The notes under the pieces: model-generated
The model's database searches: none
Seen by the model: the letters and a program-made list of their open reading frames with translations, nothing else
What the model was told of the DNA's origin: nothing
Made by a program: the position numbers and the translations under genes
In this document: positions 1 to 64,000 of the stretch, piece after piece
How positions within the stretch are numbered: position 1 is the stretch's first letter
Layout of the letters: every line of letters begins with the position of its first letter
NCBI GenBank assembly: GCA_965207735.1
Contig: OZ242296.1
Span: 2,848,001 to 2,912,000 of the forward strand
Direction of reading: 5' to 3'
Length of the DNA: 64,000 nt
DNA from: Candidatus Versatilivorator sp.
Lineage (GTDB): Bacteria > Acidobacteriota > Terriglobia > Versatilivoradales > Versatilivoraceae

Positions 1-405
1 GCCGCCGCGGCGCTGGCGGTCCTGGCCCTGCCGGGTGCCTGCGTTCCGGTGGGAGAGGATTCGATCGAGGTCACGGCCACGGCCTACAACTCCCATCCGA
101 GCCAGACCGACGATACTCCCAACGTAGCTGCCTGGGGGGACAGGCTGGAGCCGGGCATGAGGGCCATCGCCGTCTCCCGCGACCTGATCCCGCTGGGCTT
201 CGTGCGCGGTGCGCGGGTGAGGATTGAAGGATTCCCCGGCGGGCGCTTCGTCGTTCTGGACCGAATGCACTATCGCTGGCGCCGGCGCATCGACATCTAC
301 ATGGGTGACGACATCAAGGCGGCGCGGGAGTGGGGAAGGCGCCGCGTCCGGGTCTACTGGTTCTCCAGTTGGATCCGGAACAGTGTGAAACCCCGCAAGC
401 GCTGA
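1..405 (+). CDS. 3D-domain protein, probable lipoprotein (5' end outside window)
   Basis: Frame open from base 1 (AAAALAVLALPGACVP...); motifs VTATAYNS, IAVSRDL, VLDRM, RIDIYM, AREWGRR typical of 3D domain. Confidence 0.8.
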   Translation, partial: AAAALAVLALPGACVPVGEDSIEVTATAYNSHPSQTDDTPNVAAWGDRLEPGMRAIAVSRDLIPLGFVRGARVRIEGFPGGRFVVLDRMHYRWRRRIDIYMGDDIKAAREWGRRRVRVYWFSSWIRNSVKPRKR

Positions 406-421
406 ACAGGAGTTTGAAATC

Positions 422-1465
422 GTGAACCAGCCAACCTACCGCGCGGGAATCATCGGCCTGGGGTTTATCGGTGCTGCCGACCAAACCTCCGGCGATGCCC
501 TGGGGCAACAGGTTGAGAACCTGGATGGCACCCACCTGGGAGCTCTGGCGGGACACCCGAGGATTCAACTGGTGGCGGGAAGCAGCCGCGATCCGGGGCG
601 GCGGTCCCGCTTTGAAGAGCGCGCCGGGGTTCCCGGCTACGCCGACTGGAGCGAGATGATTGCCGCCCAATCCCTCGACCTGGTGAGCGTGGCCACCTAC
701 ACGCCGGTGCACGAGGAGATCACCGTGGCTTGCGCACGCAGCGGAATCCGGGCCATCTATTGCGAAAAGCCCATGGCCTCCCGCATCGCGGAGGGGGAGC
801 GGATGCTGCGGGCCTGCCGGGAGTCGGGAGCTCTCCTGGCGGTCAATCACAACCGGCGGTTTCATCCCAGCTATCGCCGCCTGCGCGACCTTATCGGCGA
901 CGGGGGCTTGGGTGAGTTGACCTCGGTCAACGTGCAGTGGAGCAGCGGGCGCCTGGGCAATGTCGGCACCCACCTGTTCGACGCCATCTGCATGGTGACT
1001 GGGCGTCGGGTAGAAGCCGTCTCAGCCACCCTGGATCCGGCGGGGAAGCCCGACTGCCGCGGCCCGGCCTTTCAAGATCCCGGCGGGTGGGGCTTGATGC
1101 GACTGGAAGGCGGGCTGATGGTCACCGTGGATGCCTCGGACTATGCGAGGGTCCCCATGAGCCTGACCTTCAACGGAAGCAAGGGACGAGCCCTGACCGG
1201 AGGGGACGACGTGAGTCTGGAGTACTGGGACGGCAGGCAGGAACAATGGCCCAGCCTGCGCAGTCGGGCCACCGGCATGGACCGGGCGGTGCAGGAGATC
1301 GTGGCTTGGTTGGACGGTTGCGGGCCCTTCGCCTACGACGCCGCAGAAGCCCTGCAGGTGCTGGAAAGCATCGTGGCGTTCCACGTCTCCCACGACCGCT
1401 CGGGCGCCTGGACGGAGCTACCGCTGCAGGGAGAGGACCGTAACCGCCTGTTGAACAGCGGCTGA
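422..1465 (+). CDS. Gfo/Idh/MocA family oxidoreductase
   Basis: GIIGLGFIG Rossmann motif, CEKPMA, NHNRRF, GTHLFD; RBS AGGAG upstream. Confidence 0.9.
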   Translation: MNQPTYRAGIIGLGFIGAADQTSGDALGQQVENLDGTHLGALAGHPRIQLVAGSSRDPGRRSRFEERAGVPGYADWSEMIAAQSLDLVSVATYTPVHEEITVACARSGIRAIYCEKPMASRIAEGERMLRACRESGALLAVNHNRRFHPSYRRLRDLIGDGGLGELTSVNVQWSSGRLGNVGTHLFDAICMVTGRRVEAVSATLDPAGKPDCRGPAFQDPGGWGLMRLEGGLMVTVDASDYARVPMSLTFNGSKGRALTGGDDVSLEYWDGRQEQWPSLRSRATGMDRAVQEIVAWLDGCGPFAYDAAEALQVLESIVAFHVSHDRSGAWTELPLQGEDRNRLLNSG

Positions 1466-1494
1466 TCCGCATTTCTCGCCGGGGGTTCGAGTGG

Positions 1495-1700
1495 AGCCGC
1501 AAAGCGGCGGCAGCAGGTAGCCGTGGGCGTAAGCCCATGGTATACGTCTCATAAGGGACTTGAGCCGCGAAGGCGGCGTCAGCAAATGCCCTGATCGAAA
1601 GTCAAGCGCAAGCCGACGCAATGACGAATTTCAGCTGCCAGTACGCTGCATGATCGGGCCTCCTTGAGAGCCGCGAATGCGGCGGCAGCAATCATTCCTG
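1495..1700. repeat. REP-like palindrome cluster (AGCCGCGAAG(G)CGGCG / CCRTGGGCGTMAGCCCATGG family)
   Basis: Three AGCCGC..GCGGCG palindromes plus CCGTGGGCGTAAGCCCATGG hairpin between convergent genes; same units at 20807-21050. Confidence 0.75.
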
Positions 1701-1761
1701 GTGTTGAATTTAAGAAATTAACGTCCCAGCCGATGCCAGGACCCCCGGTGAGAAATGCCGG

Positions 1762-3090
1762 CTAGCCCAGGACCCGGTCCAGCGCCTTCTCCATGGCTGC
1801 AACCAAACCGGTGATGTGCCGCTCCTCCATGGGCAGCGACAAGGCGCACATGCTGAGGGTGTGGCTCAGGAAGTACCCTTCCTTCAGCAAGGCCAGGAAG
1901 ACCTGGTGACTCAAGGCCCGGTCGGCGCGGGCCAGGTCGCGGTAGGTCTCCAGCTTGCCCTCCACGAAGTAGATGCTGAAGACCGAGCCCGTATTGATGG
2001 CCTGAGCCTGGACGCCCCGGCGGGCGAAGAGGTGGTTCAACCCGGCGATCAGCCGGTCCGCCAGGCCGTTGAGGTGGTCGAAGGCCGCGGGCGTCAATTC
2101 TCGCAATGTTGCCAGGCCGGCAGCCATGGTCATGGGGTTGGCGCTGAAGCTTCCGCTCTGGGAAAAGCCGGTCGGCCCCCGGCTGGGATCCAGCAGGTCC
2201 ATGACATCGGCCCGGCCGCCGAAAGCCCCCACCGGAAACCCGCCCCCCACGATCTTTCCAAAGCAGGTCAGATCCGGATCGATACCGAATTGGGCTTGCA
2301 GGCCGCCTCTGCCGGCGCGAAAGCCGACAATTTCGTCGAAAATCAGCAGCAGCCCCTGTCTTCGGGTGATCTCTCTCACGGCGCGGGCGAATTCCGGCCG
2401 AACCGGGAGCATCCCCGCCTTGGGGTCGAAGATGACACAGGCCAGGTCCCGGGCGTGTTCTTCGACGAGCCTGGCGACAGCGGCCTCGTCGTTGTAGGGA
2501 AGCGCCAGCACCTCGCCGGCCGCGTGGGGCGACATCCCTCCGGCGCCGGGTACGGAATGCGGAGCCTGGATCGGTCCCGCCCGGTCCAAGGGCGGAAACA
2601 CGCTGACTTCCACCGCGTCGTGGCTGCCGTGGTAGCCGCCTTCGAACTTGGCGATCCTGGACTTTCGGCTGAACCCTCGGGCCAGCCGAACCGCGTGCAG
2701 GGTGGCTTCGGTGCCGGAGTTCACGAACCGGACCCGGTCCAGGCTGGCGACCCGGCGGCACATTTCGGCGGCCATGTCGGTCTCGATGCCTGTGGGGGCG
2801 CCCAGGGCGATTCCCTGATCCAGCTGGGCCCGAACGGCCTCCATGACCTTGGGATGGTTGTGGCCCAGGATCTGGGTGGAGTGGTGGTTGGCGAAGTCCA
2901 CATAGCGGTGCCCGTCGATGTCTTCCAGGATGCACCCCCGGGCTCTGGCCATGGTCAGGGGATAGGGCTGAAAGAAGTAGGCGCCCTTGGCCGGTCCGGC
3001 CGTCACCGGCCCGCCTCGTCGAAAGGCGTCGGCCGAGTTGGGCGTGCGCTTCTTGTATTCCTCTTCCACCGAGTTCGCTTGCTCCGTCAT
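1762..3090 (-). CDS. Class III aminotransferase (glutamate-1-semialdehyde aminomutase-like)
   Basis: DIDGHRYVDF, NSGTEA, FEGGYHG, FDEIVGFR, TCFGKIVGGG motifs; true start MTEQANS at 3090, RBS displaced by intron. Confidence 0.9.
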   Translation of the reverse strand: MTEQANSVEEEYKKRTPNSADAFRRGGPVTAGPAKGAYFFQPYPLTMARARGCILEDIDGHRYVDFANHHSTQILGHNHPKVMEAVRAQLDQGIALGAPTGIETDMAAEMCRRVASLDRVRFVNSGTEATLHAVRLARGFSRKSRIAKFEGGYHGSHDAVEVSVFPPLDRAGPIQAPHSVPGAGGMSPHAAGEVLALPYNDEAAVARLVEEHARDLACVIFDPKAGMLPVRPEFARAVREITRRQGLLLIFDEIVGFRAGRGGLQAQFGIDPDLTCFGKIVGGGFPVGAFGGRADVMDLLDPSRGPTGFSQSGSFSANPMTMAAGLATLRELTPAAFDHLNGLADRLIAGLNHLFARRGVQAQAINTGSVFSIYFVEGKLETYRDLARADRALSHQVFLALLKEGYFLSHTLSMCALSLPMEERHITGLVAAMEKALDRVLG

Positions 3091-3095
3091 GTTGG

Positions 3096-5090
3096 GTAGA
3101 GTCGAGGGGAGGCGCGCCGGCCTTAGATCGAGGGAGTCGCTGTTGCCGGCGGCTTTCGCCACTCGCCGGTGCCTCAATCTCGTTCCTCGCTGCGTTTCCT
3201 CGCCCCCGCTCGTCAAACCGGACGTGCGGTTTTCCCGCATCCGGCTTTCAGTCAAGATCATGCCTTCGCCCTCGGAAGGCTCTGTGGCTTCGACCCCAGG
3301 CAAGTGAGTCCATAGGTTTTCCATAGTCTCTCGTCCGAGAAGCGCACACTCCCCCCGGTCCTCACCTTGTGCTTCCGACAGAGCCACTGACGCAGCCGCC
3401 CGCCCGCGTGGCGGTCGATCGCTCGGTAGGCCGGGCTCACCTGCCCCAGAACGAAGTAGTTCGCCCACCCGGTCATCGCCCGGTTCAGGTGTTCTACCAT
3501 CTGTCCTCGAAGCAGCGTCCCGTTCCTCGGCGCCGTCCACTCGCTGATCTTGCGGCAGATGCTCTGGACGCTCGCCTGGCTGGGTCGTGTGCCGATGTAG
3601 GCTCCTTTCCCTTTGGGGCGATAGTTGCGTCCGATGCGATATCCCAGAAACCCCATCGGTTCCTCCGGACACCGCAAGCATCGGGTCTTCCGCTCGTTGA
3701 CCGGTAGCTTCAGCTCCTCCATGATCCGCTTGACCGCCGTCAGCATCTCTGCCGCCGGTGCCCTGCCGAGTACACGGAAGTCATCCGCATAGTTGACGAT
3801 CTCCGCACAGAAGCGCCGGGCATATCCCAGCACCTTCCAGCCCAAAACGAAGCGCCGCATGTAGAGATTGCTGAGCAACGGTGAGATCGGGGCTCCTTGC
3901 GGTGTCCCCTTCCGCTCCCGGCGCCCTCGGTTCCGGCGGCGTCTGCCACCCTTCCCGTCGTCCTCCTCCACCGGCATCTCCAGCCATGCCTTGATGAGCT
4001 TGAGCATCCTCCCGTCACTCACGCGCCGGGCAATGCTTCGAATCAGCTCCGCATGCGGAATCTCGCCGAAGTAGTTGGACAGGTCGCCGTCAACCACCTC
4101 CTGGTAACCCCTTTGCAGGAGTTCATGCACGCGTTTGACCGCGTCGTTGGCACTCCGCCCCCGCCGATAGCCATATTGCTCCGGTTGCAGGTCCGCTTCG
4201 AAGATCGGCTCCAACACCAGCAAAGCCGCCGTCTGCGCTACCCGGTCCCGTATGCAGGGTATGCCCAAAGGCCGGAACTTGCCGGGCTGTTTCTTCGGGA
4301 TCAGCACCTGCCGCACCGGCTTCGGTACGTAGGTTCCTTCCCTCAGATCCCGCGCCAGTTCCCCCAGCCAGCCCTCCACCCCATACGCCTCGATGTCCTT
4401 GAAGCCCTCCCCGTCCACCCCGGCCGACCCGCCGTTTCGGCGTACCTGTGCCCAGGCTTCCTTCAGAAAGTCCTCTCGCCACACCTTGTCCGACAGCGCA
4501 TGAAACCGCCGCTTGGGGTCCTCCTTCGCTTTCGCATGTAGCATGGTCTGGAATTTCCGAACCCCCTCTGACCCTGTTAGACTCTTGTCAGTGGCCACGC
4601 CTTGCCTCCTTTCCATGCTGCTCTCAACTCAGGGTCCCTTCCCTCCACCGGCGTTACCCGGCTTCTCCGGTACTACCGACCCATCCGCCACCCTGACGGC
4701 CCGGCCTGCCCCTCGCGGGGTCCCGGTTGATGTGTGCCGCATCTCCCCCAGGGCTTCCCGTGTTGCTGCCTTCTTCCCCTTCCATGCGTGCCAGCGTCAC
4801 TACCCCGACGGAAGCGGATCGGTGCCCGCGTCGCTCTCTTCCCCATCCGCCAACGGCCTTCCCCTAAAGACAGGAGGGTCGGCTTCCGTATTGTCCGTTT
4901 CGAGGCCTGCTCGACGTTCACTCGCGTTCCGGCCCGCATGCTCGCTGAGCCGCCCTTGGCGGCCCTTGACCCCAGAGTGCTTCAGACCATTTCGTTACCT
5001 CCATGATCCGCCCTGGCTGCTACCAACCGGAGCGACAGTTGTTGGGCGGGGTTCGCACCCGCCAGAAGAAGGCGCCTTTCCACGGCGCAC
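3096..5090 (-). mobile_element. Group II intron, copy 1 (1,995 bp)
   Basis: 5' GTGCG at 5090, 3' ...CTCTAC at 3096, domain V GAAAGCCGGATGCGGGAAAACCGCACGTCCGGTTTG (~3214-3250), long domain VI; ends confirmed by alignment with copy 2. Confidence 0.95.
3258..4616 (-). CDS. ltrA: Group II intron reverse transcriptase/maturase, no endonuclease domain
   Basis: RPLGIPCIRDR, GTPQGAPISPLLSN, YADD, FLGY and X domain; ends directly before domain V. Confidence 0.95.
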   Translation of the reverse strand: MERRQGVATDKSLTGSEGVRKFQTMLHAKAKEDPKRRFHALSDKVWREDFLKEAWAQVRRNGGSAGVDGEGFKDIEAYGVEGWLGELARDLREGTYVPKPVRQVLIPKKQPGKFRPLGIPCIRDRVAQTAALLVLEPIFEADLQPEQYGYRRGRSANDAVKRVHELLQRGYQEVVDGDLSNYFGEIPHAELIRSIARRVSDGRMLKLIKAWLEMPVEEDDGKGGRRRRNRGRRERKGTPQGAPISPLLSNLYMRRFVLGWKVLGYARRFCAEIVNYADDFRVLGRAPAAEMLTAVKRIMEELKLPVNERKTRCLRCPEEPMGFLGYRIGRNYRPKGKGAYIGTRPSQASVQSICRKISEWTAPRNGTLLRGQMVEHLNRAMTGWANYFVLGQVSPAYRAIDRHAGGRLRQWLCRKHKVRTGGSVRFSDERLWKTYGLTCLGSKPQSLPRAKA

Positions 5091-5150
5091 TGCCCTTTCC
5101 GGGTTTAACCGAAGGCGAGGTTTCGATGTCCTGCCGTCGATTCTTGTCCT

Positions 5151-5235
5151 ACACGGATATACAGGATGGACAGGATCAACAGGATCGCCTGATTCTCCAT
5201 CCCGAAAATCCTGTCTATCCTATCTATCGATGTTT
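5151..5235. repeat. ACAGGAT/ATCCTGT imperfect palindromic repeat
   Basis: ACAGGATGGACAGGATCAACAGGAT ... ATCCTGTCTATCCTAT inverted arrangement in an intergenic region. Confidence 0.55.
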
Positions 5236-5446
5236 CTTTCCATATTGCCGGCATCCGCTGGAACTCCGCCACGCACAGCGGGAAACAGTGCCATGCCGTT
5301 TGTACCAGTTTCCCGCCCCCCGGCGCCAGAGAAACCTCCACGACCCAGGCGCCGGCTGCCTTTTGACTTCCAGGGGGCCTTGCCATAAAATCGGCCGCAA
5401 TCGGTTGTGTCAGGCTCGGGCCATTCTCCAGTTGGCTGAGGTGAGT

Positions 5447-6298
5447 ATGCGAACTCTAGCAAGACGGTTGCCGTTTCCGGTTCTTGCCATCTTGACTGTC
5501 GTCCTGGGATCGACCCCTGCAATCCCGGCCCTGGCGGTGGCGGAGGAAGAGGAGAGGAAGCAGAACCCCTACAAGGGGGACCCGGAAGCCGTTCTGGTCG
5601 GGAAGGGCCTCTTTCGCTACTACTGCGCCGGCTGCCACGGAATGGAAGGCGGCGGGGGATTTCGCGGGCCGGACCTTGTCCGAGGGCAGCTCACCCATGT
5701 TGTGGACGATCACGACATGCTGGATGTGGTGAGGAACGGAATCCAGGGAACCCAGATGCCTGCCCAGACGCTTCCCGACAGTAACCTGTGGCGCATGATC
5801 GCCTTCATCACCGATCTCCGCTCCAAGGCCCGACCTCAGGAATTGAGCGGAGACTGGAAATCGGGGCGGGAGATCTTCAGCGGCAAGGGGTATTGCTCCG
5901 GTTGCCACATGGTTCGAGGAGAGGGAGGCCGCTTCGGCCCCGACCTGACGGGCATCGGAAACACTCGCCCCTGGGAGTCTTTCCGGGAAGCCATGCGGGA
6001 GCCCAGCGCTCAGTTCAAGAATGTCCTGCAGGCGGACGGGCGGATGGCGGGCGGCTACGAGTCGGTCCGAATGGTGACCGCCGCGGGAGAGCAGATTACC
6101 GGTGTCGTGCGCAACGAGGACACCTACACCATCCAGGTGCTGGACCAGCAGGAGAACTACCACAGCTATCGCAAGAGCGAGCTCCGGGAACTCGCCCACT
6201 TGGACCATTCGCTGATGCCGGCTTATTCGGAAAGCGCGCTTTCCGACCAGGACTTGAGGGACCTGCTGATTTTCCTCACTCGTCCGGCCGCGGAGTGA
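5447..6298 (+). CDS. Exported di-heme c-type cytochrome with C-terminal accessory domain
   Basis: Signal peptide MRTLARRL..., CAGCH and CSGCH motifs, GPDL motifs; directly upstream of PQQ dehydrogenase. Confidence 0.85.
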   Translation: MRTLARRLPFPVLAILTVVLGSTPAIPALAVAEEEERKQNPYKGDPEAVLVGKGLFRYYCAGCHGMEGGGGFRGPDLVRGQLTHVVDDHDMLDVVRNGIQGTQMPAQTLPDSNLWRMIAFITDLRSKARPQELSGDWKSGREIFSGKGYCSGCHMVRGEGGRFGPDLTGIGNTRPWESFREAMREPSAQFKNVLQADGRMAGGYESVRMVTAAGEQITGVVRNEDTYTIQVLDQQENYHSYRKSELRELAHLDHSLMPAYSESALSDQDLRDLLIFLTRPAAE

Positions 6299-6404
6299 AG
6301 GTGTCGAGAGGGGTGGGTTCGAGTTGTCCAGACAGAGCTGCCGCGCGCGGTCCCTTTATGGGCCGGCCGGTTGGCGCAGGGGTTGAATCCGAAGAGGAGA
6401 ACCG

Positions 6405-8018
6405 ATGAAGCGATCATGGTTTGTGCCGGCAATGTGCCTGTCGCTGATATTTCCCGGCTTGACCGGCTTGTCCCGGGCGGGCGAGGTGACCAGCGAACGA
6501 TTGGTGCGGGCCCTGGAGGAGCCGCAGAACTGGCTCACCTACCGGGGAGATTACAGCGGCCGCAACTACCGCCCGCTCAAGCAGATTCACAAGGGCAACG
6601 TGACCGACCTGCGGGTCGACTGGGTGTTTCAGACCGGCGTGGGAGCTGCCGCCAAGTTCCAGACCGTACCCCTGGTGGTGGACGGGATGATGTACATCAC
6701 CGCTCCCTACAACAACGGCTATGCCCTGGACGCTCGAACGGGGCGGCGCCTCTGGAGATACCAGCGCAGCCTGCCCGACCAGAGCCTCTGCTGCGGGCCC
6801 ATCAATCGAGGATTCGCTCTGCTGCGGGACAAGTTGTTCATGGCCACCCTCGACTCCCACCTGGTGGCCCTGGATACCAAGACCGGAAATGTCCTCTGGG
6901 ACATCGAGCGGGCCGACTACCGAGTCGGCTACAGCTCCACCGGGGCTCCCCTCATCGTCAAGGACAAGGTCATTATCGGAACCGGAGGGGGTGAGTACGG
7001 TGTCCGATGCTTCGTGGATGCCTACGATCCCGACACCGGCAAGCGGCTGTGGCGGTTCTGGACCATTCCGGCCGCCGGAGAGCCCGGCTCGGAATCCTGG
7101 CTGGGGGACTCCTGGAAGACGGGAGGATCGCCCACCTGGATGACGGGAACCTACGATCCTGAGCTGGACCTGCTCTACTGGTGCACCGGGAACCCGGCCC
7201 CCGATCTCAACGGGGAGACCCGCCTGGGCGACAATCTCTATTCGGCCTCAGTGGTGGCTCTGGACCCCGACACCGGCAAGATGAAGTGGTACTTCCAGTT
7301 CACGCCTCACGACGTCCACGACTGGGACGCCAACGAGGTTCCGGTGCTGCTGGATCTCGAAATGGACGGCAAGCCCAGAAAGCTGCTGGTCCAGTCCAAC
7401 CGCAACGGTTTCTACTACGTCCTGGACAGGGAAACCGGAGAGTTCCTCCACGCCAACGCGGTGGCTCGGGTCACCTGGGCCTCCGGAATCGACTCCAAGG
7501 GGCGGCCTCAGGTGCTTCCCAACACGGACCCGACCCCGGAGGGCAACCGGCAGTGCCCCGGAATGGGAGGAGGGTCCAACTGGATGGCGCCTTCCTACAA
7601 TCCCGATGCCGGCCTGCTATACGTGGTGGTTCGGGAGGAGTGCACCAACTACTTCAGCAGCGAGCAGGAGTTGGAGCCGGGGCACTTCTGGCTGGGGAGT
7701 TTTCCGCAAGTCAAGCCCGACGAAGATACCTGGGGCGTGGTCAAGGCCCTGGTGCCCACCACCGGAGAAGTCAAGTGGGAGTTCAAGTTCCACACGCCGA
7801 CCTGGGCGGGAACCCTCTCCACGGCGGGAGGGCTGGTCTTCGTGGGCGACATGGAGGGCTATCTCACCGCGCTGGATGCCCACACCGGCAAGAGCCTGTG
7901 GCGGTTCCAGACCGGGTCGCCCATCACCACCCACCCCATCACCTATATGCTGGACGGCAAGCAGATCGTGGCCGTGGCCACCGGCAGCAATCTCTTCACC
8001 TTCAGCCTGGCGCCCTGA
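6405..8018 (+). CDS. PQQ-dependent dehydrogenase, alcohol dehydrogenase family
   Basis: Signal peptide, vicinal CC (LCCGPINRG), W-motif propeller repeats, GDNLYS, HDVHDWDANE, QSNRNGF. Confidence 0.92.
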   Translation: MKRSWFVPAMCLSLIFPGLTGLSRAGEVTSERLVRALEEPQNWLTYRGDYSGRNYRPLKQIHKGNVTDLRVDWVFQTGVGAAAKFQTVPLVVDGMMYITAPYNNGYALDARTGRRLWRYQRSLPDQSLCCGPINRGFALLRDKLFMATLDSHLVALDTKTGNVLWDIERADYRVGYSSTGAPLIVKDKVIIGTGGGEYGVRCFVDAYDPDTGKRLWRFWTIPAAGEPGSESWLGDSWKTGGSPTWMTGTYDPELDLLYWCTGNPAPDLNGETRLGDNLYSASVVALDPDTGKMKWYFQFTPHDVHDWDANEVPVLLDLEMDGKPRKLLVQSNRNGFYYVLDRETGEFLHANAVARVTWASGIDSKGRPQVLPNTDPTPEGNRQCPGMGGGSNWMAPSYNPDAGLLYVVVREECTNYFSSEQELEPGHFWLGSFPQVKPDEDTWGVVKALVPTTGEVKWEFKFHTPTWAGTLSTAGGLVFVGDMEGYLTALDAHTGKSLWRFQTGSPITTHPITYMLDGKQIVAVATGSNLFTFSLAP

Positions 8019-8035
8019 GATCGGGTGGTTGCGGC

Positions 8036-10726
8036 CTATTCCCGTCGCTTCCAGGTTTCGAAGTTCCACAGCTCCGAATCCCAGGCGTTCATCCAGACAC
8101 CCTCGATGTGGTTGGAGTGAGCCGACACGAATCCCCGGTGAACCAGGGGGACGATTGCGTAGCTGCCGACCAGCAGGTCGTTGAGCGCAATGGTGATCCG
8201 GTTGCGCCGTTGGGTGTCGACCGTGTTCTGCAGCTCGGCGAAGAGCCGGTCGTATTCGTCGGACTGGAAGCGCGGGACGTTTGAGCCGAGATAGGAGTTG
8301 GCCGCTCGAGCGATCTCGGTGGTCACCCAGGAGCCCAGGTAGCTCTCCGGGTCCACGCTGCTTCCGCTGTTGGCGTACATCTGAACGTCGGCGTAAAACT
8401 TGCCCACGGTGTCCGGGCTGGTGATGTCATCCCCGAAGAACACGCCGGGATTGACATGCTTCAGTTGGGTCTCGACGCCGAGTTCCGCCCACCATCCCTT
8501 GATCAGCTCCTGGGAAGTCTGGCGCACCGAATTGGTCGCAGTCTGGAAAAGGATCCTGAGCGGAACGCCTTCCCGCTCCCGCACGCCGTCGCCGTCGGAA
8601 TCGACGATCCCGGCATCGTCCAGAATCTCCCTGGCGAGATCCATGTTCTGAACCAGGCATTCGTCATTGTTGGTCGATGCCTGGGCAGCCGGAGCGGGCC
8701 AGACGTTGCAGGTCGGACGCCCGGCCTGCTCCCCGTAACCGGTTCTGACCAGGGTGTTGCGGTCGATTGCCAGAGAGAGCGCCCGCCCGACGATCGGATC
8801 GGTCAGGAACGGGTGGGGGTTGGCGCCGTCCGCGTGCTCTGAACGAAGATCGCCCAGGCCGGGGTCCGGATTGGTCTGGTTCAGCACCAGGCGCTCGACC
8901 AGGGTGGTGAAGGCCGAGACAACGGTTCCGCCCCCGCCCTCCGAGATCGAAGCCAGCACTTCAGGTTCGATCTGGAGGTTCCAGGCATAGTCGGCCTCGT
9001 TGGCCTCGAACAGGGACCGTGCCGCGGCCTCGGCCGTCCCGCCGCCTTTCAGGATCACTTCACCGAAAAAGGGAAGGCCCGACCGGACGCCCCGGTAGTG
9101 CGGATTGAACTCGTAGAGGATGGTGCCGTCTGCGCCGAAGTCGGACACGAGATAGGGACCCGTGCCGATAGGTCCCAGGTTCGCTTCGGTGCAGCCGGCC
9201 GCCGCCTCGCCCAGGCAGTCGGCGAACTGCGCGGCTTGCAGGATCGGGCTCAGGCTGGACACGAACGGGGAGTAGGGGAACGACGTCGGTTCAACGAATG
9301 TAATGGTGACGGTTCGCTCGTCGACGGCGTCGACGGAGGCCACGTTCTCGAAGGCCCGCGCCCGGGCGCAGCCACCTCCGGGAGCGGTGCAGTAGCGCCA
9401 GGTAAAGACGACATCGTCGGCGGTCACCGGGGTGCCGTCGGACCAGAGCGCATCCTCCCGAATAGTCCAGGTGATGCTGGTCCGGTCCGCGGAGAAACCG
9501 CCGTTCTCGGTGGTCGGCACTCGCGTGGCCAGGACGGGGACGATCTCGCCGTCAGGGGTGTACTCGGCCAGGGGCTCGATGACCAGCGATGCCGCTTCGG
9601 CATCCTTGGTGCCTCGGGACAGGTACGGGTTGAGAATGGTCGGCGCCTGCCAGTAGAGGAGCGTGGCGCTGCCCCCCTGTCCGGCACCCTGGGTGTCGTC
9701 CCCTGGTGGAGAACCGGACCCGCCGTCATCTTCGTGATCCAGGTCTTCCGGATAGTAGCCGGCGGCGAGCAGGACAGGCACCCCGAAGACCATGACCCTC
9801 TTGACGAAAGTCACCTTGCGTGCCTGCAGTCCGGTATAGGGATTGCGCGTCGTGTAGTAGAGGAAGGTTTCTCCGAAGGCATCGGCGACGCCCAGGATGT
9901 CCCGGCCGCCGAAGGTTCCGACAAAGCTCGGGTCCAACTCGGATACGCTGGTGCCGTACGGGTGACTGTAAGGATCCCCGGTGAAGAGCGCGTTGCCGTA
10001 GGTATCCAGGCCGAACAGGTAGACCGAGCCGCTTCTCCAACGGGGATCGAACGACAGAGCGAAAGTGGCGAAGTATCCCCTCGATTCCAGATCCATGGCG
10101 GCACAACGGACAAACTCCTGCAAACTTGCCTGGGAGGGATCGGCGTCCAGCATGGCGGCGTTGACCTCGTCCCCGCGGCAGGTGCCGGGAATATCCCGGC
10201 GGTAGATCCCCGCGCCGATCCTGGAAGGCACCCCGTTCCAGTCGATGGCCTTGAAGTAGGAAGCCTTCGGCTCATCCCGGCCCGTCACGGGATTGGCGAA
10301 CGAATAGTAGGACCAACCCTCGCCAAATTGACTCACGACACGGTCCCCTTCCAGGGCGAGGTCGCTGCCGAAATTGTCGATCAGAGGTCCCTGCGGTATT
10401 CCCTCTCTCGAAGGGTTGGGTGGGAAGACGAACAATCGAGCTGCCCCCGGGGCCGGCGACAGTTCGACGACGACAATATAGATCGAACCACTCCTCCAAC
10501 GCTCTTCCTGGTGGAAGGCCCGCCGGGCCGCCTCGGGGCCCACTTTCTGAACCAACTCGTAGGCGCATTGAACGAAAACTCGAATGTCTTCCTCCGTACG
10601 CACGGAGCCGGCGACGATGGCGCTGTCCTCGCAAGTCGGCGCTTCACTGCCTACCTCTGCGCCGACAACCGGCGCGGCAATCACAAGGATCAAGAGCAAT
10701 GGCAAACAATACAATTGGTGTCGCAT
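8036..10726 (-). CDS. Tandem Cache-like domains fused to peptide/nickel ABC substrate-binding domain (family 5)
   Basis: Signal peptide MRHQLYCLPLLL; two repeats (RWRSGS.Y / Y..NP.TG..K..Y/F / AG.Y); C-terminal WQAPTILNPYLS, WSDGTPVTADDVVFT, GTGPY. Confidence 0.8.
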   Translation of the reverse strand: MRHQLYCLPLLLILVIAAPVVGAEVGSEAPTCEDSAIVAGSVRTEEDIRVFVQCAYELVQKVGPEAARRAFHQEERWRSGSIYIVVVELSPAPGAARLFVFPPNPSREGIPQGPLIDNFGSDLALEGDRVVSQFGEGWSYYSFANPVTGRDEPKASYFKAIDWNGVPSRIGAGIYRRDIPGTCRGDEVNAAMLDADPSQASLQEFVRCAAMDLESRGYFATFALSFDPRWRSGSVYLFGLDTYGNALFTGDPYSHPYGTSVSELDPSFVGTFGGRDILGVADAFGETFLYYTTRNPYTGLQARKVTFVKRVMVFGVPVLLAAGYYPEDLDHEDDGGSGSPPGDDTQGAGQGGSATLLYWQAPTILNPYLSRGTKDAEAASLVIEPLAEYTPDGEIVPVLATRVPTTENGGFSADRTSITWTIREDALWSDGTPVTADDVVFTWRYCTAPGGGCARARAFENVASVDAVDERTVTITFVEPTSFPYSPFVSSLSPILQAAQFADCLGEAAAGCTEANLGPIGTGPYLVSDFGADGTILYEFNPHYRGVRSGLPFFGEVILKGGGTAEAAARSLFEANEADYAWNLQIEPEVLASISEGGGGTVVSAFTTLVERLVLNQTNPDPGLGDLRSEHADGANPHPFLTDPIVGRALSLAIDRNTLVRTGYGEQAGRPTCNVWPAPAAQASTNNDECLVQNMDLAREILDDAGIVDSDGDGVREREGVPLRILFQTATNSVRQTSQELIKGWWAELGVETQLKHVNPGVFFGDDITSPDTVGKFYADVQMYANSGSSVDPESYLGSWVTTEIARAANSYLGSNVPRFQSDEYDRLFAELQNTVDTQRRNRITIALNDLLVGSYAIVPLVHRGFVSAHSNHIEGVWMNAWDSELWNFETWKRRE

Positions 10727-10800
10727 ACCTATATATTTCGGAAAACCGGACAAAAGGTCAAGGCACGGCCCTACCTGCCTTACTACTGTCATGAGATGAT

Positions 10801-10835
10801 GCCCCCCGGGAGCGCGGGCGTCCCGCCCGCATCCT
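10801..10835. repeat. REP-like GGGAGCGCGGGCGTCCCGCCCGCA unit
   Basis: Same unit at ~36921-36952 and inverted at ~37195-37226. Confidence 0.65.
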
Positions 10836-10940
10836 TGTTCCTGACAACGCTTGGTCCCCGCCGACAAGGTTACCGGCAATCGCGAAGAGGGCCAAGCCAC
10901 TCCCACGCCGAATTGCATTCCATCATCCTCTCCTACTGGG

Positions 10941-10953
10941 AATCAACAACTTA
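10941..10953 (+). promoter_or_regulatory. IHF-like binding site
   Basis: AATCAACAACTTA matches WATCAANNNNTTR; identical 13-mer at 55467-55479 in the IS1634 end. Confidence 0.4.
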
Positions 10954-11027
10954 CGAACGATGTTGGGCCAGTTTAGGGTAGAATCCCGAAAAATTGTCAT
11001 TCCTTTCCTTGAAGACGAGCTAACGAT

Positions 11028-14000
11028 TTGGGTAGCCAAAACAGAATTGTCGGGACTTCTCAGCCCGCGGCCGCGGGTTCGGCCAATCCTTTGCTCGACG
11101 CCCGGCCGGAAGCTGCCACGCCGACACCCCGTCAAGAACCACCCTCCAGGCCGCGCTGCCTTTCCCTCGATCTGGAGATAAGCAAAAAAAACGGCCGTAT
11201 CCGTGCCTTCGGCGCGGTGCGGGCGGATACCGGGCAAGGGTATTCCGGCGGCGGTTCGGCATCGGAGTTGGCGAAGCTCGACGATCTGGCCCACGAGGTG
11301 TCCTTCCTTTTGGGCCACAATCTGATCGACTTCGACCTGCCTCATCTCGCGGCCGCACGGCCCGGCCTGCGGCTTCTCGAGCTGCCGGCGGTGGACACCT
11401 TGCGTCTCAGCCCCCTGGCCTTTCCACGCAATCCCTATCATGGCCTCGTCAAGCATTATCAGGACGGGGGGCTCAAGCGCGGGCGCGTGAACGACCCGGA
11501 GCTGGACTCAAGGTTGGCCCTGAAAGTATTCAGCGATCAGCAGGTGGCCCTGAAGGAGACGGCCGCGGATCTGCTCACGGCCTGGCACTGGCTGACCACC
11601 CTGGAGTCCGGGGTCCTGGACCGCGGACTGGACGATTTCTTCTCGAAGCTTCGCGATGCAAGGAGACCCTCGGACGGCCAGGCCCGGGCGGCCATAGCCC
11701 GGCGACTCTTGGGTATTGCCTGCGTGACTCAGGGGTGGGAGGTCTTGAGCAAGGCGAGAAACTGCGGCTGGGCTCTGGCCTACACGCTGGCATGGCTGTC
11801 GGTAGCGGGCGGAAACTCGGTGATGCCGCCCTGGGTGCGGCATCAGTTTCCCGAAGCAGGCCGCCTTGTGCGCCGGCTCAGAGACACGGCCTGCACCGAT
11901 CCCGCTTGCGGCTGGTGCCGGGAACGGCACGATGCCCGCAAGGAGCTGAAGCGCTGGTTCGGCTTCGACGACTATCGGCCCAAGCCGGTGGACGAGAGCG
12001 GACGCCCCCTGCAGCAGGCCATCGTGGAGGAAGCGATGGCGGGCAAGCACTTGCTGGGCATTCTGCCGACCGGTGCCGGCAAGTCTGTCTGCTACCAGGT
12101 CCCGGCCCTGTCCCGCTATTACAACACCGGCGCCCTCACGGTGGTGATCTCACCCCTGGTTGCCCTGATGGCGGATCAGGTGGCGGGGCTGGAGTCGCGC
12201 GGGATCGTCTTCTGCGTGACCGTCAACGGGCTCCTGTCCATGCCCGAACGGGCAGAAGTCCTGGATCGGGTTCGCCTGGGGGATGCAGGAATCCTCATCA
12301 TTTCGCCGGAGCAGCTCCGCTCCCGTTCCCTGCGCCGAGCACTCAATCAGCGTGAGATCGGCGGCTGGGTGCTGGACGAGGCCCACTGCCTGTCGCGCTG
12401 GGGCCATGACTTTCGCCCCGACTATCGCTATGTGGGACGCTTCATCCGAGAAAAGGCGGGCGCCGGGCCGGTACCGCCGGTGTTGTGCCTGACCGCCACC
12501 GCCAAGCCCGACGTGACCGAGGACATCAAAGGACACTTTCAGGACAAGCTCGGCATCGAATTGAAGGTCTTCGACGGCGGGGCCGACAGGCCCAACCTCA
12601 CTTTCGAGGTGATTCCGACCTCGGGAGACAAGAAGTTCAGCGACATTCACCAAGTCCTGACGTCCTATCTGCCGGCTGACACGCCCGGCGGGGCCATCGT
12701 CTACTGCGCGACCCGGCGGCAGAGCGAGGATGTGGCCGAATACCTGCAGGTGAAGGAGGTCGAGGCGGAGTATTTTCACGCGGGCCTGCAGCCGGAAAGC
12801 AAGAAGGAGGTGCAGCGCCGCTTCATCCACGGCGATCTGCGCGCCATCGTGGCGACCAATGCCTTCGGCATGGGGATAGACAAGCCGGACGTGCGGCTGG
12901 TCATTCACGGCGATATTCCGGGGTCTCTGGAAAACTATCTCCAGGAGGCCGGCCGCGCCGGGCGTGACCGCGCATCGGCGCGTTGCGTGCTGCTGTACGA
13001 GCCCGAAGACGCGGAGCGCCAGTTCGGGATGTCGGCCCGTTCGCGGCTGACCCGAAGAGAGATTCACGGCATCCTCAGGGCATTGCGCAACCTGGACCGT
13101 AAGAAGCAGTTGGGCGGCGAAGTGGTGGCCACCCCGGGCGAGATCCTGGGCGAGGACGAGGAAAAGGCGTTCGAGCGGGACTCCGCCACAGACGATACCC
13201 GGGTACGCACCGCCGTTGCTTGGCTGGAGGAGTCGGAGCTGCTGACGCGGGAGGAAAACGCCGTCCAGGTGTTTCCGTCCTCGCTGCGGGTGAGCTCGGT
13301 TGAGGAGGCCGGCAAGCGTCTTGAGCGAGCAGGTATCACCGAAGACTACCGCCGCCAGTTGTTGCGCATTACCCAGGTGTTGATCGAGGCCGACGCCGAC
13401 GAGGGCATCACCACCGATCAACTGATGGAAAATTCAGGACTGGGTCCCGAGGGCGTGCGCACGGCTTTGTACGACCTGGAGCGGCTGGGCATTGCCAGCA
13501 ACGACACCGTTCTGACCGCATTCGTTCACGCCGGCGTGGAGCGCGCATCCCGCAGGCGTCTGCAGCAAGCGGCCGACCTGGAGACGGCCCTGATCTCGCA
13601 CCTGCGTGAGGCGGCGCCGGACCTGGGCAAGGGAGATACCTCCTCCCTGCATCTGCGTATGGCCTCCCAGTTCCTGCGGGACCAGGGATTGACCGATCCC
13701 CTGCCGGAGCGGCTCTGGCGCATCATCCAAGGCATTGCCTACGACGGGCGCGGCGAGGACGGCGCCGCCGGCAGCCTCACCGTGCGGAAACTGGACGCGG
13801 AGACCGTACGGGTGACGCTGCGGCGCGAGTGGAGGCTCCTGGAGGAGGTTGCCGGCATCCGGCGGCAGGCGGCTGTCCGGCTGCTGGATCATCTGCTTTC
13901 CTGCCTGCCGCCGGGGAGCCGGGGTACGGACCTGCTGGCCGAGACGACGCTCGGCAAGCTGACACGGGCCGTTGAGTCCGATCTGATTTTGAGGAGCCGA

Positions 14001-16256
14001 GTCCGGCGTCCGGACAAGCTTTTGGAACGGGCGCTAATGTGGCTGCACGAGCAGGAGGTGATCCAGCTCAACAAGGGCCTGGCGGTGTTCCGTCCAGCCA
14101 TGACCATTCGCCTGCAACAGCGAGACCGTCGCGGTTTCGCCAAGGCCGATTTCGAGCCGCTAGCGTTCCACTACACCGGACAGATCCTGCAGATCCACGT
14201 GATGGCCGAGTTCGCCAAGCGCGGCTTGGTCGCCATGAGCGAGGCGCTGCGTCTGGCAATGGACTATTTCACCCTGGAGGAAGAAACGTTTCTGGAACGC
14301 TGGCTGCCCGGCCGGGACAGAGAGATCAGACGCCAGACCACCCTGAAGTCATGGCGCAAGATCGTGGAGGACCTGAAGAACCCCGTCCAGCAGCGCATCG
14401 TTGCCGACGACCGCGAGGAGACCAACGTGCTGATTCTGGCGGGCCCGGGCTCCGGCAAGACGCGGGTGCTGGTGCATCGGATCGCCTATCTGATACGGGT
14501 GCGGCGCGAGAGCCCTCGGGGCATCCTGGCTCTGGCCTACAACCGTCACGCGGCGGTCGATATCCGGCGGCGCCTCCGGGAGTTGATCGGAGACGATGCG
14601 CGCGGCGTTACCGTGCTTACCTGCCACGCCCTGGCGATGCGGCTGGCCGGAGCCAGCTTCACGGGGCGGGCGGAGCGCCCCGACGACGAATTATTCCGGG
14701 AGGTGATCCGCCGCGCGGTAGCCTTGCTGCATGGCGAGAACCTGCCGGCGGAGGAGGCGGGCGAGAGGCGGGAACGCCTGCTGGCCGGCTTCCGTTGGAT
14801 CCTGGTGGACGAGTACCAGGACATCGGGTCGGACCAGTATGAGCTGATCTCGGCCCTGGCCGGGCGAACGCTGGAGGACGAAGCGGGCAAGCTCACCCTG
14901 TTCGCGGTAGGCGACGACGACCAGAACATCTACGCCTTCAACGGCACCTCGGTGGAATTCATCCGGCGATTCGAGCAGGATTATGGCCCCAAGCCTACCT
15001 ATCTGACGGCAAACTACCGTTCCACGCGCCACATCGTGGCGGCGGCCAACGCCGTGATCGAGCCGGCGCGAGAACGGATGAAGGCCGGTCATCCCATCCA
15101 GGTCGATCGGGCGCGCGCCAAGGACCCTGCGGGGGGCGCCTGGGAAGGCCTCGATCCCGTCTCCAGGGGACGGGTGCAGATCCTGCCGGCCGGAGGCGAT
15201 CCCGTCTCTCAGGCGGGTTTTGTCATGGGTGAGCTCTTGCGTCTGTCCCGCCTGTCACCCGATTGGGACTGGTCGCGTTGCGCCGTGATCGCGCGCGAAT
15301 GGGAGTACCTGGTTCCGGTGCGCGCCTTCTGCGAGGTACATGGCATTCCTGCGCAAATGGGAAACGAGGAAATCCCAAGCTTCTGGCGCCTTCGGGAGAC
15401 CCGGGCGCTGGTGGAATGGCTGCGAAGGCGGAATCCTCGCCTGGTCGATAGCGACGCTCTGGAGGCCTGGGCGAAGTCACGTCCGTCCGATCCCTGGCAC
15501 GACCTGCTGCGTCAGGCCATAGGGGAGCACAAGCTGGAAAGCGGCGGCGGGGAAACGCCGGTCGATCACTTCATCGAATGGCTGGCGGAGTGGGGGAGGG
15601 ACATACGCCGTCGCCAGCACGGCCTCCTGCTGCTGACCGGCCACCGGGCCAAGGGACTCGAGTTCGACCACGTGGCCGTGCTCGACGGGGGCTGGGACCG
15701 CATCGGATCCGGTGAGGGCCCGGACGACCCGCGGCGGCTTTACTACGTGGCCATGACCCGCGCCCGCCAGACCTTGGTGCTGGCGCGGTTCCACCGACGT
15801 CACAGGCTCCAGGATGGGTTGGCCCGGCATCCCTCCGTGATGCTCCGCGAGGCTGTCGAGCTTCCCCCGAGTTCCGCGGCGATCCAAAATCACTACGTCA
15901 GGGTCGGCCTTCAAGACGTGGACCTCGGCTTCGCCGGACGCCGTTGGGCGGGTGACCGGATCCACCAGGCCATCGGCGCGCTGTCACCCGGCGATTCCCT
16001 GCAGGTAGGGGTTGGCAAAAAGGGGCAATGGGAGTTGCTGAACCGTGCGGGGAGGGTGGTGGGACGGCTCGCCAAGAGCTTCAGCCCCCCACCCCGGAAA
16101 TCCTGCCGGTCGGCCGGAGTGCTGGCCATAGTCGGCTGGAGCCGCGAGGCCTCAGACCCGGACTACCGGGACAGCCTGAGATCCGATTCCTGGGAGGTGG
16201 TCGTCCCGGAGTTGGTGTTCCAGCCTGACGGACCTGAAGCCCGGAGGGAGGCCTAA
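11028..16256 (+). CDS. RecQ-family helicase fused to UvrD/Rep helicase, N-terminal exonuclease-like region (start uncertain)
   Basis: LDLE and GHNLIDFD (DEDD-like); PTGAGKS, DEAHC..WGHDFRP, QEAGRAGRD (RecQ); AGPGSGKT, VDEYQD, VGDDDQ, NYRS, AKGLEF, YVAMTRAR (UvrD). Confidence 0.9.
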   Translation: MGSQNRIVGTSQPAAAGSANPLLDARPEAATPTPRQEPPSRPRCLSLDLEISKKNGRIRAFGAVRADTGQGYSGGGSASELAKLDDLAHEVSFLLGHNLIDFDLPHLAAARPGLRLLELPAVDTLRLSPLAFPRNPYHGLVKHYQDGGLKRGRVNDPELDSRLALKVFSDQQVALKETAADLLTAWHWLTTLESGVLDRGLDDFFSKLRDARRPSDGQARAAIARRLLGIACVTQGWEVLSKARNCGWALAYTLAWLSVAGGNSVMPPWVRHQFPEAGRLVRRLRDTACTDPACGWCRERHDARKELKRWFGFDDYRPKPVDESGRPLQQAIVEEAMAGKHLLGILPTGAGKSVCYQVPALSRYYNTGALTVVISPLVALMADQVAGLESRGIVFCVTVNGLLSMPERAEVLDRVRLGDAGILIISPEQLRSRSLRRALNQREIGGWVLDEAHCLSRWGHDFRPDYRYVGRFIREKAGAGPVPPVLCLTATAKPDVTEDIKGHFQDKLGIELKVFDGGADRPNLTFEVIPTSGDKKFSDIHQVLTSYLPADTPGGAIVYCATRRQSEDVAEYLQVKEVEAEYFHAGLQPESKKEVQRRFIHGDLRAIVATNAFGMGIDKPDVRLVIHGDIPGSLENYLQEAGRAGRDRASARCVLLYEPEDAERQFGMSARSRLTRREIHGILRALRNLDRKKQLGGEVVATPGEILGEDEEKAFERDSATDDTRVRTAVAWLEESELLTREENAVQVFPSSLRVSSVEEAGKRLERAGITEDYRRQLLRITQVLIEADADEGITTDQLMENSGLGPEGVRTALYDLERLGIASNDTVLTAFVHAGVERASRRRLQQAADLETALISHLREAAPDLGKGDTSSLHLRMASQFLRDQGLTDPLPERLWRIIQGIAYDGRGEDGAAGSLTVRKLDAETVRVTLRREWRLLEEVAGIRRQAAVRLLDHLLSCLPPGSRGTDLLAETTLGKLTRAVESDLILRSRVRRPDKLLERALMWLHEQEVIQLNKGLAVFRPAMTIRLQQRDRRGFAKADFEPLAFHYTGQILQIHVMAEFAKRGLVAMSEALRLAMDYFTLEEETFLERWLPGRDREIRRQTTLKSWRKIVEDLKNPVQQRIVADDREETNVLILAGPGSGKTRVLVHRIAYLIRVRRESPRGILALAYNRHAAVDIRRRLRELIGDDARGVTVLTCHALAMRLAGASFTGRAERPDDELFREVIRRAVALLHGENLPAEEAGERRERLLAGFRWILVDEYQDIGSDQYELISALAGRTLEDEAGKLTLFAVGDDDQNIYAFNGTSVEFIRRFEQDYGPKPTYLTANYRSTRHIVAAANAVIEPARERMKAGHPIQVDRARAKDPAGGAWEGLDPVSRGRVQILPAGGDPVSQAGFVMGELLRLSRLSPDWDWSRCAVIAREWEYLVPVRAFCEVHGIPAQMGNEEIPSFWRLRETRALVEWLRRRNPRLVDSDALEAWAKSRPSDPWHDLLRQAIGEHKLESGGGETPVDHFIEWLAEWGRDIRRRQHGLLLLTGHRAKGLEFDHVAVLDGGWDRIGSGEGPDDPRRLYYVAMTRARQTLVLARFHRRHRLQDGLARHPSVMLREAVELPPSSAAIQNHYVRVGLQDVDLGFAGRRWAGDRIHQAIGALSPGDSLQVGVGKKGQWELLNRAGRVVGRLAKSFSPPPRKSCRSAGVLAIVGWSREASDPDYRDSLRSDSWEVVVPELVFQPDGPEARREA

Positions 16257-16338
16257 GGCCGGCCTCGGCCTACGGCCAGCAGACCGGACTTGTAAGACCT
16301 CTCGGCCGGGCCCCGAAGGAGCAGATAGCCTCCAGCCC

Positions 16339-17481
16339 TCAACCCTTCGCTTTCGCTATCAGTTCGTTGTAGGTGTCGGAGGCGGCCTTGAGCCGCTTGA
16401 GAGCCTCGTCGGGCAGGGTGAGTTGCGTGCCCTTGAAGTTGTCCTCCACGTGCTCGGGTTTTTCTCCTCCGGAGAGGGCGCTGGTCACCTCGGGGTGAGA
16501 GAGCACCCAGGCCACGCACACTTGGGGGCGGCTGACTCCCAGTTCTTCGGCGACCCGATCCAGTTCCTGGATCACGCCTACCAGGGGAGATCCCTCCTCG
16601 GGCTCTCGACCCGGCACCAGTCTGCCTTCTCCCAGAGGACTGAAGGCCATCAGCCCCAGGTTGCCCTTGCGAATCAGCGGGAACAGCTCCTGGGTCATGA
16701 AGTCCCGGCGGGCGCCGGCCACGATGTTGTAGTAGTCCTCCAGGCCGGCAATACGGGATTTTCCGGACCGGTCAGGCCTCATTCCAATCTCGATCAGTTC
16801 GTCAACCTGTTTGGCCAGGTGGTTGGAAACCCCCCAGTAACGGATCTTGCCGGCCTGAACCAGGCTGTCCATGGTGTCGGCGATCATCTCCATGTGCTCC
16901 AGGGTCGCGGTGCCGGGAGGCGGCTCCGGACGTTCGGAGGACGGAGTAATCCCGTCTGGCCCGTGCAACAGGTAAATGTCGATGTAGTCGGTGTTCAGGC
17001 GTTTGAGACTGGCTTCGCACTTCTGGGTCAGAATCTCCTTGGTGAATGCCAGGGGCTCCTCACCGGCGGGATGTGGCGAGCCTTTGGTGGCGATCACCAC
17101 CTCGCTGCGCCGTCCGGCGACGCCGTTCCCCAATGCGGTTTCGGATCCTCCCATCCCGTAGCCTTCGGCGGAGTCGAAGAAGTTGATGCCGATGTCGATG
17201 CAGTGCCGGATCAGCTTGTGAGCTTCGGCATCCCCGCCCTCGCGGCTGAGATGGCGCCGGAAGGCCGTGCCCTGGCAGTGCCTGGAGACCCAGAGGTCGG
17301 TGTGGCCGAACTGCACCAGGTGAGAGGGACGGCTGGCGGACTCGGGCGGCGGTGGTGCCTGCTGGCAACCGGACAGCGGTGCCAACACTACCGAGCCGGC
17401 AGCCGCTCCGCAGGCCTTGAGGAAGGTCCTGCGATCGGCCGTGGAGTCGATGTGTCGCGGAAACAGGAGACGTTGGGGCAT
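16339..17481 (-). CDS. Aldo/keto reductase with Tat/lipoprotein signal (paralog 2)
   Basis: RRTFLK..LSGC; FDSAEGYG, IATK, SLKRLNTDYIDIYLLH, GKIRYWGVSN, AFSPLG. Confidence 0.9.
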   Translation of the reverse strand: MPQRLLFPRHIDSTADRRTFLKACGAAAGSVVLAPLSGCQQAPPPPESASRPSHLVQFGHTDLWVSRHCQGTAFRRHLSREGGDAEAHKLIRHCIDIGINFFDSAEGYGMGGSETALGNGVAGRRSEVVIATKGSPHPAGEEPLAFTKEILTQKCEASLKRLNTDYIDIYLLHGPDGITPSSERPEPPPGTATLEHMEMIADTMDSLVQAGKIRYWGVSNHLAKQVDELIEIGMRPDRSGKSRIAGLEDYYNIVAGARRDFMTQELFPLIRKGNLGLMAFSPLGEGRLVPGREPEEGSPLVGVIQELDRVAEELGVSRPQVCVAWVLSHPEVTSALSGGEKPEHVEDNFKGTQLTLPDEALKRLKAASDTYNELIAKAKG

Positions 17482-17547
17482 TGCGGTTTACCTTTCTGGA
17501 ATGGTGGTGGCGGCTGGCTGGAACCCCCAGACTGCCGCCCCTCGGCT

Positions 17548-18690
17548 TTAACTCTTCGCTTTGGCCATCTGTTCGTTGTAGGTGTCGGAGGCGGCCTTGA
17601 GCCGCTTCAGAGCCTCTTCGGGGAGGGTGAGTTTGGTGCCCTTGAAGTTCTCTTCCACGTGCTCGGGCTTTTCTCCTCCGGAAAGGGCGCTGGTCACCTC
17701 TGGGTGAGAGAGCACCCAGGCCACGCACACTTGCGGGCGGCTGACTTCCAGCTCTTTCGCAACCCGGTCCAGCTCCTCGATCACGCCCACCAGGGGCGAT
17801 CCCTCCTCGACCTTTCGGCCCGGCACCAGTCTGCCTTCTCCCAGAGGGCTGAAGGCCATCAGTCCCAAGTTGCCCTTGCGAATCAGCGGAAACAACTGCT
17901 GGCTCATGAAGTCCCGGCGGGCGCCGGCCACGATGTTGTAGTAGTCCTGCAGGCCGGCGAGGCGCGATTTTGCCGACCTGTCAGGCCTCAGTCCGATCTC
18001 GATCAGCTCGTCCACCTGTCTGGGCAGGTGGTTGGAAACTCCCCAGTAACGGATCTTGCCGGACTGCACCAGGCTGTCCATGGCGTCGGCGATCTCCTCC
18101 ATGTGTTCCAGTGTCGGGGTGTCGTGAGGTGGCGAGTGCTGCTCGTCGGAGGGAGTGAGCTTGTCGGCGCCGTGGAGCAGATAAATGTCGATGTAGTCGG
18201 TTTGCAGGCGTTTGAGGCTGGCATTGCACTTTTGGGTCAGGACCTCCTTGGTGAAGACCAGGGGCTTCCCTTCGGAGCCGGTTTGGGCGGCCTTGGTGGA
18301 GATCACCACCTCGCTCCTCAGTCCGGCGATTCCGTGCCCCAATGCGGTTTCAGACCCTCCCATGCCGTAGGCTTCGGCGGAGTCGAAGAAGTTGATGCCG
18401 ATGTCGATGCAGTGCCGAATCAGTTTGTGAGCCTCGGCATCCCCGCCCTCGCGACTGAGATGGCGCCGGAAGGCCGTGCCCTGGCAGTGCCTGGAGACGT
18501 AGAGGTCGGTGTGGCCGAACTGCACCAGGTGCGAGGGACGGCTGGCGGGTTCGGGCGGCGGCGGGGCCTGCCGGCAACCGGACAGCGGAGCCAGCACCAC
18601 CGAGCCGGCAGCCGCTCCGCAGGCCTTGAGGAAGGTCCTGCGGTCGGTCGGTCGGTCGACGTGATGGGAAGGCAGGTGACGTTGGGACAT
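17548..18690 (-). CDS. Aldo/keto reductase with Tat/lipoprotein signal (paralog 1)
   Basis: Same motifs and same 380-aa length as neighbour; tandem duplication. Confidence 0.9.
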   Translation of the reverse strand: MSQRHLPSHHVDRPTDRRTFLKACGAAAGSVVLAPLSGCRQAPPPPEPASRPSHLVQFGHTDLYVSRHCQGTAFRRHLSREGGDAEAHKLIRHCIDIGINFFDSAEAYGMGGSETALGHGIAGLRSEVVISTKAAQTGSEGKPLVFTKEVLTQKCNASLKRLQTDYIDIYLLHGADKLTPSDEQHSPPHDTPTLEHMEEIADAMDSLVQSGKIRYWGVSNHLPRQVDELIEIGLRPDRSAKSRLAGLQDYYNIVAGARRDFMSQQLFPLIRKGNLGLMAFSPLGEGRLVPGRKVEEGSPLVGVIEELDRVAKELEVSRPQVCVAWVLSHPEVTSALSGGEKPEHVEENFKGTKLTLPEEALKRLKAASDTYNEQMAKAKS

Positions 18691-19110
18691 TGAGGATTAC
18701 CTTTCTGGAACGGTTCTGTTGCGGTTGCAGTGAATCCTGTTGCCGGCGGCGGTTCCGTGGACGGTCGGGGAAGAGTCAACCAGCCGTTGAACGGGAGCGC
18801 CCTGGCCGCGCGGGCGCGACAGATCTCCCTTTCGCGGGTCTTCGGCGGCCCGGCCTTTGGATGAACGCTTGGGCGGGCGCCCCTAAAATCCTTCAGGCGG
18901 GACGGGTTGTCAAGTCTTTTCAGGGGTTCTGCCACCGGCCGGTCCCGTCGGCGTTTTTCCGGGCCTGCCGGTCCCGACCTCGCGGGCGCCGTTCGGGCTC
19001 CCAAACCTGGAGGCCAAAGGCTTGACAGGTGGAAGGCCCCCCGATATTCTCCGAGGCTTGTTCAGCAATCTTCCCCCGATTTCGGATCCCCCTTCCGTGA
19101 GGACCCCGCA

Positions 19111-20772
19111 ATGAATACTGCCGCTCCGCCCACCCCACACTCGGAAGAGCAGACCCTGCTCGAGGCCCAAAGGAAAGGCGGGCTTGCGCTGGTGCTGGCC
19201 TACTTCAAGCTGTCGGGGCCGGGTTGGCTGCAGAGCGCCCTGACCCTGGGCGGCGGCTCCTTGAGCAGCAGCCTCTACTTGGGCGTGCTGGCCGGCACCT
19301 CCCTCCTCTGGTTGCAACCGCTGGCCATGGTGCTGGGCATCGTCATGCTGAGTGCCATCGGATATGTCACCACCTCCACCGGCGCTTCTCCCTTTCAGGC
19401 CGTCAACCGGCAGGTCAACCCCGTGCTGGGGTGGGGCTGGGCGCTGGCCTCGCTGCTGGCCAGCCTGGTGTGGTCGATGCCCCAGTACTCCCTGGCGACG
19501 GCGGTGGTGCAGCAGAACCTGCTTCCGGGGGTGGTGGAGGGATGGTCGGGCAAGGTCCTGGTGGTGATTCTGATCCTGGGGGTTTCGACGGCTGTCACCT
19601 GGAGCTACGGGCGCGGCCGCATGGGAGTCAAGCTGTACGAGGTCATTCTCAAGATTGCGGTGGCCCTGATCGTGGCCTGTTTCATCGCGGTGGTGATCAC
19701 GCTGAGCCTGTCTTCCCAGGGATTGCCCTGGCAGTCGCTGTGGAAGGGGTTCATCCCCAATCCCCAATCGCTTCTCACCCCCTCGGAACAGTACCAGCCG
19801 CTGCTTCAGGCCGTGAAGGAAGCCCATCGTTCCTACTGGAGCGACCTCATCGTGCAGAAGCAGACCGACGTGCTGGTCAGCGCCGCGGCCACCGCCGTGG
19901 GCATCAACATGACCTTCCTCTTTCCCTACACCCTGCTCAGGCGCAAGTGGGGCAAGGCCTTCCGCGGCTTCGTCATCTTCGATCTGGCCAGCGGCATGCT
20001 GATTCCCTTCGTGATCGCCACCAGTTGCGTGGTCATCGCCGCCGCAACCCAGTTCCACGTCCAACCGCAGCCGGGTCTGGGGCCGGAGACGGCCGAGCAA
20101 CGGATGGCCGCCGCCTCCCCCATTCAGCAGAGGGAGTTCCAGCAGTTGTTGCAGGGTCGAGTGGCCGCCGGCCAATCCGTCGCGCCGGCGGAACACCTAT
20201 CCTTCTCCCCGGCCGAAAGAAAGCTGGCGGCGACGCTGGTGACCCGGGATGCCTTCGACCTGGCCAACTCGCTGCAGCCGTTGAGCGGTCAATCCTTCGC
20301 CAACCTGGTCTTCGGGCTCGGCGTCCTGGGCATGGCCCTGTCGACCATTACGCTGCTGATGCTGGCCTCCGGGCTGGTGATCTGCGAGATGTTCAACCTG
20401 CCCGCCACCGGCTGGACCTATCGGCTGGCCACCCTGACCGCGGCCACCGGGGCCCTGGGACCCTTCGTCTGGAGCAAGGCCGCCTTCTGGCTGGCCATCC
20501 CCACCTCGGTATTCGGCTTTATCCTGCTTCCGCTGGCCTACCTGACCTTCCTGCTTCTCATGAACCAGCGCAAGGTGCTGGGTCCGGAAATGCCTCGCGG
20601 TGCGAGCCGCTGGACCTGGAACAGCCTGATGACCCTGGCCACAGCGGTCGCCGGTTGCGGCAGCCTGCTCATGGTGTGGAAGAAAGGCGGCCCTTGGGGA
20701 ATGGCGGCGGTGGGGCTGGTGGCTGCCGCGGCCCTCTGGTTCCACTTGCGGCGTAAGCGGACGGGTAATTAG
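19111..20772 (+). CDS. NRAMP-like divalent metal cation transporter
   Basis: GPGWLQSALTLGGGS, AVGINMTFL, multiple TM helices; GAGGA before ATG 19111. Confidence 0.75.
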   Translation: MNTAAPPTPHSEEQTLLEAQRKGGLALVLAYFKLSGPGWLQSALTLGGGSLSSSLYLGVLAGTSLLWLQPLAMVLGIVMLSAIGYVTTSTGASPFQAVNRQVNPVLGWGWALASLLASLVWSMPQYSLATAVVQQNLLPGVVEGWSGKVLVVILILGVSTAVTWSYGRGRMGVKLYEVILKIAVALIVACFIAVVITLSLSSQGLPWQSLWKGFIPNPQSLLTPSEQYQPLLQAVKEAHRSYWSDLIVQKQTDVLVSAAATAVGINMTFLFPYTLLRRKWGKAFRGFVIFDLASGMLIPFVIATSCVVIAAATQFHVQPQPGLGPETAEQRMAAASPIQQREFQQLLQGRVAAGQSVAPAEHLSFSPAERKLAATLVTRDAFDLANSLQPLSGQSFANLVFGLGVLGMALSTITLLMLASGLVICEMFNLPATGWTYRLATLTAATGALGPFVWSKAAFWLAIPTSVFGFILLPLAYLTFLLLMNQRKVLGPEMPRGASRWTWNSLMTLATAVAGCGSLLMVWKKGGPWGMAAVGLVAAAALWFHLRRKRTGN

Positions 20773-20806
20773 AGAGGCCCTGCTTTGGGGAAGGGTGCTA
20801 CCAATT

Positions 20807-21050
20807 CGCCGCCTACGCGGCTGCGTTGGCGCGGATTCGGACGACCCCGGGCTGCCGCCCGGGGCTACACGAGGCCGCAGCTTCGCAGCTCTCTCTTAAC
20901 CCACGACACCGCTGGCGGGTAGGATTTTTAAATAGATTATCCCCGGGCGGAAGCCCGGGGTTCCAGGAAGCCGCGAAGCGGCGCCAGCGCTTAGCCATGG
21001 GCGTCAGCCCATGGAAAGCTGCGCATTTGTGTTGAGCCGCGAAGGCGGCG
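20807..21050. repeat. REP/BIME-like cluster; last unit interrupted by island
   Basis: CGCCGCCTACGCGGCT, CCCCGGGCTGCCGCCCGGGG, AGCCGCGAAGCGGCG, CCATGGGCGTCAGCCCATGG, AGCCGCGAAGGCGGCG. Confidence 0.75.
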
Positions 21051-21320
21051 ACTACAACAGAAAACTTATAACTGCTCATTATAATAGACTTACTGTGGTT
21101 ATCCCTGTTGTAGTCCCCTCATTATATCCCTCTATTTGAACGGGAATCCACTGGACTATTCAGGACGTTGATGGACAGGTCTTGCGATGTTTCAACCCCC
21201 GAGACTCTGCCTCCGAGACCGTCGAGCGGGGTGGTAGGCTGTCCCTGGGTTCGGATCGGAGATATCGGGTTGTGAGCATCCTCCAGCCTTGTCCTTCTCG
21301 GCCTCTCTTCCATCTGTGGT

Positions 21321-21478
21321 CTACTGTTTTTCGAGGGCCTCGTCGATGAGGGCGCGCAGCCGGGATCCGACGTTGAGGTGCCGCTGGCTGCCGAGGCGCT
21401 GGAGGCCTTGACGGGTTTCGGGAGAGACATGGATATGAAGCGGTACACGGTGCAATATAGAGACACACAACAACACAT
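21321..21478 (-). CDS. Small ribbon-helix-helix (CopG-like) protein, possibly degenerate, start uncertain
   Basis: RVPLHIHVSPETRQGLQRLGSQRHLNVGSRLRALIDEALEKQ has an RHH-like pattern; short ACACAAC/GCTACA repeats upstream. Confidence 0.4.
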
Positions 21479-21551
21479 GGAGCGACAAGCAGGTTACAAC
21501 GCTACACAACGCTACATGGAGACACACGCAGCCACCGTGAGCGCGAAAAAG

Positions 21552-21950
21552 TGCTCGATGGCCTTCCCGCCAGGGATCACTGTGGAGGGAGCGACCCCGG
21601 AAAGGGGAGGGGAGGTGGTGGATTTTGGCGTGCACCACCTAACCCTGCCCGGTGCCGCACCAGCGGCAAAAATGAGGGGGTCGCTCCCTCCACTTCCTCC
21701 CCCTCCTGTGCGGCGCCACGACGCGCAGTGCGAGGCGGGGACGCCCGGCGCCGGCGCCGCACTACGCTTTACTGCAGAGGACTCGGGGAATCCTTGCTAA
21801 CCCGCTTCCAATGCGGGTTTCCGGGCACAACCTGGACCACGACGGCGAGGACTTCGCCCTCTGAGAGAGGAGCGTTGGAGTGGTCAATAGCGTGAGCCAC
21901 CTGGTGCGCCACCTGTGTGAGCCACCCCCCGTCTGAAAGGTGGCCACCCA
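21552..21950. repeat. Conserved structured non-coding module, copy A
   Basis: 17-bp IR GTGGAGGGAGCGACCCC/GGGGTCGCTCCCTCCAC (21582-21693), internal hairpins, GTGMGCCAC triplet (21892-21925). Confidence 0.8.
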
Positions 21951-22236
21951 TACGACGCCACGTCCTTGACCCCCGGAGGCGGAAATCGTCGATCGATCCC
22001 GCTCCGTCCGAGGCCGGGGTTTCCTCTTCCGCCTGGTCGATCCTGTCCACGACGGCGTCGAGGCCTCCATGGCTTTCGACGGTGTCCCAATCGGCATCAC
22101 CGATGGTCTGCCGGCGGGCCCCCACTTCTGTCGTGGCCGCCCCCGGATCTCGGCTTGCCCGGGCCTGCAGAACCCGCTGGGTGGGGTCGAGATGGTGTTT
22201 GTCCCACTTCGACGACAACCCATTCGACCCTCTCAA
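21890..22236 (-). pseudogene. 3' remnant of a paralog of the 33315-34310 gene
   Basis: TVESHGGLDAVV...IDDFRLRGSRTWRRMGGHLSDGGWLTQVAH aligns with TVERYGGLNAAL...IDEFHLWGSRRCRRMGGHLKKGGWLTEVAH. Confidence 0.75.
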
Positions 22237-22295
22237 GACTCGGGCTCCTCGGGTCTTCAGGTAACGAGCCGCACATACTGAGCCCCCGCCATGTG

Positions 22296-22808
22296 TCAGG
22301 TCTTCCTAAAGAAGCACACTTCCGTATCGTTCCCATCCCGGCAATCGGTCTTCCGATTGAGCTTTACTGTCAGGTCTCGGCGGAGGTTTACCGCTTCCTG
22401 TTTTTTTCGCTCTTTCTCGGCGCCTGTGGAAAACCGGTCCCCAAACCGCTTCCCGCGCGCGTATATAGGGGGAGACAAGGGGACCGGTTGGTTTTCCACA
22501 GGACAAGTCTTTTCTTTTCTATCAACTGAACCAATTTCCGGGGCTTTTGATTCTTGGGAACCGGTTGAGAGACGGGAACCGGTTTTGAGGGGCTTTTCTC
22601 CGCTTTGCATTCGCTCCTGATCTCCGTCTTCGGCAAGGCTCCACAGCACCTTCTGTTTGCCCTTCCTGCGCCGGATCAGCCGCCCTTCCTCCAGCATCTC
22701 GTTCAAGACGCCGGCGATGGTGTCGTTTCGGGCCTCGATGTTTCTCGTAGTTCCCGGGTCGTGATTTTTGGAGGTGACCCCCTCTACCGGCCCGGCTTCG
22801 GGGTCCAT
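22296..22808 (-). pseudogene. Possible C-terminal remnant of a satellite/plasmid replication protein with origin-like repeats
   Basis: wHTH-like IAGVLNEMLEEGRLIRRRKGKQKVLWSL followed by repeated GG(G)AACCGGTT/GGACCGGTT motifs and TATATAGGG. Confidence 0.35.
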
Positions 22809-23375
22809 TTCAGGGTGACATTCCTGTACGTAGCGATTTGGGATACTTTGCGGGAGGAGGAGGGGCGGTCCTCCAAGGTAGGACGATCAGACGGTGATTA
22901 TCGAGTGAGGCGGATCGTTTAGTCACTCTTCCTTAATGTTTCTGTCACAGAAGCCGCAGCCACAGCCATGGGTTTTACTTCTGATAAGACGCCGTAGACC
23001 TCTGAAATCCAGGTACTACAGGTCGTCGGACCCCGAGAAACGTCAGTACAGGGCATCCTATGGCCTCGTTTTTGTCCCGATCGCACTGAAATTCTCGATC
23101 TCCCACAGGAGGGGAGCCCTCCTGTCGCTGAGAGATCCAGAATCGCCCAGGAAGGCCTTTGGGGGGTATTGGGGTACGCCATGGACCGAGAAAACGCAGC
23201 CTGACCGGCAAAGCTCAAGGATTTACCGGGAATCTGGTGACGGGCTGGAGTTCAAAAGCGGTCCCTGGAACACCACAAGACGCACCCCGCCCAGGTCGCC
23301 ACCGGCCTACATCTTGTGCTTTTTGGGAGGTCCGGAGAGTGGTGTCCGGTAAGTCCTTTGGAATGAGTGGGGGTT

Positions 23376-23404
23376 ACGTCCGATAATAGGGGGATATGTC
23401 AACT
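23376..23404 (+). other. Degenerate dif-like (XerCD) site
   Basis: ACGTCCGATAA-TAGGGGG-ATATGTCAACT resembles XerC arm, spacer, XerD arm; spacer is 7 nt rather than 6. Confidence 0.45.
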
Positions 23405-23927
23405 TCTACACGCCGGCGACGAGGACGTGCAGGACCTGGCCGGCTAGGCCAACTTCTCATGCAGTTTCTCAAATCACTGTCCAAAGAAATCGTGGGGCGG
23501 GGGACTAATTTCAAGTGGGCTCTGTGTAAGGAGTCCAGCTCAAAAAGAAGCCTTGCCCTTTCGCCCCGACACCTCTGGTCGTCAGGGACGGATTGAAATA
23601 TCTGTTGGTGGTACGTCAGGTTGATCGGTTGTAGTAACCGGTGGTGTGTCCGGGGCAGCAGACGCTCGCCCTTGCTGAGCTGGCATCTCGGGAGCAGACG
23701 GAGCAAGTAGGACCAGGCGGACAGCCAGCCTCATTATGTGTCGCCTTTATCCCTTGGTGAAAACTGCTGCTATACTGATTTTCAACGATAGATTCTTACA
23801 GTCAGGAACACACGTTAACGCTCTGCAAGGTATTGTGGCTGGATCGCTGTGCACGCGCAGGAAAACCTGCGGTTCATTGGACACGATGGTTCAGTGACGA
23901 TCAGAGGCGGGCCGGAGAGTAAGGAAC

Positions 23928-26147
23928 ATGAGACTCATGATGCTTCTAATGGCTTGCCTGGTCTTGGCATCCGCTCAGGCATTTGGAACGGACTGCAAGG
24001 ACTGGAACACACAAGGGTTCTTTGAGAAAGCCACAACCGAGGTCGTGACCGGCTGCCTCGAATCTGGAGCTGGCGTCACGGTGCGGAACGATGACGGTAA
24101 CACTCCTCTGCATTTTGCCGCGGGGTGGGCCGAGTACCCTGCCATCGTCACCGCTCTGTTGGGAGTTGGCGCCGACCTCAAAGCCCGGAATGATTGGGAC
24201 GCAACCCCTTTTCATCTGGCGGGCGGCAATGAGAGTCCTGCCATCGCCACCGCCCTGTTGGAGGCAGGAGCGGACCCCAAAGCGAGGACATTGCGCGGGT
24301 GGACACCACTGCATTACGCAGCTCGGCGTGGGATGAATCCTGCTGTCGTTGAGGCTCTGGTTGAAGCAGGTGTCGATCCCGCTGCAGGGGACAATGAAGA
24401 CCGCAACGCCCTGCATTGCATTTTCCCTACCCATCCCCTCGACACTAATATCGACAAGATTGCGGCTTTCGTAGCGGCTTTGGTAAATGCCGGAGTGGAT
24501 CCCAAAGCAAGGGATCGGCAGGGCACTACTGCTCTTCACCTGGCGGCCAGATACATGAGCGATCCTGCCGTCATCGAGGTGATGGTCAACGCCGGAATGG
24601 ACATCGAGGCGCGCAATCGAGGGGGCCGCACCGTTCTGTATTCGGCCGCTCAGTCTCGAGAAAGTCTTGCCATGGTCACAGCTCTACTGGAAGCCGGAGC
24701 AGATCCCAAGGTGCGGGATAACTGGGAGCGAACCCCCTTGCATGACGCCGTCAAACGCGCGGAAAATCCCGCTGTCGTTGACAAGCTGGTCAAGGCGGGA
24801 GTGGACCCCAATGCGCGGGACCGGAGCGGCCACACGGCTCTGCATGAGGCCGCTACTCTCAATCGCAACCCGGCCGTCATCTCCGCGTTGCTGAAAGCCG
24901 GGGTGGATCCCAAGGTGCGGGGCAAGGCTGAGTGCACCCCTCTGCATCACGCTGCCAGGGCCATAAGGAATCCTGCGGTCATCGCGCTACTGATAGAGGC
25001 AGGCGTGAATCCTATGGCACGGGATCGGGAGGGCCGCACCGCTCTGCATTGGGCGGCGCGGGATTCCTTCGATGACCACAACCCTGACTTTCTCCTTGCC
25101 CTTTTGGAAGCTGGGGTAGACCCGAAAGCGCGGGACCGGAACGGTCGAACCGCCCTCCATCTGGCAGCGGAGAACACTCGCAATCCTGCCAACATCCCTG
25201 ATCTCGTGAAGTTGGGGTTGGACGTGGAGGCACGCGACTCCAGGGGATTCACCCCCCTGTTCTGGGCCGCCCAAAAAAGCAGCAATCCTGCCGTCACCGC
25301 GACGCTGGTAAGGCTCGGGGCAGACCCCAGGGCGCGCTATGGGATTGGTTACACCCCCCTGCATGAGGCAGCCCGGGGAAATGAAAATTCATCGATTCTC
25401 ACCGCGCTGATCGAGGCGGGCGCCGACCCGAACAGTCAAACTGAGTACGGCGACACCCCCCTGCACAGTGCGGCCGGCCAAAACAGCAATCCGCACGTCA
25501 TCACCACCCTGCTCGAAGCGGGTGCGGATCCCAAGGCTCGGACACGACGAGGCACCACTCCACTGCATCGGGCAGCTGGCCATAACAGCAATCCACACAT
25601 CGTCACCACGTTGTTGGAAGCGGGAGCGGACCACAACGCACGGGATGATAGGAGGTACACTCCCTTGCACGAGGCGGCTCACAACGTCAATTCAGCCATC
25701 ACGACAATACTTCTGGAATCCGGAGCGGACCCCATGGCGCGGGAGCAACAAGGAGACACGCCGCTTTATTTTGCGGCCGGGAACGCTAATCCGGCCGTTT
25801 TGGCTGCGTTGATCAAGGCAGGTGCCGACCCCAACAGTCAAACAGAATCCGACGGTGAAACCCTTCTGCATCATGCGGCCGATAGCAACACCAACCCGGC
25901 CATTATCTCCGCACTGATCGAGGCGGGTGCTGATCCTAACGCTCAGACTGAACACATGAAACGCACACCCCTGCATGAGGCCGCCGAGTACAATAAAAAC
26001 CCGGCTGTCATCGACACGCTGCTGGACGCTGGAGCAGACCCCAATGTATGGGATAGCGAGTCCAAAATCCCTTGGGACTATGCCAGAGGCAGAGACGAGT
26101 TGAAGGGCTCCGCGGCCTATAGGCGTTTGCAAGAGGCGATTGAATAG
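23928..26147 (+). CDS. Secreted ankyrin-repeat protein (~19-20 repeats)
   Basis: Signal peptide, repeated G.TPLH.AA..N.NPAV...LL.AGADP.AR; RBS AAGGA. Confidence 0.95.
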   Translation: MRLMMLLMACLVLASAQAFGTDCKDWNTQGFFEKATTEVVTGCLESGAGVTVRNDDGNTPLHFAAGWAEYPAIVTALLGVGADLKARNDWDATPFHLAGGNESPAIATALLEAGADPKARTLRGWTPLHYAARRGMNPAVVEALVEAGVDPAAGDNEDRNALHCIFPTHPLDTNIDKIAAFVAALVNAGVDPKARDRQGTTALHLAARYMSDPAVIEVMVNAGMDIEARNRGGRTVLYSAAQSRESLAMVTALLEAGADPKVRDNWERTPLHDAVKRAENPAVVDKLVKAGVDPNARDRSGHTALHEAATLNRNPAVISALLKAGVDPKVRGKAECTPLHHAARAIRNPAVIALLIEAGVNPMARDREGRTALHWAARDSFDDHNPDFLLALLEAGVDPKARDRNGRTALHLAAENTRNPANIPDLVKLGLDVEARDSRGFTPLFWAAQKSSNPAVTATLVRLGADPRARYGIGYTPLHEAARGNENSSILTALIEAGADPNSQTEYGDTPLHSAAGQNSNPHVITTLLEAGADPKARTRRGTTPLHRAAGHNSNPHIVTTLLEAGADHNARDDRRYTPLHEAAHNVNSAITTILLESGADPMAREQQGDTPLYFAAGNANPAVLAALIKAGADPNSQTESDGETLLHHAADSNTNPAIISALIEAGADPNAQTEHMKRTPLHEAAEYNKNPAVIDTLLDAGADPNVWDSESKIPWDYARGRDELKGSAAYRRLQEAIE

Positions 26148-26454
26148 CAGCGGTAGACTCTGGCCTCTGGCCAGCGTTTCCGCAATGAGGACGATTAGTG
26201 GAAGACAATGCAGTGTTTTGGTCGCAACGAATTGCTGGGCTGGCGACGGCTGCCGAACGAGCGCACTAGCGCATTTTCGAGTGGCCTCCCCCATAGGACG
26301 GTCCACTTCGAGAGCGATGACTGGTCCGGTCTCCTCAGCCGCCCAGTCCCGGAAGCTGGTCCGTCTTCAGCCATTCGGGAATACTGGTCACGGTCCTGTT
26401 CCCCGCAGACGCCGAGATGAATCGGAGTAAGAAACAGGCTCATCCAATGACCCT

Positions 26455-26885
26455 GGAATGATCGACGATTTCCGCCTCTGGGGGTCAAGCAGGTGCCGTC
26501 AGATGGGCCGCCACGTTTCAGACGGGGGGGTGGCGATCTAAGATGGCGACGATCTTGATACGCACAACGCTTCTCTCTCAGAGGGCGGAGCCCTCGCCGT
26601 TGTGGTCGGGGACTTCCCCGAAACGCTGCATCAGACGCGGGACAACACGGATTTCCCGCGTCCGTTGCGGAAAAGCGAAGCGAGGCTGCGCCTCGCGCGT
26701 CCCCCCTCGTCCGGCGGGGCGGCGCCCGCACGAGAGGGGTGCTGGTGGAGGGAGCGACCCCACCCTTTTGGCCGCTGGTGCGGCGCAGGGAAGGGCAAAG
26801 GTGGCGGCCCCTGTGGCCGCCCGTTGCCCCCCTTGCGGGGAGGTCGCTCCCTCCACAGAGATCCCTTGCGGGAAGGCCATCCAAA
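26455..26885. repeat. Conserved structured non-coding module, copy B (inverted), with last codons of the associated gene
   Basis: GMIDDFRLWGSSRCRQMG tail on + strand, then IR 26745-26856. Confidence 0.8.
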
Positions 26886-26905
26886 GCTGCCGAGGTCAGG
26901 GCCGA

Positions 26906-27150
26906 TCAACTGATCGGTTCTGCCCCTCGACATCCGCCGGCCAGGTAGCCGGCCCAGTCATCCATGAGCCGGCGTCGACGCTCGAACAGGTCCGAGCGCC
27001 GGTAGGCGGCCTCGATCTGGCTGCGGACCTTGTGCGCCAGGGCAGGCTCCAGGACCTCCAGGGCGCGACGGCACAGAGGGACCCGGTGCTCGCGATTCCC
27101 CTTCGTGCGAGGGGCCGGGATGCTCCACACGCCCTCGTCGCTGTCGCTTC
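26906..27150 (-). pseudogene. Internally deleted tyrosine integrase 3' fragment
   Basis: GVWSIPAPRTKGNREHRVPL...ALAHKVRSQIEAAYRRSDLFERRRRLMDDWA. Confidence 0.8.
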
Positions 27151-27299
27151 TCGCGCCATCGAGCCCTCGGTCATGGGAGAGGGAGAAGGGAGCGGCGGGG
27201 GGTGATGGAGGGGCCGGGGGAGAGCTCTCCCCGGTCGGGGGTTCGAAGGGGCCGGAGCCCCTCGCCAGCCCCAATGTATTACATTGGGTAGGCTGGCTC

Positions 27300-27410
27300 C
27301 CCGGCACTACGCGGTGCGCCGCCGGCCTCGCTGTCCCCCCGCCTCGCACGGTGCGCTGGCGCGCCGCACGGGAGGGGGAGGAAGTGGAGGGAAGGCCATC
27401 GAGCGCTGCC
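27300..27410. repeat. Partial non-coding module, copy D (large hairpin deleted)
   Basis: CCCCGCCTCGCACGG...GGAGGGGGAGGAAGTGGAGGGAAGGCCATCGAG matches the flanks of copy A. Confidence 0.65.
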
Positions 27411-27414
27411 GAGG

Positions 27415-28010
27415 TCAGGGCGGATCAACCGATCGGTCCGGCGCTCGACACCCGCCGGCCAGGTAGCCGGCCCAGTCGTCCATCAGGACACGCCGGCGTT
27501 CGAACAGGTCGGAGCGGGCATAGGCCGCCTCGACCCGGTTGCGGACCACATGCGCCAGGGCCGCCTCGATCACCTCCCGGGGATGATCAGTCTCTTCGGC
27601 CGCCCAGTCCCGGAAGCTGGATCTGAACCCGTGCGGCACCGCCGCAATCCCCTGCTCGCGGACCAGCCACCGCAGCTCCTTGTCATTGAGCGGCTTCCCT
27701 TGCCCACGGGTGAACACCAGCGGACCGCCTCCCTCATCCAGTGCCTGCACTGCCTCGAGAATCTCCAGGGCACGTCCACACAGCGGCACCTCGTGCTTCC
27801 GGTTGGCCTTCATCCGCCTGGCCGGGACGGTCCATACGCCAGCGTCCCGATTGATCTCCTCCCACTCGGCCCAGCGCACCTCACTCCACCTGGCCGCCGT
27901 CAGCACCAGAAACTCGAAGGCCAGCTTGGCCATCTCGGGCGCCGTCGCTGCCCGCACCATCCGGATGGCCACAGCCACCTCCCGATGGGGCAAGGCCTGC
28001 ATGTGCTCGT
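27415..28010 (-). pseudogene. Tyrosine integrase, catalytic half only
   Basis: EHMQALPHREV...LTAARWSE...HGFRSSFRDW...LAH...AAY, very similar to the C-terminal half of 34431-35663. Confidence 0.85.
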
Positions 28011-28223
28011 TCAGGCGGTAGGCATTGACGCTCCCAGGGACAATTCTCTCACCGGTAAGTTCCAACACTACTCCAAACTGTGGGTACAGACACGAAAACG
28101 ACATCAAGGTGGCCTTCAAGTCTCGAATTGGCCAAGGGATTCGGCCAACCCACATCGCCCTCAGAACCTGAGCAGATCAAATAGCTTGTAACCCTGACAA
28201 GGTTCTTTTCCCCATCGTCCGGG

Positions 28224-31200
28224 TCACAGCTCTTCAATCCTGATCCATTGAACAGCACACCCCAGATTACGGTAATCCGAAGACGCTCCAGCCTGGCTGG
28301 GGTTCCACATGGGGCGCACCGCAAAGCGAATGGTCGTGGGGCCTTTGTCAATGGCTCCCGGTGCAATGGGGAATGCGTACTCCTGGAACTGCTCCCCTAC
28401 CCCGATCAGCTCTTTTGTGTCCAGTCTCATCTCATTGACCCAAACGGTGAGAAATTGTCGGAACTTGGGATCCGGATTCGACTTGACGGTTCGGATCACG
28501 AGTTGATAGTCCTCGCCAGGATTCAAGGGAACAGGCCATACCAGGCTTGGAGCAAGCCCGGACCAGGAATACCCGTCAGCTTCCACCGGATAGAAATCAT
28601 TCCGTTCTACTCCCTCGCACTCGGCAATGAATCCCACCTGATAGGCACGGGTCCCACCCATCGGAACCAATGACTGGAGCTTGAGGCAATCCAGCATAAA
28701 CCCCAGATCACGTGTATCCTGACCATACCCCATGGCCGAAGGGTTAAAGGACTGCGATCGAATCTCGACGAGGTTTCTCTCCCCTCGGGCCAACTGCGAT
28801 CGGTCGATCGGAATTTTGTAGTCGCTAAATCCCGGGGACAACCGTAAGGACCCCAAATCATGACCGTTTAGAAGGATCCGGATGGGAGATTCGGTTGCTG
28901 CCCCAGCGTCCGTCCGAGATAGACGTGCGATCAGAACTGCCGGGTAAGTGGTATCGATTTCTGGCATCTCCACAGAAGCATCCCCCCGGCTCCATCGGAA
29001 CGTATTGCCGCCTGACTCAAGTTCCGCTTGATAAAACCCTTTGGACGCGTAGCCGAAGCTGGAGTGCCGGTTGAGAGCTTGGATTGGCTTGGGGTGTTCT
29101 CGCTTACGAGGCTTTACCTCGTAAAGCTGAAGACTGTAGTGCACTTTTTGCATTTTCTGGGGAAGACGCTCAAAAGTACGTTCAACCAAGTCGCTGGCGA
29201 AATGAAAGCGTTCGCTGGGCTCGAACAGGTACTTGGAACTGTCCAGAGATGTCCACTCGTCACAGGAAATGAGAAAGACTCTCTTTTTTTGGGCTAGAAA
29301 TTCCCCGACCACCTGCTCAAACGAGGCGGGATCCGGCTCGTCGTGCGCAAGAGGAAATACGGACTGCCCGAACAGATTCCTAAGGGGACCGACAAAAAAC
29401 TCCTGAGCTCGGCCGTACTCGAACAGGATCACATCCGCTTCTCTTGTCCGGCTGGCAAGTAACGCCATTTGCGCCCAGGATCCACCAAGCTCTCCTTGGC
29501 GCAAAAAGGGCCAGGCCGCAATCGTCTGAGTGGCAATCATGGCCACCAACAACCCCGATCCGCAAACCCGCGGCAAATATCGACGAAAGGTGGATTGAGC
29601 CGCTACCCATGGGTATCTGGAAGCCAACCGACAAAAGCGCTGGATTGCCAGGCCTGCCAGGATAAGCATTGCCGGAATCGCGACTTCGGCATAGCGGCGG
29701 ACGACCCAGTAGTTGTCGGGAAAGGCGCGAGACTTGTAACCGTAGAACAGCAGGAAAGCCGCCAGCAGGAGCAAGAATGGCAAGGGGCGCACCTGTCCTC
29801 TCAATACGACCTGACGCAGTGCCACGATAGCGCCGATAAGGGCCAGACAAAGGCCCAAGGGAGAGAGATACCATCCCAGGCGAACCAGATTCAACTCGTC
29901 GTAGTAGGACACGAATCCCTGGTGGGGGGCGGCCAGCGGCAGCAGGTTGGCGCCCGAGTCCATCATGGGGCGGAAAAAATATCCCCAGGCGAAGGCAATA
30001 ATCAACAAACCCGAGAGGGTCACGAAGACGATCCGGCGCCGGGTCGCGGGATCTCCCCACGACATGGAAGGGGGAAACCGTAGCTCCCACCAGGCTCCCA
30101 TCAGCCGCCTTGAAGACCACGCCGCGGCCGTTGCCAACAAGGCCAGAGCCAACAGCCACCCCCATTGGCGGTCAAGGAAGGAAAGCACACCCTGGTTGAA
30201 CAGGATACCCAACACGTAGGGATAGGCAAAAAGCACAATGTGATCCAAAGAAAAAGCCAAACCGATGGCCAAACCTGCTGCGACTGGTCGGACCGGCAAG
30301 CCGACCCGCCACTTGGGCACCAACCACACCAGAAACAGGAACAACGACACTGCCAGAATCGCCAGCACGGAATCAATGCGCACCATCAGGCTCAATCCGA
30401 CCACCAATCCCGAAAGAAATCCCAGACCGGTTTGCCGGCGGGACAAGGCCAGCGTCAACATCCAAACCCCGGCAAGAATCAGTACCTGGGCCAAGATCTC
30501 GCTGAAGGGGCTTCGGACCAACCAAATCTGACCCAGGTTCAGGCAAAGTAAGGTGGAGGCCATCAACCCGATTGTCCTGGACCGAAAAATCTCAACGGCC
30601 AGTGCAACCAACAGCACGAGGCTCAGCAAACCCAGGATGACATTGAAACCGAACAGTCCGTCGAACCTCCAGAGTTTGAATGCCAGGGACAGCCAGAGCG
30701 GAAACAGGTGTAGATACTGCGGCAACATTTCCCCGGTCTCCGCATCCAGCAGCGAAAAACCCGGCACGGCTTCCAGGTAAAGCGCATTTTCAAGAAGGAC
30801 CGGCAGGAACAGTTTCTGCCGGTCCTCATCAAAATCCTGAAAGTCAGGATCGCTGAAACGCAAGCCCTGCTCTTGAGCCAAGCGCACCGCGATGTTGGCA
30901 TGTTCCCCGGGATCTCTCTGGCTGGTGATATATTCGGCTGTTTTTCCGAAGGTGAATAACCCCAGCAGCAGGATGCCTGCCAGCCACAGATCGCTCCACC
31001 CCAACCGTGGCCGCCACCGGACCGCCAGCCAGAGGTTGACCGGCCGGCGCCATCTCAGAGTCCCTGACTTCAACAGGCCGGCGAAACAGACTACGCTGTA
31101 TACCGCCAACAGAACAAACAGATAGCGCACTCGAAGCCCACCCCGCTGGGCGCTCACAATGAGGAAACAGGAGGTTACAACCAATCCGCAGACAGTGCTG

Positions 31201-31382
31201 AGCAAGGCGGGGCCGATCAGGCTCGTGAACAGGTCGGTCCGGGTGCGGTACGGTGTTCCCGATCCGCCAGGATCCGGAAGCCGCCCAACGGCAAGCCGGT
31301 AGGTCAACCAACCGCTGACGCCAAACAGGCCGGCGAATTGAAACAGAAGCAAGTAGTCCTTCCAGCCTGGAACAAAATCCAT
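28224..31382 (-). CDS. Large polytopic membrane protein, GT-C/ArnT-like glycosyltransferase with C-terminal periplasmic beta domains
   Basis: Many TM helices, RDPG loop, SEIL, RID, RRY motifs; repeated RW/DTRDLG/RNLG domains; downstream of galE. Confidence 0.6.
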   Translation of the reverse strand: MDFVPGWKDYLLLFQFAGLFGVSGWLTYRLAVGRLPDPGGSGTPYRTRTDLFTSLIGPALLSTVCGLVVTSCFLIVSAQRGGLRVRYLFVLLAVYSVVCFAGLLKSGTLRWRRPVNLWLAVRWRPRLGWSDLWLAGILLLGLFTFGKTAEYITSQRDPGEHANIAVRLAQEQGLRFSDPDFQDFDEDRQKLFLPVLLENALYLEAVPGFSLLDAETGEMLPQYLHLFPLWLSLAFKLWRFDGLFGFNVILGLLSLVLLVALAVEIFRSRTIGLMASTLLCLNLGQIWLVRSPFSEILAQVLILAGVWMLTLALSRRQTGLGFLSGLVVGLSLMVRIDSVLAILAVSLFLFLVWLVPKWRVGLPVRPVAAGLAIGLAFSLDHIVLFAYPYVLGILFNQGVLSFLDRQWGWLLALALLATAAAWSSRRLMGAWWELRFPPSMSWGDPATRRRIVFVTLSGLLIIAFAWGYFFRPMMDSGANLLPLAAPHQGFVSYYDELNLVRLGWYLSPLGLCLALIGAIVALRQVVLRGQVRPLPFLLLLAAFLLFYGYKSRAFPDNYWVVRRYAEVAIPAMLILAGLAIQRFCRLASRYPWVAAQSTFRRYLPRVCGSGLLVAMIATQTIAAWPFLRQGELGGSWAQMALLASRTREADVILFEYGRAQEFFVGPLRNLFGQSVFPLAHDEPDPASFEQVVGEFLAQKKRVFLISCDEWTSLDSSKYLFEPSERFHFASDLVERTFERLPQKMQKVHYSLQLYEVKPRKREHPKPIQALNRHSSFGYASKGFYQAELESGGNTFRWSRGDASVEMPEIDTTYPAVLIARLSRTDAGAATESPIRILLNGHDLGSLRLSPGFSDYKIPIDRSQLARGERNLVEIRSQSFNPSAMGYGQDTRDLGFMLDCLKLQSLVPMGGTRAYQVGFIAECEGVERNDFYPVEADGYSWSGLAPSLVWPVPLNPGEDYQLVIRTVKSNPDPKFRQFLTVWVNEMRLDTKELIGVGEQFQEYAFPIAPGAIDKGPTTIRFAVRPMWNPSQAGASSDYRNLGCAVQWIRIEEL

Positions 31383-31424
31383 GGGAATTCCTCATGCCGA
31401 CCGCCCTTGTGTGTCCAGGATCGG

Positions 31425-32414
31425 TCAGCCCAAAAGTTGCTTGCGTTGCCAGTTCAGCGCGGTTGCAACGATGTCGTCCAGGCAGCCATGTTTCGGTGCC
31501 CAGGCCAGAACCTTGAAAGCTTCGGAGGCATCAGCCACCAGGGTCGAAGGATCTCCGGTTCGCCGCGGGCCCTCCTTCACAGGCACCGCCCTGCCCGAAA
31601 GCCGTGCGACCGCCGCAACGATCTGTCTCACCGAGTGTCCCCGTCCCGTCCCCAAGTTCAGCGCAACACTCCGGCCGCCGTCCAGCGAATAGCGTAGGGC
31701 CAACCCGTGGGCCTCAGCCAGATCCGAAACGTGGACATAGTCTCGAACCGCGGTACCGTCAGGTGTTGCATAATCCGTCCCGAAAATCTCAAAACAGCTT
31801 CGCTTCCCGAAGGCCGTTTCTATGGCCAGGGGGATCACGTGAGTTTCGGGTCGATGGCTTTCGCCGATCTCGCCGTCCGGGTCGGCGCCGGCAGCATTGA
31901 AGTATCTCAGACAGACGTAGCCAATGCCATAGGCCATGCTGAAATCCCGCAGCATGTGCTCCACGACCAGCTTGCTTACCCCGTAGGGGGTGATCGGAAC
32001 CTTGGCCTGAGTCTCCGGGATCGGAAGCTTCCCCGGCACTCCATAGATGGCGCAACTGCTGGAAAAGACAATGGACCCTATGCCCCGATCCAGCATTCCC
32101 TTCAGAAGGTTCAGGCTTCCCACCAGATTGTTGTGGTAATACCTGGCCGGATCCACCACCGACTCGCCGACGTCACACAGGTCTGCAAGGTGCATCACCC
32201 CGACCGGCCGATGCTGCTCAATCACTGCTTTCAATCCAGCCTCATCCGTCAAATCAACCCTTTCGAACGGTCCCCACTTTACCGCCGATTGATGTCCACG
32301 GGAGAGACAGTCCACTGCGACCGGATTAAATCCCTCGGTTGCCAGCGACTTGCAGACATGGCTGCCGACATAACCGGCTCCACCGGTGACCAGTATGGTT
32401 TGCCCCAGGACCAC
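31425..32414 (-). CDS. galE: UDP-glucose 4-epimerase
   Basis: TGGAGYVGSH, VGESV.DP..YY.NN, YGVSK, LRYFNAAGADP, DGTAVRDYVHV. Confidence 0.92.
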   Translation of the reverse strand: MVLGQTILVTGGAGYVGSHVCKSLATEGFNPVAVDCLSRGHQSAVKWGPFERVDLTDEAGLKAVIEQHRPVGVMHLADLCDVGESVVDPARYYHNNLVGSLNLLKGMLDRGIGSIVFSSSCAIYGVPGKLPIPETQAKVPITPYGVSKLVVEHMLRDFSMAYGIGYVCLRYFNAAGADPDGEIGESHRPETHVIPLAIETAFGKRSCFEIFGTDYATPDGTAVRDYVHVSDLAEAHGLALRYSLDGGRSVALNLGTGRGHSVRQIVAAVARLSGRAVPVKEGPRRTGDPSTLVADASEAFKVLAWAPKHGCLDDIVATALNWQRKQLLG

Positions 32415-32961
32415 GCTTGCCTTCCCACAGGGGCCAGATCAATGGCCCGCTTCCGGAGCCACTGCTCCTGATGGCCCCAGTTCGACTCATTCAATCAGAA
32501 AACGCCGGTCGCCGCAATTGAGGGGTAAGCGAGACTGCACCTCAGACCGGCAAGGAATGAAAGGGGAAAATGATCTCGGCGAACGGGCAGGAAGAAGCAC
32601 GAAGGAACACGAATAGACTTATTACGGAGTCCAGTGGCCCGCCACCGCGTTGCCTTGCCCCAGAGGACGGTCTACAATGCGCCGATTGTTAGAGGCGGAT
32701 TTCTCACCGAAAAGCTGCGTCAATGTTGAAACGATATTTATCCCTATTTCTGACCAAGAATCTATTGGACCACCCAAGAGGTTTATTGACAGAATGGCGA
32801 GCGATCCACACTGAGTCCGTGAGTCCAGACCATCGAGTAAGGTGGCAATTTGCCCCTGCTGCGGATTGGAGACCGCTGGTTGTGCGGCCGGTCTGTGGTG
32901 TGTTGGCGCGGACCGTGACAGGCTGCAGAGTCCCGCTCGGCTCCGCTGTCCAGCACTTGGC

Positions 32962-33365
32962 TTCTTAGCCGGCTCGACCGCCTTCTCTCAGGGATCAATG
33001 TGGAGGGAGCGCCCCCCCGAGGGGCGGGGTAAGTGGTGGGCCGAAGGGTGGACCACTTACCCCTCCCCGGTGGCGCACCAGCGCCGAAAAAGGGTCGCTC
33101 CCTCCACTTCCGCCTCCTCCTGTGCGGCGCCACGACGCGCCGTGCGAGGCGGGGACCCGCGGCGCCGGCGCCGTACTACGCTTTACCGCAGAGGACTCGG
33201 GGAATCCGTTCCAACCCGCTTCCAATGCGGGTTTCCGGGCACAACCTGGACCACAACGGGGAGGACTGCGCCCTCTGAGAGAGGAGCGTTGGGGTGGTCA
33301 AAAGCGTGCGCCACTTAGTGAGCCACCTCGGTGAGCCACCCCCCCTTTTTAAGGTGGCCACCCAT
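32962..33365. repeat. Conserved structured non-coding module, copy C
   Basis: IR 33000-33107 and GTGMGCCAC triplet 33306-33339 overlapping the stop of the adjacent gene. Confidence 0.8.
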
Positions 33366-34310
33366 ACGACGGCACCGCCTTGACCCCCAGAGGTGGAATT
33401 CGTCGATCATTCCCTGGCCCTGGGGCTCCGGCATTGCCTGCTGCAATTGGTTGATTTTCTTGAGGGCGGCATTGAGGCCGCCATAGCGTTCGACTGTTTC
33501 CCGGTCGGCGCTGGAGACAGCCCACCGTAGAGTGAGAAGCTCTCTGCCGGCCTCAGTCAGGTCCCTGCCTACCCAGGATCGCATCACCCGCTCGGCGCGG
33601 TCCAGCAGTTCCTGCTCCCAGGCAACGGCAACCACTTCGATCCGCCACCCTAACTCGCGCAGCATCTGCCAGAGCGGCCGGTGGGCCTCTCTCCAGGAGT
33701 CCAGCTCAGTACGGGTTTCCATGCCGGGGTCGATGTAGACGAACAGGGCCGCCTCCGGCCCCATGGCAACCGGCATCCTGAGGGGAAAATACTGGACCCG
33801 CCCCTTGGCATGGCCGGCGTAGATCCTGCGGGGCAGCATCCATGGCTCGATCCCGAGCTGTTGGAAGCAAGCGAGCTTCTCCCGCTCGGTCGGCAGCCAG
33901 GCCAACTCCGGATGATCGAGCACGAAATCGAGCAATAGCAGTCGCCGGCGGGTGACTTCAAGCGAGGTCTCCCGGCGGTGACGGATGGGGGGGATCTCCA
34001 GTTCCCCGTAGATCTGCTTGCCGAAGATCCGGCAAATCCGGCGGCCGTCGGTGATGGTCTCCGACGCGATTGGCTTGTGGGAAATGCGTGTCCGGAGCAA
34101 TGCCCGGATAAAGCGGTTGGCGCTGGACTTGGCGTATCCGAAGAAAGCCTCGACCTGGTCCCGGGTGAACAGGCCCGAGTGCAGGCAGACCAGGGTGATC
34201 CATTCGGCCTGTTGGGGGGTGAAGCCAAGAGGCCTCAGCAGTTTTTCCCGTCCCTTCAGGTGAGGAAACTTCGTCGTTTCCTTGGGTCGGCCGACCTGGA
34301 GAAAGGTCAT
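33315..34310 (-). CDS. Uncharacterised wHTH-like protein, candidate replication/relaxation protein of the island
   Basis: GFTPQQAEWITLVCLHSGLFTRDQV..FIRAL; follows integrase; remnants at two other module copies; function inferred. Confidence 0.6.
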   Translation of the reverse strand: MTFLQVGRPKETTKFPHLKGREKLLRPLGFTPQQAEWITLVCLHSGLFTRDQVEAFFGYAKSSANRFIRALLRTRISHKPIASETITDGRRICRIFGKQIYGELEIPPIRHRRETSLEVTRRRLLLLDFVLDHPELAWLPTEREKLACFQQLGIEPWMLPRRIYAGHAKGRVQYFPLRMPVAMGPEAALFVYIDPGMETRTELDSWREAHRPLWQMLRELGWRIEVVAVAWEQELLDRAERVMRSWVGRDLTEAGRELLTLRWAVSSADRETVERYGGLNAALKKINQLQQAMPEPQGQGMIDEFHLWGSRRCRRMGGHLKKGGWLTEVAH

Positions 34311-34430
34311 CAGAATTCCATGGGGTTCCACAGGGAAACAAAACGGTGGTTCGGCGGGGAGCTGCGGTTCACTGCCAACGAGCAGGGAGATGGCAATGGA
34401 TTGTTTCAGGACCGATCCCCCTGGGCCTCT

Positions 34431-35663
34431 TTACTCTCGGGGCTTCCGGTCCTCCCCCATCCCCTGGTCCAGATAACGCGCCCAGTCGTCCATCAGGACA
34501 CGCCGGCGCTCGAACAGGTCGGAGCGGGCATAGGCCGCCTCCACCCGGTTCCGGACCACATGCGCCAGGGCCGCCTCGATCACCTCTCGTGAATGATCGG
34601 TCTCCTCACCTGCCCAGTCCCGGAAGCTGGAGCGGAACCCGTGCGGCACCGCCGCAATCCCAAGATCCCGCACCATCCACCTCAGCTGCTTGTCGTCGAG
34701 CGGCTCCCCTTGCCCACGGGTGAACACCAGAGGTCCGGATCCTTTGCCCAGTGCCTCCACTGCCTTGAGAATCTCCAGGGCACGTCCACACAGCGGCACC
34801 CGGTGCTGGCGGTTGGCCTTCATCCGACTGGCCGGGACGGTCCATACACCAGCGTCCCGATCGATCTCCGCCCATTCGGCCCAGCGCACCTCACTCCACC
34901 TGGCTGCCGTCAGTACCAGGAACTCGAAGGCCAGCTTGGCTACCTCCGACGCTGTCGCTGCCCGCACCGTCCGGATGGCCGCAGCCACCTCCCTATGCGG
35001 CAAGGCCCGCATGTGCTCGGTAACGTCCTGTTGGGGACCCAGGACCGGGCCGATCCTGTCGCAGGGGTTGTCGATTCTGTACTCCATGGCTACGGCCCAT
35101 TCCAGGACCGCCCGCAGGCGCTGGCGCACCCGCCGGGCGCTGGAGGCCTTCCGGTGCCAGATAGGGGTGAGGATCTCAAGCAGATCGGCGCTGGTGACCT
35201 CTGAGACCGGCATCTTGCCGATGCGGGGGAAGGCGTACCGCCTCAGGCTGGACATCCACTCGCGGTGGTGACGCCGGCCTCGCCAGCCGTCCCGCTTCTG
35301 TTCCAGCACACGTGAGGCTGCTTCGACAAAGGTGGGAATACCCTCGGTGCGTCGCTTCTCGGCAAGAGGATCTCCGCCCTCACGGGCCAGCTTGCGGTTA
35401 GCCAGGGCCTTCTCCCTGGCCTCGGCCAGGGAGACCAGGGCGAGGCTGCCGAGACCGAGCTCCCGGCGACGGCCACGGACGACAAGGCGTTGAATCCAAC
35501 TGCGGGTTCCGCTGGGCTGGACGAAGAGGTACAATCCGTTTCCATCGGCGTATCTTCCGGGCGGAGCGGAGCGCAGGAAGGCGGCCGAGAGGGCGTTGCT
35601 GGGGTGGCGGCCGGCGGGTTTGGTCTTGGGTCGGACAGGAGCGAAGTCCGTTACAGTATCCAT
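34431..35663 (-). CDS. P4-like tyrosine integrase with N-terminal arm-binding domain
   Basis: GRYADGNGLYL..SW..RRRELGLG arm domain; catalytic R (TAAR), K, HGFR, LAH, Y. Confidence 0.93.
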   Translation of the reverse strand: MDTVTDFAPVRPKTKPAGRHPSNALSAAFLRSAPPGRYADGNGLYLFVQPSGTRSWIQRLVVRGRRRELGLGSLALVSLAEAREKALANRKLAREGGDPLAEKRRTEGIPTFVEAASRVLEQKRDGWRGRRHHREWMSSLRRYAFPRIGKMPVSEVTSADLLEILTPIWHRKASSARRVRQRLRAVLEWAVAMEYRIDNPCDRIGPVLGPQQDVTEHMRALPHREVAAAIRTVRAATASEVAKLAFEFLVLTAARWSEVRWAEWAEIDRDAGVWTVPASRMKANRQHRVPLCGRALEILKAVEALGKGSGPLVFTRGQGEPLDDKQLRWMVRDLGIAAVPHGFRSSFRDWAGEETDHSREVIEAALAHVVRNRVEAAYARSDLFERRRVLMDDWARYLDQGMGEDRKPRE

Positions 35664-35895
35664 CCCCCCATTATATGGGGGATGGCAGTGGATTGCAAGG
35701 GATGTTGGTAGCAAGTCAAGCCACGGCAGGACTTATATAAAACACTCATAAATAAGACAGTTATAGACTCTACTGGACGGAGCTAGACATCACTGGATTT
35801 TATAGGGACGTTGCGGCGGCGGCAGCAATCATCCGCGGTATTCGATCTCAAACCTGCCGGACCGCTCCCACCCCAGTCCGCACCCTGAAGACTCC

Positions 35896-35927
35896 AAAAA
35901 ACAAAACCCCCGGCGTAAGCGCGGGGG
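35896..35927 (-). terminator. Rho-independent terminator of the LRR gene
   Basis: CCCCCGCGCTTACGCCGGGGG followed by TTTTGTTTTTT on minus strand. Confidence 0.7.
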
Positions 35928-35971
35928 TCCGAGTTGAACCGCAAATGTTTTAGCAGCCTTCAGAAGCCAAA

Positions 35972-36619
35972 CTAGGACTTCTCTTCCTTCTTCTCTTCCG
36001 GTTCCTCTACTTCCGGCACTTCCGATTCCTTCCAGCCGACGTCGATCTTGCAGTCGGGCAGAGCCTTCTGCAGTTTCTCTACTCCGGCCTCGGTCACCTT
36101 GGTCTGCCACAAGTAGAGATTCTTGAGCCCCTTCAACCCCTCCAGGTGTGCCAAGCCGGCGTCGGTGATGCCGGTCTGATAGAGGTTGATGTAAGCCAGG
36201 TTCTGCAGATCTTTCAGATTCGCCAAGCCGGCGTCCGAGACCTTGGTCCTCTCCAGGTGGAGGCGCGTCAGCGAAGTCAACCCCGCCAGGTGGGGCAATC
36301 CCTCGTCGGTCACGTCGGTCCCCCCCAAGTGAAGCCACACCAGGTTCTCTACCTCCTTCAGGACACCCAGCTCCCCGTCCAGGGCCGGAGGCTGGGGCGC
36401 TCCGGGCTTGGGAGTCTCGAACTGGCGCAACCCGTCATGGTTGCGGCCCAAGTGGAAATAGACCTCGAGGCCGTCGTCGTTCTGGGCGATCTTCATGACC
36501 TTGCCGCCGAGCTGCTCGATTTTCTGAACAATCGCCGAATCGGGTCCCCCTTCCTGCTGGGCCGCAGCCGACCCGATCATCGCGAAGGAGATCCAAACCG
36601 CCATGGTGATGCTCCGCAT
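35972..36619 (-). CDS. Exported leucine-rich-repeat protein
   Basis: Signal peptide MRSITMAVW..; repeats L..L.L..T.VTD.GL..L. Confidence 0.85.
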   Translation of the reverse strand: MRSITMAVWISFAMIGSAAAQQEGGPDSAIVQKIEQLGGKVMKIAQNDDGLEVYFHLGRNHDGLRQFETPKPGAPQPPALDGELGVLKEVENLVWLHLGGTDVTDEGLPHLAGLTSLTRLHLERTKVSDAGLANLKDLQNLAYINLYQTGITDAGLAHLEGLKGLKNLYLWQTKVTEAGVEKLQKALPDCKIDVGWKESEVPEVEEPEEKKEEKS

Positions 36620-36920
36620 GGAAACCTTCCTTTCCTGAACCCGGGATGGGCCTGTGATCTGCTCGACCCCGCCGGCAACTCCATCGTGAACTCGCCCCGA
36701 CGTGCCCGCGGCGCCGGTCCTGGTTCTCGACCCCTGGAAGCACCGAAACCACCCGGTTCGCCCGAGGCCGCGCTCCATTATACTCCTATACTCAGTGACG
36801 GCAATCCCCGGACCGGTTTGCAAGCAGCCGAGGACCGCGGGCGTCGATTACGGGCGTTGGGTTGCGCGGCGTTCCCACCACTCTCCGCCTTATGGGGCAA
36901 AAGCGACGTCACGGAATGAC

Positions 36921-37226
36921 GCCCCCCGGGAGCGCGGGCGTCCCGCCCGCACAAGGCCCGGCACAGCTTTGCCTTTCGCCTCCACTTCGATCAACCCGCA
37001 ATGGCGCCATTGCTCCCCTTCCGCCCGACTGACGCAATGCCCGACGACAGGTTCGCTTCCTGCAGCTTCGATCGCCCGGTTCGCGACGAGAGACATCTCC
37101 GACCAGTCAGGCGCATCCCGGCGGAGAACCCCGTTCAAGGACACCCGGTGTGGTCGGCCAGGGGCCGGCGGGGGAGGGCGTCGGCAGGGGCAGGATGCGG
37201 GCGGGACGCCCGAGCTCCCGGGGGGA
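36921..37226. repeat. REP-doublet / MITE-like element with terminal inverted repeats
   Basis: CCCCCCGGGAGCGCGGGCGTCCCGCCCGCA ... TGCGGGCGGGACGCCCGAGCTCCCGGGGGG. Confidence 0.65.
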
Positions 37227-37342
37227 TGCCGCCCGGCTGGGCGGCGGGAGTCTGACCTGCAACCCGCCACGCTTCGACGCCTTGTCGGAGCCGGCCTCTT
37301 GAAGTAAAATCCCGATCTCGAATTCAGTAAGGGGAAAACCCA

Positions 37343-37711
37343 ATGGTCGATGCCGCCCAGTTGACTCGCTGGCTGGACAAGCTCAGGAAGGGCACGCTCA
37401 CCGAACAGGATCTGCAGGAGGCCCTGGAGGAGCTCAAACAGCGGGGCAACGGCGCGCCGGCGCCCCAGAAGCTGCTCTACCTCCAGACCCACAGCACCGC
37501 CGTGGACTCTCCGGTCAACGGCATGTCCATCGTGGAGGGAGGTGAAGTGCGGCTGCCGCCCGACGACTACGAGGACTGGCCCTACCACACGGTGCTGGAC
37601 GCCCTGCAGGACGGGTGGCGGGTGGTCAAGTTCCCCGAGCTGTCCCTGCTGTTCGACCATCTCGACGAAGTCGACCGCTGGCTGGGGTGCGAGTTCATCC
37701 TGGAGAAATAG
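37343..37711 (+). CDS. Hypothetical protein
   Basis: Host-like codon usage, WPY..VLDALQDGWRVVKFP..CEFILEK; operonic with next gene. Confidence 0.75.
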   Translation: MVDAAQLTRWLDKLRKGTLTEQDLQEALEELKQRGNGAPAPQKLLYLQTHSTAVDSPVNGMSIVEGGEVRLPPDDYEDWPYHTVLDALQDGWRVVKFPELSLLFDHLDEVDRWLGCEFILEK

Positions 37712-37722
37712 GGAGGCCGCCT

Positions 37723-38544
37723 GTGGCGCTGGGAAAATACGACTGCAAGCCGACCCTCACCGACCGGCAGATGATGGATTTCTGCCGCAACGGATACCTG
37801 ATGCTGGAGGGGGTGGTCTCGGACGAGGTCAACCGCCGGACCGTCGAGTTCATGAAGGACCACGACGTGGAGGAGCCGGTCGAGATCCTGGAGGAAGAGT
37901 GGTTCGTGGATGCGGTCATCAAGAACCCGGAGGGCGCCGGCGCCGTTCGCTCCCTGCTGGGTCGGGATTTCCTTCTGCCCCTGGTCATGAGCAGCCACCG
38001 CATTCAATGCCCCGGCCCGGCCCAGCCCTGGCACCCGGACGCCGGCTCCATCTCGGCCCCGCGGCTGGACTACCTGCAGGTGTTCTACTACCCCAGCGGC
38101 GCCACCCGGGAGATGGGGCCCACCGAGCTGATTCCCGGGAGCCATCTCAGCCAGGCCCGCAACGCCTTCCTGGGGCGCCTGCGCAGCCTGAAGCCGGCGG
38201 TGTCCACGGCCTCGCCCCCCGGGTCCATCGTCATCACCGCCTACTCGATCGTGCACCGCCGCAGCCCGAGCACCGCCACCGGCGTTCGCGACAACCTGAA
38301 GTACAACTACTGGCGCACCACTCCACCCCAACGCGACTGGGTGGTGGACCCCAACTTCAACTTCTCGTGGCACAAGAACGTGCTGCCGCCCTTCAGCGTT
38401 TCCGCCGCCCGCATGTTCGCCTGGCTCTGCGGGGAGGACTGGGAGCACACGGGCGGCCAGGCCTGGCCCTGCTTCACGGCCGGCGTCTACGACTTCGACC
38501 AAGTCGGTCTGCCCAAGGGACTGCGCCGGAACCAAGAAGGATAG
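37723..38544 (+). CDS. Phytanoyl-CoA dioxygenase (PhyH) family protein
   Basis: F.RNGYL, WHPD (HxD), GPTELIPGSH, IVHR; GGAGG RBS before GTG. Confidence 0.85.
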   Translation: MALGKYDCKPTLTDRQMMDFCRNGYLMLEGVVSDEVNRRTVEFMKDHDVEEPVEILEEEWFVDAVIKNPEGAGAVRSLLGRDFLLPLVMSSHRIQCPGPAQPWHPDAGSISAPRLDYLQVFYYPSGATREMGPTELIPGSHLSQARNAFLGRLRSLKPAVSTASPPGSIVITAYSIVHRRSPSTATGVRDNLKYNYWRTTPPQRDWVVDPNFNFSWHKNVLPPFSVSAARMFAWLCGEDWEHTGGQAWPCFTAGVYDFDQVGLPKGLRRNQEG

Positions 38545-38688
38545 TTAACAGCACATTCGTCGTCCTGCTCCCGGTCGGCGGGACTTCTCTACCCCAACCT
38601 GCCGGAGGAGAACCGGCCACAGCGTCCGCTCCGGCAGGCCGCCAACCAGGGCCGTCCCTGCGGAGCCTCCCCGACCGACACCAGCACC

Positions 38689-39927
38689 ATGCCATCGGCC
38701 GACCACCATCCCGAAGACGAAGTCTCGCGCCGGCGCCGGCGGCTGGCTATCGCCGTCCTGATCATCTTCAACCTCACTTCCTATAACGGGGTCATGGGCG
38801 TTTTCAGTCCCCGACTCCGCGAATATTTCTCCCTCACCTATGAGCAGTGGGGAACCATGTCGGGCCTGGGCAGTCTGGGTCAAACGGTGTCCCTGTTGCT
38901 GGTGGGCTTCGTGATCGCCCGATTCGGGGTGCGGCGGATCACCGAACTGTCCCTGGGCGGCGTCGGCGCCTGCTTTCTGTTGATCGGCCAAGGCGCCAGC
39001 CTGCTCGCCCTGAAAGTCAGCCTGGCCTTTCAGGGATTTTTCGGGGGTTTTTCCAGGTCATCCCTCCCCGCCTACCTGGTGGCTCTCTATCCGTCACACA
39101 AACGGCGGATGATTTCGCTCCAGTTGACCTGCGGTTCCGTCATGGGCATCGTCATTCCGCTGTGGGCCAACCAGCTCTTGATCTGGTCTCGAGCGGGGGG
39201 GGACGAGGCATTGGCCAGGCTATTTTTCTCGCCATTCCTGGTCGCCGGGGGCGTGGTCCTGTGCGCCTGGGCCCTGCTGAGTTTCAGCAGGCAGCCGGAC
39301 TTCCAAAACGTTCAAACCCCCGGCGCACGCCTGCACCTTCGTCCGCTGCTGGGAATCCGTCCGTTGGCCGTCGTGCTGCTGGTGACCCTGCATGCCTCGG
39401 CCGACGGAGCCATGTACGAGTTCCTTCCCATGTTCATGGACCACCATTTCAAGGAGCTTCCGGTCGCTCCGGCCGTGGCTCTGGTGGGTCATAACGTGGC
39501 CTACCTCATCACCCGCTCCCTGCTCTCCCTGCTTCCGGAAGGCACGGGCCAGCGGGCCATACTGATTCTGTCCGGCCCCATCGGCGGGTCCCTCCTGCTG
39601 GTGATGCTGTGGCAGGGCAATGCCCTCAGCGTCCCCCTGATCTACACCCTGGCCAGCCTCTTCTATGCCGCCGAATTCCCGGTGCTTCTCAGCGAGATCT
39701 CCTCCCGCTCCATGGCCCACTTCGCCGCGGTCATGTCCGCGGGCTACCTGGTCAGCAACCCCGTCTCCTTTCTGCTGATGAAGGGAACGGGCCGCCTGGT
39801 GGACACCACCGGCGACTTCCGGGTAGCCCTGAGCGTAGCCGCCTGCGGCTTCATCCTCTTCGGTTTGGTGGCGGCGGTGGCGGGCTTGGGCAAACGTTCT
39901 ACTGCCGGCAAGGAGGCAGCAGCCTGA
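38689..39927 (+). CDS. MFS transporter
   Basis: About 12 TM helices, G.VIARFGVRR motif A. Confidence 0.8.
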   Translation: MPSADHHPEDEVSRRRRRLAIAVLIIFNLTSYNGVMGVFSPRLREYFSLTYEQWGTMSGLGSLGQTVSLLLVGFVIARFGVRRITELSLGGVGACFLLIGQGASLLALKVSLAFQGFFGGFSRSSLPAYLVALYPSHKRRMISLQLTCGSVMGIVIPLWANQLLIWSRAGGDEALARLFFSPFLVAGGVVLCAWALLSFSRQPDFQNVQTPGARLHLRPLLGIRPLAVVLLVTLHASADGAMYEFLPMFMDHHFKELPVAPAVALVGHNVAYLITRSLLSLLPEGTGQRAILILSGPIGGSLLLVMLWQGNALSVPLIYTLASLFYAAEFPVLLSEISSRSMAHFAAVMSAGYLVSNPVSFLLMKGTGRLVDTTGDFRVALSVAACGFILFGLVAAVAGLGKRSTAGKEAAA

Positions 39928-40033
39928 TTGGGGATGCCCCCAACGGCGGCGTCGTTACGGACTAAGAAGCGAACTGTGTTCCCTGCTAAAATATGGTCTG
40001 ATTCAGAACAACCATTCTCGTTTTGAAGGAACC

Positions 40034-40318
40034 ATGAACCCTCCACATTTCGAACCCCGACGAAGCTGGACAATCAAAGAGGCCAAGGCGCGTCTATGCG
40101 AAATTTTACGCCTCGCCGAAGAGGAGGGACCACAGCAAATCGGTAGGAGAAAACCCTTCGTCGTCGTGCCTGCCCCGGACTGGTACGCGAGGAGACCACC
40201 GCGCAAACCCATGGGAAAGTGGTTGGTGGACAACATGCCTCGCGGGGTGAACCTGGATGTCTCCGGGAAAAGGGAATCCGGGAGAGAAATTCCGTTCTCC
40301 GCAGCCAAACCAGCATGA
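40034..40318 (+). CDS. Phd/YefM-family antitoxin
   Basis: WTIKEAKARLCEILRLAEEEGPQQI..FVVVP. Confidence 0.8.
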   Translation: MNPPHFEPRRSWTIKEAKARLCEILRLAEEEGPQQIGRRKPFVVVPAPDWYARRPPRKPMGKWLVDNMPRGVNLDVSGKRESGREIPFSAAKPA

Positions 40319-40375
40319 ACGGGATCTACTCCTCGCCAACGTTATCTCAGAGTTGACAAGGCATCCGCCATGGTT
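40315..40375 (+). pseudogene. Truncated, frameshifted PIN/VapC toxin start
   Basis: ATGA overlap with antitoxin stop; MNG then shifted frame LLLANVISELTRHP resembles LLDTNVISEL. Confidence 0.55.
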
Positions 40376-40426
40376 AGCCGAACTGAAACGGCCATGCTGA
40401 GCGGCGCATGACCAATCCAGGACAAT

Positions 40427-40831
40427 TCACTCGACATCTTGGCCGGTGAGAACGTATTCGAATCGGTCACACTCCCGAGCCAAGGTCTCGATATAGAGCA
40501 CGAGCTCATCTTGGTCCAGTGTCGCAGCCGGAGCCTCAATTTGACCCACCAGCCTGTCGTCATTATCGAACCCAAAGGTAACCAGTGCCTTCGAGGCATT
40601 TCGACGCCACGCCCTGCGGGCGATCCGGCGCCTCTGGTGTTTGTTGCGGGAAACTTCAGAATTTGACAGCACTACCGCGCGGAAGATGTATCGCTCCTTA
40701 TCGCGTGATAACAACACGCTATGGTGGCGGGCACTCTTGTAAAGCGCGACGCGTAGCGTCTCGCCCTCTCGTTCCCACCGTAGGCCCGGCATTTTCGAGA
40801 GGTCGTCGATTCGTTGTTGCAGCGTCCTCAT
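40427..40831 (-). CDS. YbjN/T3SS-chaperone-like protein, gene 4 of putative defence operon
   Basis: AWRRN...VTFGFDNDDRLVGQI...LD.DEL..YI..LARECDRFE; ATGA overlap with helicase stop. Confidence 0.6.
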   Translation of the reverse strand: MRTLQQRIDDLSKMPGLRWEREGETLRVALYKSARHHSVLLSRDKERYIFRAVVLSNSEVSRNKHQRRRIARRAWRRNASKALVTFGFDNDDRLVGQIEAPAATLDQDELVLYIETLARECDRFEYVLTGQDVE

Positions 40832-43800
40832 GACCCTTCCCTCGCAGATTTGCCGTCAGAGGTCCTCTCAACCAGTCGAGCCGCCATTGTCCCGGCAGCG
40901 GTGACGGTTCTTGTCACGAGCGACTCGAGTTCCTCGAATTGCGTGCAGTGCGGATGAAACAGGATGTCACCTTCGATGTAGACGCGGTCGGTCCGGTCTG
41001 CTGTGTCTGGGCGGACACACACCTTGACCAGACCCAACTCGTGCTGAAGCTCGTACAACTCGTCAAGCCCGTCTTCGTCGCGTTCAATGTCTAGAGGACC
41101 AACTGCGCTGCTACAGTGCAGCAAGGTCGCGTCTCCGGCTGCCTGAGACCGCAACTGCAATTGAAACCGCTGTTCCACTCCTTTCTCATCTGTGTCGCGA
41201 TGGATCAGCTTCGCTCGGTTCACGCGCGCGTTGCCTTCCCGTACCAATGGATCGTCCGCAGGAAAATCACGAATGGCGTAACGCTCTTGGAGAGTTGACC
41301 ACAGTTCCTGAAAATGCGCGAAATCTGCCTTAAGATTGCGTTTCTCGACAGATTTCGCCCCAAGTGTTCCTTTGCGCCACTGAGATAAAACTGGAAAGGC
41401 AGACTCCAGTTCGCCTTCGGGCACCGGGATTGAGTCGAGGTCTTCGAGCATTTCCCGGGCTGCATCGATTCGGCTGCCGAGCGCCTCCGAATCGCCCTTT
41501 TTTCGATGAATTAACTGCAAAAACCTGTTGAGACGGTGCAGTACCCTGCGAACTTGCAGAACCTCGACCGTATCTTGGAGGTGAGGATAGTAGACCTGGA
41601 GAAACTCACCGGCACCTGGAGTGCCGTCGGTTCCGTCCAGACGTCTTTGAACCAGCGAGCCGATGCGGTCAATGCGACCTGTGCGCTGTTCCATGGCCGA
41701 CGGCGTCCAAGTGATGCCGTAGTGAATAATATGCCGACAGAACGTGTGGAGGTCTTCACCCTCCTGAAGGACGTCAGTCGTTACCAGGGCGAGCGGGAAG
41801 CCAGGCATTCGAAACTGAGACACGAGCCGCTTGCTGACTCCCCCGGTCATCCTCCCGACCGGCACTTGCCGTTGGAGCGTAGCACCGAACCGACCGGCAA
41901 GTTGGTCCAGGTCTCCGGTGGGTATGTCTGGGAAGTTGACACCGACCAGCAGGTCGAACCACTTCGCGGCCTGGGAAAGCTCGTAAAATGCGTGAAAACC
42001 AGTCTGCTTGGACTGACGATACAGGAGTTCGACGAACGATCGTGCCAGATTTGGCACTGGAGCGCCCGAGTCGAATTCCTGGCGCAGAGTGAATGCGCCA
42101 AGCTGTTTGATGGCCAACAGATAGAGGTCGATATACGTAGCACCGAGGCGAGCCATTGCGCTCAGCAACTCACGGCGTTGTTCTCGCCTCCGGAACCGTT
42201 GGCGGAAGTTGTCGACAGAATCCTCGGGCCAAACCTGCTCTCTGAGGGTCTGACATTTTGCGAGTTCAGTGAAAAAACTCGTGAAGCCGATTGCTTGCTC
42301 GGGATCCGGAAAGCCTTCCGGCGGTTCAAGCGTCCCTCTGTGTGGATCGGGAAATCTTTCGTGTAGAACGACACGCGCTCGATCGCCTAGAGTTCCCCCA
42401 GCCTTCACGATCAACTCCAGGGCTGCTTGCTGGTACGCGAGAAACACCTGACGCCGGGGATAGCCCTTCGCTCTATGCGTGAGACGCTTGAAGTGCCAGT
42501 AGGCGCAAGTCTTGAGGGTGTCGACAAGTTCGGGAATCGACATTTTGGAGATGCGAGCGATTCTGTCGAGCGGATCCTCTGGCCTGCCCAATAACCAACT
42601 GACATAGTCGTCCTCGAAGAAGGTGGCGTAGACCGAGCTGTGACTTGACAAACGATTCTTCTGAAACGCCGCACCCGATAAAATTCCCTGGGGACCCCTG
42701 CCTCGAAAAAACCACGAGAAGAACGTTTCCGTGCTCCCCTCGTCATCGTCGCCAATACCGCTACGTTCTTCGGGGAGCTCATCCGGGTGATCTTCCTTTT
42801 CATCTAAGGGGAGCACCTCAACTTGTTGCTCTGGTCGCATCGCCCTTTCGCGCTTGTACTGGTTGAACAGCCTTTCGATTTCGTTAGATAACTCCGGGAG
42901 GAATGTCTCCATGCGATTCCGTAGCCAGCGGTCGAAGTGTGCGTCCAACTTTGCTGCCAACTCATCAACTGTCCTGACACGACGTACAAAAACCAGAACC
43001 TTGTCGCCACTGTCAAACATGTGGGCAAATGAGTTGGCAGTACTGTCGAGCTTCGGGTGAGGGAGTGTCGCATGGAATCTGGAACGATGGGACTCAACCA
43101 TTGCCGCAATGGCATCAGTGTCGACTCCAAGACGTTCTTCCACCGTGTCTCCCTGGCTACCGTCGAAGCTCGACGTCGGACCATCTTCGTGCTCGCCTGC
43201 CACCTGTTCTAACCGCCTGGAGCTCCGATTGCGCGTCCCGACCGTTTCCAGAAAACTCTCAAACGAGGACAGCATTCCGATCTGAAAATTGTTCTGGAAC
43301 TTTTCATCCCCGAGGACTTCCGCAACCTTTTTCTGCATCAGGCCAACGACCAGTCGCTGCTTGGGGTCGTCGATCCGTATGGGCAGGTCGTGATTCCGAT
43401 AGCCACCTTGACGCCATTCCCGTCGATACATGTTCTTCGTGTAGCGTCGTCCTGCGATCCTGAGGCTCCCCACACGCCGAACCATGAGTCGACCAACGAT
43501 GTCACGCTTCTCGTCCTCCGAGACATCGGAGTTGAGCAGGAGATCGACGCTGACCGGATCTGCGCCATTTGCGTCCCACAACCTAGTTTTGCCAAAGCCG
43601 AACACCTCGAGCTGGCGTTGTATTGCCGCGTAATCATCCTCGAAGGGGGTCGCCGAGAGGAGCAATACGCGCGCGGGCTTGTGTCGGTACCACGGATGTT
43701 CGTCGGCATGGCCATCTGGATGTCCAAACGCAAGGCCCATGACTCGGTTACGAGTACTGACGTTAGGACCGAATCCATGCTTGAGGTTGTGCCCTTCATC

Positions 43801-44415
43801 AATCACCAGCAGGTCAATCGGAGGCACGGCAGCGTTGATGGCGCATCCGTAGGCATCGCGGAATGCTTCCGGCGTCTCCGCCGATAGAACTTGCCGAGGC
43901 AGCCACCTGACACGTTCCAATAGGCGCCTTCGTAGTCGACTTCGGCGTTCCGGAACCTTGACGGCGAGGCTGAAGCTCGTCATGCGAAGGAAGAAGTCGC
44001 GGTCGGCGTTGAGTAGAGTTTCGCCTGCAAAGTCGAGCAGGCTGTTGCAGTACACTGGCTCCCAGGCTGGTTTACCCTGGAGAGACTTGACACGGTTACC
44101 GGTCAGTCTCCAGTTGAGCCGAACGAAGTTCTTGAGCTCCTTGATCCACTTCCGCTGAATATTCTCGCGCGGGGCGACGACGGCGATACGCGCGTGTGGA
44201 TTGAAATATCGTGTCAACCCCATGACGCCGAGCGCAACGTAGGTCTTGCCCATGCCGACTTCGTCAGCCAAGTAGGCGCACCGGTTTTGCTGCAGCATGT
44301 TGAAGAGCGCGACCGTTCCTTCAAGTTGCTGCTCGGCGAAGCCAAACCCCTTTGCGAGCACGGTCGGGGCGAAGTCGATGAGCTCTTGAACAAACGAGGG
44401 CGTGACGGTGTTCAT
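40828..44415 (-). CDS. SF2 (SNF2-like) helicase, gene 3 of putative defence operon
   Basis: LADEVGMGKT, IDEGHN, LLSATP, TDVLQEGEDLH, QRTGRIDR. Confidence 0.9.
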   Translation of the reverse strand: MNTVTPSFVQELIDFAPTVLAKGFGFAEQQLEGTVALFNMLQQNRCAYLADEVGMGKTYVALGVMGLTRYFNPHARIAVVAPRENIQRKWIKELKNFVRLNWRLTGNRVKSLQGKPAWEPVYCNSLLDFAGETLLNADRDFFLRMTSFSLAVKVPERRSRLRRRLLERVRWLPRQVLSAETPEAFRDAYGCAINAAVPPIDLLVIDEGHNLKHGFGPNVSTRNRVMGLAFGHPDGHADEHPWYRHKPARVLLLSATPFEDDYAAIQRQLEVFGFGKTRLWDANGADPVSVDLLLNSDVSEDEKRDIVGRLMVRRVGSLRIAGRRYTKNMYRREWRQGGYRNHDLPIRIDDPKQRLVVGLMQKKVAEVLGDEKFQNNFQIGMLSSFESFLETVGTRNRSSRRLEQVAGEHEDGPTSSFDGSQGDTVEERLGVDTDAIAAMVESHRSRFHATLPHPKLDSTANSFAHMFDSGDKVLVFVRRVRTVDELAAKLDAHFDRWLRNRMETFLPELSNEIERLFNQYKRERAMRPEQQVEVLPLDEKEDHPDELPEERSGIGDDDEGSTETFFSWFFRGRGPQGILSGAAFQKNRLSSHSSVYATFFEDDYVSWLLGRPEDPLDRIARISKMSIPELVDTLKTCAYWHFKRLTHRAKGYPRRQVFLAYQQAALELIVKAGGTLGDRARVVLHERFPDPHRGTLEPPEGFPDPEQAIGFTSFFTELAKCQTLREQVWPEDSVDNFRQRFRRREQRRELLSAMARLGATYIDLYLLAIKQLGAFTLRQEFDSGAPVPNLARSFVELLYRQSKQTGFHAFYELSQAAKWFDLLVGVNFPDIPTGDLDQLAGRFGATLQRQVPVGRMTGGVSKRLVSQFRMPGFPLALVTTDVLQEGEDLHTFCRHIIHYGITWTPSAMEQRTGRIDRIGSLVQRRLDGTDGTPGAGEFLQVYYPHLQDTVEVLQVRRVLHRLNRFLQLIHRKKGDSEALGSRIDAAREMLEDLDSIPVPEGELESAFPVLSQWRKGTLGAKSVEKRNLKADFAHFQELWSTLQERYAIRDFPADDPLVREGNARVNRAKLIHRDTDEKGVEQRFQLQLRSQAAGDATLLHCSSAVGPLDIERDEDGLDELYELQHELGLVKVCVRPDTADRTDRVYIEGDILFHPHCTQFEELESLVTRTVTAAGTMAARLVERTSDGKSAREGS

Positions 44416-46490
44416 CGCCAGCTATCACCCTGAGCAACAGGCCGAAGGAAGACTTCTTCGTACCACTGCAGGAAGTCGTCGGCCTCCGGTTCGTGGAGTT
44501 TAAGCATGCTCCGTAGACGAGGGAGATGGCTTAGCTGCTCATCCAAGCGTTTGACATGTAACGCTCGACTCCCGAAAAATTTCTCGTGCCGACGCCCGAA
44601 CTTGTGCCTCAACTGCTTCGCGCACAACAGCGTTACGTACGCAAGAATCGGATCACTGTCTGGCTGTTTAAGCACGTTGGCGAGCAGATTGGGGAGAGAA
44701 TCGTACTTGGCACCGAGCAAGCGAGCTTCCGCCACGTTTTCGCGTCCGTTCCCAAGGGCTTCGTCAATGGACCGCTCGAAACAGCCAAAGCCGTGATAGA
44801 TGCCGGCGAAGCGGTCGAAGAGAGTATCTCGTGCACGTAATCTGTCGGTGCGGGAGACAGCCAAGCCTTCGACTTGATCGGGAATACGAGATTCCATGAA
44901 CTGTGCGCGCTGTGCCGGAGTGAGCAAGGACCAGTACTCTAGTATCTCCGCAGGAGTCAATTCCAGGAGGAGCGATGGACGATGTCCCATGTTCTCTTCC
45001 CTTATTAGGACACGCCCGGAATTAACGCCGTAGCGAACGACGAGAAAGCTCGTGGAACGCAGTAGGTTCTGCAGGCGGTCCGAGACATCTTTATCAAATG
45101 CGGTCCAGCGACAATTGACAGGATTGTTGATGGTCGCGAGCGCTTCCCCAGCAGTCGTCAGGACGGTGAATCCGTCAGGCGCATGGTCCTCGAGTCGGTA
45201 ACTGAACTCTTTTTTTCCCCAGTCGAATCGAAGGCTGAGGTTCAGCCCAACAGCATCGCAACCGTCTTCGTTTGTTGGCGTGTTAGGAACAAATCGATCA
45301 GCGTCTCGGTCCAGAGGGTCCAACCACCAATGACGGGCGTACCGAGCTTGGCTGAAATCGACAAGAAACGCCGCCTCCAGGTTTCCCGCACCGCCGTGGG
45401 AATGACCGGCTCTTGTGAGATTCGGTGAACCGACCAACAAGAGATCCGGACCGCCCCGCTTCCAGAATCGATATACCTTGGCGTGAACTCGTCGCGAAAC
45501 GAGGCGCTCGCTTAGACGGTCGCGCCCTCTGCTGACCACCTCCCCCGGGAACCGTGCCCACTGGGTGGAATCAAGATCCCTGATCGCTTCGTAAGTGTCC
45601 CGTGTGACGAGAGATGTGCCGTCGGAATCCGTTGGATGAAAAATCCGTATCTCTTTCGGTCGAACGGCGCCGATGAGCTCTCGCAGGGGACCCTCACCTT
45701 GCGAATCGAAAAATGGCGAGATGACCTCAAGGTTCAAGTCGTGCTTATCGAGAGAGAACTGCCGTAGCCACGTAGAGAGCGACTCGCGGCTCTGTCCCGC
45801 AAAAATCCGCGTGTGATAGCTGTTATCCGAGTGTCTCCGCGCAACGTGACCGCGTTGCGTTCTCTGGAGAAGAAAATTCCTGATTGCCTCTAACGCGGAC
45901 TGGTCGTCTGTATCGCTGGCCGAAAGTCGAATTCTTCGAATAATTGAAAGCAAGTCAGATCGAAATGATTGTCGCTTTCCATCGACAGCACGATCCTTGA
46001 TCTCCTCAATATGGGCACACTCGACGTTTTCCCACCAGCCAGCCCGGGTCAGGTTAGCCGAAAGAATGCCGACGATCAGCGCCATATGGGTAGACGCCGG
46101 CTCTCCTCCGTTACGACCAATGGCATTGTCATCGCTGTTCCGTTCCTGAACGAGGAGCAAAATCACCTTTGGATGGAAATAGCCGGTTCTTCGACTGACG
46201 TCCAGGCGACGGTAGTCCAATTGCGCCGGTTCGCCGTCCTGAGCGAGCGCCCGCCGGTCGTAGTACACGGCCAAATGATCGATCGTGCCAAGGGCATCCT
46301 CGAGCTGCAAACGCCGCACCTTCTCGGGCTGGCTGAAGGGACGGTCGAACAAAACCGGCAGGATATGGAGTTCAAAAAAGCCTGGGTCGAAGCTAAAGGT
46401 CGTGAAGACGGCGGTCTTCACCTGCCGCCCATCAATGGCATCGGCCACCTGCTCGGTAAGCACTTCGAGGGGAATGAGATGCGAGGACAT
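44412..46490 (-). CDS. Phospholipase D-superfamily nuclease, gene 2 of putative defence operon
   Basis: TTFSFDP, FHPKV..SANLT, VHAKVY..GSPNLT..NLEA (two HxK motifs). Confidence 0.82.
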   Translation of the reverse strand: MSSHLIPLEVLTEQVADAIDGRQVKTAVFTTFSFDPGFFELHILPVLFDRPFSQPEKVRRLQLEDALGTIDHLAVYYDRRALAQDGEPAQLDYRRLDVSRRTGYFHPKVILLLVQERNSDDNAIGRNGGEPASTHMALIVGILSANLTRAGWWENVECAHIEEIKDRAVDGKRQSFRSDLLSIIRRIRLSASDTDDQSALEAIRNFLLQRTQRGHVARRHSDNSYHTRIFAGQSRESLSTWLRQFSLDKHDLNLEVISPFFDSQGEGPLRELIGAVRPKEIRIFHPTDSDGTSLVTRDTYEAIRDLDSTQWARFPGEVVSRGRDRLSERLVSRRVHAKVYRFWKRGGPDLLLVGSPNLTRAGHSHGGAGNLEAAFLVDFSQARYARHWWLDPLDRDADRFVPNTPTNEDGCDAVGLNLSLRFDWGKKEFSYRLEDHAPDGFTVLTTAGEALATINNPVNCRWTAFDKDVSDRLQNLLRSTSFLVVRYGVNSGRVLIREENMGHRPSLLLELTPAEILEYWSLLTPAQRAQFMESRIPDQVEGLAVSRTDRLRARDTLFDRFAGIYHGFGCFERSIDEALGNGRENVAEARLLGAKYDSLPNLLANVLKQPDSDPILAYVTLLCAKQLRHKFGRRHEKFFGSRALHVKRLDEQLSHLPRLRSMLKLHEPEADDFLQWYEEVFLRPVAQGDSWR

Positions 46491-46493
46491 GGG

Positions 46494-47771
46494 TTAGTGC
46501 TGCAACTGCCGAGTGACGCTCTTGAGAGCGTCCACGAAATAGCTGTTCATCCAAAGCTCGGGTAGTTCGTGCTTTGGGGGTAGGGGCTGTTCAGCACCGC
46601 GATATCTCACGTCAAGTCGCGTACCGTCGCCGATGCGCGCCCAGGGAGCCCCACCACGGGTTTGCATCACCTGCTCGTTCCATGCCAGAAGTCCCTGGAT
46701 AGCCGCCTCATAGTCTCCTCTCTGCAAGGCTGCGTGGACCTCATTCATTCGGGAATCAACGGATACGGAGGAGGTTGATCGAATCTCGGCAAGCATTTCT
46801 GCAAAGGCCGAGGGTTCAAGATTTGGGACACGTGCACCCCAGACTTGGCGCACCTCGGAGGCGACGTCTGAGAGGCGCTGACCATCACGAGTCAGCACGT
46901 GCTGGAAGAGCGCGGCGGCTGGTGCAAGAAGAGCTTCGAGGTGGGCGATCCGCTCAAGAGAGTTTGCAAGCCCTGGGTCCGATCGTCTTGCTCGTTTGGA
47001 GAGATGGACTATCTCGGCGCGTCCCGTGGGTTCGTTCAGCTTAGATTCCGACTCCAATAGGCGCCGGAACCTTTCCTGTCGCCCTGATTTTGCACCGTCG
47101 ACCTCTTTCCCGTCTCGCAGGTAGGAGCCGTAGAATTCGAATTCAATGGAGCTGAATCTCGGGTCCAAAACCTCGGACAGCGCGGAGAAGAGGGCGTTGC
47201 TTTCGTGGGTTCGAAGTTTGCCCCCTCGGGCAAGCAGTTTTCGCAGTTTGGCCGCCGAGCCGTTCAGTCTACTGATGTAGTTGTGCTCAATGAACTCTCG
47301 GGCAACCGGGGCTACATCACGAGTGGCATCCGGGAGCAAGCCAGAGGTGCGGGCAGGAACCGAATACAAGCCCCAGAGCCCATAGACTTTCTGGTCGGCC
47401 AGGATCATGCTTCGCCGGTCAGCGGAAATACTCACATAACCAGCTTGCTCATGGACAAAGCGCTTTACACGCTCGATGCCACGGATTTCCCCTTCAACTG
47501 CATGGCCGACGTACCGCACATAGGCACCAATCTGTTCCATCCGTAGGAAGATGTCGAGCGCATCTTCCGGAGCAGCCAAGCCTCCTTCTACGAGATCAGC
47601 CGCAAAATAGCGGCCGAGCAGGAGAGTCGTGAAACCTCGAACGGAAGTACTTTGAGTGGTAAGGTTGGTGACAATGTGGCGGCCAAACGCGGTCCAAATG
47701 GGTTGGACACCTAACGGATCGCGCGATCCGCTAATCTTGGCATTGGGGTCTTCCAGAGTGAGGAAAGGCAC
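46494..47771 (-). CDS. Conserved hypothetical DPLG-motif protein, gene 1 of putative defence operon
   Basis: GTG start PFLT..; GSRDPLGVQPIW..NLTT; YGLWGLY; 3 bp gap to PLD gene. Confidence 0.75.
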   Translation of the reverse strand: MPFLTLEDPNAKISGSRDPLGVQPIWTAFGRHIVTNLTTQSTSVRGFTTLLLGRYFAADLVEGGLAAPEDALDIFLRMEQIGAYVRYVGHAVEGEIRGIERVKRFVHEQAGYVSISADRRSMILADQKVYGLWGLYSVPARTSGLLPDATRDVAPVAREFIEHNYISRLNGSAAKLRKLLARGGKLRTHESNALFSALSEVLDPRFSSIEFEFYGSYLRDGKEVDGAKSGRQERFRRLLESESKLNEPTGRAEIVHLSKRARRSDPGLANSLERIAHLEALLAPAAALFQHVLTRDGQRLSDVASEVRQVWGARVPNLEPSAFAEMLAEIRSTSSVSVDSRMNEVHAALQRGDYEAAIQGLLAWNEQVMQTRGGAPWARIGDGTRLDVRYRGAEQPLPPKHELPELWMNSYFVDALKSVTRQLQH

Positions 47772-47814
47772 GGCGTGAAGAAAGTTATAGAGAATCGAGG
47801 TTGTTGTCAACGCC

Positions 47815-48010
47815 ACTGGGATTGAGCTTGGCGCGTGTACGGGCCTCAATCGGAGAGCGAGAGATCTCGAATTCGGGACCAAGTCGCTGGTAGGCTTTGC
47901 GGTATTCTGGATCCTCGCTCCATTTCTCGTGCAGATCGGCCACCTTGCTCATTTCGTTACCTCTCCGGCGCGCCTCAGCGCCAGTTCAATTTCTCGGCGG
48001 GGCGCAGCCT
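47815..48010 (-). pseudogene. HigBA-like toxin-antitoxin remnant
   Basis: Toxin tail PRREIELALRRAGEVTK overlapping ATG 47952 of MSKVADLHEKWSEDPEYRKAYQRLGPEFEISRSPIEARTRAKL, truncated before the HTH. Confidence 0.65.
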
Positions 48011-48086
48011 GCCGGCAACTGCTGTGCACGTTTGGCGAGGCATCGGCTTTCCTCCGACTATCTGTCGCGACCCCGAACCAAAGCGC

Positions 48087-48115
48087 AGTTTTTCCTGTAA
48101 TTCAACAACGTCCCC
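48087..48115. mobile_element. Solo transposon-type terminal repeat
   Basis: AGTTTTTCCTGTAATTCAACAACGTCCCC matches 26/29 to the MITE right IR at 57759-57787; both followed by TAT. Confidence 0.55.
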
Positions 48116-48165
48116 TATTTGTCTGCTGGCCAGCGATATTTTAGCCTTGGGACCTGCAGGCGAGC

Positions 48166-48933
48166 CTATTCGGGAGCTTTTCTTTGGCGCTTGATAGTCA
48201 GGGGAGTGGACTGGCCTGACTGCTTCCAGTGGCCCACGATCTCGGACCCGTCCGGGCTGAGGGTTCCTTCGAAGGCTGCGGGCGGCCTGTTGAGCCTGAG
48301 CCGAACGGAGTTGTCCGTGACCCTTATGTGGGAGAGCTTCAGCCCCATCGCCCCCTGGTCCAGGCTGTCGAGCGTCCCGCTGAAGCCCTCGGCCTGGTCA
48401 TGGTCGATCCTGAAGAGCAACCGCAAACTGATCTGCGCGACCTCCAGGCGACCGAACCAGATCCCGGCCAGACCCTCGCCCGGAACCCCTTCGATGGGTG
48501 GCGGTGGCGGCTTCGGGGCCGCGACCGTCGCCGGATCCACCTCACCGGTTCGTTCGAGCTTGAAGGGGAAGCGGCCGCCCCCCTGGCTAAAGGTACCAAA
48601 TAGCTGCCGGCCGTCTTTGGAGAGTTTTCCGTGGAATCGAGGAGTCCCGGGCACACCCTCCATTGAGAACGACGCCTTGCTCCCATCCACTTTTACGTTC
48701 GAGAGAAGGAAATCCGAGAGCCCCTGTACCGGAATGCTGATCTTGCCGGCCCAGACTTCCGCCGGGGTAGGGGCAAGATCGACGATAACTCCCAAGGCTT
48801 GACCGGGCGTCTCGATCGCTCCCTCCCAACGGCCCTGTCCCCGGGGGTTCGATTGCCGGGCATGAAGGGATCCGTCCAAAACCAGCAGCAGAAAGCAGAG
48901 ATAAAGCACCGGCGGCTTTGCAGCAGAGTTCAT
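48166..48933 (-). CDS. Exported hypothetical protein with two repeated beta domains
   Basis: Signal peptide; two G.W.G.....F.G.LS.DG..L/I.G...Q.G repeats. Confidence 0.75.
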   Translation of the reverse strand: MNSAAKPPVLYLCFLLLVLDGSLHARQSNPRGQGRWEGAIETPGQALGVIVDLAPTPAEVWAGKISIPVQGLSDFLLSNVKVDGSKASFSMEGVPGTPRFHGKLSKDGRQLFGTFSQGGGRFPFKLERTGEVDPATVAAPKPPPPPIEGVPGEGLAGIWFGRLEVAQISLRLLFRIDHDQAEGFSGTLDSLDQGAMGLKLSHIRVTDNSVRLRLNRPPAAFEGTLSPDGSEIVGHWKQSGQSTPLTIKRQRKAPE

Positions 48934-48951
48934 GGATGACGTTCCTCGCGC

Positions 48952-49389
48952 TCAGCTCCAGACGGCGATGACCACCGCCTGCCCCAGAAGGGAAACCGCG
49001 TTGAAGCCCAGGCTGAGCCAGAAGAGCCCCGCCTTGCGGCCCTCGTAGGCCCACGCCTGATAGAAAACCGGGAGAACGAAAGCGATCAGGGCCATCAGCG
49101 CCAGGTGGACCCCCACCATGGCGTTGCCGGCACCCCCGGTCATCGAGGAAACGCTCTCGGGTCCACCCATGCCGGCGAAGAGCTGGGCCAGGATGAAGGC
49201 GGTGACCAGCGCCAGCACGAAGCTGGCCCCGTGGGTCTTCAGGGGATTGAAGTTCTTCTGGATTTCCTCGGCGGTAGTCTCCATGAGTGCGAGCCACCGC
49301 TTGCCGAACAGCGGTCCGTACCAGAGGAAGCCGACAATCATGGGAACGATTCCGGCCACCAGTACCGCCAACAGGTTGACTTCATGCAT
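48952..49389 (-). CDS. DUF1761-like membrane protein
   Basis: NLLAVLVA..VGFLWYGPLFGKRW; GGAGG RBS. Confidence 0.8.
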   Translation of the reverse strand: MHEVNLLAVLVAGIVPMIVGFLWYGPLFGKRWLALMETTAEEIQKNFNPLKTHGASFVLALVTAFILAQLFAGMGGPESVSSMTGGAGNAMVGVHLALMALIAFVLPVFYQAWAYEGRKAGLFWLSLGFNAVSLLGQAVVIAVWS

Positions 49390-49564
49390 GATCCTGTCCT
49401 CCTTAATTAGTGGGAGATGTCTACGGACTGCAGGGGCAGTATAGATGATTCGGCAATCGCCTGCGCGTCCCTGCCCCGGTCGCATGAACAAGCGATGCCG
49501 GCTTCATTCCAGTGTCGGCTGCTGGTAGACTACGACCAACCACCCGGACCCGAGTTGACACACC

Positions 49565-50317
49565 ATGAACCGACAACTGAAAACCCTTCTTCCCTTGTGT
49601 CTGTTGTGGCTTCCGGCCTGCAAAGTCACGGTCACCGACAGCACTTCCCCGACCGATCCTCCCGAACGCGGGCCGCGCACCCAGCCGGGCGCCAGCATGG
49701 AGATCTATGCGCCCGAGCAGCACGACCTCTACGACGGCCGCTTCATCATCTCGGGAGCTCGCATCCATCAAGTGGGCACGCTGAACGATGAGAGCCCCTG
49801 GGACCACATGGGCAATGACGGTTCGAATCTTCGGTCCGTCGAGGGCACGGTCGAGCTCGATGTCGATGAGATCAACAATACGGGAACGTTCCGCGCCGAG
49901 CTCGAGCTTCCCGAGGGCAGCTATGTGATCAACCTGGAAGAATTCAAGGAATTCTCACCCTGCCAGGACGGCGGCATCGCGGCCTGGCTGTTCGAGCACG
50001 GCGATTCCGGCTGCGGGGATGCTTACTGGCCCAAGAGCATTCTCTACGTGGCCGGATGGGGTATCGGCTCCGCCACCTTGAACGGAAAATCGCTCTACCA
50101 GGACTACCAGATTCACTTCATGGTCACCCAGGGCATGCGGGATCGGAACCTGGTGGCTCACTATCCTCACCCCGGAAAAAAGTCCCAGGCCGGCGCCGTC
50201 AACCCGGCCCTCCAGCAGCTGGACTTCTACATCCGCAGTCCTGAAACCAACGACGCCAATATTCCCAACCGCGAAGTGTTCGACCACTTCTTCGCCATGG
50301 AAGTGACCTGGAAATAG
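49565..50317 (+). CDS. Hypothetical lipoprotein
   Basis: Lipobox-like LPAC, host-like codon usage. Confidence 0.75.
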   Translation: MNRQLKTLLPLCLLWLPACKVTVTDSTSPTDPPERGPRTQPGASMEIYAPEQHDLYDGRFIISGARIHQVGTLNDESPWDHMGNDGSNLRSVEGTVELDVDEINNTGTFRAELELPEGSYVINLEEFKEFSPCQDGGIAAWLFEHGDSGCGDAYWPKSILYVAGWGIGSATLNGKSLYQDYQIHFMVTQGMRDRNLVAHYPHPGKKSQAGAVNPALQQLDFYIRSPETNDANIPNREVFDHFFAMEVTWK

Positions 50318-50348
50318 CCGGGCGAGGTTGCGACCCTGGGCTGGGTCA

Positions 50349-52343
50349 GTAGAGTCGAGGGGAGGCGCGCCGGCCTTAGATCGAGGGAGTCGCTGTTGCC
50401 GGCGGCTTTCGCCACTCGCCGGTGCCTCAATCTCGTTCCTCGCTGCGTTTCCTCGCCCCCGCTCGTCAAACCGGACGTGCGGTTTTCCCGCATCCGGCTT
50501 TCAGTCAAGATCATGCCTTCGCCCTCGGAAGGCTCTGTGGCTTCGACCCCAGGCAAGTGAGTCCATAGGTTTTCCATAGTCTCTCGTCCGAGAAGCGCAC
50601 ACTCCCCCCGGTCCTCACCTTGTGCTTCCGACAGAGCCACTGACGCAGCCGCCCGCCCGCGTGGCGGTCGATCGCTCGGTAGGCCGGGCTCACCTGCCCC
50701 AGAACGAAGTAGTTCGCCCACCCGGTCATCGCCCGGTTCAGGTGTTCTACCATCTGTCCTCGAAGCAGCGTCCCGTTCCTCGGCGCCGTCCACTCGCTGA
50801 TCTTGCGGCAGATGCTCTGGACGCTCGCCTGGCTGGGTCGTGTGCCGATGTAGGCTCCTTTCCCTTTGGGGCGATAGTTGCGTCCGATGCGATATCCCAG
50901 AAACCCCATCGGTTCCTCCGGACACCGCAAGCATCGGGTCTTCCGCTCGTTGACCGGTAGCTTCAGCTCCTCCATGATCCGCTTGACCGCCGTCAGCATC
51001 TCTGCCGCCGGTGCCCTGCCGAGTACACGGAAGTCATCCGCATAGTTGACGATCTCCGCACAGAAGCGCCGGGCATATCCCAGCACCTTCCAGCCCAAAA
51101 CGAAGCGCCGCATGTAGAGATTGCTGAGCAACGGTGAGATCGGGGCTCCTTGCGGTGTCCCCTTCCGCTCCCGGCGCCCTCGGTTCCGGCGGCGTCTGCC
51201 ACCCTTCCCGTCGTCCTCCTCCACCGGCATCTCCAGCCATGCCTTGATGAGCTTGAGCATCCTCCCGTCACTCACGCGCCGGGCAATGCTTCGAATCAGC
51301 TCCGCATGCGGAATCTCGCCGAAGTAGTTGGACAGGTCGCCGTCAACCACCTCCTGGTAACCCCTTTGCAGGAGTTCATGCACGCGTTTGACCGCGTCGT
51401 TGGCACTCCGCCCCCGCCGATAGCCATATTGCTCCGGTTGCAGGTCCGCTTCGAAGATCGGCTCCAACACCAGCAAAGCCGCCGTCTGCGCTACCCGGTC
51501 CCGTATGCAGGGTATGCCCAAAGGCCGGAACTTGCCGGGCTGTTTCTTCGGGATCAGCACCTGCCGCACCGGCTTCGGTACGTAGGTTCCTTCCCTCAGG
51601 TCCCGCGCCAGTTCCCCCAGCCAGCCCTCCACCCCATACGCCTCGATGTCCTTGAAGCCCTCCCCGTCCACCCCGGCCGACCCGCCGTTTCGGCGTACCT
51701 GTGCCCAGGCTTCCTTCAGAAAGTCCTCTCGCCACACCTTGTCCGACAGCGCATGAAACCGCCGCTTGGGGTCCTCCTTCGCTTTCGCATGTAGCATGGT
51801 CTGGAATTTCCGAACCCCCTCTGACCCTGTTAGACTCTTGTCAGTGGCCACGCCTTGCCTCCTTTCCATGCTGCTCTCAACTCAGGGTCCCTTCCCTCCA
51901 CCGGCGTTACCCGGCTTCTCCGGTACTACCGACCCATCCGCCACCCTGACGGCCCGGCCTGCCCCTCGCGGGGTCCCGGTTGATGTGTGCCGCATCTCCC
52001 CCAGGGCTTCCCGTGTTGCTGCCTTCTTCCCCTTCCATGCGTGCCAGCGTCACTACCCCGACGGAAGCGGATCGGTGCCCGCGTCGCTCTCTTCCCCATC
52101 CGCCAACGGCCTTCCCCTAAAGACAGGAGGGTCGGCTTCCGTATTGTCCGTTTCGAGGCCTGCTCGACGTTCACTCGCGTTCCGGCCCGCATGCTCGCTG
52201 AGCCGCCCTTGGCGGCCCTTGACCCCAGAGTGCTTCAGACCATTTCGTTACCTCCATGATCCGCCCTGGCTGCTACCAACCGGAGCGACAGTTGTTGGGC
52301 GGGGTTCGCACCCGCCAGAAGAAGGCGCCTTTCCACGGCGCAC
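50349..52343 (-). mobile_element. Group II intron, copy 2 (1,995 bp)
   Basis: Matches copy 1 except one visible silent change (A4347 vs G51600); GTGCG and CTAC ends. Confidence 0.95.
50511..51869 (-). CDS. ltrA: Group II intron reverse transcriptase/maturase
   Basis: Protein identical to 3258-4616. Confidence 0.95.
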   Translation of the reverse strand: MERRQGVATDKSLTGSEGVRKFQTMLHAKAKEDPKRRFHALSDKVWREDFLKEAWAQVRRNGGSAGVDGEGFKDIEAYGVEGWLGELARDLREGTYVPKPVRQVLIPKKQPGKFRPLGIPCIRDRVAQTAALLVLEPIFEADLQPEQYGYRRGRSANDAVKRVHELLQRGYQEVVDGDLSNYFGEIPHAELIRSIARRVSDGRMLKLIKAWLEMPVEEDDGKGGRRRRNRGRRERKGTPQGAPISPLLSNLYMRRFVLGWKVLGYARRFCAEIVNYADDFRVLGRAPAAEMLTAVKRIMEELKLPVNERKTRCLRCPEEPMGFLGYRIGRNYRPKGKGAYIGTRPSQASVQSICRKISEWTAPRNGTLLRGQMVEHLNRAMTGWANYFVLGQVSPAYRAIDRHAGGRLRQWLCRKHKVRTGGSVRFSDERLWKTYGLTCLGSKPQSLPRAKA

Positions 52344-53180
52344 TGTCTTCTCGGCGATGATCCCGATCATCGGCGGCGCCGACAGGAACGTGCCCGGATC
52401 CCGTTCGCGAGCACGCCATTCGGCTTCGAAGGCGCATCGATCCGCCTCCGTCAACAAGCCGGCTTCGACCAGCCGCGGCACGTAGCCGAAGAAGAACTGC
52501 GTCGGCCAGTCCCAGAAGCTTGTGCCGGGTCTGATGAACCGTACGAGCGGAACCAGGTCGACCAGACGGCACCCGGACTTCACAACCATCCCCGGCAAAC
52601 GAGCGCCCACGTCCAGATCGCCGCCGGTGGGTTTCCAGCTTTCGCTAACCGCCGCCAGCACGCGATCGAACACCGGGCTCCGCGGCTGCAGGGTGGTGGC
52701 GCGGTAGTTCAGATAGTCCCAGATCACCAGGCGGCCGCCCGGGCGCAACCCTGACACGACCCGGTCGATGACCGGGGCGGGGTCCCGCAGAAAGCAGAAG
52801 ATCCAGCGAGCGAAGGCGCCGTCCAGCGAGGCGGGCTCCAGTTGCAACTCCTGGACCTTCTCCACCCGCGCCGTGAGCTGCTCTATCCCGAGACGGTCCG
52901 CTTCTCTGACCAGATAGGCGATGAAGCGCCGCGACTCGTCGACGGCGAGCACCCGGCCTTCGGGCCCGACCCGGGCCGCCAGTTCAAGAGCGGCGAAGCC
53001 CGGTCCACAGCCGAGATCCAGCAGCCGCGCACCCTTCTCAAACCCTGCGCGGCCCCAGAGGTCGTGGGCTGCCTCCGCCCACAAGCGGTGCTGCGTTTCG
53101 AGGCGCCGCCCTTCCTCCGGATCGGTGCCGAGCAGATAGGGATCCTCCGGTTTGCGGCGAGTATGCGTTTCAGGTCTCAT
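52344..53180 (-). CDS. Class I SAM-dependent methyltransferase; native stop TGA lies beyond the intron at 50346-50348
   Basis: LLDLGCGPG, LRPGGRL; exon join ATC GCC GAG AAG ACA | TGA. Confidence 0.9.
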
Positions 53181-53194
53181 GTGGTTTCTTTACA

Positions 53195-53295
53195 CGGATT
53201 TAATGCCGGCCCGGCCAAGATGTCGATCACCTCATCGATCGCCGTTCGGGATCTATCGATCAGTGCGACCGGAAGCAGTCCTACTGATTAGACGG
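53195..53295 (-). pseudogene. Possible IS256-family transposase N-terminal remnant
   Basis: GLLPVALIDRSRTAIDEVIDILAG resembles remembered IS256 N-termini; very short. Confidence 0.3.
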
Positions 53296-53461
53296 TTGAA
53301 CATCGAATATCAGGTGGATTCCTGACTGTAAGAACCAGCCAGCAGTTGAAGCTCGCAATACGGATTTCCCCCCTTGTGGTACGGGGAGAGGAGAGAAGTC
53401 GGCTAGGAGTCTGCGCCGCAGAAAACCCGGGCAGGGCTGAATGATACAATAACGGGCTTAG

Positions 53462-55545
53462 CCCATCTTTAACACGGCTTCCAAGTATACGTTTATTATC
53501 AACAGGTTACAAAAGGCTCAACGCGCAAGTGGCACTACAAACGCGTTGAAACCGGAGATTTTGGAGGAATCAGACGATCATCTTGCGGATCCCTCCAGGA
53601 GAGGGATCGATGCCCAGGGCGTCGTAGATGGCCCTCTGATCGGGTTCGGCCCGTGTGGCCTTGCGGACGTGCAAGGTCCGCCCGTCCTGACGCCGGAAGG
53701 TGACCGTGACCCGCTGCTGTCCTTCCAGGATGCGCCGCAGCGTGGTCCAACTGGAGGCCTCGCCGCGCTGCTTGAGGCGTTTGCGGATGACCTGCACCAG
53801 TTGATAGGCGATGACCGTCAGAAACAGGTGACCTTCCGAGCGCACCGGCTTGTGATGATAGATGGGCCGCAGGCCCAGCTCGGACTTCAGGGAGCGAAAC
53901 ACCGCTTCCACGTCGGTCAGAGTCGTGTAGGTACGCCAGAGACTTTCCTCGTCCCAGTCAGTCTGGTTGCTGCGCAGGCAGTAGACCCCCGGATGGGTGG
54001 CCATCGAGCCCTGGCGGGGACGGTGCTTCCATCTCAGCGCTGTCGCCTTGCGGCCGCTCTCGTCGGTGAGGACCTCGATGCTGTAGTGTTGCCCCACCCC
54101 GCGGCTCTGTTCCTTCAGCCGCCCGATCCTCTCCCGGACCTTCTCGACGCCTTTGTGAGTCCGCGGCCGGGAAAGCCCCTCGGAGAGTCGGGTGAGCCCC
54201 TGCTCGAAGCGCCGGCTGAAGCGCTCCACGATGCCCTTCTCCTTCTCAGCCCGCTGCTGTGAGCGGCAGTAGAGACGCACTTCCTGCCCGTCGTCGGAGA
54301 TCTCCTTGTGGAGCTGCAGCTCGGCCTTGGAAGCCGTCTCCACCGTCACGGCCGCCTCGGCATCGAACTGCCTCCGGCCCTGGCGGCTGGCCACCAGGTA
54401 GCGATACCCTTCCTCCCTCAACCACTGGATCCGGTCCTCGGTCGCCACCCCCCGATCCATCACCACCAAGGCTCCCCGGGGCGCCTCCAGCGCCTCCAGC
54501 ATCCCCTCCAGGGTGCGGGGCTCATCCACCCTACCGGCAAAGACCTCCGAGCGGCGCACAAACCCCGCCCCGTCCAGCACCAACCCCAGCGTCAGCAGCC
54601 GACAGTCGCTGCGCTTGTCCTTCGAGTGGCCCCGCTCGGCCTTGGGCTGATGGCTGGCCGCCCCTTCGAAGAAGGTGTTGGTCAGATCGAACAGGGTGAC
54701 GGTCGGCTCCAGATCGAACAACCCCATGGCCCGGGTGAAGAGGTGACGCTCGATGGCCTCCCGATGCTTCATCAGCGCGTCCGAGGCCCGATACATCTGC
54801 ATCAGACTCAGGCTCTCGAAGTCAACCTCCAGCAACTCGCCCAAGCCGCTGCGCCGCCTGAGCCAGCCCCAGGTGGCCCTCTCCGAGCCCGGTCGGGCCA
54901 GACGGCCTACCATGGCCCCCAACGCCGCTGCCCGCATCGGTCCGTTCAGCCCTAACTCGGTCAGCAGATCCCCCAGCCCCAACTGCTCCAGCGCCCAGCA
55001 ACCGACCTGCTCCACCCCCACGCTGCGCGGACGTGTCAAGGCCACCGAATCCACCTCGACCGTCTGCAGGTCCTCTGAGGCGGCCTCCCCGCCAACGCCG
55101 GTCACGTCGGCTTCGCCCTCAAGCAAGCGCTGGGCCATGCGTTGGGCTTCCTCCTCCAACGGGGTGGAAGCCACCGGCAAGAGAGGCAACTGACCGGTGA
55201 GGATCTGATCGAGACGGCGGCACAACAAGGGCCAGTCCTCACGGGGGATCGAGAAGTGTCGACCGAGGTTGAGGAGGGTCTGCTGGCGGACCTTGCCACT
55301 GACGCGATGGGAGCGGACGAGGCGGTGGGTGAAGTAGGTCTGTCCGGAATGGAGGCTGCGGGTCTGGGTGCGTCGGATGAACATGGGAGGGACGCTACCA
55401 GAGGAGAGAGAGGGGGTCAAGCCCATCCCATACGATTATGGCACTACATTCACCTCCTCAACCAAGAATCAACAACTTACGGGTGGTTTTAGGCTAAAAT
55501 GGGGGTAAAATACCTCAAATCGGCCGTTTCTTTGTTAAAGATGGG
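53462..55545 (-). mobile_element. IS1634-family element
   Basis: IRs CCCATCTTTAACA / TGTTAAAGATGGG, TTAG duplication, IHF-like sites in both ends. Confidence 0.9.
53570..55384 (-). CDS. IS1634-family DDE transposase
   Basis: MFIRRT..; LFDLTNTFFEG, GHSKDKRSD, VVMDRG, VEAVFRSLKSELGLRPIYH. Confidence 0.92.
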   Translation of the reverse strand: MFIRRTQTRSLHSGQTYFTHRLVRSHRVSGKVRQQTLLNLGRHFSIPREDWPLLCRRLDQILTGQLPLLPVASTPLEEEAQRMAQRLLEGEADVTGVGGEAASEDLQTVEVDSVALTRPRSVGVEQVGCWALEQLGLGDLLTELGLNGPMRAAALGAMVGRLARPGSERATWGWLRRRSGLGELLEVDFESLSLMQMYRASDALMKHREAIERHLFTRAMGLFDLEPTVTLFDLTNTFFEGAASHQPKAERGHSKDKRSDCRLLTLGLVLDGAGFVRRSEVFAGRVDEPRTLEGMLEALEAPRGALVVMDRGVATEDRIQWLREEGYRYLVASRQGRRQFDAEAAVTVETASKAELQLHKEISDDGQEVRLYCRSQQRAEKEKGIVERFSRRFEQGLTRLSEGLSRPRTHKGVEKVRERIGRLKEQSRGVGQHYSIEVLTDESGRKATALRWKHRPRQGSMATHPGVYCLRSNQTDWDEESLWRTYTTLTDVEAVFRSLKSELGLRPIYHHKPVRSEGHLFLTVIAYQLVQVIRKRLKQRGEASSWTTLRRILEGQQRVTVTFRRQDGRTLHVRKATRAEPDQRAIYDALGIDPSPGGIRKMIV

Positions 55546-55570
55546 TTAGAGACATCATAGGAGGTGGTGG

Positions 55571-56893
55571 ATGGGGACAAGGTTTCGCCCGTATCAGCCG
55601 AAGCAACTGTTGATGTTGCCGCCGGACCTGGGGGAGTGGGTACCGGAAGGGCACTTGGCCCATCAGGTGAGTGAGTTGGTGGATGGGCTGGAGTTGAGAG
55701 CGTTTTACCGGCCCTATGAAGAGGACGGGAGGCGCAACTCGCCCTACGAGCCGCGGATGATGGTGAAGGTGTTGATTTACGCCTATGCGACAGGGGTGTT
55801 CTCGTCGCGCAAGATCGCGAGGAAGCTGGAGGAAGACGTGGCGTTTCGGATGCTGGCGGCGGGGAACTTTCCGCAGCATCGGACGTTGTGCGAGTTTCGC
55901 CGCCGGCATTTGAAGGACTTCAAGCAGCTGTTCGTACAGGTGGTGAGCTTGGCGCGGGAGATGGGGATGGTGGGGTTGGGGCGATTGGGGATCGACGGGA
56001 CGAAGGTGCGGGCGAACGCGAGCCGGCGCAAGGCGATGAGCTATGGTCGGATGAAGGAGCGGGAGCGGCAACTGAAGGCAGAGATCCATGAGTTGTTGAA
56101 GAAGGCGCGGCGGGAGGACAGGGAGGAAGATGAGCGCTACGGGGAAGACCGGCGTGGGGATGAGTTGCCCGAGGAGTTGCGGCGGCGGGAGGACCGGCTG
56201 GCGGCGATCGAGGCGGCCAAGCAGCGGCTGGAGGCGGCCCAGCGGGAGGCCGATGAGGAGCGGGGGCGCAAACCGGGACAGGACCGCAACCCGAAAGCAC
56301 GACGGCCCTACAAGCGGGCCTACGGAGAACCGGAGGAGAAGGCGCAGAGTAATTTCACCGATCCGGAAAGCCGGATCATGAAGACTTCCACCGAGGGGTT
56401 CCAGCAATGCTACAACGCGCAGGTGGCGGTGGACGGAGAGCACCAGATCATTGTGGCCACCGAGGTAACGGCGCAGGCGAGCGATCAGGGGCAGATGATG
56501 GAGTTGCTGGAGGAGGTGGAGGAGAGCTTCCAGGAGATACCGAAACAGGTGCTGGCGGATGCGGGCTACTGCAATGAGGCGGACTTGCAGGCCCTGGAAG
56601 AGAGAGGAGTGGACGGTTATGTTGCGCTGGGGCGCGAGGGGAAGCGGGCGGTAGAGATCGATCCCAGGAAGCATCCGGCCAAGAGTCGTATGAGGAAGAA
56701 GCTGGCCAGCCTAGCCGGTCAGGTGGAGTATCGGCGGAGGAAGTGGATTGCCGAAGCCCCTCATGGGTGGATCAAGGAGGGGCTGGGATTCCGACGGTTC
56801 AGTCTGCGGGGCTTGCAATCAGTGCAGGGGGAGTGGGACTTGGTGTGTCTGGCCCTCAACATCAAGAGGATGAGTGCGTTGATGGCGGCCTGA
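55571..56893 (+). CDS. IS1182-family transposase
   Basis: LLMLPPDL..WVPEGHLA, FSSRKI, IDGTK, NFTDPESRIM, YNAQ, LADAGY, GFRRFSLRG. Confidence 0.92.
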   Translation: MGTRFRPYQPKQLLMLPPDLGEWVPEGHLAHQVSELVDGLELRAFYRPYEEDGRRNSPYEPRMMVKVLIYAYATGVFSSRKIARKLEEDVAFRMLAAGNFPQHRTLCEFRRRHLKDFKQLFVQVVSLAREMGMVGLGRLGIDGTKVRANASRRKAMSYGRMKERERQLKAEIHELLKKARREDREEDERYGEDRRGDELPEELRRREDRLAAIEAAKQRLEAAQREADEERGRKPGQDRNPKARRPYKRAYGEPEEKAQSNFTDPESRIMKTSTEGFQQCYNAQVAVDGEHQIIVATEVTAQASDQGQMMELLEEVEESFQEIPKQVLADAGYCNEADLQALEERGVDGYVALGREGKRAVEIDPRKHPAKSRMRKKLASLAGQVEYRRRKWIAEAPHGWIKEGLGFRRFSLRGLQSVQGEWDLVCLALNIKRMSALMAA

Positions 56894-57074
56894 AGCAAGG
56901 GATTTCCACCCAATACCCAGGGCCACGGAGGTCCTCAACCGCCCATTGTGGGAGCCCACAGGACGCTTGAGACTCTATCAACGCCCAAGTGGCTCCCAAG
57001 CACTCCTTGGAACCGGCCTTGCGCAGTAGCCTCTCGCTCTTGAACTTTCCGAAATCGTCCTGCGGCGCAGACTC

Positions 57075-57308
57075 CTAGGCGGCGGGGTCCCTGTGGCTGA
57101 AAAGAGCCTGATAGAGGGCGTCGATCCGGGAGTTGAGCCGGCCTTCCATGGCATCGATCCGGTTGTCTAAAGCATCGATGCGGCCGTTGGTTTCCTTGAT
57201 GTCTTGGCGCAGAATACGAAACAGGGATACCAGGAGGCCAGCCAGTATCCCCAACAGAGTGATGCCCGTTCCGATTACCGCGAGGATGATTTGGGCGGTG
57301 TCGCTCAT
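57075..57308 (-). CDS. Small membrane-anchored coiled-coil protein
   Basis: N-terminal TM helix then RIDAL heptads; its TAG stop lies in the CTAG target of IS1182. Confidence 0.7.
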   Translation of the reverse strand: MSDTAQIILAVIGTGITLLGILAGLLVSLFRILRQDIKETNGRIDALDNRIDAMEGRLNSRIDALYQALFSHRDPAA

Positions 57309-57431
57309 GCAGACAGTCTACCACAGCCATGCCTATCCCAATCTCGGATTCATGGCACGGCGACCGGTAGCACCTGGGATTCTAAATCGAGGCCGGGGAA
57401 GACCGGGAAATCGCTGCCGACCCGGCCCAGC

Positions 57432-57665
57432 TCATGGCTTTAGAGGGATCTGATCAGTCTGTGAATTCGGCTTCAAGCTGGTCGCCGGATATGAATCTCG
57501 CGATCTCTTCCGTATTGCGGCGATACTCGGCTTGAACCACTCTTCGCCTACCTCTTGCTTGTCACGTATCGATCGACCTCTCATTTGGAGCACATGATGG
57601 AAAATCGTATCCGTCTTTTCTGCGTCCCTCACAACGAGGTTTATAGGTGCTCCCAGCTTGCGTGT
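57432..57665 (-). pseudogene. Possible T5orf172/GIY-YIG-like gene remnant
   Basis: FHHVLQMRGRSIRDKQEVGEEWF; truncated near the MITE. Confidence 0.35.
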
Positions 57666-57671
57666 AGCGCC

Positions 57672-57787
57672 GGGGACGTTGCTGAATTGCTGGAATAACT
57701 TGTAAAGAGCGCGTAGGTGACGTTATTGAATCAAAGCAAATCAGGAGTGGCAGATCGTAGTTATTCCAGTAATTCAGCAACGTCCCC
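57672..57787. mobile_element. 116-bp MITE-like element with 29-bp terminal inverted repeats
   Basis: GGGGACGTTGCTGAATTGCTGGAATAACT ... AGTTATTCCAGTAATTCAGCAACGTCCCC (1 mismatch). Confidence 0.7.
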
Positions 57788-57951
57788 TATACCTCCACCA
57801 CGTCTCGGCTCGCACGGGGCAGTTCCGGAGCGGGGCATTTGGTAGAGACATCATGTATGCTAATCCGTACTTGGCGCGGAGATTACAGATCGATTTGTGC
57901 CGAAGTCTCGAATCATGTTGACAAGTCCGCATGTGCAGCGGACAATGATGC

Positions 57952-58779
57952 ATGCTTCACGATAGGCGATCCGCGCTGTCAAACTATGTCAGTGGGTTGC
58001 TCTCCGCGGGCCGTACGGTGTTCACCGCCGAGGAAGCCGAGCAGGCGCTCGGCGTCGGACGGGGTGCGTTTCTGGATGCGGCCGAGCGGCTGCAGCGCCG
58101 CAAGGTATTGTTGAGCCCGCGACGGGGCTTCTATGTAGTTGTCCCGCCGCAACATGCTTCCTGGGGGGCCCCACCGCCCGCTTGGTACATCGACGCCCTC
58201 ATGCGCCATGAGGGCCAAAGCTACTACGTCGGGCTCCTCAAAGCCGCGGAGTTGCACGGTGCGACCCACCAGGCTGTCATGGAGTTCCAGGTCATTTCGG
58301 CCAAGCGCCTTCCACAGATCCGCGCGGGCCGCAATCTGATCGTCTTCTACTTCCGCAAAAATGTGGAAACGGTGACGGCAGGCACCGAGGAACGCAAGAC
58401 GGATACCGGCACGATGAGGATCTCCTCGGCTGCGCTGACGGCTCTCGATCTGTTGCGTTACCCGCAGGCGTCCGGCGGCATCGATAACGTCGCCACGGTT
58501 CTTTCAGATTTCGAACACAAGATCGATCCCGAGCAACTCGCCACGCTTTCGGTGTTGGTGGAGCGGCCGGTCGTGCAGCGTCTAGGGTACCTGCTGGAGC
58601 GTTTTGGCCACGACGCCCTGACGGGATCCATGCTGGAGTCGTTGCAGGCGCGAGGATCACTGCCCTGGACCGAGCTCGACCGGCAGGAGGTACGAGATCC
58701 GGACTTCGAGTCCCAACCGCAGCAGCGCGATCCCCGATGGCGCGTCATTGTCCGGCGCGTACCGGAGCCCGACGGATGA
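57952..58779 (+). CDS. abiEi: Type IV TA / AbiE antitoxin
   Basis: RRGFYVVVPP, YYVGLLKAAELHGATHQAVMEFQV, TALDLLRY; ATGA-coupled to toxin. Confidence 0.85.
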   Translation: MLHDRRSALSNYVSGLLSAGRTVFTAEEAEQALGVGRGAFLDAAERLQRRKVLLSPRRGFYVVVPPQHASWGAPPPAWYIDALMRHEGQSYYVGLLKAAELHGATHQAVMEFQVISAKRLPQIRAGRNLIVFYFRKNVETVTAGTEERKTDTGTMRISSAALTALDLLRYPQASGGIDNVATVLSDFEHKIDPEQLATLSVLVERPVVQRLGYLLERFGHDALTGSMLESLQARGSLPWTELDRQEVRDPDFESQPQQRDPRWRVIVRRVPEPDG

Positions 58780-59639
58780 TCCCCGCACAGAACATCGTCG
58801 CATGGGGCAATCTCGTTCCCTGGACGGAACCGCGACAGATCGAGCAGGACCTCATCATCAGCCGTGCTCTGGTTGAGATCTTCTCGGACCCAATGCTGCG
58901 CGGAGCGCTGCGGTTTCGTGGCGGAACGGCACTCAACAAGCTGCATTTCCCGGCGCCGCTGCGTTATTCGGAGGACATCGATCTTGTCCGTACTTCGCAC
59001 GGTCCGATTGGTCCACTCCTCGACCAGTTGCGTGTCGTTCTGGAGCCGTGGCTGGGGCGGGCACAGTTCGACCACAGCCCTGTCGCGCCGAAGTTCCGCT
59101 TCGGAGTCGAGGCTGAGGATGGCAGCGGCGTGCCGATCCGGCTGAAGATCGAGATCAACACCCGTGAGGTCGAGGCCTTCGACGCGCCGACGGCGTTGCC
59201 GCTTGAGGTCGCGAATCCGTGGTTCTGTGGCAGGACGGCCATTTCTACGTTCTCGCGGGAGGAAATGCTGGCGACCAAGCTGCGGGCGTTGTTGCAGCGG
59301 AACAAGGGGCGCGATCTCTACGACCTTGCGCACGCGCTCGAGGTCTTCGAGGGCCTCGATACCGACCGTATCGTCGAGATGTTCGAGCAGTACCTTGCCC
59401 TTTCCGGCCAGACCATCTCGCGGGCGCAGGCCCAGAACCGCATGTTCGTGAAGTTGGCCAAGCCCCGCTTCTTGCACGATGTCCGCCCCTTGCTGCCGGC
59501 CGCTCGGGCGGAGACTCTGACTGAGGAGTCGACAGCAGAGGTGTTTCGCAGGGTGTTCATGACCCTTGTCGATCGGCTTCCCGGCGAGCCTTGGGGGAGG
59601 ACGGCGGCGATGAAGCAGAGGTTCGGTATCTCGTGGTGA
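58776..59639 (+). CDS. abiEii: AbiEii/AbiGii nucleotidyltransferase toxin
   Basis: QIEQDLIISRAL, FRGGTALNK, RYSEDIDL, TKLRALLQRNKGRDLYDL. Confidence 0.9.
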   Translation: MIPAQNIVAWGNLVPWTEPRQIEQDLIISRALVEIFSDPMLRGALRFRGGTALNKLHFPAPLRYSEDIDLVRTSHGPIGPLLDQLRVVLEPWLGRAQFDHSPVAPKFRFGVEAEDGSGVPIRLKIEINTREVEAFDAPTALPLEVANPWFCGRTAISTFSREEMLATKLRALLQRNKGRDLYDLAHALEVFEGLDTDRIVEMFEQYLALSGQTISRAQAQNRMFVKLAKPRFLHDVRPLLPAARAETLTEESTAEVFRRVFMTLVDRLPGEPWGRTAAMKQRFGISW

Positions 59640-59699
59640 GAGAAATACAATGGCTACGATTGGTACGGGGTTCACGTGACGCGGACCCGCGGGTGGCAG

Positions 59700-59943
59700 C
59701 GGTCGGGATGCTAACGTGTGCCAGTCGGATGCCGTGCCCCAGATGGTAGCCTATTCTATGATTCCAATCTTCCGGCACACATCCAGCACCGGAGTGCCCA
59801 CCTCGGTTCGCTGCAGGGCAAAGGCAATTTGTCGCTCAGCGAATCGCGATTTCTGCATCGGCACATCCACCTGCGCTTCCGAGAATCTACCGGATCCCTG
59901 ACATCAAAGTCGGTCGATTTCTCCCGAATCAGACCGCACCTCA
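59700..59943 (-). pseudogene. IS3-family left end with degenerate orfA
   Basis: TG-starting end at 59943; MQKSRFAERQIAFALQRTEVGTPVLDVCRKIGI from 59858, then stop. Confidence 0.7.
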
Positions 59944-59966
59944 ATCCATGCAAGTAATCGATTTGC

Positions 59967-60042
<76 letters not shown>

Positions 60043-60387
60043 ACAAGTTACCCGGGAGGGATTGGGTATGGAGGGCGTTCTGACGGTCGTGCCATGCGTA
60101 ACCGTTCTCGTCACAACTTCGGGTGAATGTTTCCGGCAGCCGAAAGCCTGACTCCGAACCACTTTCGAATTCTTTCACCCGCCCGACTTCTGACCGGGCA
60201 TCCCTACGAGCATCAGCCTCACCTGCTTCCGAGATTGCCCGATGCTTCAGGTTGCCACGTCTGAGCCTGCTCAAATTAGCACGACCAGCAAGCGATTGTA
60301 AACGACTTGCCGCCCATCTGGACAGGCCCTCTCGCCTGGGTTAGAGTGACAGGCCACTGACGTCCCCTTGACCTCTCCGCCGACGGG

Positions 60388-61644
60388 GTGCCCTTGCAAG
60401 GAAAGAGCCTCCTTTTCACTGCCGGGGTCCTGGCTGCAACCCTGCTGCTGGGGTTGTGGCTCCACTCGACCCGAACCCTCCAGGCCCCGGCGGACCACCG
60501 GGTCCATCTGCGCCTGGCTGCGCTCTACACCAGCCAGGCGATGGAGAACTACCAGGACCTGGTGGACGACTTCAACCGGCGGAATCCGGACGTGCTGGTG
60601 GAGTTGCAGGGCGTTCCCGGAAGCTACTACGACAAGCTGCTGGTGATGTTTGCCGGGCGCACCGCACCCGACGTGATGTGGATGGGCAAGGGAATGGCCC
60701 AGTTCGCCTCGCGGGGCGCCTTTCTGGACGTGGAGGACGAGTTCCGGATCCCCCCGGGCGACTTCTACGAGTCGGTCCTGGACTGCTACCGTTTCAACGG
60801 CCGCCTGATGGGGTTTCCCCTGGGGGCCGATTTTGCCGTTATTGTCTACAATCTGGACCTGTTCGAGCAGGCCGGCCTGCCGCCACCCGCTCCGGACTGG
60901 ACCCTGGAGGATTTCCGGCAGGCGGCCAGGAAGCTGACGGTTCGCGAGGGAGGCCAGGTCCGGCAGTGGGGCTTTTACGGTGAGATCGATCCGGGAGTCT
61001 TCGGGGCCGAGTACCTCAGTCCCGACATGTCGGAGGAACGCATCGACCGGCCGGGGTGGAGGAGCTACCTCGACTTTCACCTGAAGCTGATCTTCGAGGA
61101 CGGTTCCATGCCCTCCCGCCTGGAGATCCCGGGAGCCGGAATCCTGACCAGGCGTCAGGCCTTCTACCGGGGGCAGGCGGCCATGATCTCCGACGGATTC
61201 CACTTCCGGACCATGCGGGAAGAGATTTCGGATTTCCGCTGGGACATTGCGCCCGTGCCCTTGGGGGCTCAACGGGCCTGCGCTTCCAGCACCCAGGGCT
61301 TTGCCGTCTCCCGCCACACCCCCCACCGAGCCGAGGCGGTGCGCCTGCTCAAGTACCTGGTGGCTCCCGAGAGTCAGCGGAGCCTGGGGGGCATTCTGGT
61401 TCCCTCCCATCGGGAAACCGCCCGCCAGGTGATCGAAGACATGCTCAGCCCGCCGCACAACCGCCAGGTCATCCTGGACAGCATGGAGACCCTCAACCCC
61501 TTTCCCCGACATCCCAAGATCAACGAGCTGCAGCAGGCTCTGGCAGAGACCACGCGGCTGGTCCTGACCCGACAGCAGAGCCCCGAGGCCGGGCTGCGGG
61601 AGTGCGCCCGGCAGTTCCGGGAGATCCTGGGGAGGACCCACTGA
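60388..61644 (+). CDS. Sugar ABC transporter substrate-binding protein
   Basis: F.RRNPDV.V, APDV, VYNLDLFEQAGL..P..DWT, WDIAPVP. Confidence 0.9.
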   Translation: MPLQGKSLLFTAGVLAATLLLGLWLHSTRTLQAPADHRVHLRLAALYTSQAMENYQDLVDDFNRRNPDVLVELQGVPGSYYDKLLVMFAGRTAPDVMWMGKGMAQFASRGAFLDVEDEFRIPPGDFYESVLDCYRFNGRLMGFPLGADFAVIVYNLDLFEQAGLPPPAPDWTLEDFRQAARKLTVREGGQVRQWGFYGEIDPGVFGAEYLSPDMSEERIDRPGWRSYLDFHLKLIFEDGSMPSRLEIPGAGILTRRQAFYRGQAAMISDGFHFRTMREEISDFRWDIAPVPLGAQRACASSTQGFAVSRHTPHRAEAVRLLKYLVAPESQRSLGGILVPSHRETARQVIEDMLSPPHNRQVILDSMETLNPFPRHPKINELQQALAETTRLVLTRQQSPEAGLRECARQFREILGRTH

Positions 61645-62567
61645 TGAGATCGCGGGCCCTCGGCATCGCCGCCCTGTTCCTGCTGCCCAACCTGCTGGGG
61701 TTTCTGGCCTTCACCCTCTTTCCGGTGGTGGCTTCCTTCGCCTTGAGCTTTTGCCGCTGGGACCCGGTGGCCGAGGCGGTCAGCGCCATAGAACCGGTCG
61801 GACTCCGCAACTACCTGGACCTGCTCGGCTTCCACGGCCGGACCGACCCCGGGGGGCAGACTGCCTGGGCCGCCAACACCCCCCGCTTCTGGGAATCGCT
61901 CTACAACACCGTCTTCATGATGCTGGCCATCCCCTTCAATATGGCGGCCTCGCTGCTGCTGGCGGTCCTGCTGAACCGGAAGATGCGGGGCATGGCGATC
62001 TTTCGCACCGCCTTCTTTCTGCCCTCCATCACCGCGGGAGTAGGCACCATGCTCCTCTGGATGTGGATGTTCAACAAGGACATGGGCAGCATCAACCAGG
62101 TGCTGGCCTGGGTGGGCATCCAGGGGCCCGACTGGCTGCAGAGCTACTTCTGGGCCAAGCCGGCCCTGATGCTGATGGCGAGTTGGGCCAGCATCGGCGG
62201 CGTCAACATGATCCTCTACCTGGCCGGGCTGCAGCAGATCCCCCGGGAGCTGCACGAGGCGGCCGCCCTGGACGGCGCCGGCCGCTGGCGGCAGCTGCGC
62301 CACGTGACCGTGCCCATGCTCATGCCGGTGACTTTCTTCATCTTCATCATCTCCATCATCTCCGGCCTGGAAGGGGGGTTCGACGCCCCCTACGTCATGA
62401 CCGGCGGCAGCTTCGGGACCACCACCGTCAGCCTCTACCTCTACCGGCAGGGGTTCGAGTTCTTTCGCATGGGCTACGCTTCCGCGGTGGCCTGGGTCCT
62501 CTTTCTGATTGTCTTCCTGTTGACCATGATCAACTGGCGCCTGGCCGAGAAACGGGTGGAGTACTGA
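61644..62567 (+). CDS. Sugar ABC transporter permease
   Basis: EAAALDGA (EAA loop), MGYASA; TGATG coupling. Confidence 0.92.
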   Translation: MRSRALGIAALFLLPNLLGFLAFTLFPVVASFALSFCRWDPVAEAVSAIEPVGLRNYLDLLGFHGRTDPGGQTAWAANTPRFWESLYNTVFMMLAIPFNMAASLLLAVLLNRKMRGMAIFRTAFFLPSITAGVGTMLLWMWMFNKDMGSINQVLAWVGIQGPDWLQSYFWAKPALMLMASWASIGGVNMILYLAGLQQIPRELHEAAALDGAGRWRQLRHVTVPMLMPVTFFIFIISIISGLEGGFDAPYVMTGGSFGTTTVSLYLYRQGFEFFRMGYASAVAWVLFLIVFLLTMINWRLAEKRVEY

Positions 62568-63472
62568 TGGGCAGCCAGTTCAACCGAAGTCGCCTGGTGG
62601 TTTTCGGCCTGCTTCTGGTGCTGGCCGCCTCCATGCTGTTCCCCTTCTACTGGATGGCGATCACCTCCCTGAAGGGGAAGGCGGACGTTTTCTCCACCGA
62701 GCCCAAGCTGCTTCCCGGAAGGCAACTGGCCGAACGGGTGGTGGACGATCCCCGCTGGTTCTTCCATGCCGGGACCGACAACTACAGCCAGTTGCTGGCC
62801 TGGCAGCGCCTGGTGGAATCCGGGCGCGGTCCGCGGGGCTTCAGCCGCTTCGTCCTCAATACGGTCTTCTTCGCCCTGGCCATCACCCTGGGTCAGGTGA
62901 TCACCAGCAGCCTGGCCGCCTTCGCCTTCGCCCGGCTCCGATTCCCCGGCCGCAAACAGATCTTCTTCTCTTACCTAGCCACCCTGATGATTCCCGCCAC
63001 GGTCACCATGATTCCGTCCTATATCCTGCTGCGGGAGCTGGGCTGGGTGAATACCTACCAGGCGGTCATCCTGCCCTCGATCTTCACCGCCTACGGCACC
63101 TTCATGCTGAGGCAGTTCTTCCTGACCATTCCCAGGGAGATCGAGGATGCCGCCCGCATTGACGGCTGCAGCCCGCTGGGCCTCTACTGGCGCATCGCCC
63201 TGCCGCTCTCCACCCCGGCACTGGCCGCCTTGTCCATCGTGGCTTTCGTGGGCTCCTGGAGAACCTTCATGTGGCCGCTGATCGTCAGCAGCTCGGAGGA
63301 TCTCTTCAATCTGCCCCTGGGGCTGACCCTTTTCCGGGGGATGTACACCGATCCGGACTGGCCCTTGCTGATGGCGGGGTCCATGGTCATGACCCTTCCC
63401 TTGATCCTGGTCTTCATCGCGGGCCAGCGCTACTTCGTGGAGGGCATCCGCCTGGGCGCCGTGAAGGGCTGA
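62567..63472 (+). CDS. Sugar ABC transporter permease
   Basis: AFAFARLRFPGR, EDAARIDG, FVEGI..GAVKG; TGATG coupling. Confidence 0.92.
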   Translation: MGSQFNRSRLVVFGLLLVLAASMLFPFYWMAITSLKGKADVFSTEPKLLPGRQLAERVVDDPRWFFHAGTDNYSQLLAWQRLVESGRGPRGFSRFVLNTVFFALAITLGQVITSSLAAFAFARLRFPGRKQIFFSYLATLMIPATVTMIPSYILLRELGWVNTYQAVILPSIFTAYGTFMLRQFFLTIPREIEDAARIDGCSPLGLYWRIALPLSTPALAALSIVAFVGSWRTFMWPLIVSSSEDLFNLPLGLTLFRGMYTDPDWPLLMAGSMVMTLPLILVFIAGQRYFVEGIRLGAVKG

Positions 63473-63494
63473 CCGCAATCCCCGACGAAAAACC

Positions 63495-64000
63495 ATGGCA
63501 GGCAGCAACCGACAGGACAGAGACCGCTGGTTGAGGCGCCGCCGCCAGTTGACCGGCCGCTACCGCCGGTGCCTGGGCATCGGCCCGGAGCGGTGCGACC
63601 TTCAGGCCGAGATCGTCCAGGAGGCGTCCGGGAAGGATTGCGTGGCCCAGTGGCTGCGGTTCTCCAGCGAGCCCGGCGAGCGCGTCCCGGGCCTGCTGGT
63701 CCGGCCGGCGGGCGCCCGCAAGCCGCCGCCGTTGATCCTGGTGCTTCCGGGGGGACATCGAACCAAGGACCTGGCGATCTTCGGCCACGAGCAGTGGCCG
63801 CTGCCCTTCGCCGTCGAGTCTCCCCACCATCGGTTTCCGGTGGAGAAGCTGGGTAACTACGAGCCCCTTCCCCTCACCAGGCTCCTCGCTCAGGGGTTTG
63901 CCCTCATGAGCATCGACTGCCGCGTCTTCGGAGCCCGGGCCGGCCCGCGCCCGGACAGCGCCGCCGACCGGGCCGCCTTCACCGCGGCTTCCCACTCCCA
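63495..64000 (+). CDS. Alpha/beta hydrolase (acetylxylan esterase/dienelactone hydrolase-like), runs off window
   Basis: Own translation: FSSEPGERVPGLLVRP...PLILVLPGG...LAQGFALMSIDCRVFGAR; no stop before window end. Confidence 0.7.
   Translation, partial: MAGSNRQDRDRWLRRRRQLTGRYRRCLGIGPERCDLQAEIVQEASGKDCVAQWLRFSSEPGERVPGLLVRPAGARKPPPLILVLPGGHRTKDLAIFGHEQWPLPFAVESPHHRFPVEKLGNYEPLPLTRLLAQGFALMSIDCRVFGARAGPRPDSAADRAAFTAASHS

Follow-up and report, generated by a model that had tools for sequence, protein, structure and literature searches.

The window analysed here, a stretch of 64,000 nucleotides from Candidatus Versatilivorator sp., harbors a 14.8-kb island (21035..35835) whose two ends carry the same 7-mer, at 21044-21050 and at 35815-35821. 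The features recognized at the locus are as follows.

20845-20890 (+) and 20969-21014 (-): two Acido-Lenti-1 (RF01687) units in opposite orientation, above the Rfam gathering score
21035..21050 (+): host-side attL, a 16-nt hairpin unit with a 5-bp stem and a 4-nt loop; core at 21044-21050
21051..21058 (+): predicted core-type integrase site of the left end, inverted with respect to 35807-35814
21151..21176 (+): three direct repeats with a 10-bp period, likely arm-type sites
21582..21693 (no strand): conserved hairpin, non-coding, whose stem pairs perfectly over 17 bp; second copy near 33000-33107
21762..22236 (-): decayed 3' remnant of an ORF338 gene (tblastn, 44% over 105 aa)
23928..26147 (+): ankyrin-repeat cargo protein of 739 aa (Pfam Ank_2, E 3e-115)
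26458..28155 (-): decayed copies of the core module inside the island; integrase remnants lie at 27415-28155 and 26906-27349
28224..31382 (-): cargo membrane protein of 1052 aa with a weak likeness to LA_3751-family glycosyltransferases (NF047440, E 5e-6, below cut-off)
31425..32414 (-): cargo, UDP-glucose 4-epimerase GalE (TIGR01179, above cut-off)
33315..34331 (-): ORF338, a conserved companion gene with a winged-helix N-terminus and a weak restriction-endonuclease-like fold match at the C-terminus
34431..35663 (-): intact P4-type tyrosine integrase of 410 aa (PF13356, PF22022 and PF00589 above cut-off)
35670..35698 (-): sigma-70-type promoter match (10/12), 6 nt ahead of the integrase start codon
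35753..35798 (+): five direct repeats with a 10-bp period, likely arm-type sites
35807..35821 (+): right end of the element, with a predicted core-type site (35807-35814) and the 7-bp core of attR (35815-35821)
35822..35861 (+): host-side attR, the right-hand bases of the repeat followed by the relic 3' end of an IS200-like Y1 transposase gene

The integrase gene lies 152 bp inside the right end of the island. Tyrosine recombinases share the catalytic motif set R-K-H-R-H/W-Y, and by motif this set is intact here (R254, K282, H341, R344, H367 and Y377); the match to NF007246 of NCBIfam is below its cut-off. ORF338 belongs to no family in Pfam, NCBIfam or PHROGs, and a Foldseek search returned nothing at E ≤ 0.001. 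It was not assigned as a relaxase; its endonuclease-like match is weak (Z 7.7, rmsd 3.9, 123 residues aligned). Pfam matches to a relaxase, a coupling protein or a T4SS were absent among the 16 window ORFs, and phage or satellite genes were absent in the five window proteins scanned. Each of the 21 other elements mapped in the genome has a match to the conserved hairpin region, and its module was found in 34 of 80 related loci; it is a possible transfer or replication origin.

The island is placed inside a REP-like cluster that holds the two RF01687 units (20845..21014). The initial annotation had proposed that a tyrosine-integrase island uses a REP palindrome as its attachment site, and the junction letters that it gave (21035-21050 and 35815-35834) are exact. 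It was also right that no tRNA lies at either end: ARAGORN places the single tRNA of the window at 59967-60042, and the only Rfam hits are the repeat itself, so a tRNA target was rejected. The 16 nt of attL are common to all 15 paired left ends of the related elements described below, with one variable loop base, and the target unit folds as a hairpin of -6.9 kcal/mol. Allowing up to two mismatches, the unit occurs 183 times in the 5.26-Mb genome and 13 times in the reversed genome. The units are clustered; 16 target units are occupied and 106 are free and intact. The target had been called neutral, which stands insofar as 100 of the 106 intact units are not in long coding frames (six are inside codon-biased ORFs, which span 73% of the genome), but rearrangement breakpoints are found at occupied sites and sister clades enter coding repeats. 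A perfect core is present in 15/15 occupied and 77/106 free units (Fisher p 0.021), and a purine follows the core in 15/15 and 80/106, respectively (Fisher p 0.039), both being weak tests, and the copies are kin; 57 free copies fit exactly in both respects. The intact copy at 1669-1695, which had been regarded as nearly identical to the restored site, has the letters claimed but differs in its first core base. This variant accounts for 21 of the 106 intact units and none of the 15 occupied ones.

The target cluster scores as RF01687, which has 121 matches in the genome of the island (G000). In the congeneric genome G012, the RF01687 repeat stands on both sides of a 154-aa Y1 transposase (L264), at one of 20 Y1 loci scanned. 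As IS200-like, this transposase reaches 82.7 bits; its score as a RAYT is 31.2, which is not above the cut-off of NF047646. Because the repeat flanks an IS200-like Y1 transposase in a congeneric genome, we regard it as REP-like DNA. Only a 61-aa remnant of an L264-type transposase exists in G000. The relic on the attR side resembles L264 to a degree equalled by 0 of 1000 shuffles, and an intact repeat is present at the attR-side locus in the genomes G002 and G009. A Y1 transposase at another locus of G000 (L013) was rejected as the partner of the repeat, as a different repeat flanks it and an RF01687 match is absent. A canonical GTAG-REP with a class 2 RAYT was also rejected: the foot of the targeted hairpin is mostly YYGA. 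The neighbouring hairpin, with 99 copies, has a GTAG-type foot.

Fifteen related elements (2-44 kb) exist in the genome, and in each of them the hairpin is split at the identical 7-bp core. They total 227 kb and, together with seven sister elements, 357 kb, or 6.8% of the genome. Three of them are 2,068-bp deletion derivatives, 91-96% alike, which occupy three loci and have a broken integrase. Chance had been named as a possible source of a 7-bp GC match; however, 16 of 26 genome-wide left-end matches start exactly after the hairpin half, and 15 of 22 right-end matches finish with the core, followed by the right-hand bases of the hairpin. Likewise, 11 of the 13 closest integrases in other genomes (87-92% identical) end at the core and the right half of the hairpin, and the elements fetched from the relative G002 have 5/5 left ends and 6/6 right ends at the core. 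An element family that has a 7-bp crossover core and REP-like targets in many copies, as the initial annotation had inferred from a single island, is thus seen across the genome.

Empty sites were sought in G002 for 12 subfamily-a loci (a11, a14 and a15 were left out): three were cleanly empty, two retained the right half only, two were swapped, and five (a2, a4, a7, a10 and a12) were uninformative, the repeat being absent or the flank replaced. The flank of a10 is occupied by an IS. The sister loci b1 and c3 were uninformative too. The precise empty sites are those of a1 (both flanks of about 700 nt, 94-96%), a3 and a8, plus that of the sister element b2. The expectation that an empty site would be found in relatives is therefore borne out for sister copies but not for the island itself, whose flanks are joined in none of the 10 relatives checked. 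The flanks of this copy are halves of two different ancestral repeats, each of which is intact in G002 at a separate locus, and three repeat loci in G000 have exchanged flanks at the 16-nt unit, the swapped junctions being those at window 21050 and 35815 and at G000 4505257, 4512887 and 4539489. The expectation that excision of this copy restores the original empty allele is thus not supported; with swapped flanks, excision would leave a hybrid repeat. The swap may have been caused by the integrase, by recombination between elements or by recombination between repeats. Two of the three swapped junctions are occupied by elements, but one of these was the starting point, and the number is not significant at an occupancy of about 13% (a hand estimate). 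Occupied sites coincide with rearrangement breakpoints, and G002 carries further rearrangements. Among the joints listed when assembled contigs were compared with the window, the excision joint (21050 to 35822) was not seen. Across attR, contigs from the short-read runs X19 and X20 agree with 35799-36945 at every position, and the match of a contig from X21 and X22 starts exactly at 35815, the 10 letters before it being unlike.

Judged by its letters, the site formed by joining the element ends is a textbook tyrosine-recombinase site, with inverted core-type sites, a 7-bp spacer and arm-type repeats, which is the layout of lambda-family sites. Five of the eight positions of the inverted 8-mers are identical across the 15 elements, and two more are both pyrimidine. 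The direct repeats with a 10-bp period are likely arm-type sites, given the arm-binding domain of the integrase. The motifs reported to be shared by the two inner ends are present (21114-21127 and 35664-35677; about 21149-21169 and 35791-35813). At the right end, the first is accounted for by the sigma-70-type promoter match (0.1 expected in shuffles) and the second by the direct repeats at 35753..35798. For an outward promoter at the left end, only a -10 hexamer was found and a full match is absent; a promoter at the circle junction is therefore not claimed. All 15 attL cores match, as do 13 of the 15 attR cores, the other two having one mismatch to their own attL. Since the base before the core differs between element and host, and the base after it is A at every attL, while at attR it is G in 11 elements and A in 4, the exchange is bounded to 7 bp.

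Integrases of related clades, 65-85% identical, go elsewhere, each clade to a target of its own, and most of these targets are present in many copies. They are the adjoining heptamer in the hairpin used here, the relic of a gene, repeat-coding stretches of surface-protein genes, and integrase genes. Two clades thus use adjacent heptamers of one hairpin on opposite strands. The target class tracks the integrase clade (eight changes for eight classes, against a shuffled mean of 54, on a quick tree with classes judged visually at the right junction alone). The two largest clades have 13 fixed differences, four of which are at residues 325-334.

From these sequence comparisons, the P4-type integrase most probably inserts the 15 elements at one REP-like core through ordinary recombination of attP with attB, in which the repeat serves as a short duplex site. 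The arm domain would bind the repeats of 10-bp period and the core domain the inverted 8-mers; cuts would flank the 7-bp spacer, and strands would be exchanged with any copy of the repeat whose core matches and precedes a purine. Excision would yield a circle able to re-enter another copy of the repeat. The 2.07-kb derivatives would be mobilised in trans, and cargo would grow through nested insertion of sister clades.

It is improbable that the integrase reads the repeat in the way in which integron integrases read attC, in the form of a single-strand hairpin or a cruciform that is extruded. The folding of the target and the use of adjacent heptamers on opposite strands would suit it, but symmetry and arm repeats mark the element side as a duplex site, units that fold equally well with another first core base are unused, and sister clades target coding sequence without such a hairpin. 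The protein, moreover, is of P4 type with an arm-binding domain, and an integron-integrase match is absent in NCBIfam. We consider it just as improbable that a single ancestral insertion in the repeat was spread passively, by the IS200-like Y1 transposase carrying the repeat and its load along or by homologous exchange among repeat clusters, with the integrase having no choice of repeat. Elements a2, a5, a8, a9, a11 and a15 do share a longer composite repeat that is present or absent between genomes, and the repeat does flank a Y1 transposase in G012. However, the spacers and right flanks of other elements are unrelated, the same-locus repeat in G002 is empty with its own spacer (a1 and a3), a12 occupies the other hairpin position of the cluster, that transposase is represented in G000 only by the 61-aa remnant, and the homology common to such sites is just 16-22 nt; the locus-specific empty sites already largely refute this passive spread. 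Finally, a chance origin of the 7-bp matches in this GC-rich DNA, or chimeric assembly at the repeats, is very unlikely, although the flanks of the island copy are apart in the relatives checked and none of the listed contigs spans either junction by 31 bases on both sides. The junction is repeated in the 15 elements of this genome and again in others, the X19 and X20 contigs cross attR and the X21/X22 match begins at the core, so that a chimera could explain the flank swap at most, never the family.

P4-type integrases are taught as one enzyme with one site. Under the explanation preferred here, the integrase, acting by site-specific recombination on duplex repeats, likely spreads in a transposon-like manner via a repeat of more than 100 copies rather than a single tRNA gene, and a target with 57 exactly fitting free copies lets the island family reach 15 copies while genes are rarely hit. 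The clades that are about 80% identical with different targets offer a natural series in which to find the residues of attB choice; target switching thereby becomes directly testable, and may yield multi-copy integration tools. The "RNA of unknown function" Acido-Lenti-1 gains a simpler reading as REP-like DNA, and att sites become tied to genome shuffling in a sponge-type symbiont. More tentatively, and with the balance leaning somewhat against so broad a claim, a P4-type integrase lineage in sponge-type symbionts may live on repeats as a cargo-carrying transposon with clade-specific, multi-copy 16-20-bp sites, among them both faces of one REP hairpin and a clade's own integrase gene, cause large att-driven rearrangements, and carry in ORF338 and the conserved hairpin an undescribed transfer module.

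The elements resemble P4/CP4-57-type islands and satellites in domain layout, catalytic residues, an integrase gene beside one att end and, as predicted from sequence, inverted core sites around a 7-bp spacer with arm-type repeats. They differ in targeting not a unique tRNA, tmRNA or gene end but a repeat of which more than 100 copies are free, in the coexistence of 15 sister elements, and in lacking a replacement gene fragment. Tn916 and CTnDOT are multi-site tyrosine-recombinase transposons with a circular intermediate, whose sites are loose or AT-rich and whose overlap need not match. The present family likewise has many sites per genome and a putative circular intermediate; unlike in those transposons, the core matches in 13/15 attR and 15/15 attL. 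In the literature searched, REP targeting is described for insertion sequences only. These (IS1397, ISKpn1, IS621, ISPa11 and ISPpu9/10; PMC1525189) use DDE or IS110-type transposases; they share with our elements a multi-copy, mostly extragenic palindrome and a fixed entry position, whereas here a three-domain tyrosine integrase, attP-like ends and sizes of up to 44 kb are found. Helper-embedded PICIs (PMC10111431) are similar in having an integrase clade with repeated site switches, mobile-element targets and an attP without replacement sequence, but each genome offers them just one or two sites, which are late genes of prophages, whereas ours are dispersed repeats. The flanking of a Y1 transposase by the target cluster in G012 is reminiscent of REPtron-like class 3 TnpA-Y1 repeats (PMC6006769). 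While the Rfam entry RF01687 describes an RNA of unknown function, the repeat appears here as mobile REP-like DNA and the target of an integrase.

Sequence comparison gives good support to the existence of a family of elements that target one repeat, to which the island in the window belongs. The island has a GC content of 0.60 against 0.65 in its flanks. Its cargo comprises an ankyrin protein, a glycosyltransferase-like protein and GalE, and at its end lies an intact integrase of 410 aa in which the arm-binding, core-binding and catalytic domains are all present; the integrase gene shows a match to a sigma-70-type promoter. The initial annotation had regarded a REP palindrome as the attachment site; the three sequence stretches that it quoted read exactly so, and, as it stated, no tRNA is located near either island end. 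Relatives of the integrase (76-92% identity) were found in Ca. Versatilivorator, Terriglobia and Acidobacteria, and sponge metagenomes are among the sequencing runs containing window DNA, which makes a sponge-type acidobacterium the likely host. The window covers positions 2848001-2912000 of contig C1 of the source genome, a single contig of 5.26 Mb. Elsewhere in the window, a second low-GC stretch (0.55-0.58) occupies 40001-48000, and 16339-18690 harbors, in tandem, two near-copies of a gene for what is presumably an aldo/keto-reductase-like protein of 380 aa carrying a Tat-like leader.

Features of the window and of related loci
Window 21051-35821: the island (element a6), 14,771 bp, with attL at the left and attR at the right end
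Window 21582-21693 and about 33000-33107: long hairpin, conserved and common to the mapped elements
Window 33315-34331: ORF338, companion gene next to the integrase
Source genome (G000) 2869050/2883815, 4505257/4512887 and 4539489: three-way exchange of flanks relative to the related genomes G002 and G009, one junction having no element
Loci L202-L203, L205-L214, L217, L219 and L224: VTVT-coding junction clade (Gemmatimonadota and others), surface-protein-like genes in the translated cases

When the terminal 150 bases on the left and 181 on the right of the island were searched against G000, 26 left and 22 right ends were matched. Sixteen left ends lie directly behind one common 16-nt hairpin unit, and all of these except one orphan have a right-end partner 2.07-44.4 kb away. 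At the 15 paired elements (a1-a15), the host 16-mer is constant except for one loop base, the five bases that begin at position +2 behind the 7-bp core do not vary, and the right-end core is perfect in 13 and has one change in two. With up to two mismatches, the unit occurs 183 times in G000 versus 13 times in the reversed genome: 106 copies are intact, 15 are followed by an element end (a count that includes the orphan and misses the diverged a1) and 62 have other right sides. The core was also present at 5/5 left and 6/6 right ends of the elements fetched from G002. The initial annotation had proposed to look for split repeats beside close integrase homologs, and 11 of the 13 integrases with 87-92% identity, a subset of 80 related loci, indeed end at the core plus the right half; of the other two, one lies within an integrase gene, the other being cut short. 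Three 2,068-bp derivatives at three loci, 91-96% alike, all carry the same broken integrase, which suggests that they moved in trans.

Twelve of the 15 loci were looked up in G002, which is about 96% identical to G000. Precise empty sites with both flanks were recognized for a1 (about 700 nt on each side, 94-96%) and a3, and a precise empty site exists for the sister element b2 as well. The a8 site is rejoined at the core with a 42-nt match followed by a deletion, and at a5 and a9 the repeat is intact, with the matching right half and a different left half; a2, a4, a7, a10 and a12 gave no informative comparison. For the island and a13, the flanks are swapped. In G002, an intact repeat follows the Nramp gene; it retains the spacer of the window and continues into DNA that in G000 lies behind the a13 attR at 4512887; the same DNA comes next after Nramp in G004, G011 and G001, and also in G008 and G013, with an insert further on. 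Both G002 and G009 have an intact repeat ahead of the LRR gene; the left half of this repeat is found at G000 4539489 (minus strand), where it is joined to a third right half with no element in between. In G002 and G009, the locus of this third right half is adjacent to the left flank of a13. A base-by-base check covered two left and three right halves, the third left half being different in G002. The swap could be an assembly error, with which contig-level reads are compatible. We read these comparisons as an exchange of flanks among three repeat loci, with every break inside the 16-nt unit, for which at least two recombination events would be needed; recombination between REPs is on record in work cited in PMC1525189. 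Excision of the island would restore an intact-looking repeat, as initially proposed; this repeat would be a hybrid, since the two halves belong to two loci in the relatives.

The attL cluster was scored by Rfam as Acido-Lenti-1, with 121 matches in G000 and occurrence in 25 of the 31 genomes searched. Long codon-biased ORFs, which make up 73% of G000, contain only 6 of the 106 intact units. The label "REP-like" is justified for the target, and the Acido-Lenti-1 "RNA" of Rfam has the look of REP-type DNA and not of a small RNA. The data do not justify calling the target a canonical GTAG-REP with a class 2 RAYT. In G012 (L264, G012:C304 1120-2010), Acido-Lenti-1 repeats flank a 154-aa IS200-like Y1 transposase gene on both sides, the only such case among 20 Y1-transposase loci scanned, and the right flank in the window resembles the 3' end of this gene (a likeness reached in 0/1000 shuffles). 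The arrangement of the G012 locus recalls the REPtron-like class 3 of PMC6006769. In literature coverage that excludes most subscription journals, REP targeting was found for insertion sequences only (PMC1525189), and no integrases at REPs are described in passages of PMC3733652, PMC12884075, PMC13626063 and PMC10111431.

Across the sister integrase clades, the layout of the element ends is kept and the targets differ. The target of clade b (81-85%) is the adjacent heptamer on the opposite strand of the same hairpin; that of clade c (76-84%) is a dispersed relic, the frame of which resembles a GxxExxY protein start. In G000, a 73% integrase is inserted in an integrase gene of the family, and integrases of a 65% group lie in a repeat internal to the elements; such insertions would account for nested remnants, for example at window 26458-28155. 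Two identical copies of a 65% integrase at 636624 and 1014107, both in that internal repeat, indicate that a nested element moved recently. Integrases at about 70% have hosts in Gemmatimonadota, other Acidobacteriota and Gammaproteobacteria; their junctions fall in VTVT-type coding sequence (15 loci, with long surface-protein-like frames in the six translated), another integrase gene (6), the family's own gene (5) or a C-rich repeat (7), and 15 of the 80 loci carry no target label. Insertion into VTVT-coding stretches could lead to truncation or reshuffling of adhesins. The eight target classes need eight changes on a quick 105-protein tree, versus a shuffled mean of 54, and the forward-hairpin class needs three; the labels had been assigned by eye at the right junction only, and kin do not count as independent. 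At G000 4554028-4598799, a clade-b and a clade-a element share one repeat cluster with about 670 bp between them, forming a near-continuous 45-kb island, and 1158270-1162447, 13 kb beyond the clade-c element c2, holds the glycosyltransferase-like gene and galE once more (82% and 91%). Related elements at L201 and L231-L233 carry, or insert in, what is presumably a HUH relaxase gene.

The minimal conserved set is bounded by the left and right ends, which belong to it, and further contains a hairpin whose stem measures 17 bp, ORF338, which is frequently decayed, and the integrase. The conserved long hairpin is a possible origin of transfer. Close homologues of ORF338 number 323, a profile search yielded 2,178 representatives, and family searches gave no family name. 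The protein has a winged helix at its N-terminus, its C-terminus weakly matches an SdaI-like, endonuclease-like fold (Z 7.7, rmsd 3.9, 123 aligned), and fusions to ArdC-type domains occur in 3 of the 45 distant members scanned. A relaxase role for ORF338 is only a lead.

The core is perfect in 15/15 occupied versus 77/106 free units (p 0.021) and is followed by a purine in 15/15 versus 80/106 (p 0.039), weak tests that point to reading of the target sequence; 57 free units fit exactly. Ahead of the core, the element base differs from that of the host, and behind it the element side always has A and the host side G or A, so that the exchange would be limited to 7 bp. In the joined element ends, the eight bases on each side of the core form inverted repeats (five identical, two pyrimidine), and short direct repeats with a 10-bp period occur five times within the right end and three times within the left; together with the promoter, they account for the inner motifs that the initial annotation saw at both ends. 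Inverted repeats round the core combined with direct repeats are the attP layout of lambda-family integrases, and the joined ends of the island, as judged by sequence symmetry and periodicity, match it.

Follow-up and report, generated by a model that had tools for sequence, protein, structure and literature searches.

Candidatus Versatilivorator carries, in the stretch analysed here (the window; 64,000 nucleotides), a structured non-coding module that recurs beside an uncharacterised gene. The locus raises the question of whether this module is a DNA origin or an RNA, and whether the neighbouring protein acts on it. The initial annotation offered either a transfer or replication origin or an undescribed RNA. 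The origin-of-transfer (oriT) half is supported by a MOBC-like nick core, a Y-shaped fold like that of CloDF13, a position between virB8 and coupling-protein genes, and a predicted Replic_Relax-like fold; the RNA half finds no support from Rfam or from strand symmetry. Together, the data suggest that the module is probably an oriT of MOBC type at which a divergent relaxase is predicted to nick, and that integrase elements of 2.85 kb, along with remnants that have lost the gene, have spread it.

Architecture of the module

In copy A, similarity begins abruptly at a mini-hairpin, CCTTCCCG..GGGATCA (21562..21579, plus strand). This left edge is sharp among the 47 near-full copies of the genome, the flanks beyond it vary, and units of fixed size end there, which suggests that the boundary hairpin represents the element end, or integrase core-type site. 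Beyond it lies a small ORF (21324..21500, minus strand) with the look, by eye, of a ribbon-helix-helix protein and no Pfam match.

Folding and covariation define a Y-shaped inverted repeat at 21582..21693 (plus strand), one of a kind that spans ~100-110 nt. It consists of: a 17-bp outer stem (21582-21598 with 21677-21693); a long arm with two motif copies at a 12-nt period (21604-21650); and a small arm (21653-21668). The three hairpins assigned earlier to the interior of the outer stem are replaced by two inner arms that meet the stem at a three-way junction. The supposed first hairpin, CCCC-loop-GGGG, is missing from the minimum-energy structures of copies A, B and C, and its bases belong to the outer stem or the long arm. 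The arm sequences quoted earlier are present in the copies; the left outer arm of copy C reads GCGCCCC, correcting GCGACCC. In copy C, the boundary and Y occupy 32980..33107 (plus strand), and the outer stem (33000-33016 with 33092-33107) has one mismatch and a shortened G run. In copy B, on the minus strand, the Y lies at 26745..26856 and the boundary hairpin at 26859-26876.

Four copies had been counted in the window. Copies A and C and the inverted copy B are indeed homologous, but a profile search of the genome gives 78 matches, of which 47 are near-full module copies. Copy D (27300..27404, minus strand) drops out: alignment places its boundary directly against the sequence that follows the stem, with the entire Y, the nick core and the repeats lost, the Y through a deletion between two TCCC words. 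Across Acidobacteriota, a relative of the module accompanies the same gene, which 45 of 401 genomes carry. Together with its left flank, copy C recurs letter for letter in contigs of a single sample, possibly the source, that was sequenced in two DNA runs.

Relative to shuffled sequences, copies A, B and C fold with z of -4.5 to -6.7 as RNA, on both strands, and -5.6 to -7.7 as DNA. Covariation was counted directly, in stems chosen beforehand because they showed some outward pairing, and stem mismatches are symmetric (G-T 21, A-C 22). The base swap reported for the small hairpin recurs, with GCCGC opposite GCGGC in 14 of 47 copies and GGCGC opposite GCGCC in 5, but the mismatched combination of GGCGC with GCGGC occurs in 12; across the 47 genome copies, base changes in this hairpin do not strictly compensate one another. 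An RNA role is without support, since an Rfam search of the module returned only sub-threshold matches (E 1-3.6), both strands fold alike and mismatches are symmetric. Bin depth over the Y is 5.7, 0, 0 and 0 in four metatranscriptome contig sets (6-7% shared words), where contigs are blind to level, strand and ends and the Y is thin in DNA contigs too, so that these depths count neither for nor against an RNA.

Predicted nick core, neighbouring protein and conjugation genes

As a sequence match, the core GGG/GTCGCT (the slash marking the predicted cut) is found within the large inverted repeat in 40 of 47 genome copies; the shorter GG/GTCGC is its invariant part. By analogy with MOBC nick sites, the site GGGG/GTCGCT of copy A (21676..21685, plus strand) would be cut between 21679 and 21680; the corresponding cuts would fall between 26759 and 26758 in copy B (minus strand) and between 33093 and 33094 in copy C (plus strand). 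The opposite arm of copy A holds a second candidate nick site, on the minus strand.

The MOBC origins of CloDF13, ICEKp1 and HPI-ECOR31/pMET1 have the same G-rich/GTCG core, and there too the inverted repeat around it is large and each of its arms holds a nic-like word. The nick site is GGGTG/GTCGGG in CloDF13 (PMC5935869) and GGTTG/GTCGCG in ICEKp1 (PMC7755788), and one inverted repeat holds two nic sites in pMET1/HPI (PMC2262945). The CloDF13 oriT folds into the same three-way Y (z -5.5), with the nick site in its 3' arm, and an inverted repeat of GCGACC and GGTCGC lies upstream of the coupling-protein gene in 4 of 6 annotated MOBC plasmid stretches. In MOBC loci, as here, the coupling-protein gene adjoins the origin and is transcribed away from it. 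Known MOBC loci place the relaxase after the coupling protein, whereas here the origin separates the gene from the coupling protein; the present module also differs in the subfamily motif duplicated at its arm tip and in its tens of copies per genome. Linkage among the 47 copies is lowest at 21655-21690, around the predicted nick, in a dip that is broad and accompanied by a second at 21900, with the arms poorly aligned; this hints weakly at recombination at the nick.

The intact gene (33315..34331, minus strand) encodes a candidate relaxase with a predicted N-terminal winged helix and a PD-(D/E)XK-like C-domain. For the modelled C-domain, the fold list is led by restriction-nuclease folds, the PDB matches including SdaI (Z 7.1, rmsd 4.1, 120 aligned), NucS (6.8) and McrC (6.7). 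All PDB Z-scores are below 8, most of the list being PD-(D/E)XK-type at Z 6-7, and Foldseek found no PDB match at E<=0.001. The predicted fold is of another kind than HUH, which is not among the listed matches. The best BFVD match is Bacillus phage G gp146 (E 5e-5, 250 columns), a Pfam Replic_Relax member at 89 bits. Such SPO1 gp27.3-like phage proteins provide the best whole-protein fold match, but gp146 has 12% identity to the family protein, no profile match to it and a phage context.

Sequence profiles detect little of this. The protein has no match in Pfam, NCBIfam or PHROGs; 0 of 36 family members matched Replic_Relax (PF13814); hhalign against MOBC profiles gave a probability of 0.9-2.5% (2.5% with a 20-sequence MOBC alignment); and a PF13814 search of its own genome returned no matches, the controls likewise none. 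The ESM Atlas yielded leads to Replic_Relax and DUF5697, all of them below 0.9. At E<=0.001 the family numbers 2,202 clusters at 50% identity, and a metagenome scan found 3 loci only. No description of this Acidobacteriota family was found in the literature searched, whose coverage mostly excludes subscription journals.

MobC (Replic_Relax, PF13814) is likewise a winged-helix and nuclease-fold protein. PF13814 nevertheless misses the family protein, which is ~315-340 aa long with a helical insertion and is without PD..ExE..K..Y. The MOBC catalytic set, PD148, E161xE163, K167 and Y172, is invariant in 20 MOBC proteins but is not conserved in family alignments of 36 and 97 sequences, with the register judged by eye. 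The family instead has the motifs FxxKxP, FxYxDPG and LxxW, and conserved polar C-domain residues in the 97 sequences: D135 (96%), E149 (91%), K152 (91%), R169 (95%), Y171 (87%) and D201 (81%), numbered from the GTG start. The account of TraX of the Enterococcus MOBC plasmid pAD1 (PMC12857230) describes a winged helix that binds repeats 70-120 bp from nic and a restriction-nuclease-like domain, like the protein predicted here, in whose family the catalytic motif is not conserved.

Elsewhere, the locus runs virB8 - gene - module - coupling protein - virB11. Among 117 gene matches, which include duplicates and close kin, the coupling protein (identified as TraG-D_C/TrwB_AAD_bind) is directly downstream in 69 and virB8 is upstream in 54. 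The core repeat lies <=1.2 kb from the gene in 93 and is not nearby in 24, five of which are cut by contig ends; at several loci (for example L053, L054, L074, L076, L091 and L103) the gene abuts the coupling protein without a core. The coupling-protein gene is absent beside all four window copies. The same genome carries a compact ICE composed of an integrase, a primase-helicase, virB3/4/9/10/8, the gene, the module, the T4CP and virB11, in which 20 scanned ORFs include no known relaxase. The ICE-type protein is encoded at genome position 1,854,194-1,855,141. The ICE also encodes a RepB-type primase, and ORFs of 669, 120 and 402 aa, plus two further downstream, have no Pfam match.

If the module is an oriT, the missing canonical catalytic residues could mean that the protein lacks catalytic activity and serves as a specificity factor, binding the repeats and recruiting another nicking enzyme from the host or from a different ICE ORF, some of which have no Pfam match. 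This is unlikely, given the strongly conserved polar residues of the C-domain and the minimal 2.85-kb units, which carry only this gene and an integrase. It is quite improbable that the module is instead a replication origin, with iterons and a strand-opening or priming hairpin, for which the protein is the initiator in the excised element. Its direct and inverted 7-mers at fixed spacing are iteron-like, Replic_Relax spans replication as well as relaxation, and the ICE encodes the two primases named above; but the gene and module sit inside a virB8-T4CP-virB11 run, the core equals MOBC nick sites, and tblastn over 72,556 plasmids gave no match. A replication role would be compatible with use as an oriT.

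Repeats and the subfamily motif

The GTGMGCCAC repeats described earlier are confirmed at 21892, 21904 and 21917 in copy A and at 33306, 33318 and 33331 in copy C, and each set includes a previously overlooked inverted copy, at 21940 and 33354. Predicted to bind protein, these sets of three direct repeats plus an inverted one thus span 21892..21947 and 33306..33361 (plus strand), the latter overlapping the gene's stop codon and last codons. In copy B, repeats of a CGCCAC type accompany the last ~100 nt of the gene (26455..26555, minus strand) and match the copy's own arm tip over 10 nt. Compared with pAD1, one clade here has a similar spacing (repeats about 100-120 nt from the predicted nick), whereas the repeats of this genus, direct as well as inverted, have a spacer of 16 nt, lie ~225 nt away and recur as extra copies in the hairpin.

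The long arm carries at its tip a subfamily-specific motif of 7-11 nt that reappears 100-230 nt away, where the gene ends, and the two occurrences covary. This duplication is a new observation. One recognition helix is accompanied by a constant gene-end motif in 14 of 14 proteins though the arms differ, which argues that the site follows the protein rather than the arm. Recognition helices of the family include PNRAHRF, RMTASRF and KSSANRF. Covariation between recognition helix and motif is modest and, within this genus, not significant (p 0.21, 17 loci); the automatic motif caller was wrong in roughly 12 of 66 loci, judged by reading. Only where a copy shares the repeat type of the 33315-34331 protein is it plausible that this protein would use it in trans.

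The same match could suggest that the Y acts as a guide, either as RNA or as single-strand DNA, and that its loop motif pairs with the gene-end repeats to direct recognition, in the manner of a bridge RNA. The variable motif does lie in an apical loop or tip, it matches the distant site over up to 14-16 nt, and at least 9 nt are shared by 47% of 103 cognate tip and gene-end pairs as against 10% of non-cognate pairs. A guide is nonetheless very improbable: the matches have no orientation bias (48 direct, 39 complementary), the pattern that sites bound as duplex DNA should give, G-T mismatches are balanced by A-C mismatches, and the gene-end motif stays constant with the helix. Same-strand pairing of the arm tip with the inverted repeat was considered and rejected (39 versus 48; by arm type, 29 versus 33).

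Spread of the putative origin and its implications

In 28 of 117 gene matches the order is integrase - gene - module. In unit C (32980..35827, minus strand), this order comprises an intact P4-like tyrosine integrase (34431..35714, minus strand; Arm-DNA-bind_3, Phage_int_M and Phage_integrase), the candidate relaxase and the oriT-like module, with defined ends and no T4SS. This is the composition of an integrative mobilisable element, if the protein is indeed a relaxase. Unit size is equal in the 6 units with both ends located, of 17 examined. No end-to-end circle joint is among the 15 joints listed, of 26, in four contig sets, and a search of 20 relatives for the empty site of unit C gave no usable site. 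The IME_oriT elements of streptococci (PMC7563843) are small, carry a tyrosine integrase and a relaxase of their own, and rely on an ICE. A second integrase subfamily here is similarly found inserted within the module's boundary hairpin; IME_oriT, by contrast, encode MOBT (Rep_trans) relaxases, and insertion here is ~115 nt from the predicted nick.

The module is retained where the gene has decayed, as claimed: 41 of 47 copies hold only 84-410 nt of the gene 3' end. Copy A keeps, by tblastn, a remnant covering residues about 234-338 (21904..22218, minus strand). A 5'-truncated P4-like integrase (27415..28050, minus strand) adjoins copy D, and a shorter integrase remnant adjoins copy B. Gene truncations cluster, 11 at 99 nt and 13 at 187 nt, which indicates that copies were amplified as units. 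It is very improbable that the protein drives a one-ended, IS91-like rolling-circle transposon with the module as its fixed end: the sharp left boundary with varied flanks, variable truncations and copy numbers that range in the genus from about 0 to about 45 would suit this, but the sharp end is the mirror of the one on the integrase side and is ~115 nt away from the predicted nick, most copies adjoin integrase genes or remnants, and the truncations fall at two points.

For the MOBC-type oriT, the mechanism would likely involve: binding of the winged-helix domain to the repeats as duplex DNA, both where the gene ends and at the arm tip; delivery of the nuclease-fold domain to the core by this binding, with nicking by the neighbouring unannotated protein at GG/GTCGC; and formation of the Y on the displaced or incoming strand, where it may aid termination. 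The repeat word of each subfamily would be the address of one relaxase variant. In this genus, a P4-like integrase has probably captured gene and origin, making a mobilisable unit of 2.85 kb for which the resident ICE would provide the T4SS; most copies later lost the gene but kept the origin and the repeat-bearing gene tail. More broadly, and tentatively, the family may be a Replic_Relax-fold relaxase class missed by profiles, in which the PD-(D/E)XK site is lost and other residues nick the MOBC site, serving T4SS ICEs in about a tenth of Acidobacteriota, with a fast-changing 7-mer address, written twice, that tracks a hypervariable helix, and with integrase elements amplifying the origin.

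If correct, this would give a function to an unannotated family in 45 of 401 Acidobacteriota genomes and supply a relaxase and oriT for ICEs without a recognised one. MOBC chemistry is itself open, no covalent intermediate having been seen according to PMC12857230, and a MOBC version without the canonical catalytic residues would be a sharp test of it. The dozens of helix and 7-mer pairs would form a natural library of orthogonal relaxase-origin pairs, opening origin specificity to direct swap tests. With ~50 origin copies per chromosome, many chromosomal sites would be possible transfer starts, and host DNA could be mobilised in sponge-type symbionts where a single chromosome holds tens of origins.

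The candidate relaxase and its genomic context

The module and its neighbouring gene are probably a MOBC-type origin of transfer (oriT) and a divergent relaxase, native to integrative conjugative elements (ICEs) with a type IV secretion system, captured by P4-like integrases as mobilisable units and left as gene-less origins. The protein, encoded at window 33315..34331 (-) beside copy C, has no Pfam, NCBIfam or PHROG match. Its structure model (pLDDT 79) contains a winged helix at residues ~25-112, and the C-domain model (pLDDT 85) matches mostly PD-(D/E)XK nucleases, all at Z <8: SdaI (7.1), NucS (6.8), McrC (6.7), N.BspD6I (6.2) and FokI (6.0). The best match among viral models is phage G gp146, a Replic_Relax protein (E 5e-5, TM 0.42/0.50). 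Comparing the family's profile with that of MOBC gives no significant match, and the family alignments do not conserve MOBC's catalytic motif. Both of these having failed, it is by predicted fold and context that the protein is likely MOBC-relaxase-like. The family keeps other conserved acidic, basic and tyrosine residues; reading such a protein as a dead specificity factor appears unlikely.

The gene family is present in 45 of 401 Acidobacteriota genomes searched. Among named records, those with the closest relatives are Candidatus Versatilivorator (Acidobacteriota) assemblies. The fetched loci gave 117 gene hits, some of them duplicated or closely related: 93 have the core AGCGACCC...GGGTCGCT inverted repeat downstream of the gene, 69 have a coupling-protein gene immediately after the gene, and the gene is preceded by virB8 in 54 and by an integrase in 28. 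The core also accompanies distant proteins scoring a mere 125-170 bits against the family profile. Of the 24 hits without the core, 5 are cut off by the end of a contig, and in several the gene runs straight up to the coupling-protein gene. At loci L053, L054, L074, L076, L091 and L103 these two genes adjoin and the DNA fetched contains no module; the origin there must be elsewhere or different.

In the window's own genome (G000), a fifth full-gene copy lies within a compact ICE at 1839654-1863000 (loci L124, L125), ordered integrase, primase-helicase, virB3, virB4, virB9, virB10, virB8, gene, module, coupling protein, virB11, primase, ArdC. No recognised relaxase was found among 20 ORFs scanned in this ICE, which is the likely helper element. 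It carries MPF-T-like genes and a RepB-type primase, followed by HicB and by helicase/defence-like cargo; G000 2778000-2781000 holds a decayed virB8-virB11 fragment.

Fold of the module and the predicted nick site

The module is a genuine feature. Alignment bears out the initial annotation's homology of A, B, C and D, including D as a partial copy, which has lost the Y. Copies A, B and C fold as a three-way junction, in which an outer stem of 12-17 bp carries a long arm and a small arm of 5-6 bp, with z scores against shuffles of -4.5 to -6.7 as RNA and -5.6 to -7.7 as DNA, on both strands. The CCCC-loop-GGGG hairpin proposed earlier is absent from the minimum-energy folds and competes with the outer stem and arms. 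A profile search of the genome gives 78 matches, 47 near full length; the small arm, previously credited with a compensatory swap, is mismatched in 12 of these 47, so compensation is not strict.

A comparison of 70 distinct outer stems shows a nearly invariant core, with compensated changes in the pairs that flank it (position -2: 43 GC, 13 AT, 13 TA; position -4: 41 CG, 14 AT, 13 TA). Paired variable cells number 537 of 630 against 353 ± 11 in shuffles, for stems preselected for some pairing and including non-independent kin.

The sequence GGG|GTCGCT occurs in 40 of the 47 copies. The published MOBC nick sites are GGGTG/GTCGGG in CloDF13 (PMC5935869) and GGTTG|GTCGCG in ICEKp1 (PMC7755788), and pMET1 has two nic sites inside one inverted repeat (PMC2262945). 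The CloDF13 inverted repeat folds into the same Y as the module, with a small hairpin ahead of the nick arm, and holds the site in its 3' arm; among six other MOBC plasmid stretches, four have a GCGACC/GGTCGC repeat, similar in span, upstream of the gene for the coupling protein. Judged by sequence, the cut would fall at window 21679/21680 (+) in copy A, 33093/33094 (+) in copy C and 26759/26758 (-) in copy B, with the opposite arm as a second candidate site. That such a structure is instead a replication origin is quite improbable. G-T and A-C mismatches balance in the outer stems (21 vs 22), favouring neither strand; an RNA or guide is a very improbable reading of the module.

A variable word at the arm tip and gene end

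The gene-end repeats differ in word by subfamily (GTGMGCCAC, TGAATA, TGTCC, CGCGCC, TGGTACA, TGTGACA, CTGACAC, TAGATCC and others), arranged as 1-2 direct copies and then an inverted pair, typically with a 16-nt spacer. The same word, in a recurrence that the initial annotation lacks, stands 1-3 times at the long-arm tip, with a 12-nt period where repeated. The number of 7-mers that tip and site have in common is 2.49 for cognate vs 0.52 for non-cognate combinations (permutation p 1e-4, 49 distinct tips); for 25 own-genome tips it is 2.36 vs 1.13 (p 5e-4). A control segment has little or no cognate excess. Matches of at least 9 nt occur in 47% of cognate vs 10% of non-cognate cases (103 pairs), direct and complementary equally.

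In the simplest reading, the winged helix would bind these words as duplex DNA to either side of the nick, much as TraX binds repeats 70-120 bp from nic (PMC12857230). With imperfect motif calls, motif and helix similarity correlate across 52 loci once the rest of the protein is allowed for (partial r 0.19, p 3e-4), the recognition-helix window ranks 11 of 286 for motif correlation across these loci, and the correlation is r 0.28 (p 0.009) in one clade and not significant inside the window's genus. With KSS/TANRF-helix proteins, the gene-end word is constant in 14/14 and the arms are variable. Mismatched arms probably arose by recombination; among the 47 copies, linkage is weakly reduced around the predicted nick.

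Expansion and putative mobile units

All 47 near-full copies share one sharp starting point, CCTTCCCG..GGGATC, beyond which the flanks are unrelated. The gene is complete in 5 and wholly missing from 1; 41 keep just its last 84-410 nt, so the module is accompanied by the repeat-bearing end of the gene. Four of the five full-gene copies are integrase-gene-module units of ~2.85 kb ending in short inverted words. The main integrase unit has GCTGCCG ends (window 35810-35827, 26885-26902 and 27405-27421); it stands on either side of the module depending on the copy, and the genome holds about 23 near-full integrase copies. A second P4-like subfamily (62% identity; G000 636510, 1013993, 2498858 and 1124464) has the boundary hairpin at its start and a module beginning at CCGCAGGGA downstream; it appears to integrate into the module, much as IME_oriT elements do (PMC7563843). 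An apparent group II intron end, identified by eye, occupies one position inside the boundary hairpin at several loci (L031, L036, L094). No end-to-end circle joint was found among the 15 joints listed of 26 in four contig sets. That the module is the end of a one-ended transposon is as improbable as the RNA reading.

Five further genomes from the genus (G401, G404, G409, G402, G411) give core inverted-repeat counts per strand of 0-2, 5-6, 20 and 42-45 (control 0-2), and their module copy number spans roughly 0 to 45. Core counts differ so widely that the expansions are lineage-specific.

Several other features lie near the copies. Just past the gene remnant of B-type copies, at window 26397-26425, is a solitary repeat followed by a constant spacer-like stretch. 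It resembles a type I-E CRISPR repeat and has 13 genome copies at up to 6 mismatches, none of which belongs to an array; it may represent a mobile solitary repeat unit. The genome has no Cas1. Adjoining copy A, window 22296-22808 (-) encodes an apparent AAA primase-helicase C-terminus with repeated GGAAAACC/GGAACCGGTT words, a fragment with nothing over threshold in Pfam. Between A and B, window 23928-26147 (+) encodes a protein of 739 aa, a possible cargo, whose N-terminus is signal-like and which has many ankyrin-like repeats. Two inverted, REP-like Acido-Lenti-1 Rfam matches lie just left of element A (window 20845-21014), with a similar third repeat at 1560-1691; an Rfam search of the module itself gave no match.

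The literature search, in a library without most subscription journals, found no description of the gene family. The origin type is already known; what is new is an undetected putative relaxase family, its missing catalytic motif, a variable address written twice, and expansion to ~50 copies.

Follow-up and report, generated by a model that had tools for sequence, protein, structure and literature searches.

Azaca, comprising ZacA (DUF6361), ZacB (PLD nuclease) and ZacC (SF2 helicase), is a validated anti-phage system, and its biochemistry has been described (10.1101/2025.07.10.664194). The accessible part of that paper reports that the three proteins form one complex, that DNA cleavage needs all three together with the Walker A motif of the helicase, and that the purified system cleaves T4 DNA in vitro with no chaperone module present. 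PDC-M27 is an untested phage defence candidate in PADLOC and is part of the PDC set of Payne et al. (10.1101/2024.01.29.577857, accessible in part). However, 'M27' is absent from the main text of that paper as far as it was accessible, and the name 'PDC-M27' had 0 occurrences in the literature searched. YbjN-like 'TY-chaperones' have been proposed to bind peptides in other conflict systems and, in the accessible part of PMC9503650, their genes are in ADP-ribosylglycohydrolase systems and not in PLD-helicase operons. A search of the openly accessible literature, excluding supplementary files on bioRxiv such as the PDC tables, found no description of the chaperone module reported here. In the accessible portions, Azaca, YbjN and chaperones are not mentioned in PMC12839542 or 10.64898/2026.05.13.724313, Azaca and DUF6361 are not mentioned in 10.1101/2022.05.11.491447, and 10.1101/2024.10.26.620412 contains one sentence on Azaca.

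The window analysed here is a stretch of 64,000 nt from Candidatus Versatilivorator sp. (GCA_965207735.1, contig OZ242296.1, positions 2,848,001-2,912,000), and all coordinates refer to it. Four minus-strand entries in the list of open reading frames, ordered gene 1 to gene 4 (47771-40427), form the cassette (Table 1). The original prediction had described co-oriented genes with a 3-bp gap and two ATGA overlaps, and a check of the reading frames agreed with this and placed the gap after gene 1. Both peptides quoted in that prediction are present in the translations. Gene 1 starts with GTG, and most homologues among the matches listed also have ATG or GTG at this point. The GC content had been said to be lower than that of the flanks, and this is the case (0.566 versus 0.651 and 0.634, with 0.619 for the genome); only 1.3 % of 716 genome windows of equal size have an equally low GC content. 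The GC3 of the cassette genes is 0.60-0.65, compared with 0.74-0.84 in four genes nearby.

Table 1. Features of the four-gene cassette (window coordinates)
Feature	Position	Strand	Length or residues	Description
Gene 1 (A subunit, 'RDPLG' protein)	46494..47771	-	425 aa	PDC-M27A homologue, putative remote ZacA/DUF6361 relative
Gene 2 (B subunit)	44412..46490	-	692 aa	Tandem PLD nuclease, two HxK motifs
Gene 3 (C subunit)	40828..44415	-	1195 aa	SNF2-like SF2 helicase/translocase, chaperone-fold C-terminus (predicted)
Helicase tail domain	40861..41328	-	residues ~1030-1185	First YbjN/type III secretion chaperone fold (predicted)
Gene 4 (D subunit)	40427..40831	-	134 aa	Second YbjN/type III secretion chaperone fold (predicted)

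The cassette shares with PDC-M27 the order A, tandem PLD protein, SF2 helicase, and each of the three genes best matched its PDC-M27 profile in the PADLOC HMM library. The E-values were 6.5e-23 for gene 1 (PDC-M27A), 9.3e-18 for gene 2 (PDC-M27B; 5.6e-16 for ZacB) and 1.5e-67 for gene 3 (PDC-M27C; 4.1e-21 for ZacC). In HHalign, the homology to the PDC-M27 profiles was near full length for genes 1, 2 and 3 (99.2 %, 395 columns; 99.6 %, 514 columns; and 100 %, 780 columns, respectively). The likeness to Azaca extends to the three-gene order and to homologous tandem PLD domains, with both HxK motifs of gene 2 aligned to those of ZacB (96.6 %), while gene 3 and ZacC align at motifs I and V-VI only. 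Gene 1 matched neither the PADLOC ZacA profile nor Pfam DUF6361, and direct HHalign comparison with ZacA was below significance (1.5-1.7 %). An N-terminal motif, D-P/E-L-G...S/T-T, seems to be common to both A subunits and reaches significance only via intermediate operons: when three of these were added, HHalign gave 77.7 % (E 1.9e-5, 41 columns), with a score of 48.2, whereas none of 25 reversed controls scored above 13.9. A protein atlas gives DUF6361 at 0.85 for gene 1, a value to be taken as a lead only. The gene 1 product is likely to be a non-catalytic scaffold.

The two HxK motifs of gene 2 and the helicase motifs of gene 3, which had been described as intact, were both found to be so. 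In gene 2, HPK (H106) and HAK (H336) lie within the conserved blocks FHPK...SANLT and HAK...GSxNL, the classic D of HxKxxxxD is absent from both, and the C-terminal half is conserved and likely helical. Sequence searches of solved structures with genes 2 and 4 returned nothing useful. Gene 3 contains ADEVGMGKT (residues 50-58), DEGH (206-209), SATP (254-257), QEGEDL and QRTGRIDR, carries a long insertion that separates its RecA lobes, and matches ResIII and Helicase_C in Pfam. Profile searches of NCBIfam gave no match near its cut-off, and the sequence search of solved structures gave RapA motif matches only. Matches to DISARM DrmD, DpdE, BrxH and ZorD were at the level of motifs only and were rejected as identities.

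These relationships are distant. The cassette scores 79, 62 and 227 bits against the PDC-M27 profiles, compared with 571-1288 in two canonical plasmid loci (L067 and L068), where the helicases end at ~870 aa and there is neither a tail nor a gene 4. Likewise, gene 3 scores 73 bits against ZacC, compared with 862-1153 for true ZacC, and five Azaca loci have no chaperone-fold tail and no fourth gene by the profiles used. ZacC at E<=1e-30 was found in 6 of 401 genomes and was not present in this genome. In a tree rooted on ZacC, PDC-M27 is sister to the clade of helicases with tails. Judged by sequence comparison, the three-gene core is thus a distant sister of PDC-M27 and a remoter relative of Azaca, and is a member of neither. 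The proposal of a defence-type PLD nuclease and SF2 helicase core is supported by these best family matches, which are to defence profiles, and the proposed kinship with Azaca stands, although the nearest catalogued system is PDC-M27 rather than Azaca. The four-gene form had not been recognised in the original prediction; PADLOC indeed lacks a profile for either gene 4 or the tail, and 14 tail or gene-4 sequences matched none of the profiles, including the 1217-position PDLC04554.

The tail and gene 4 had been assigned a YbjN/CesT fold, and the predicted models support this. The AlphaFold2 model of the tail has a mean pLDDT of 92.6, and its best Foldseek matches were 3cxj, YbjN (6vu7), VecA and 2plg. 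Folds were assigned using Foldseek together with VIA re-alignment of Foldseek's own matches. In a natural fusion of the two proteins, the tail-homologous domain gave VIA Z scores of up to 11.0 (rmsd 3.0, 128 aligned) and the gene-4-homologous domain gave 8.9 (rmsd 3.3, 118 aligned to 1xkp_C). In both domains the predicted order is helix, beta-meander, helix, strands and a long C-terminal helix. This alpha-beta meander is shared, at Z 8-11, with YbjN and the class I type III secretion chaperones (YbjN, AmyR, DR1245, CesT, SycN-YscB and ExsC). However, the identity to these proteins is only 5-16 % and one of the copies here is covalently part of a helicase. Gene 4 matched Pfam YbjN (PF10722) with an E-value of 3.8e-4 and 21.1 bits, under the gathering cut-off of 22; this profile was matched by 22 of 42 gene-4 homologues at E<=0.05 and is in the precomputed annotation of two. 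None of 45 tails matched the YbjN or TY-Chap1 profiles. The resemblance between the tail and gene 4 noted previously therefore applies to the predicted fold family but not to the sequence, where no likeness is detectable (HHalign probability 0.2 %), and recent duplication was rejected on the same value. The tail domain itself is present, but is ~150 aa rather than the ~120 aa suggested.

In the model of the natural fusion the two domains form a single compact unit, and its pTM of 0.89 for two domains indicates that their relative orientation is confident. We note that AlphaFold is prone to bring domains of this kind together because they resemble solved chaperone dimers, and that the model is of one chain, with no controls. 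The tail and gene 4 are predicted to be a chaperone-fold pair that packs together, and both the existence of natural fusions and the fused model favour, as a prediction, the heterodimer originally proposed. SycN-YscB is likewise a pair of two dissimilar copies.

Co-conservation of gene 4 was also borne out. Gene 4 follows the helicase in all 53 loci that have a tail and downstream room (45 separate, 8 fused), though these loci were selected by the helicase and many are kin. Fusions were found in 16 of 120 close homologues and in 29 of 126 distant representatives, and the fused or split state has changed at least 13 times on a tree of 145 rows. Neither domain was detected by profile in 9 of the 126 distant helicases. 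The distribution is patchy: among 401 genomes of the phylum gene 4 was found in five, in each case directly after such a tail, and the same five head an independent PDC-M27C search. Helicase or gene 4 relatives were not found in viral contigs with the patterns used. No RNA data set was among the sequencing runs listed as holders, a result that carries no information about expression. Nuclease-, Abi-, Sir2-, STAND- or methylase-type neighbours were recorded in 15 of 30 loci, on our own reading and with no background control.

In 20 complete loci, the mean identity is 0.47 for the tail and 0.52 for gene 4, compared with 0.66 and 0.79 for the helicase lobes, 0.57 for gene 1 and 0.56 for gene 2. 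Of the six regions compared, the tail and gene 4 thus vary most, as could be the case for a sensor. The variability of gene 4 is barely above that of genes 1 and 2, and accessory domains outpace enzyme cores for many reasons. Gene 4 also has 11 residues that are invariant across 42 sequences, among them R35, W75, N78, D122, R123 and E125, and this would suit a fixed partner within the system no less than a phage ligand that changes.

The explanation we favour, while giving it a little less than an even chance, is that the products of genes 1-4 would assemble into one anti-phage nuclease-translocase complex that is switched on by a phage-derived peptide. By analogy with Azaca (10.1101/2025.07.10.664194, accessible in part), A, B and C would form a complex with cleavage dependent on all three and on the Walker A motif. 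The tail and the gene 4 protein would pair as the modelled heterodimer and might hold an extended phage peptide, as secretion chaperones do; binding might then be relayed to the neighbouring part of the motor, its second RecA lobe, and the PLD subunit would cut DNA in an ATP-driven manner. Peptide binding and its relay are suggested by the fold alone and are the weakest steps. Since Azaca cleaves T4 DNA in vitro without the module, and two canonical PDC-M27 loci lack it, a protein trigger may be dispensable for the core chemistry.

An unlikely but substantial alternative is that the heterodimer binds a peptide of one of its own subunits, keeping the nuclease folded or silent until it is released on infection. 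ExsC-ExsE, a partner switch, is a model for release of this kind, and the structural matches include both ExsC and SycN-YscB. Gene 4 is present at every locus with room to show it (the 53 loci above), and its invariant surface motifs, W75-x-x-N78 and C121-D-R-x-E125, persist even in distant fusions. However, the PDC-M27 and Azaca cores occur without a tail or gene 4, so the module is dispensable for assembly of such a core, and no candidate peptide specific to the systems with tails was found; PDC-M27A has the conserved gene 1 N-terminus as well.

Less probable again is a system that, like Azaca, reads phage DNA that is modified or of unusual structure, with the paired domains as a structural or nucleic-acid-binding appendage that has no peptide ligand. 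Azaca prefers T4 DNA in vitro, according to the accessible part of 10.1101/2025.07.10.664194, and a DNA methylase is beside the cassette in just 1 of 30 loci and is not a conserved companion, so discrimination of self from non-self is probably not via host methylation. Gene 4 does include an Arg-rich helix (residues ~62-78), but homologues of the gene-4 domain differ in net charge from -8 to +12 and tails are acidic for the most part, which is not what a conserved DNA-binding surface would look like. Most of the solved ligands of the fold in the match lists are proteins. It seems very improbable that the cassette is a module for DNA repair or recombination that moved horizontally and plays no part in phage defence. 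Repair, too, employs SF2 helicases and nucleases, and Deinococcus DR1245, a structural match, is described as a DdrB partner in a title cited in PMC9503650 (accessible in part). However, the best family matches are defence profiles, the distribution is patchy, the flanks vary, and several copies of the cassette are broken or interrupted (L005, L008, L009 and L012).

The four-part system is covered weakly and in part by the PADLOC profiles. It is possible, though we hold this more tentatively than the switching mechanism itself, that a large, uncatalogued branch of the Azaca/PDC-M27 superfamily has turned a heterodimer of the secretion chaperone type into a receptor for phage proteins that is coupled straight to a DNA translocase. 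Comparatively little is established about how nuclease-helicase defence systems discriminate phage from self, or about what YbjN-family proteins do in the cell. The family offers a clean test, with cousins that have the module (this clade) or lack it (PDC-M27 and Azaca) and with natural fused and split versions, and a single 134-aa gene or 150-aa domain bears on whether the chaperone fold can serve as an immune sensor or latch. If the receptor reading is true, the YbjN fold would serve bacterial immunity as a pattern-recognition domain, and a DNA-reading nuclease would have been changed into a protein-triggered one.

The cassette is laid out as originally described, with four ORFs, a 3-bp gap and two ATGA overlaps; the two HxK motifs, the motifs of the helicase and the peptides quoted at that time were also found. 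Its GC content is indeed low (0.566 versus 0.619 for the genome), and only 1.3 % of 716 equal-sized windows genome-wide are equally low. Third-position GC is 0.60-0.65 in the cassette versus 0.74-0.84 in four nearby genes. Genes 1-4 are each present once in the genome. The GTG start of gene 1, with which homologues agree, has no clear Shine-Dalgarno sequence ahead of it, and the operon may be nearly leaderless, since a TTGACA-15 nt-TATAAC element ends 12 nt ahead of the GTG and elements like it are found at this position in some close homologues.

The best PADLOC matches of genes 1-3 are PDC-M27A, B and C, components of a phage defence candidate, with ZacB and ZacC of the anti-phage system Azaca weaker. 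Gene 4 matched no PADLOC profile. Calibration used two canonical PDC-M27 plasmid loci (571-1288 bits) and, from the phylum of the source genome, five Azaca loci. In profile comparisons, genes 1, 2 and 3 aligned with PDC-M27A (395 columns, 99.2 %), PDC-M27B (514 columns, 99.6 %) and PDC-M27C (780 columns, 100 %), respectively. The proposed relationship of the core to Azaca holds through the ZacB-type PLD protein, as the match of gene 2 to ZacB spans both PLD domains (96.6 %), but gene 3 aligned with ZacC at the motifs only and all best matches are to PDC-M27. Directly compared, gene 1 and ZacA (the latter represented by an alignment of four rows only) fell below significance; the N-terminal match became significant once three intermediate operons, L099-L101, were added (77.7 %, E 1.9e-5; score 48.2 versus ≤13.9 in 25 reversed controls). 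L100 and L101 are, like L099 (see table), distant operons that link gene 1 to ZacA, and they lack a gene-4-like domain. In a FastTree phylogeny of 145 helicase cores (537 columns), sampled by the profile of the cassette's own clade and rooted on ZacC by choice, the PDC-M27C pair is sister to that clade (support 0.95). The cassette would work like PDC-M27 and Azaca, but lies outside both the family and the system by score and by make-up.

The C-terminal tail of the helicase and gene 4, originally described as alike, share a predicted YbjN/chaperone fold but no detectable sequence similarity (HHalign 0.2 %). In Foldseek, a search recommended at the outset, the four best matches of the tail model (pLDDT 92.6) were all chaperones of the YbjN family or of type III secretion (best E 9e-4, TM about 0.5); START-like and coat proteins, which are unrelated, came next with comparable E-values but low probability and TM. 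Gene 4 is slightly below the Pfam YbjN cut-off, and 22 of 42 gene-4 homologues match YbjN weakly. A naturally fused tail and gene-4 fragment from a homologous locus, L021 (292 aa; alignment of 42 rows), was predicted as a single chain with pLDDT 91.5 and pTM 0.89, less surely only at the linker and extreme C-terminus. In VIA alignments with such chaperones, the first half of this fragment reached Z 11.0 (128 aligned, rmsd 3.0) and the second half Z 8.9 (118 aligned, rmsd 3.3; 1xkp_C, a chain of the SycN-YscB heterodimer); unrelated folds began at Z 5.8. A pTM this high points to fixed packing of the two domains, although the single-chain model may draw on chaperone dimers of known structure. 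Neither domain was detected in the two PDC-M27 and five Azaca loci. Fourteen tail or gene-4 sequences, like gene 4 and the tail themselves, matched no PADLOC profile.

Gene 4 is a constant component of the system. As predicted, it is co-conserved, being found at 53/53 tailed loci with downstream room (45 separate, 8 fused), many of which are kin and hence not independent events. The starting set was 66 loci selected by the helicase, 12 from genomes and 54 from metagenomes; two were set aside as too near a contig edge, and 11 because the tail is absent from the available DNA, owing to contig ends or, once, to a broken helicase. Four more loci, picked by gene 4, are outside this count. Only five of 401 genomes of the phylum carry gene 4, always directly 3' of a tailed helicase; the four besides the source genome all have the full A-B-C set, and an independent PDC-M27C search returned the same five as its top genomes. 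Among 120 close homologues, 16 have gene 4 joined to the end of the helicase. The family is large, with 745 representatives at E≤1e-30, which may include other superfamily branches. Of the 150 representatives taken at 50 % clustering, 24 are fragments or lack the core. The other 126 extend 140 residues or more past the core; scanned with profiles partly built from the same proteins, 88 have the tail only (a separate gene 4 being judged only where the locus was fetched), 24 the tail and a fused gene 4, five a fused gene 4 but no tail detected, and nine neither. A plain parsimony count gives at least 13 changes of the fused state on the helicase tree. By eye, one homologue, P0309, has an additional C-terminal domain beyond the fused gene-4 domain, and another, P0314, has a similar domain with the chaperone-fold module undetectable.

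Features of the window and of two homologous loci
DNA	Feature	Position	Strand	Remark
Window	Tyrosine integrase, then gene of unassigned family	among 33315-35714, 50511-51869, 53570-55426		integrase by profile match
Window	Group II intron-like reverse transcriptase and transposase-like ORF	among 33315-35714, 50511-51869, 53570-55426		by eye
Window	Phd/YefM-like antitoxin	40034-40318	+	Pfam E 3.6e-4, below cut-off; convergent with gene 4
Window	TTGACA/TATAAC element	47810-47771	-	
Window	Apparent decayed toxin-antitoxin pair	47800-47990	-	immediately upstream of gene 1
Window	tRNA-Lys	59967-60042		
L004	tRNA-Arg(CCG), two copies	3747-3823 and 12189-12265		directly border homologous cassette
L099 (G148)	Very distant A-PLD-helicase operon	4320-11250		1266-aa helicase with C-terminal gene-4-like domain, E 5e-5

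The flanks of the cassette vary between loci. At 15 of 30 loci, a neighbour was judged by reading to be of nuclease, Abi, Sir2, STAND or methylase type, a raw count from 142 of 150 flanking ORFs (8 duplicates removed) that is an undercount because many loci are short; a DNA methylase is the neighbour at only one of the 30. In the window, a decayed toxin-antitoxin-like region lies on one side and an orphan Phd-like gene, with no obvious toxin partner, on the other, with an integrase and mobile genes near. We take the decayed pair to be a frameshifted RelE/HigB-like C-terminus followed by the beginning of an ORF that resembles an HTH antitoxin and is cut off at the cassette edge. At homologous loci L001 and L002, the DNA after gene 4 resembles the Phd/YefM-like region. 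L004 looks as though nothing but the four genes had been inserted at a tRNA. Interrupted or broken copies occur in related genomes (L005, L008, L009 and L012): insertions of 1.3-2.4 kb lie inside gene 2 or gene 3, and in L009 the helicase is truncated.

We infer that the cassette is very probably a defence system; a role outside defence would be most improbable. Azaca cuts T4 DNA only when each of its three subunits and the Walker A motif of ZacC are in place (10.1101/2025.07.10.664194); by analogy, A, B and C, the products of genes 1-3, likely form a single ATP-dependent nuclease complex. The tail and gene 4 would attach a chaperone-fold heterodimer to the end of the helicase motor, and its binding of a phage peptide would gate DNA cleavage. 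This is our preferred, though tentative, reading, based on the roles of the chaperone fold elsewhere, on a published suggestion that peptides are bound by TY-chaperones of other conflict systems (PMC9503650), and on the variability of the tail, which exceeds that of every other cassette region compared (mean identity 0.47 versus 0.52-0.79). However, accessory domains drift regardless, and the invariant residues of gene 4 could serve a partner within the system, which would fit a chaperone-fold pair acting as an internal latch, a less probable arrangement that still deserves weight. Azaca is also active in vitro without such a module (10.1101/2025.07.10.664194). A DNA-reading system with the pair as a structural appendage is, in our view, rather unlikely.

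The openly available papers and bioRxiv main texts searched do not describe any such helicase bearing a chaperone-fold module. What is new relative to PDC-M27 and Azaca is the predicted heterodimer of chaperone folds attached to the end of the helicase motor.
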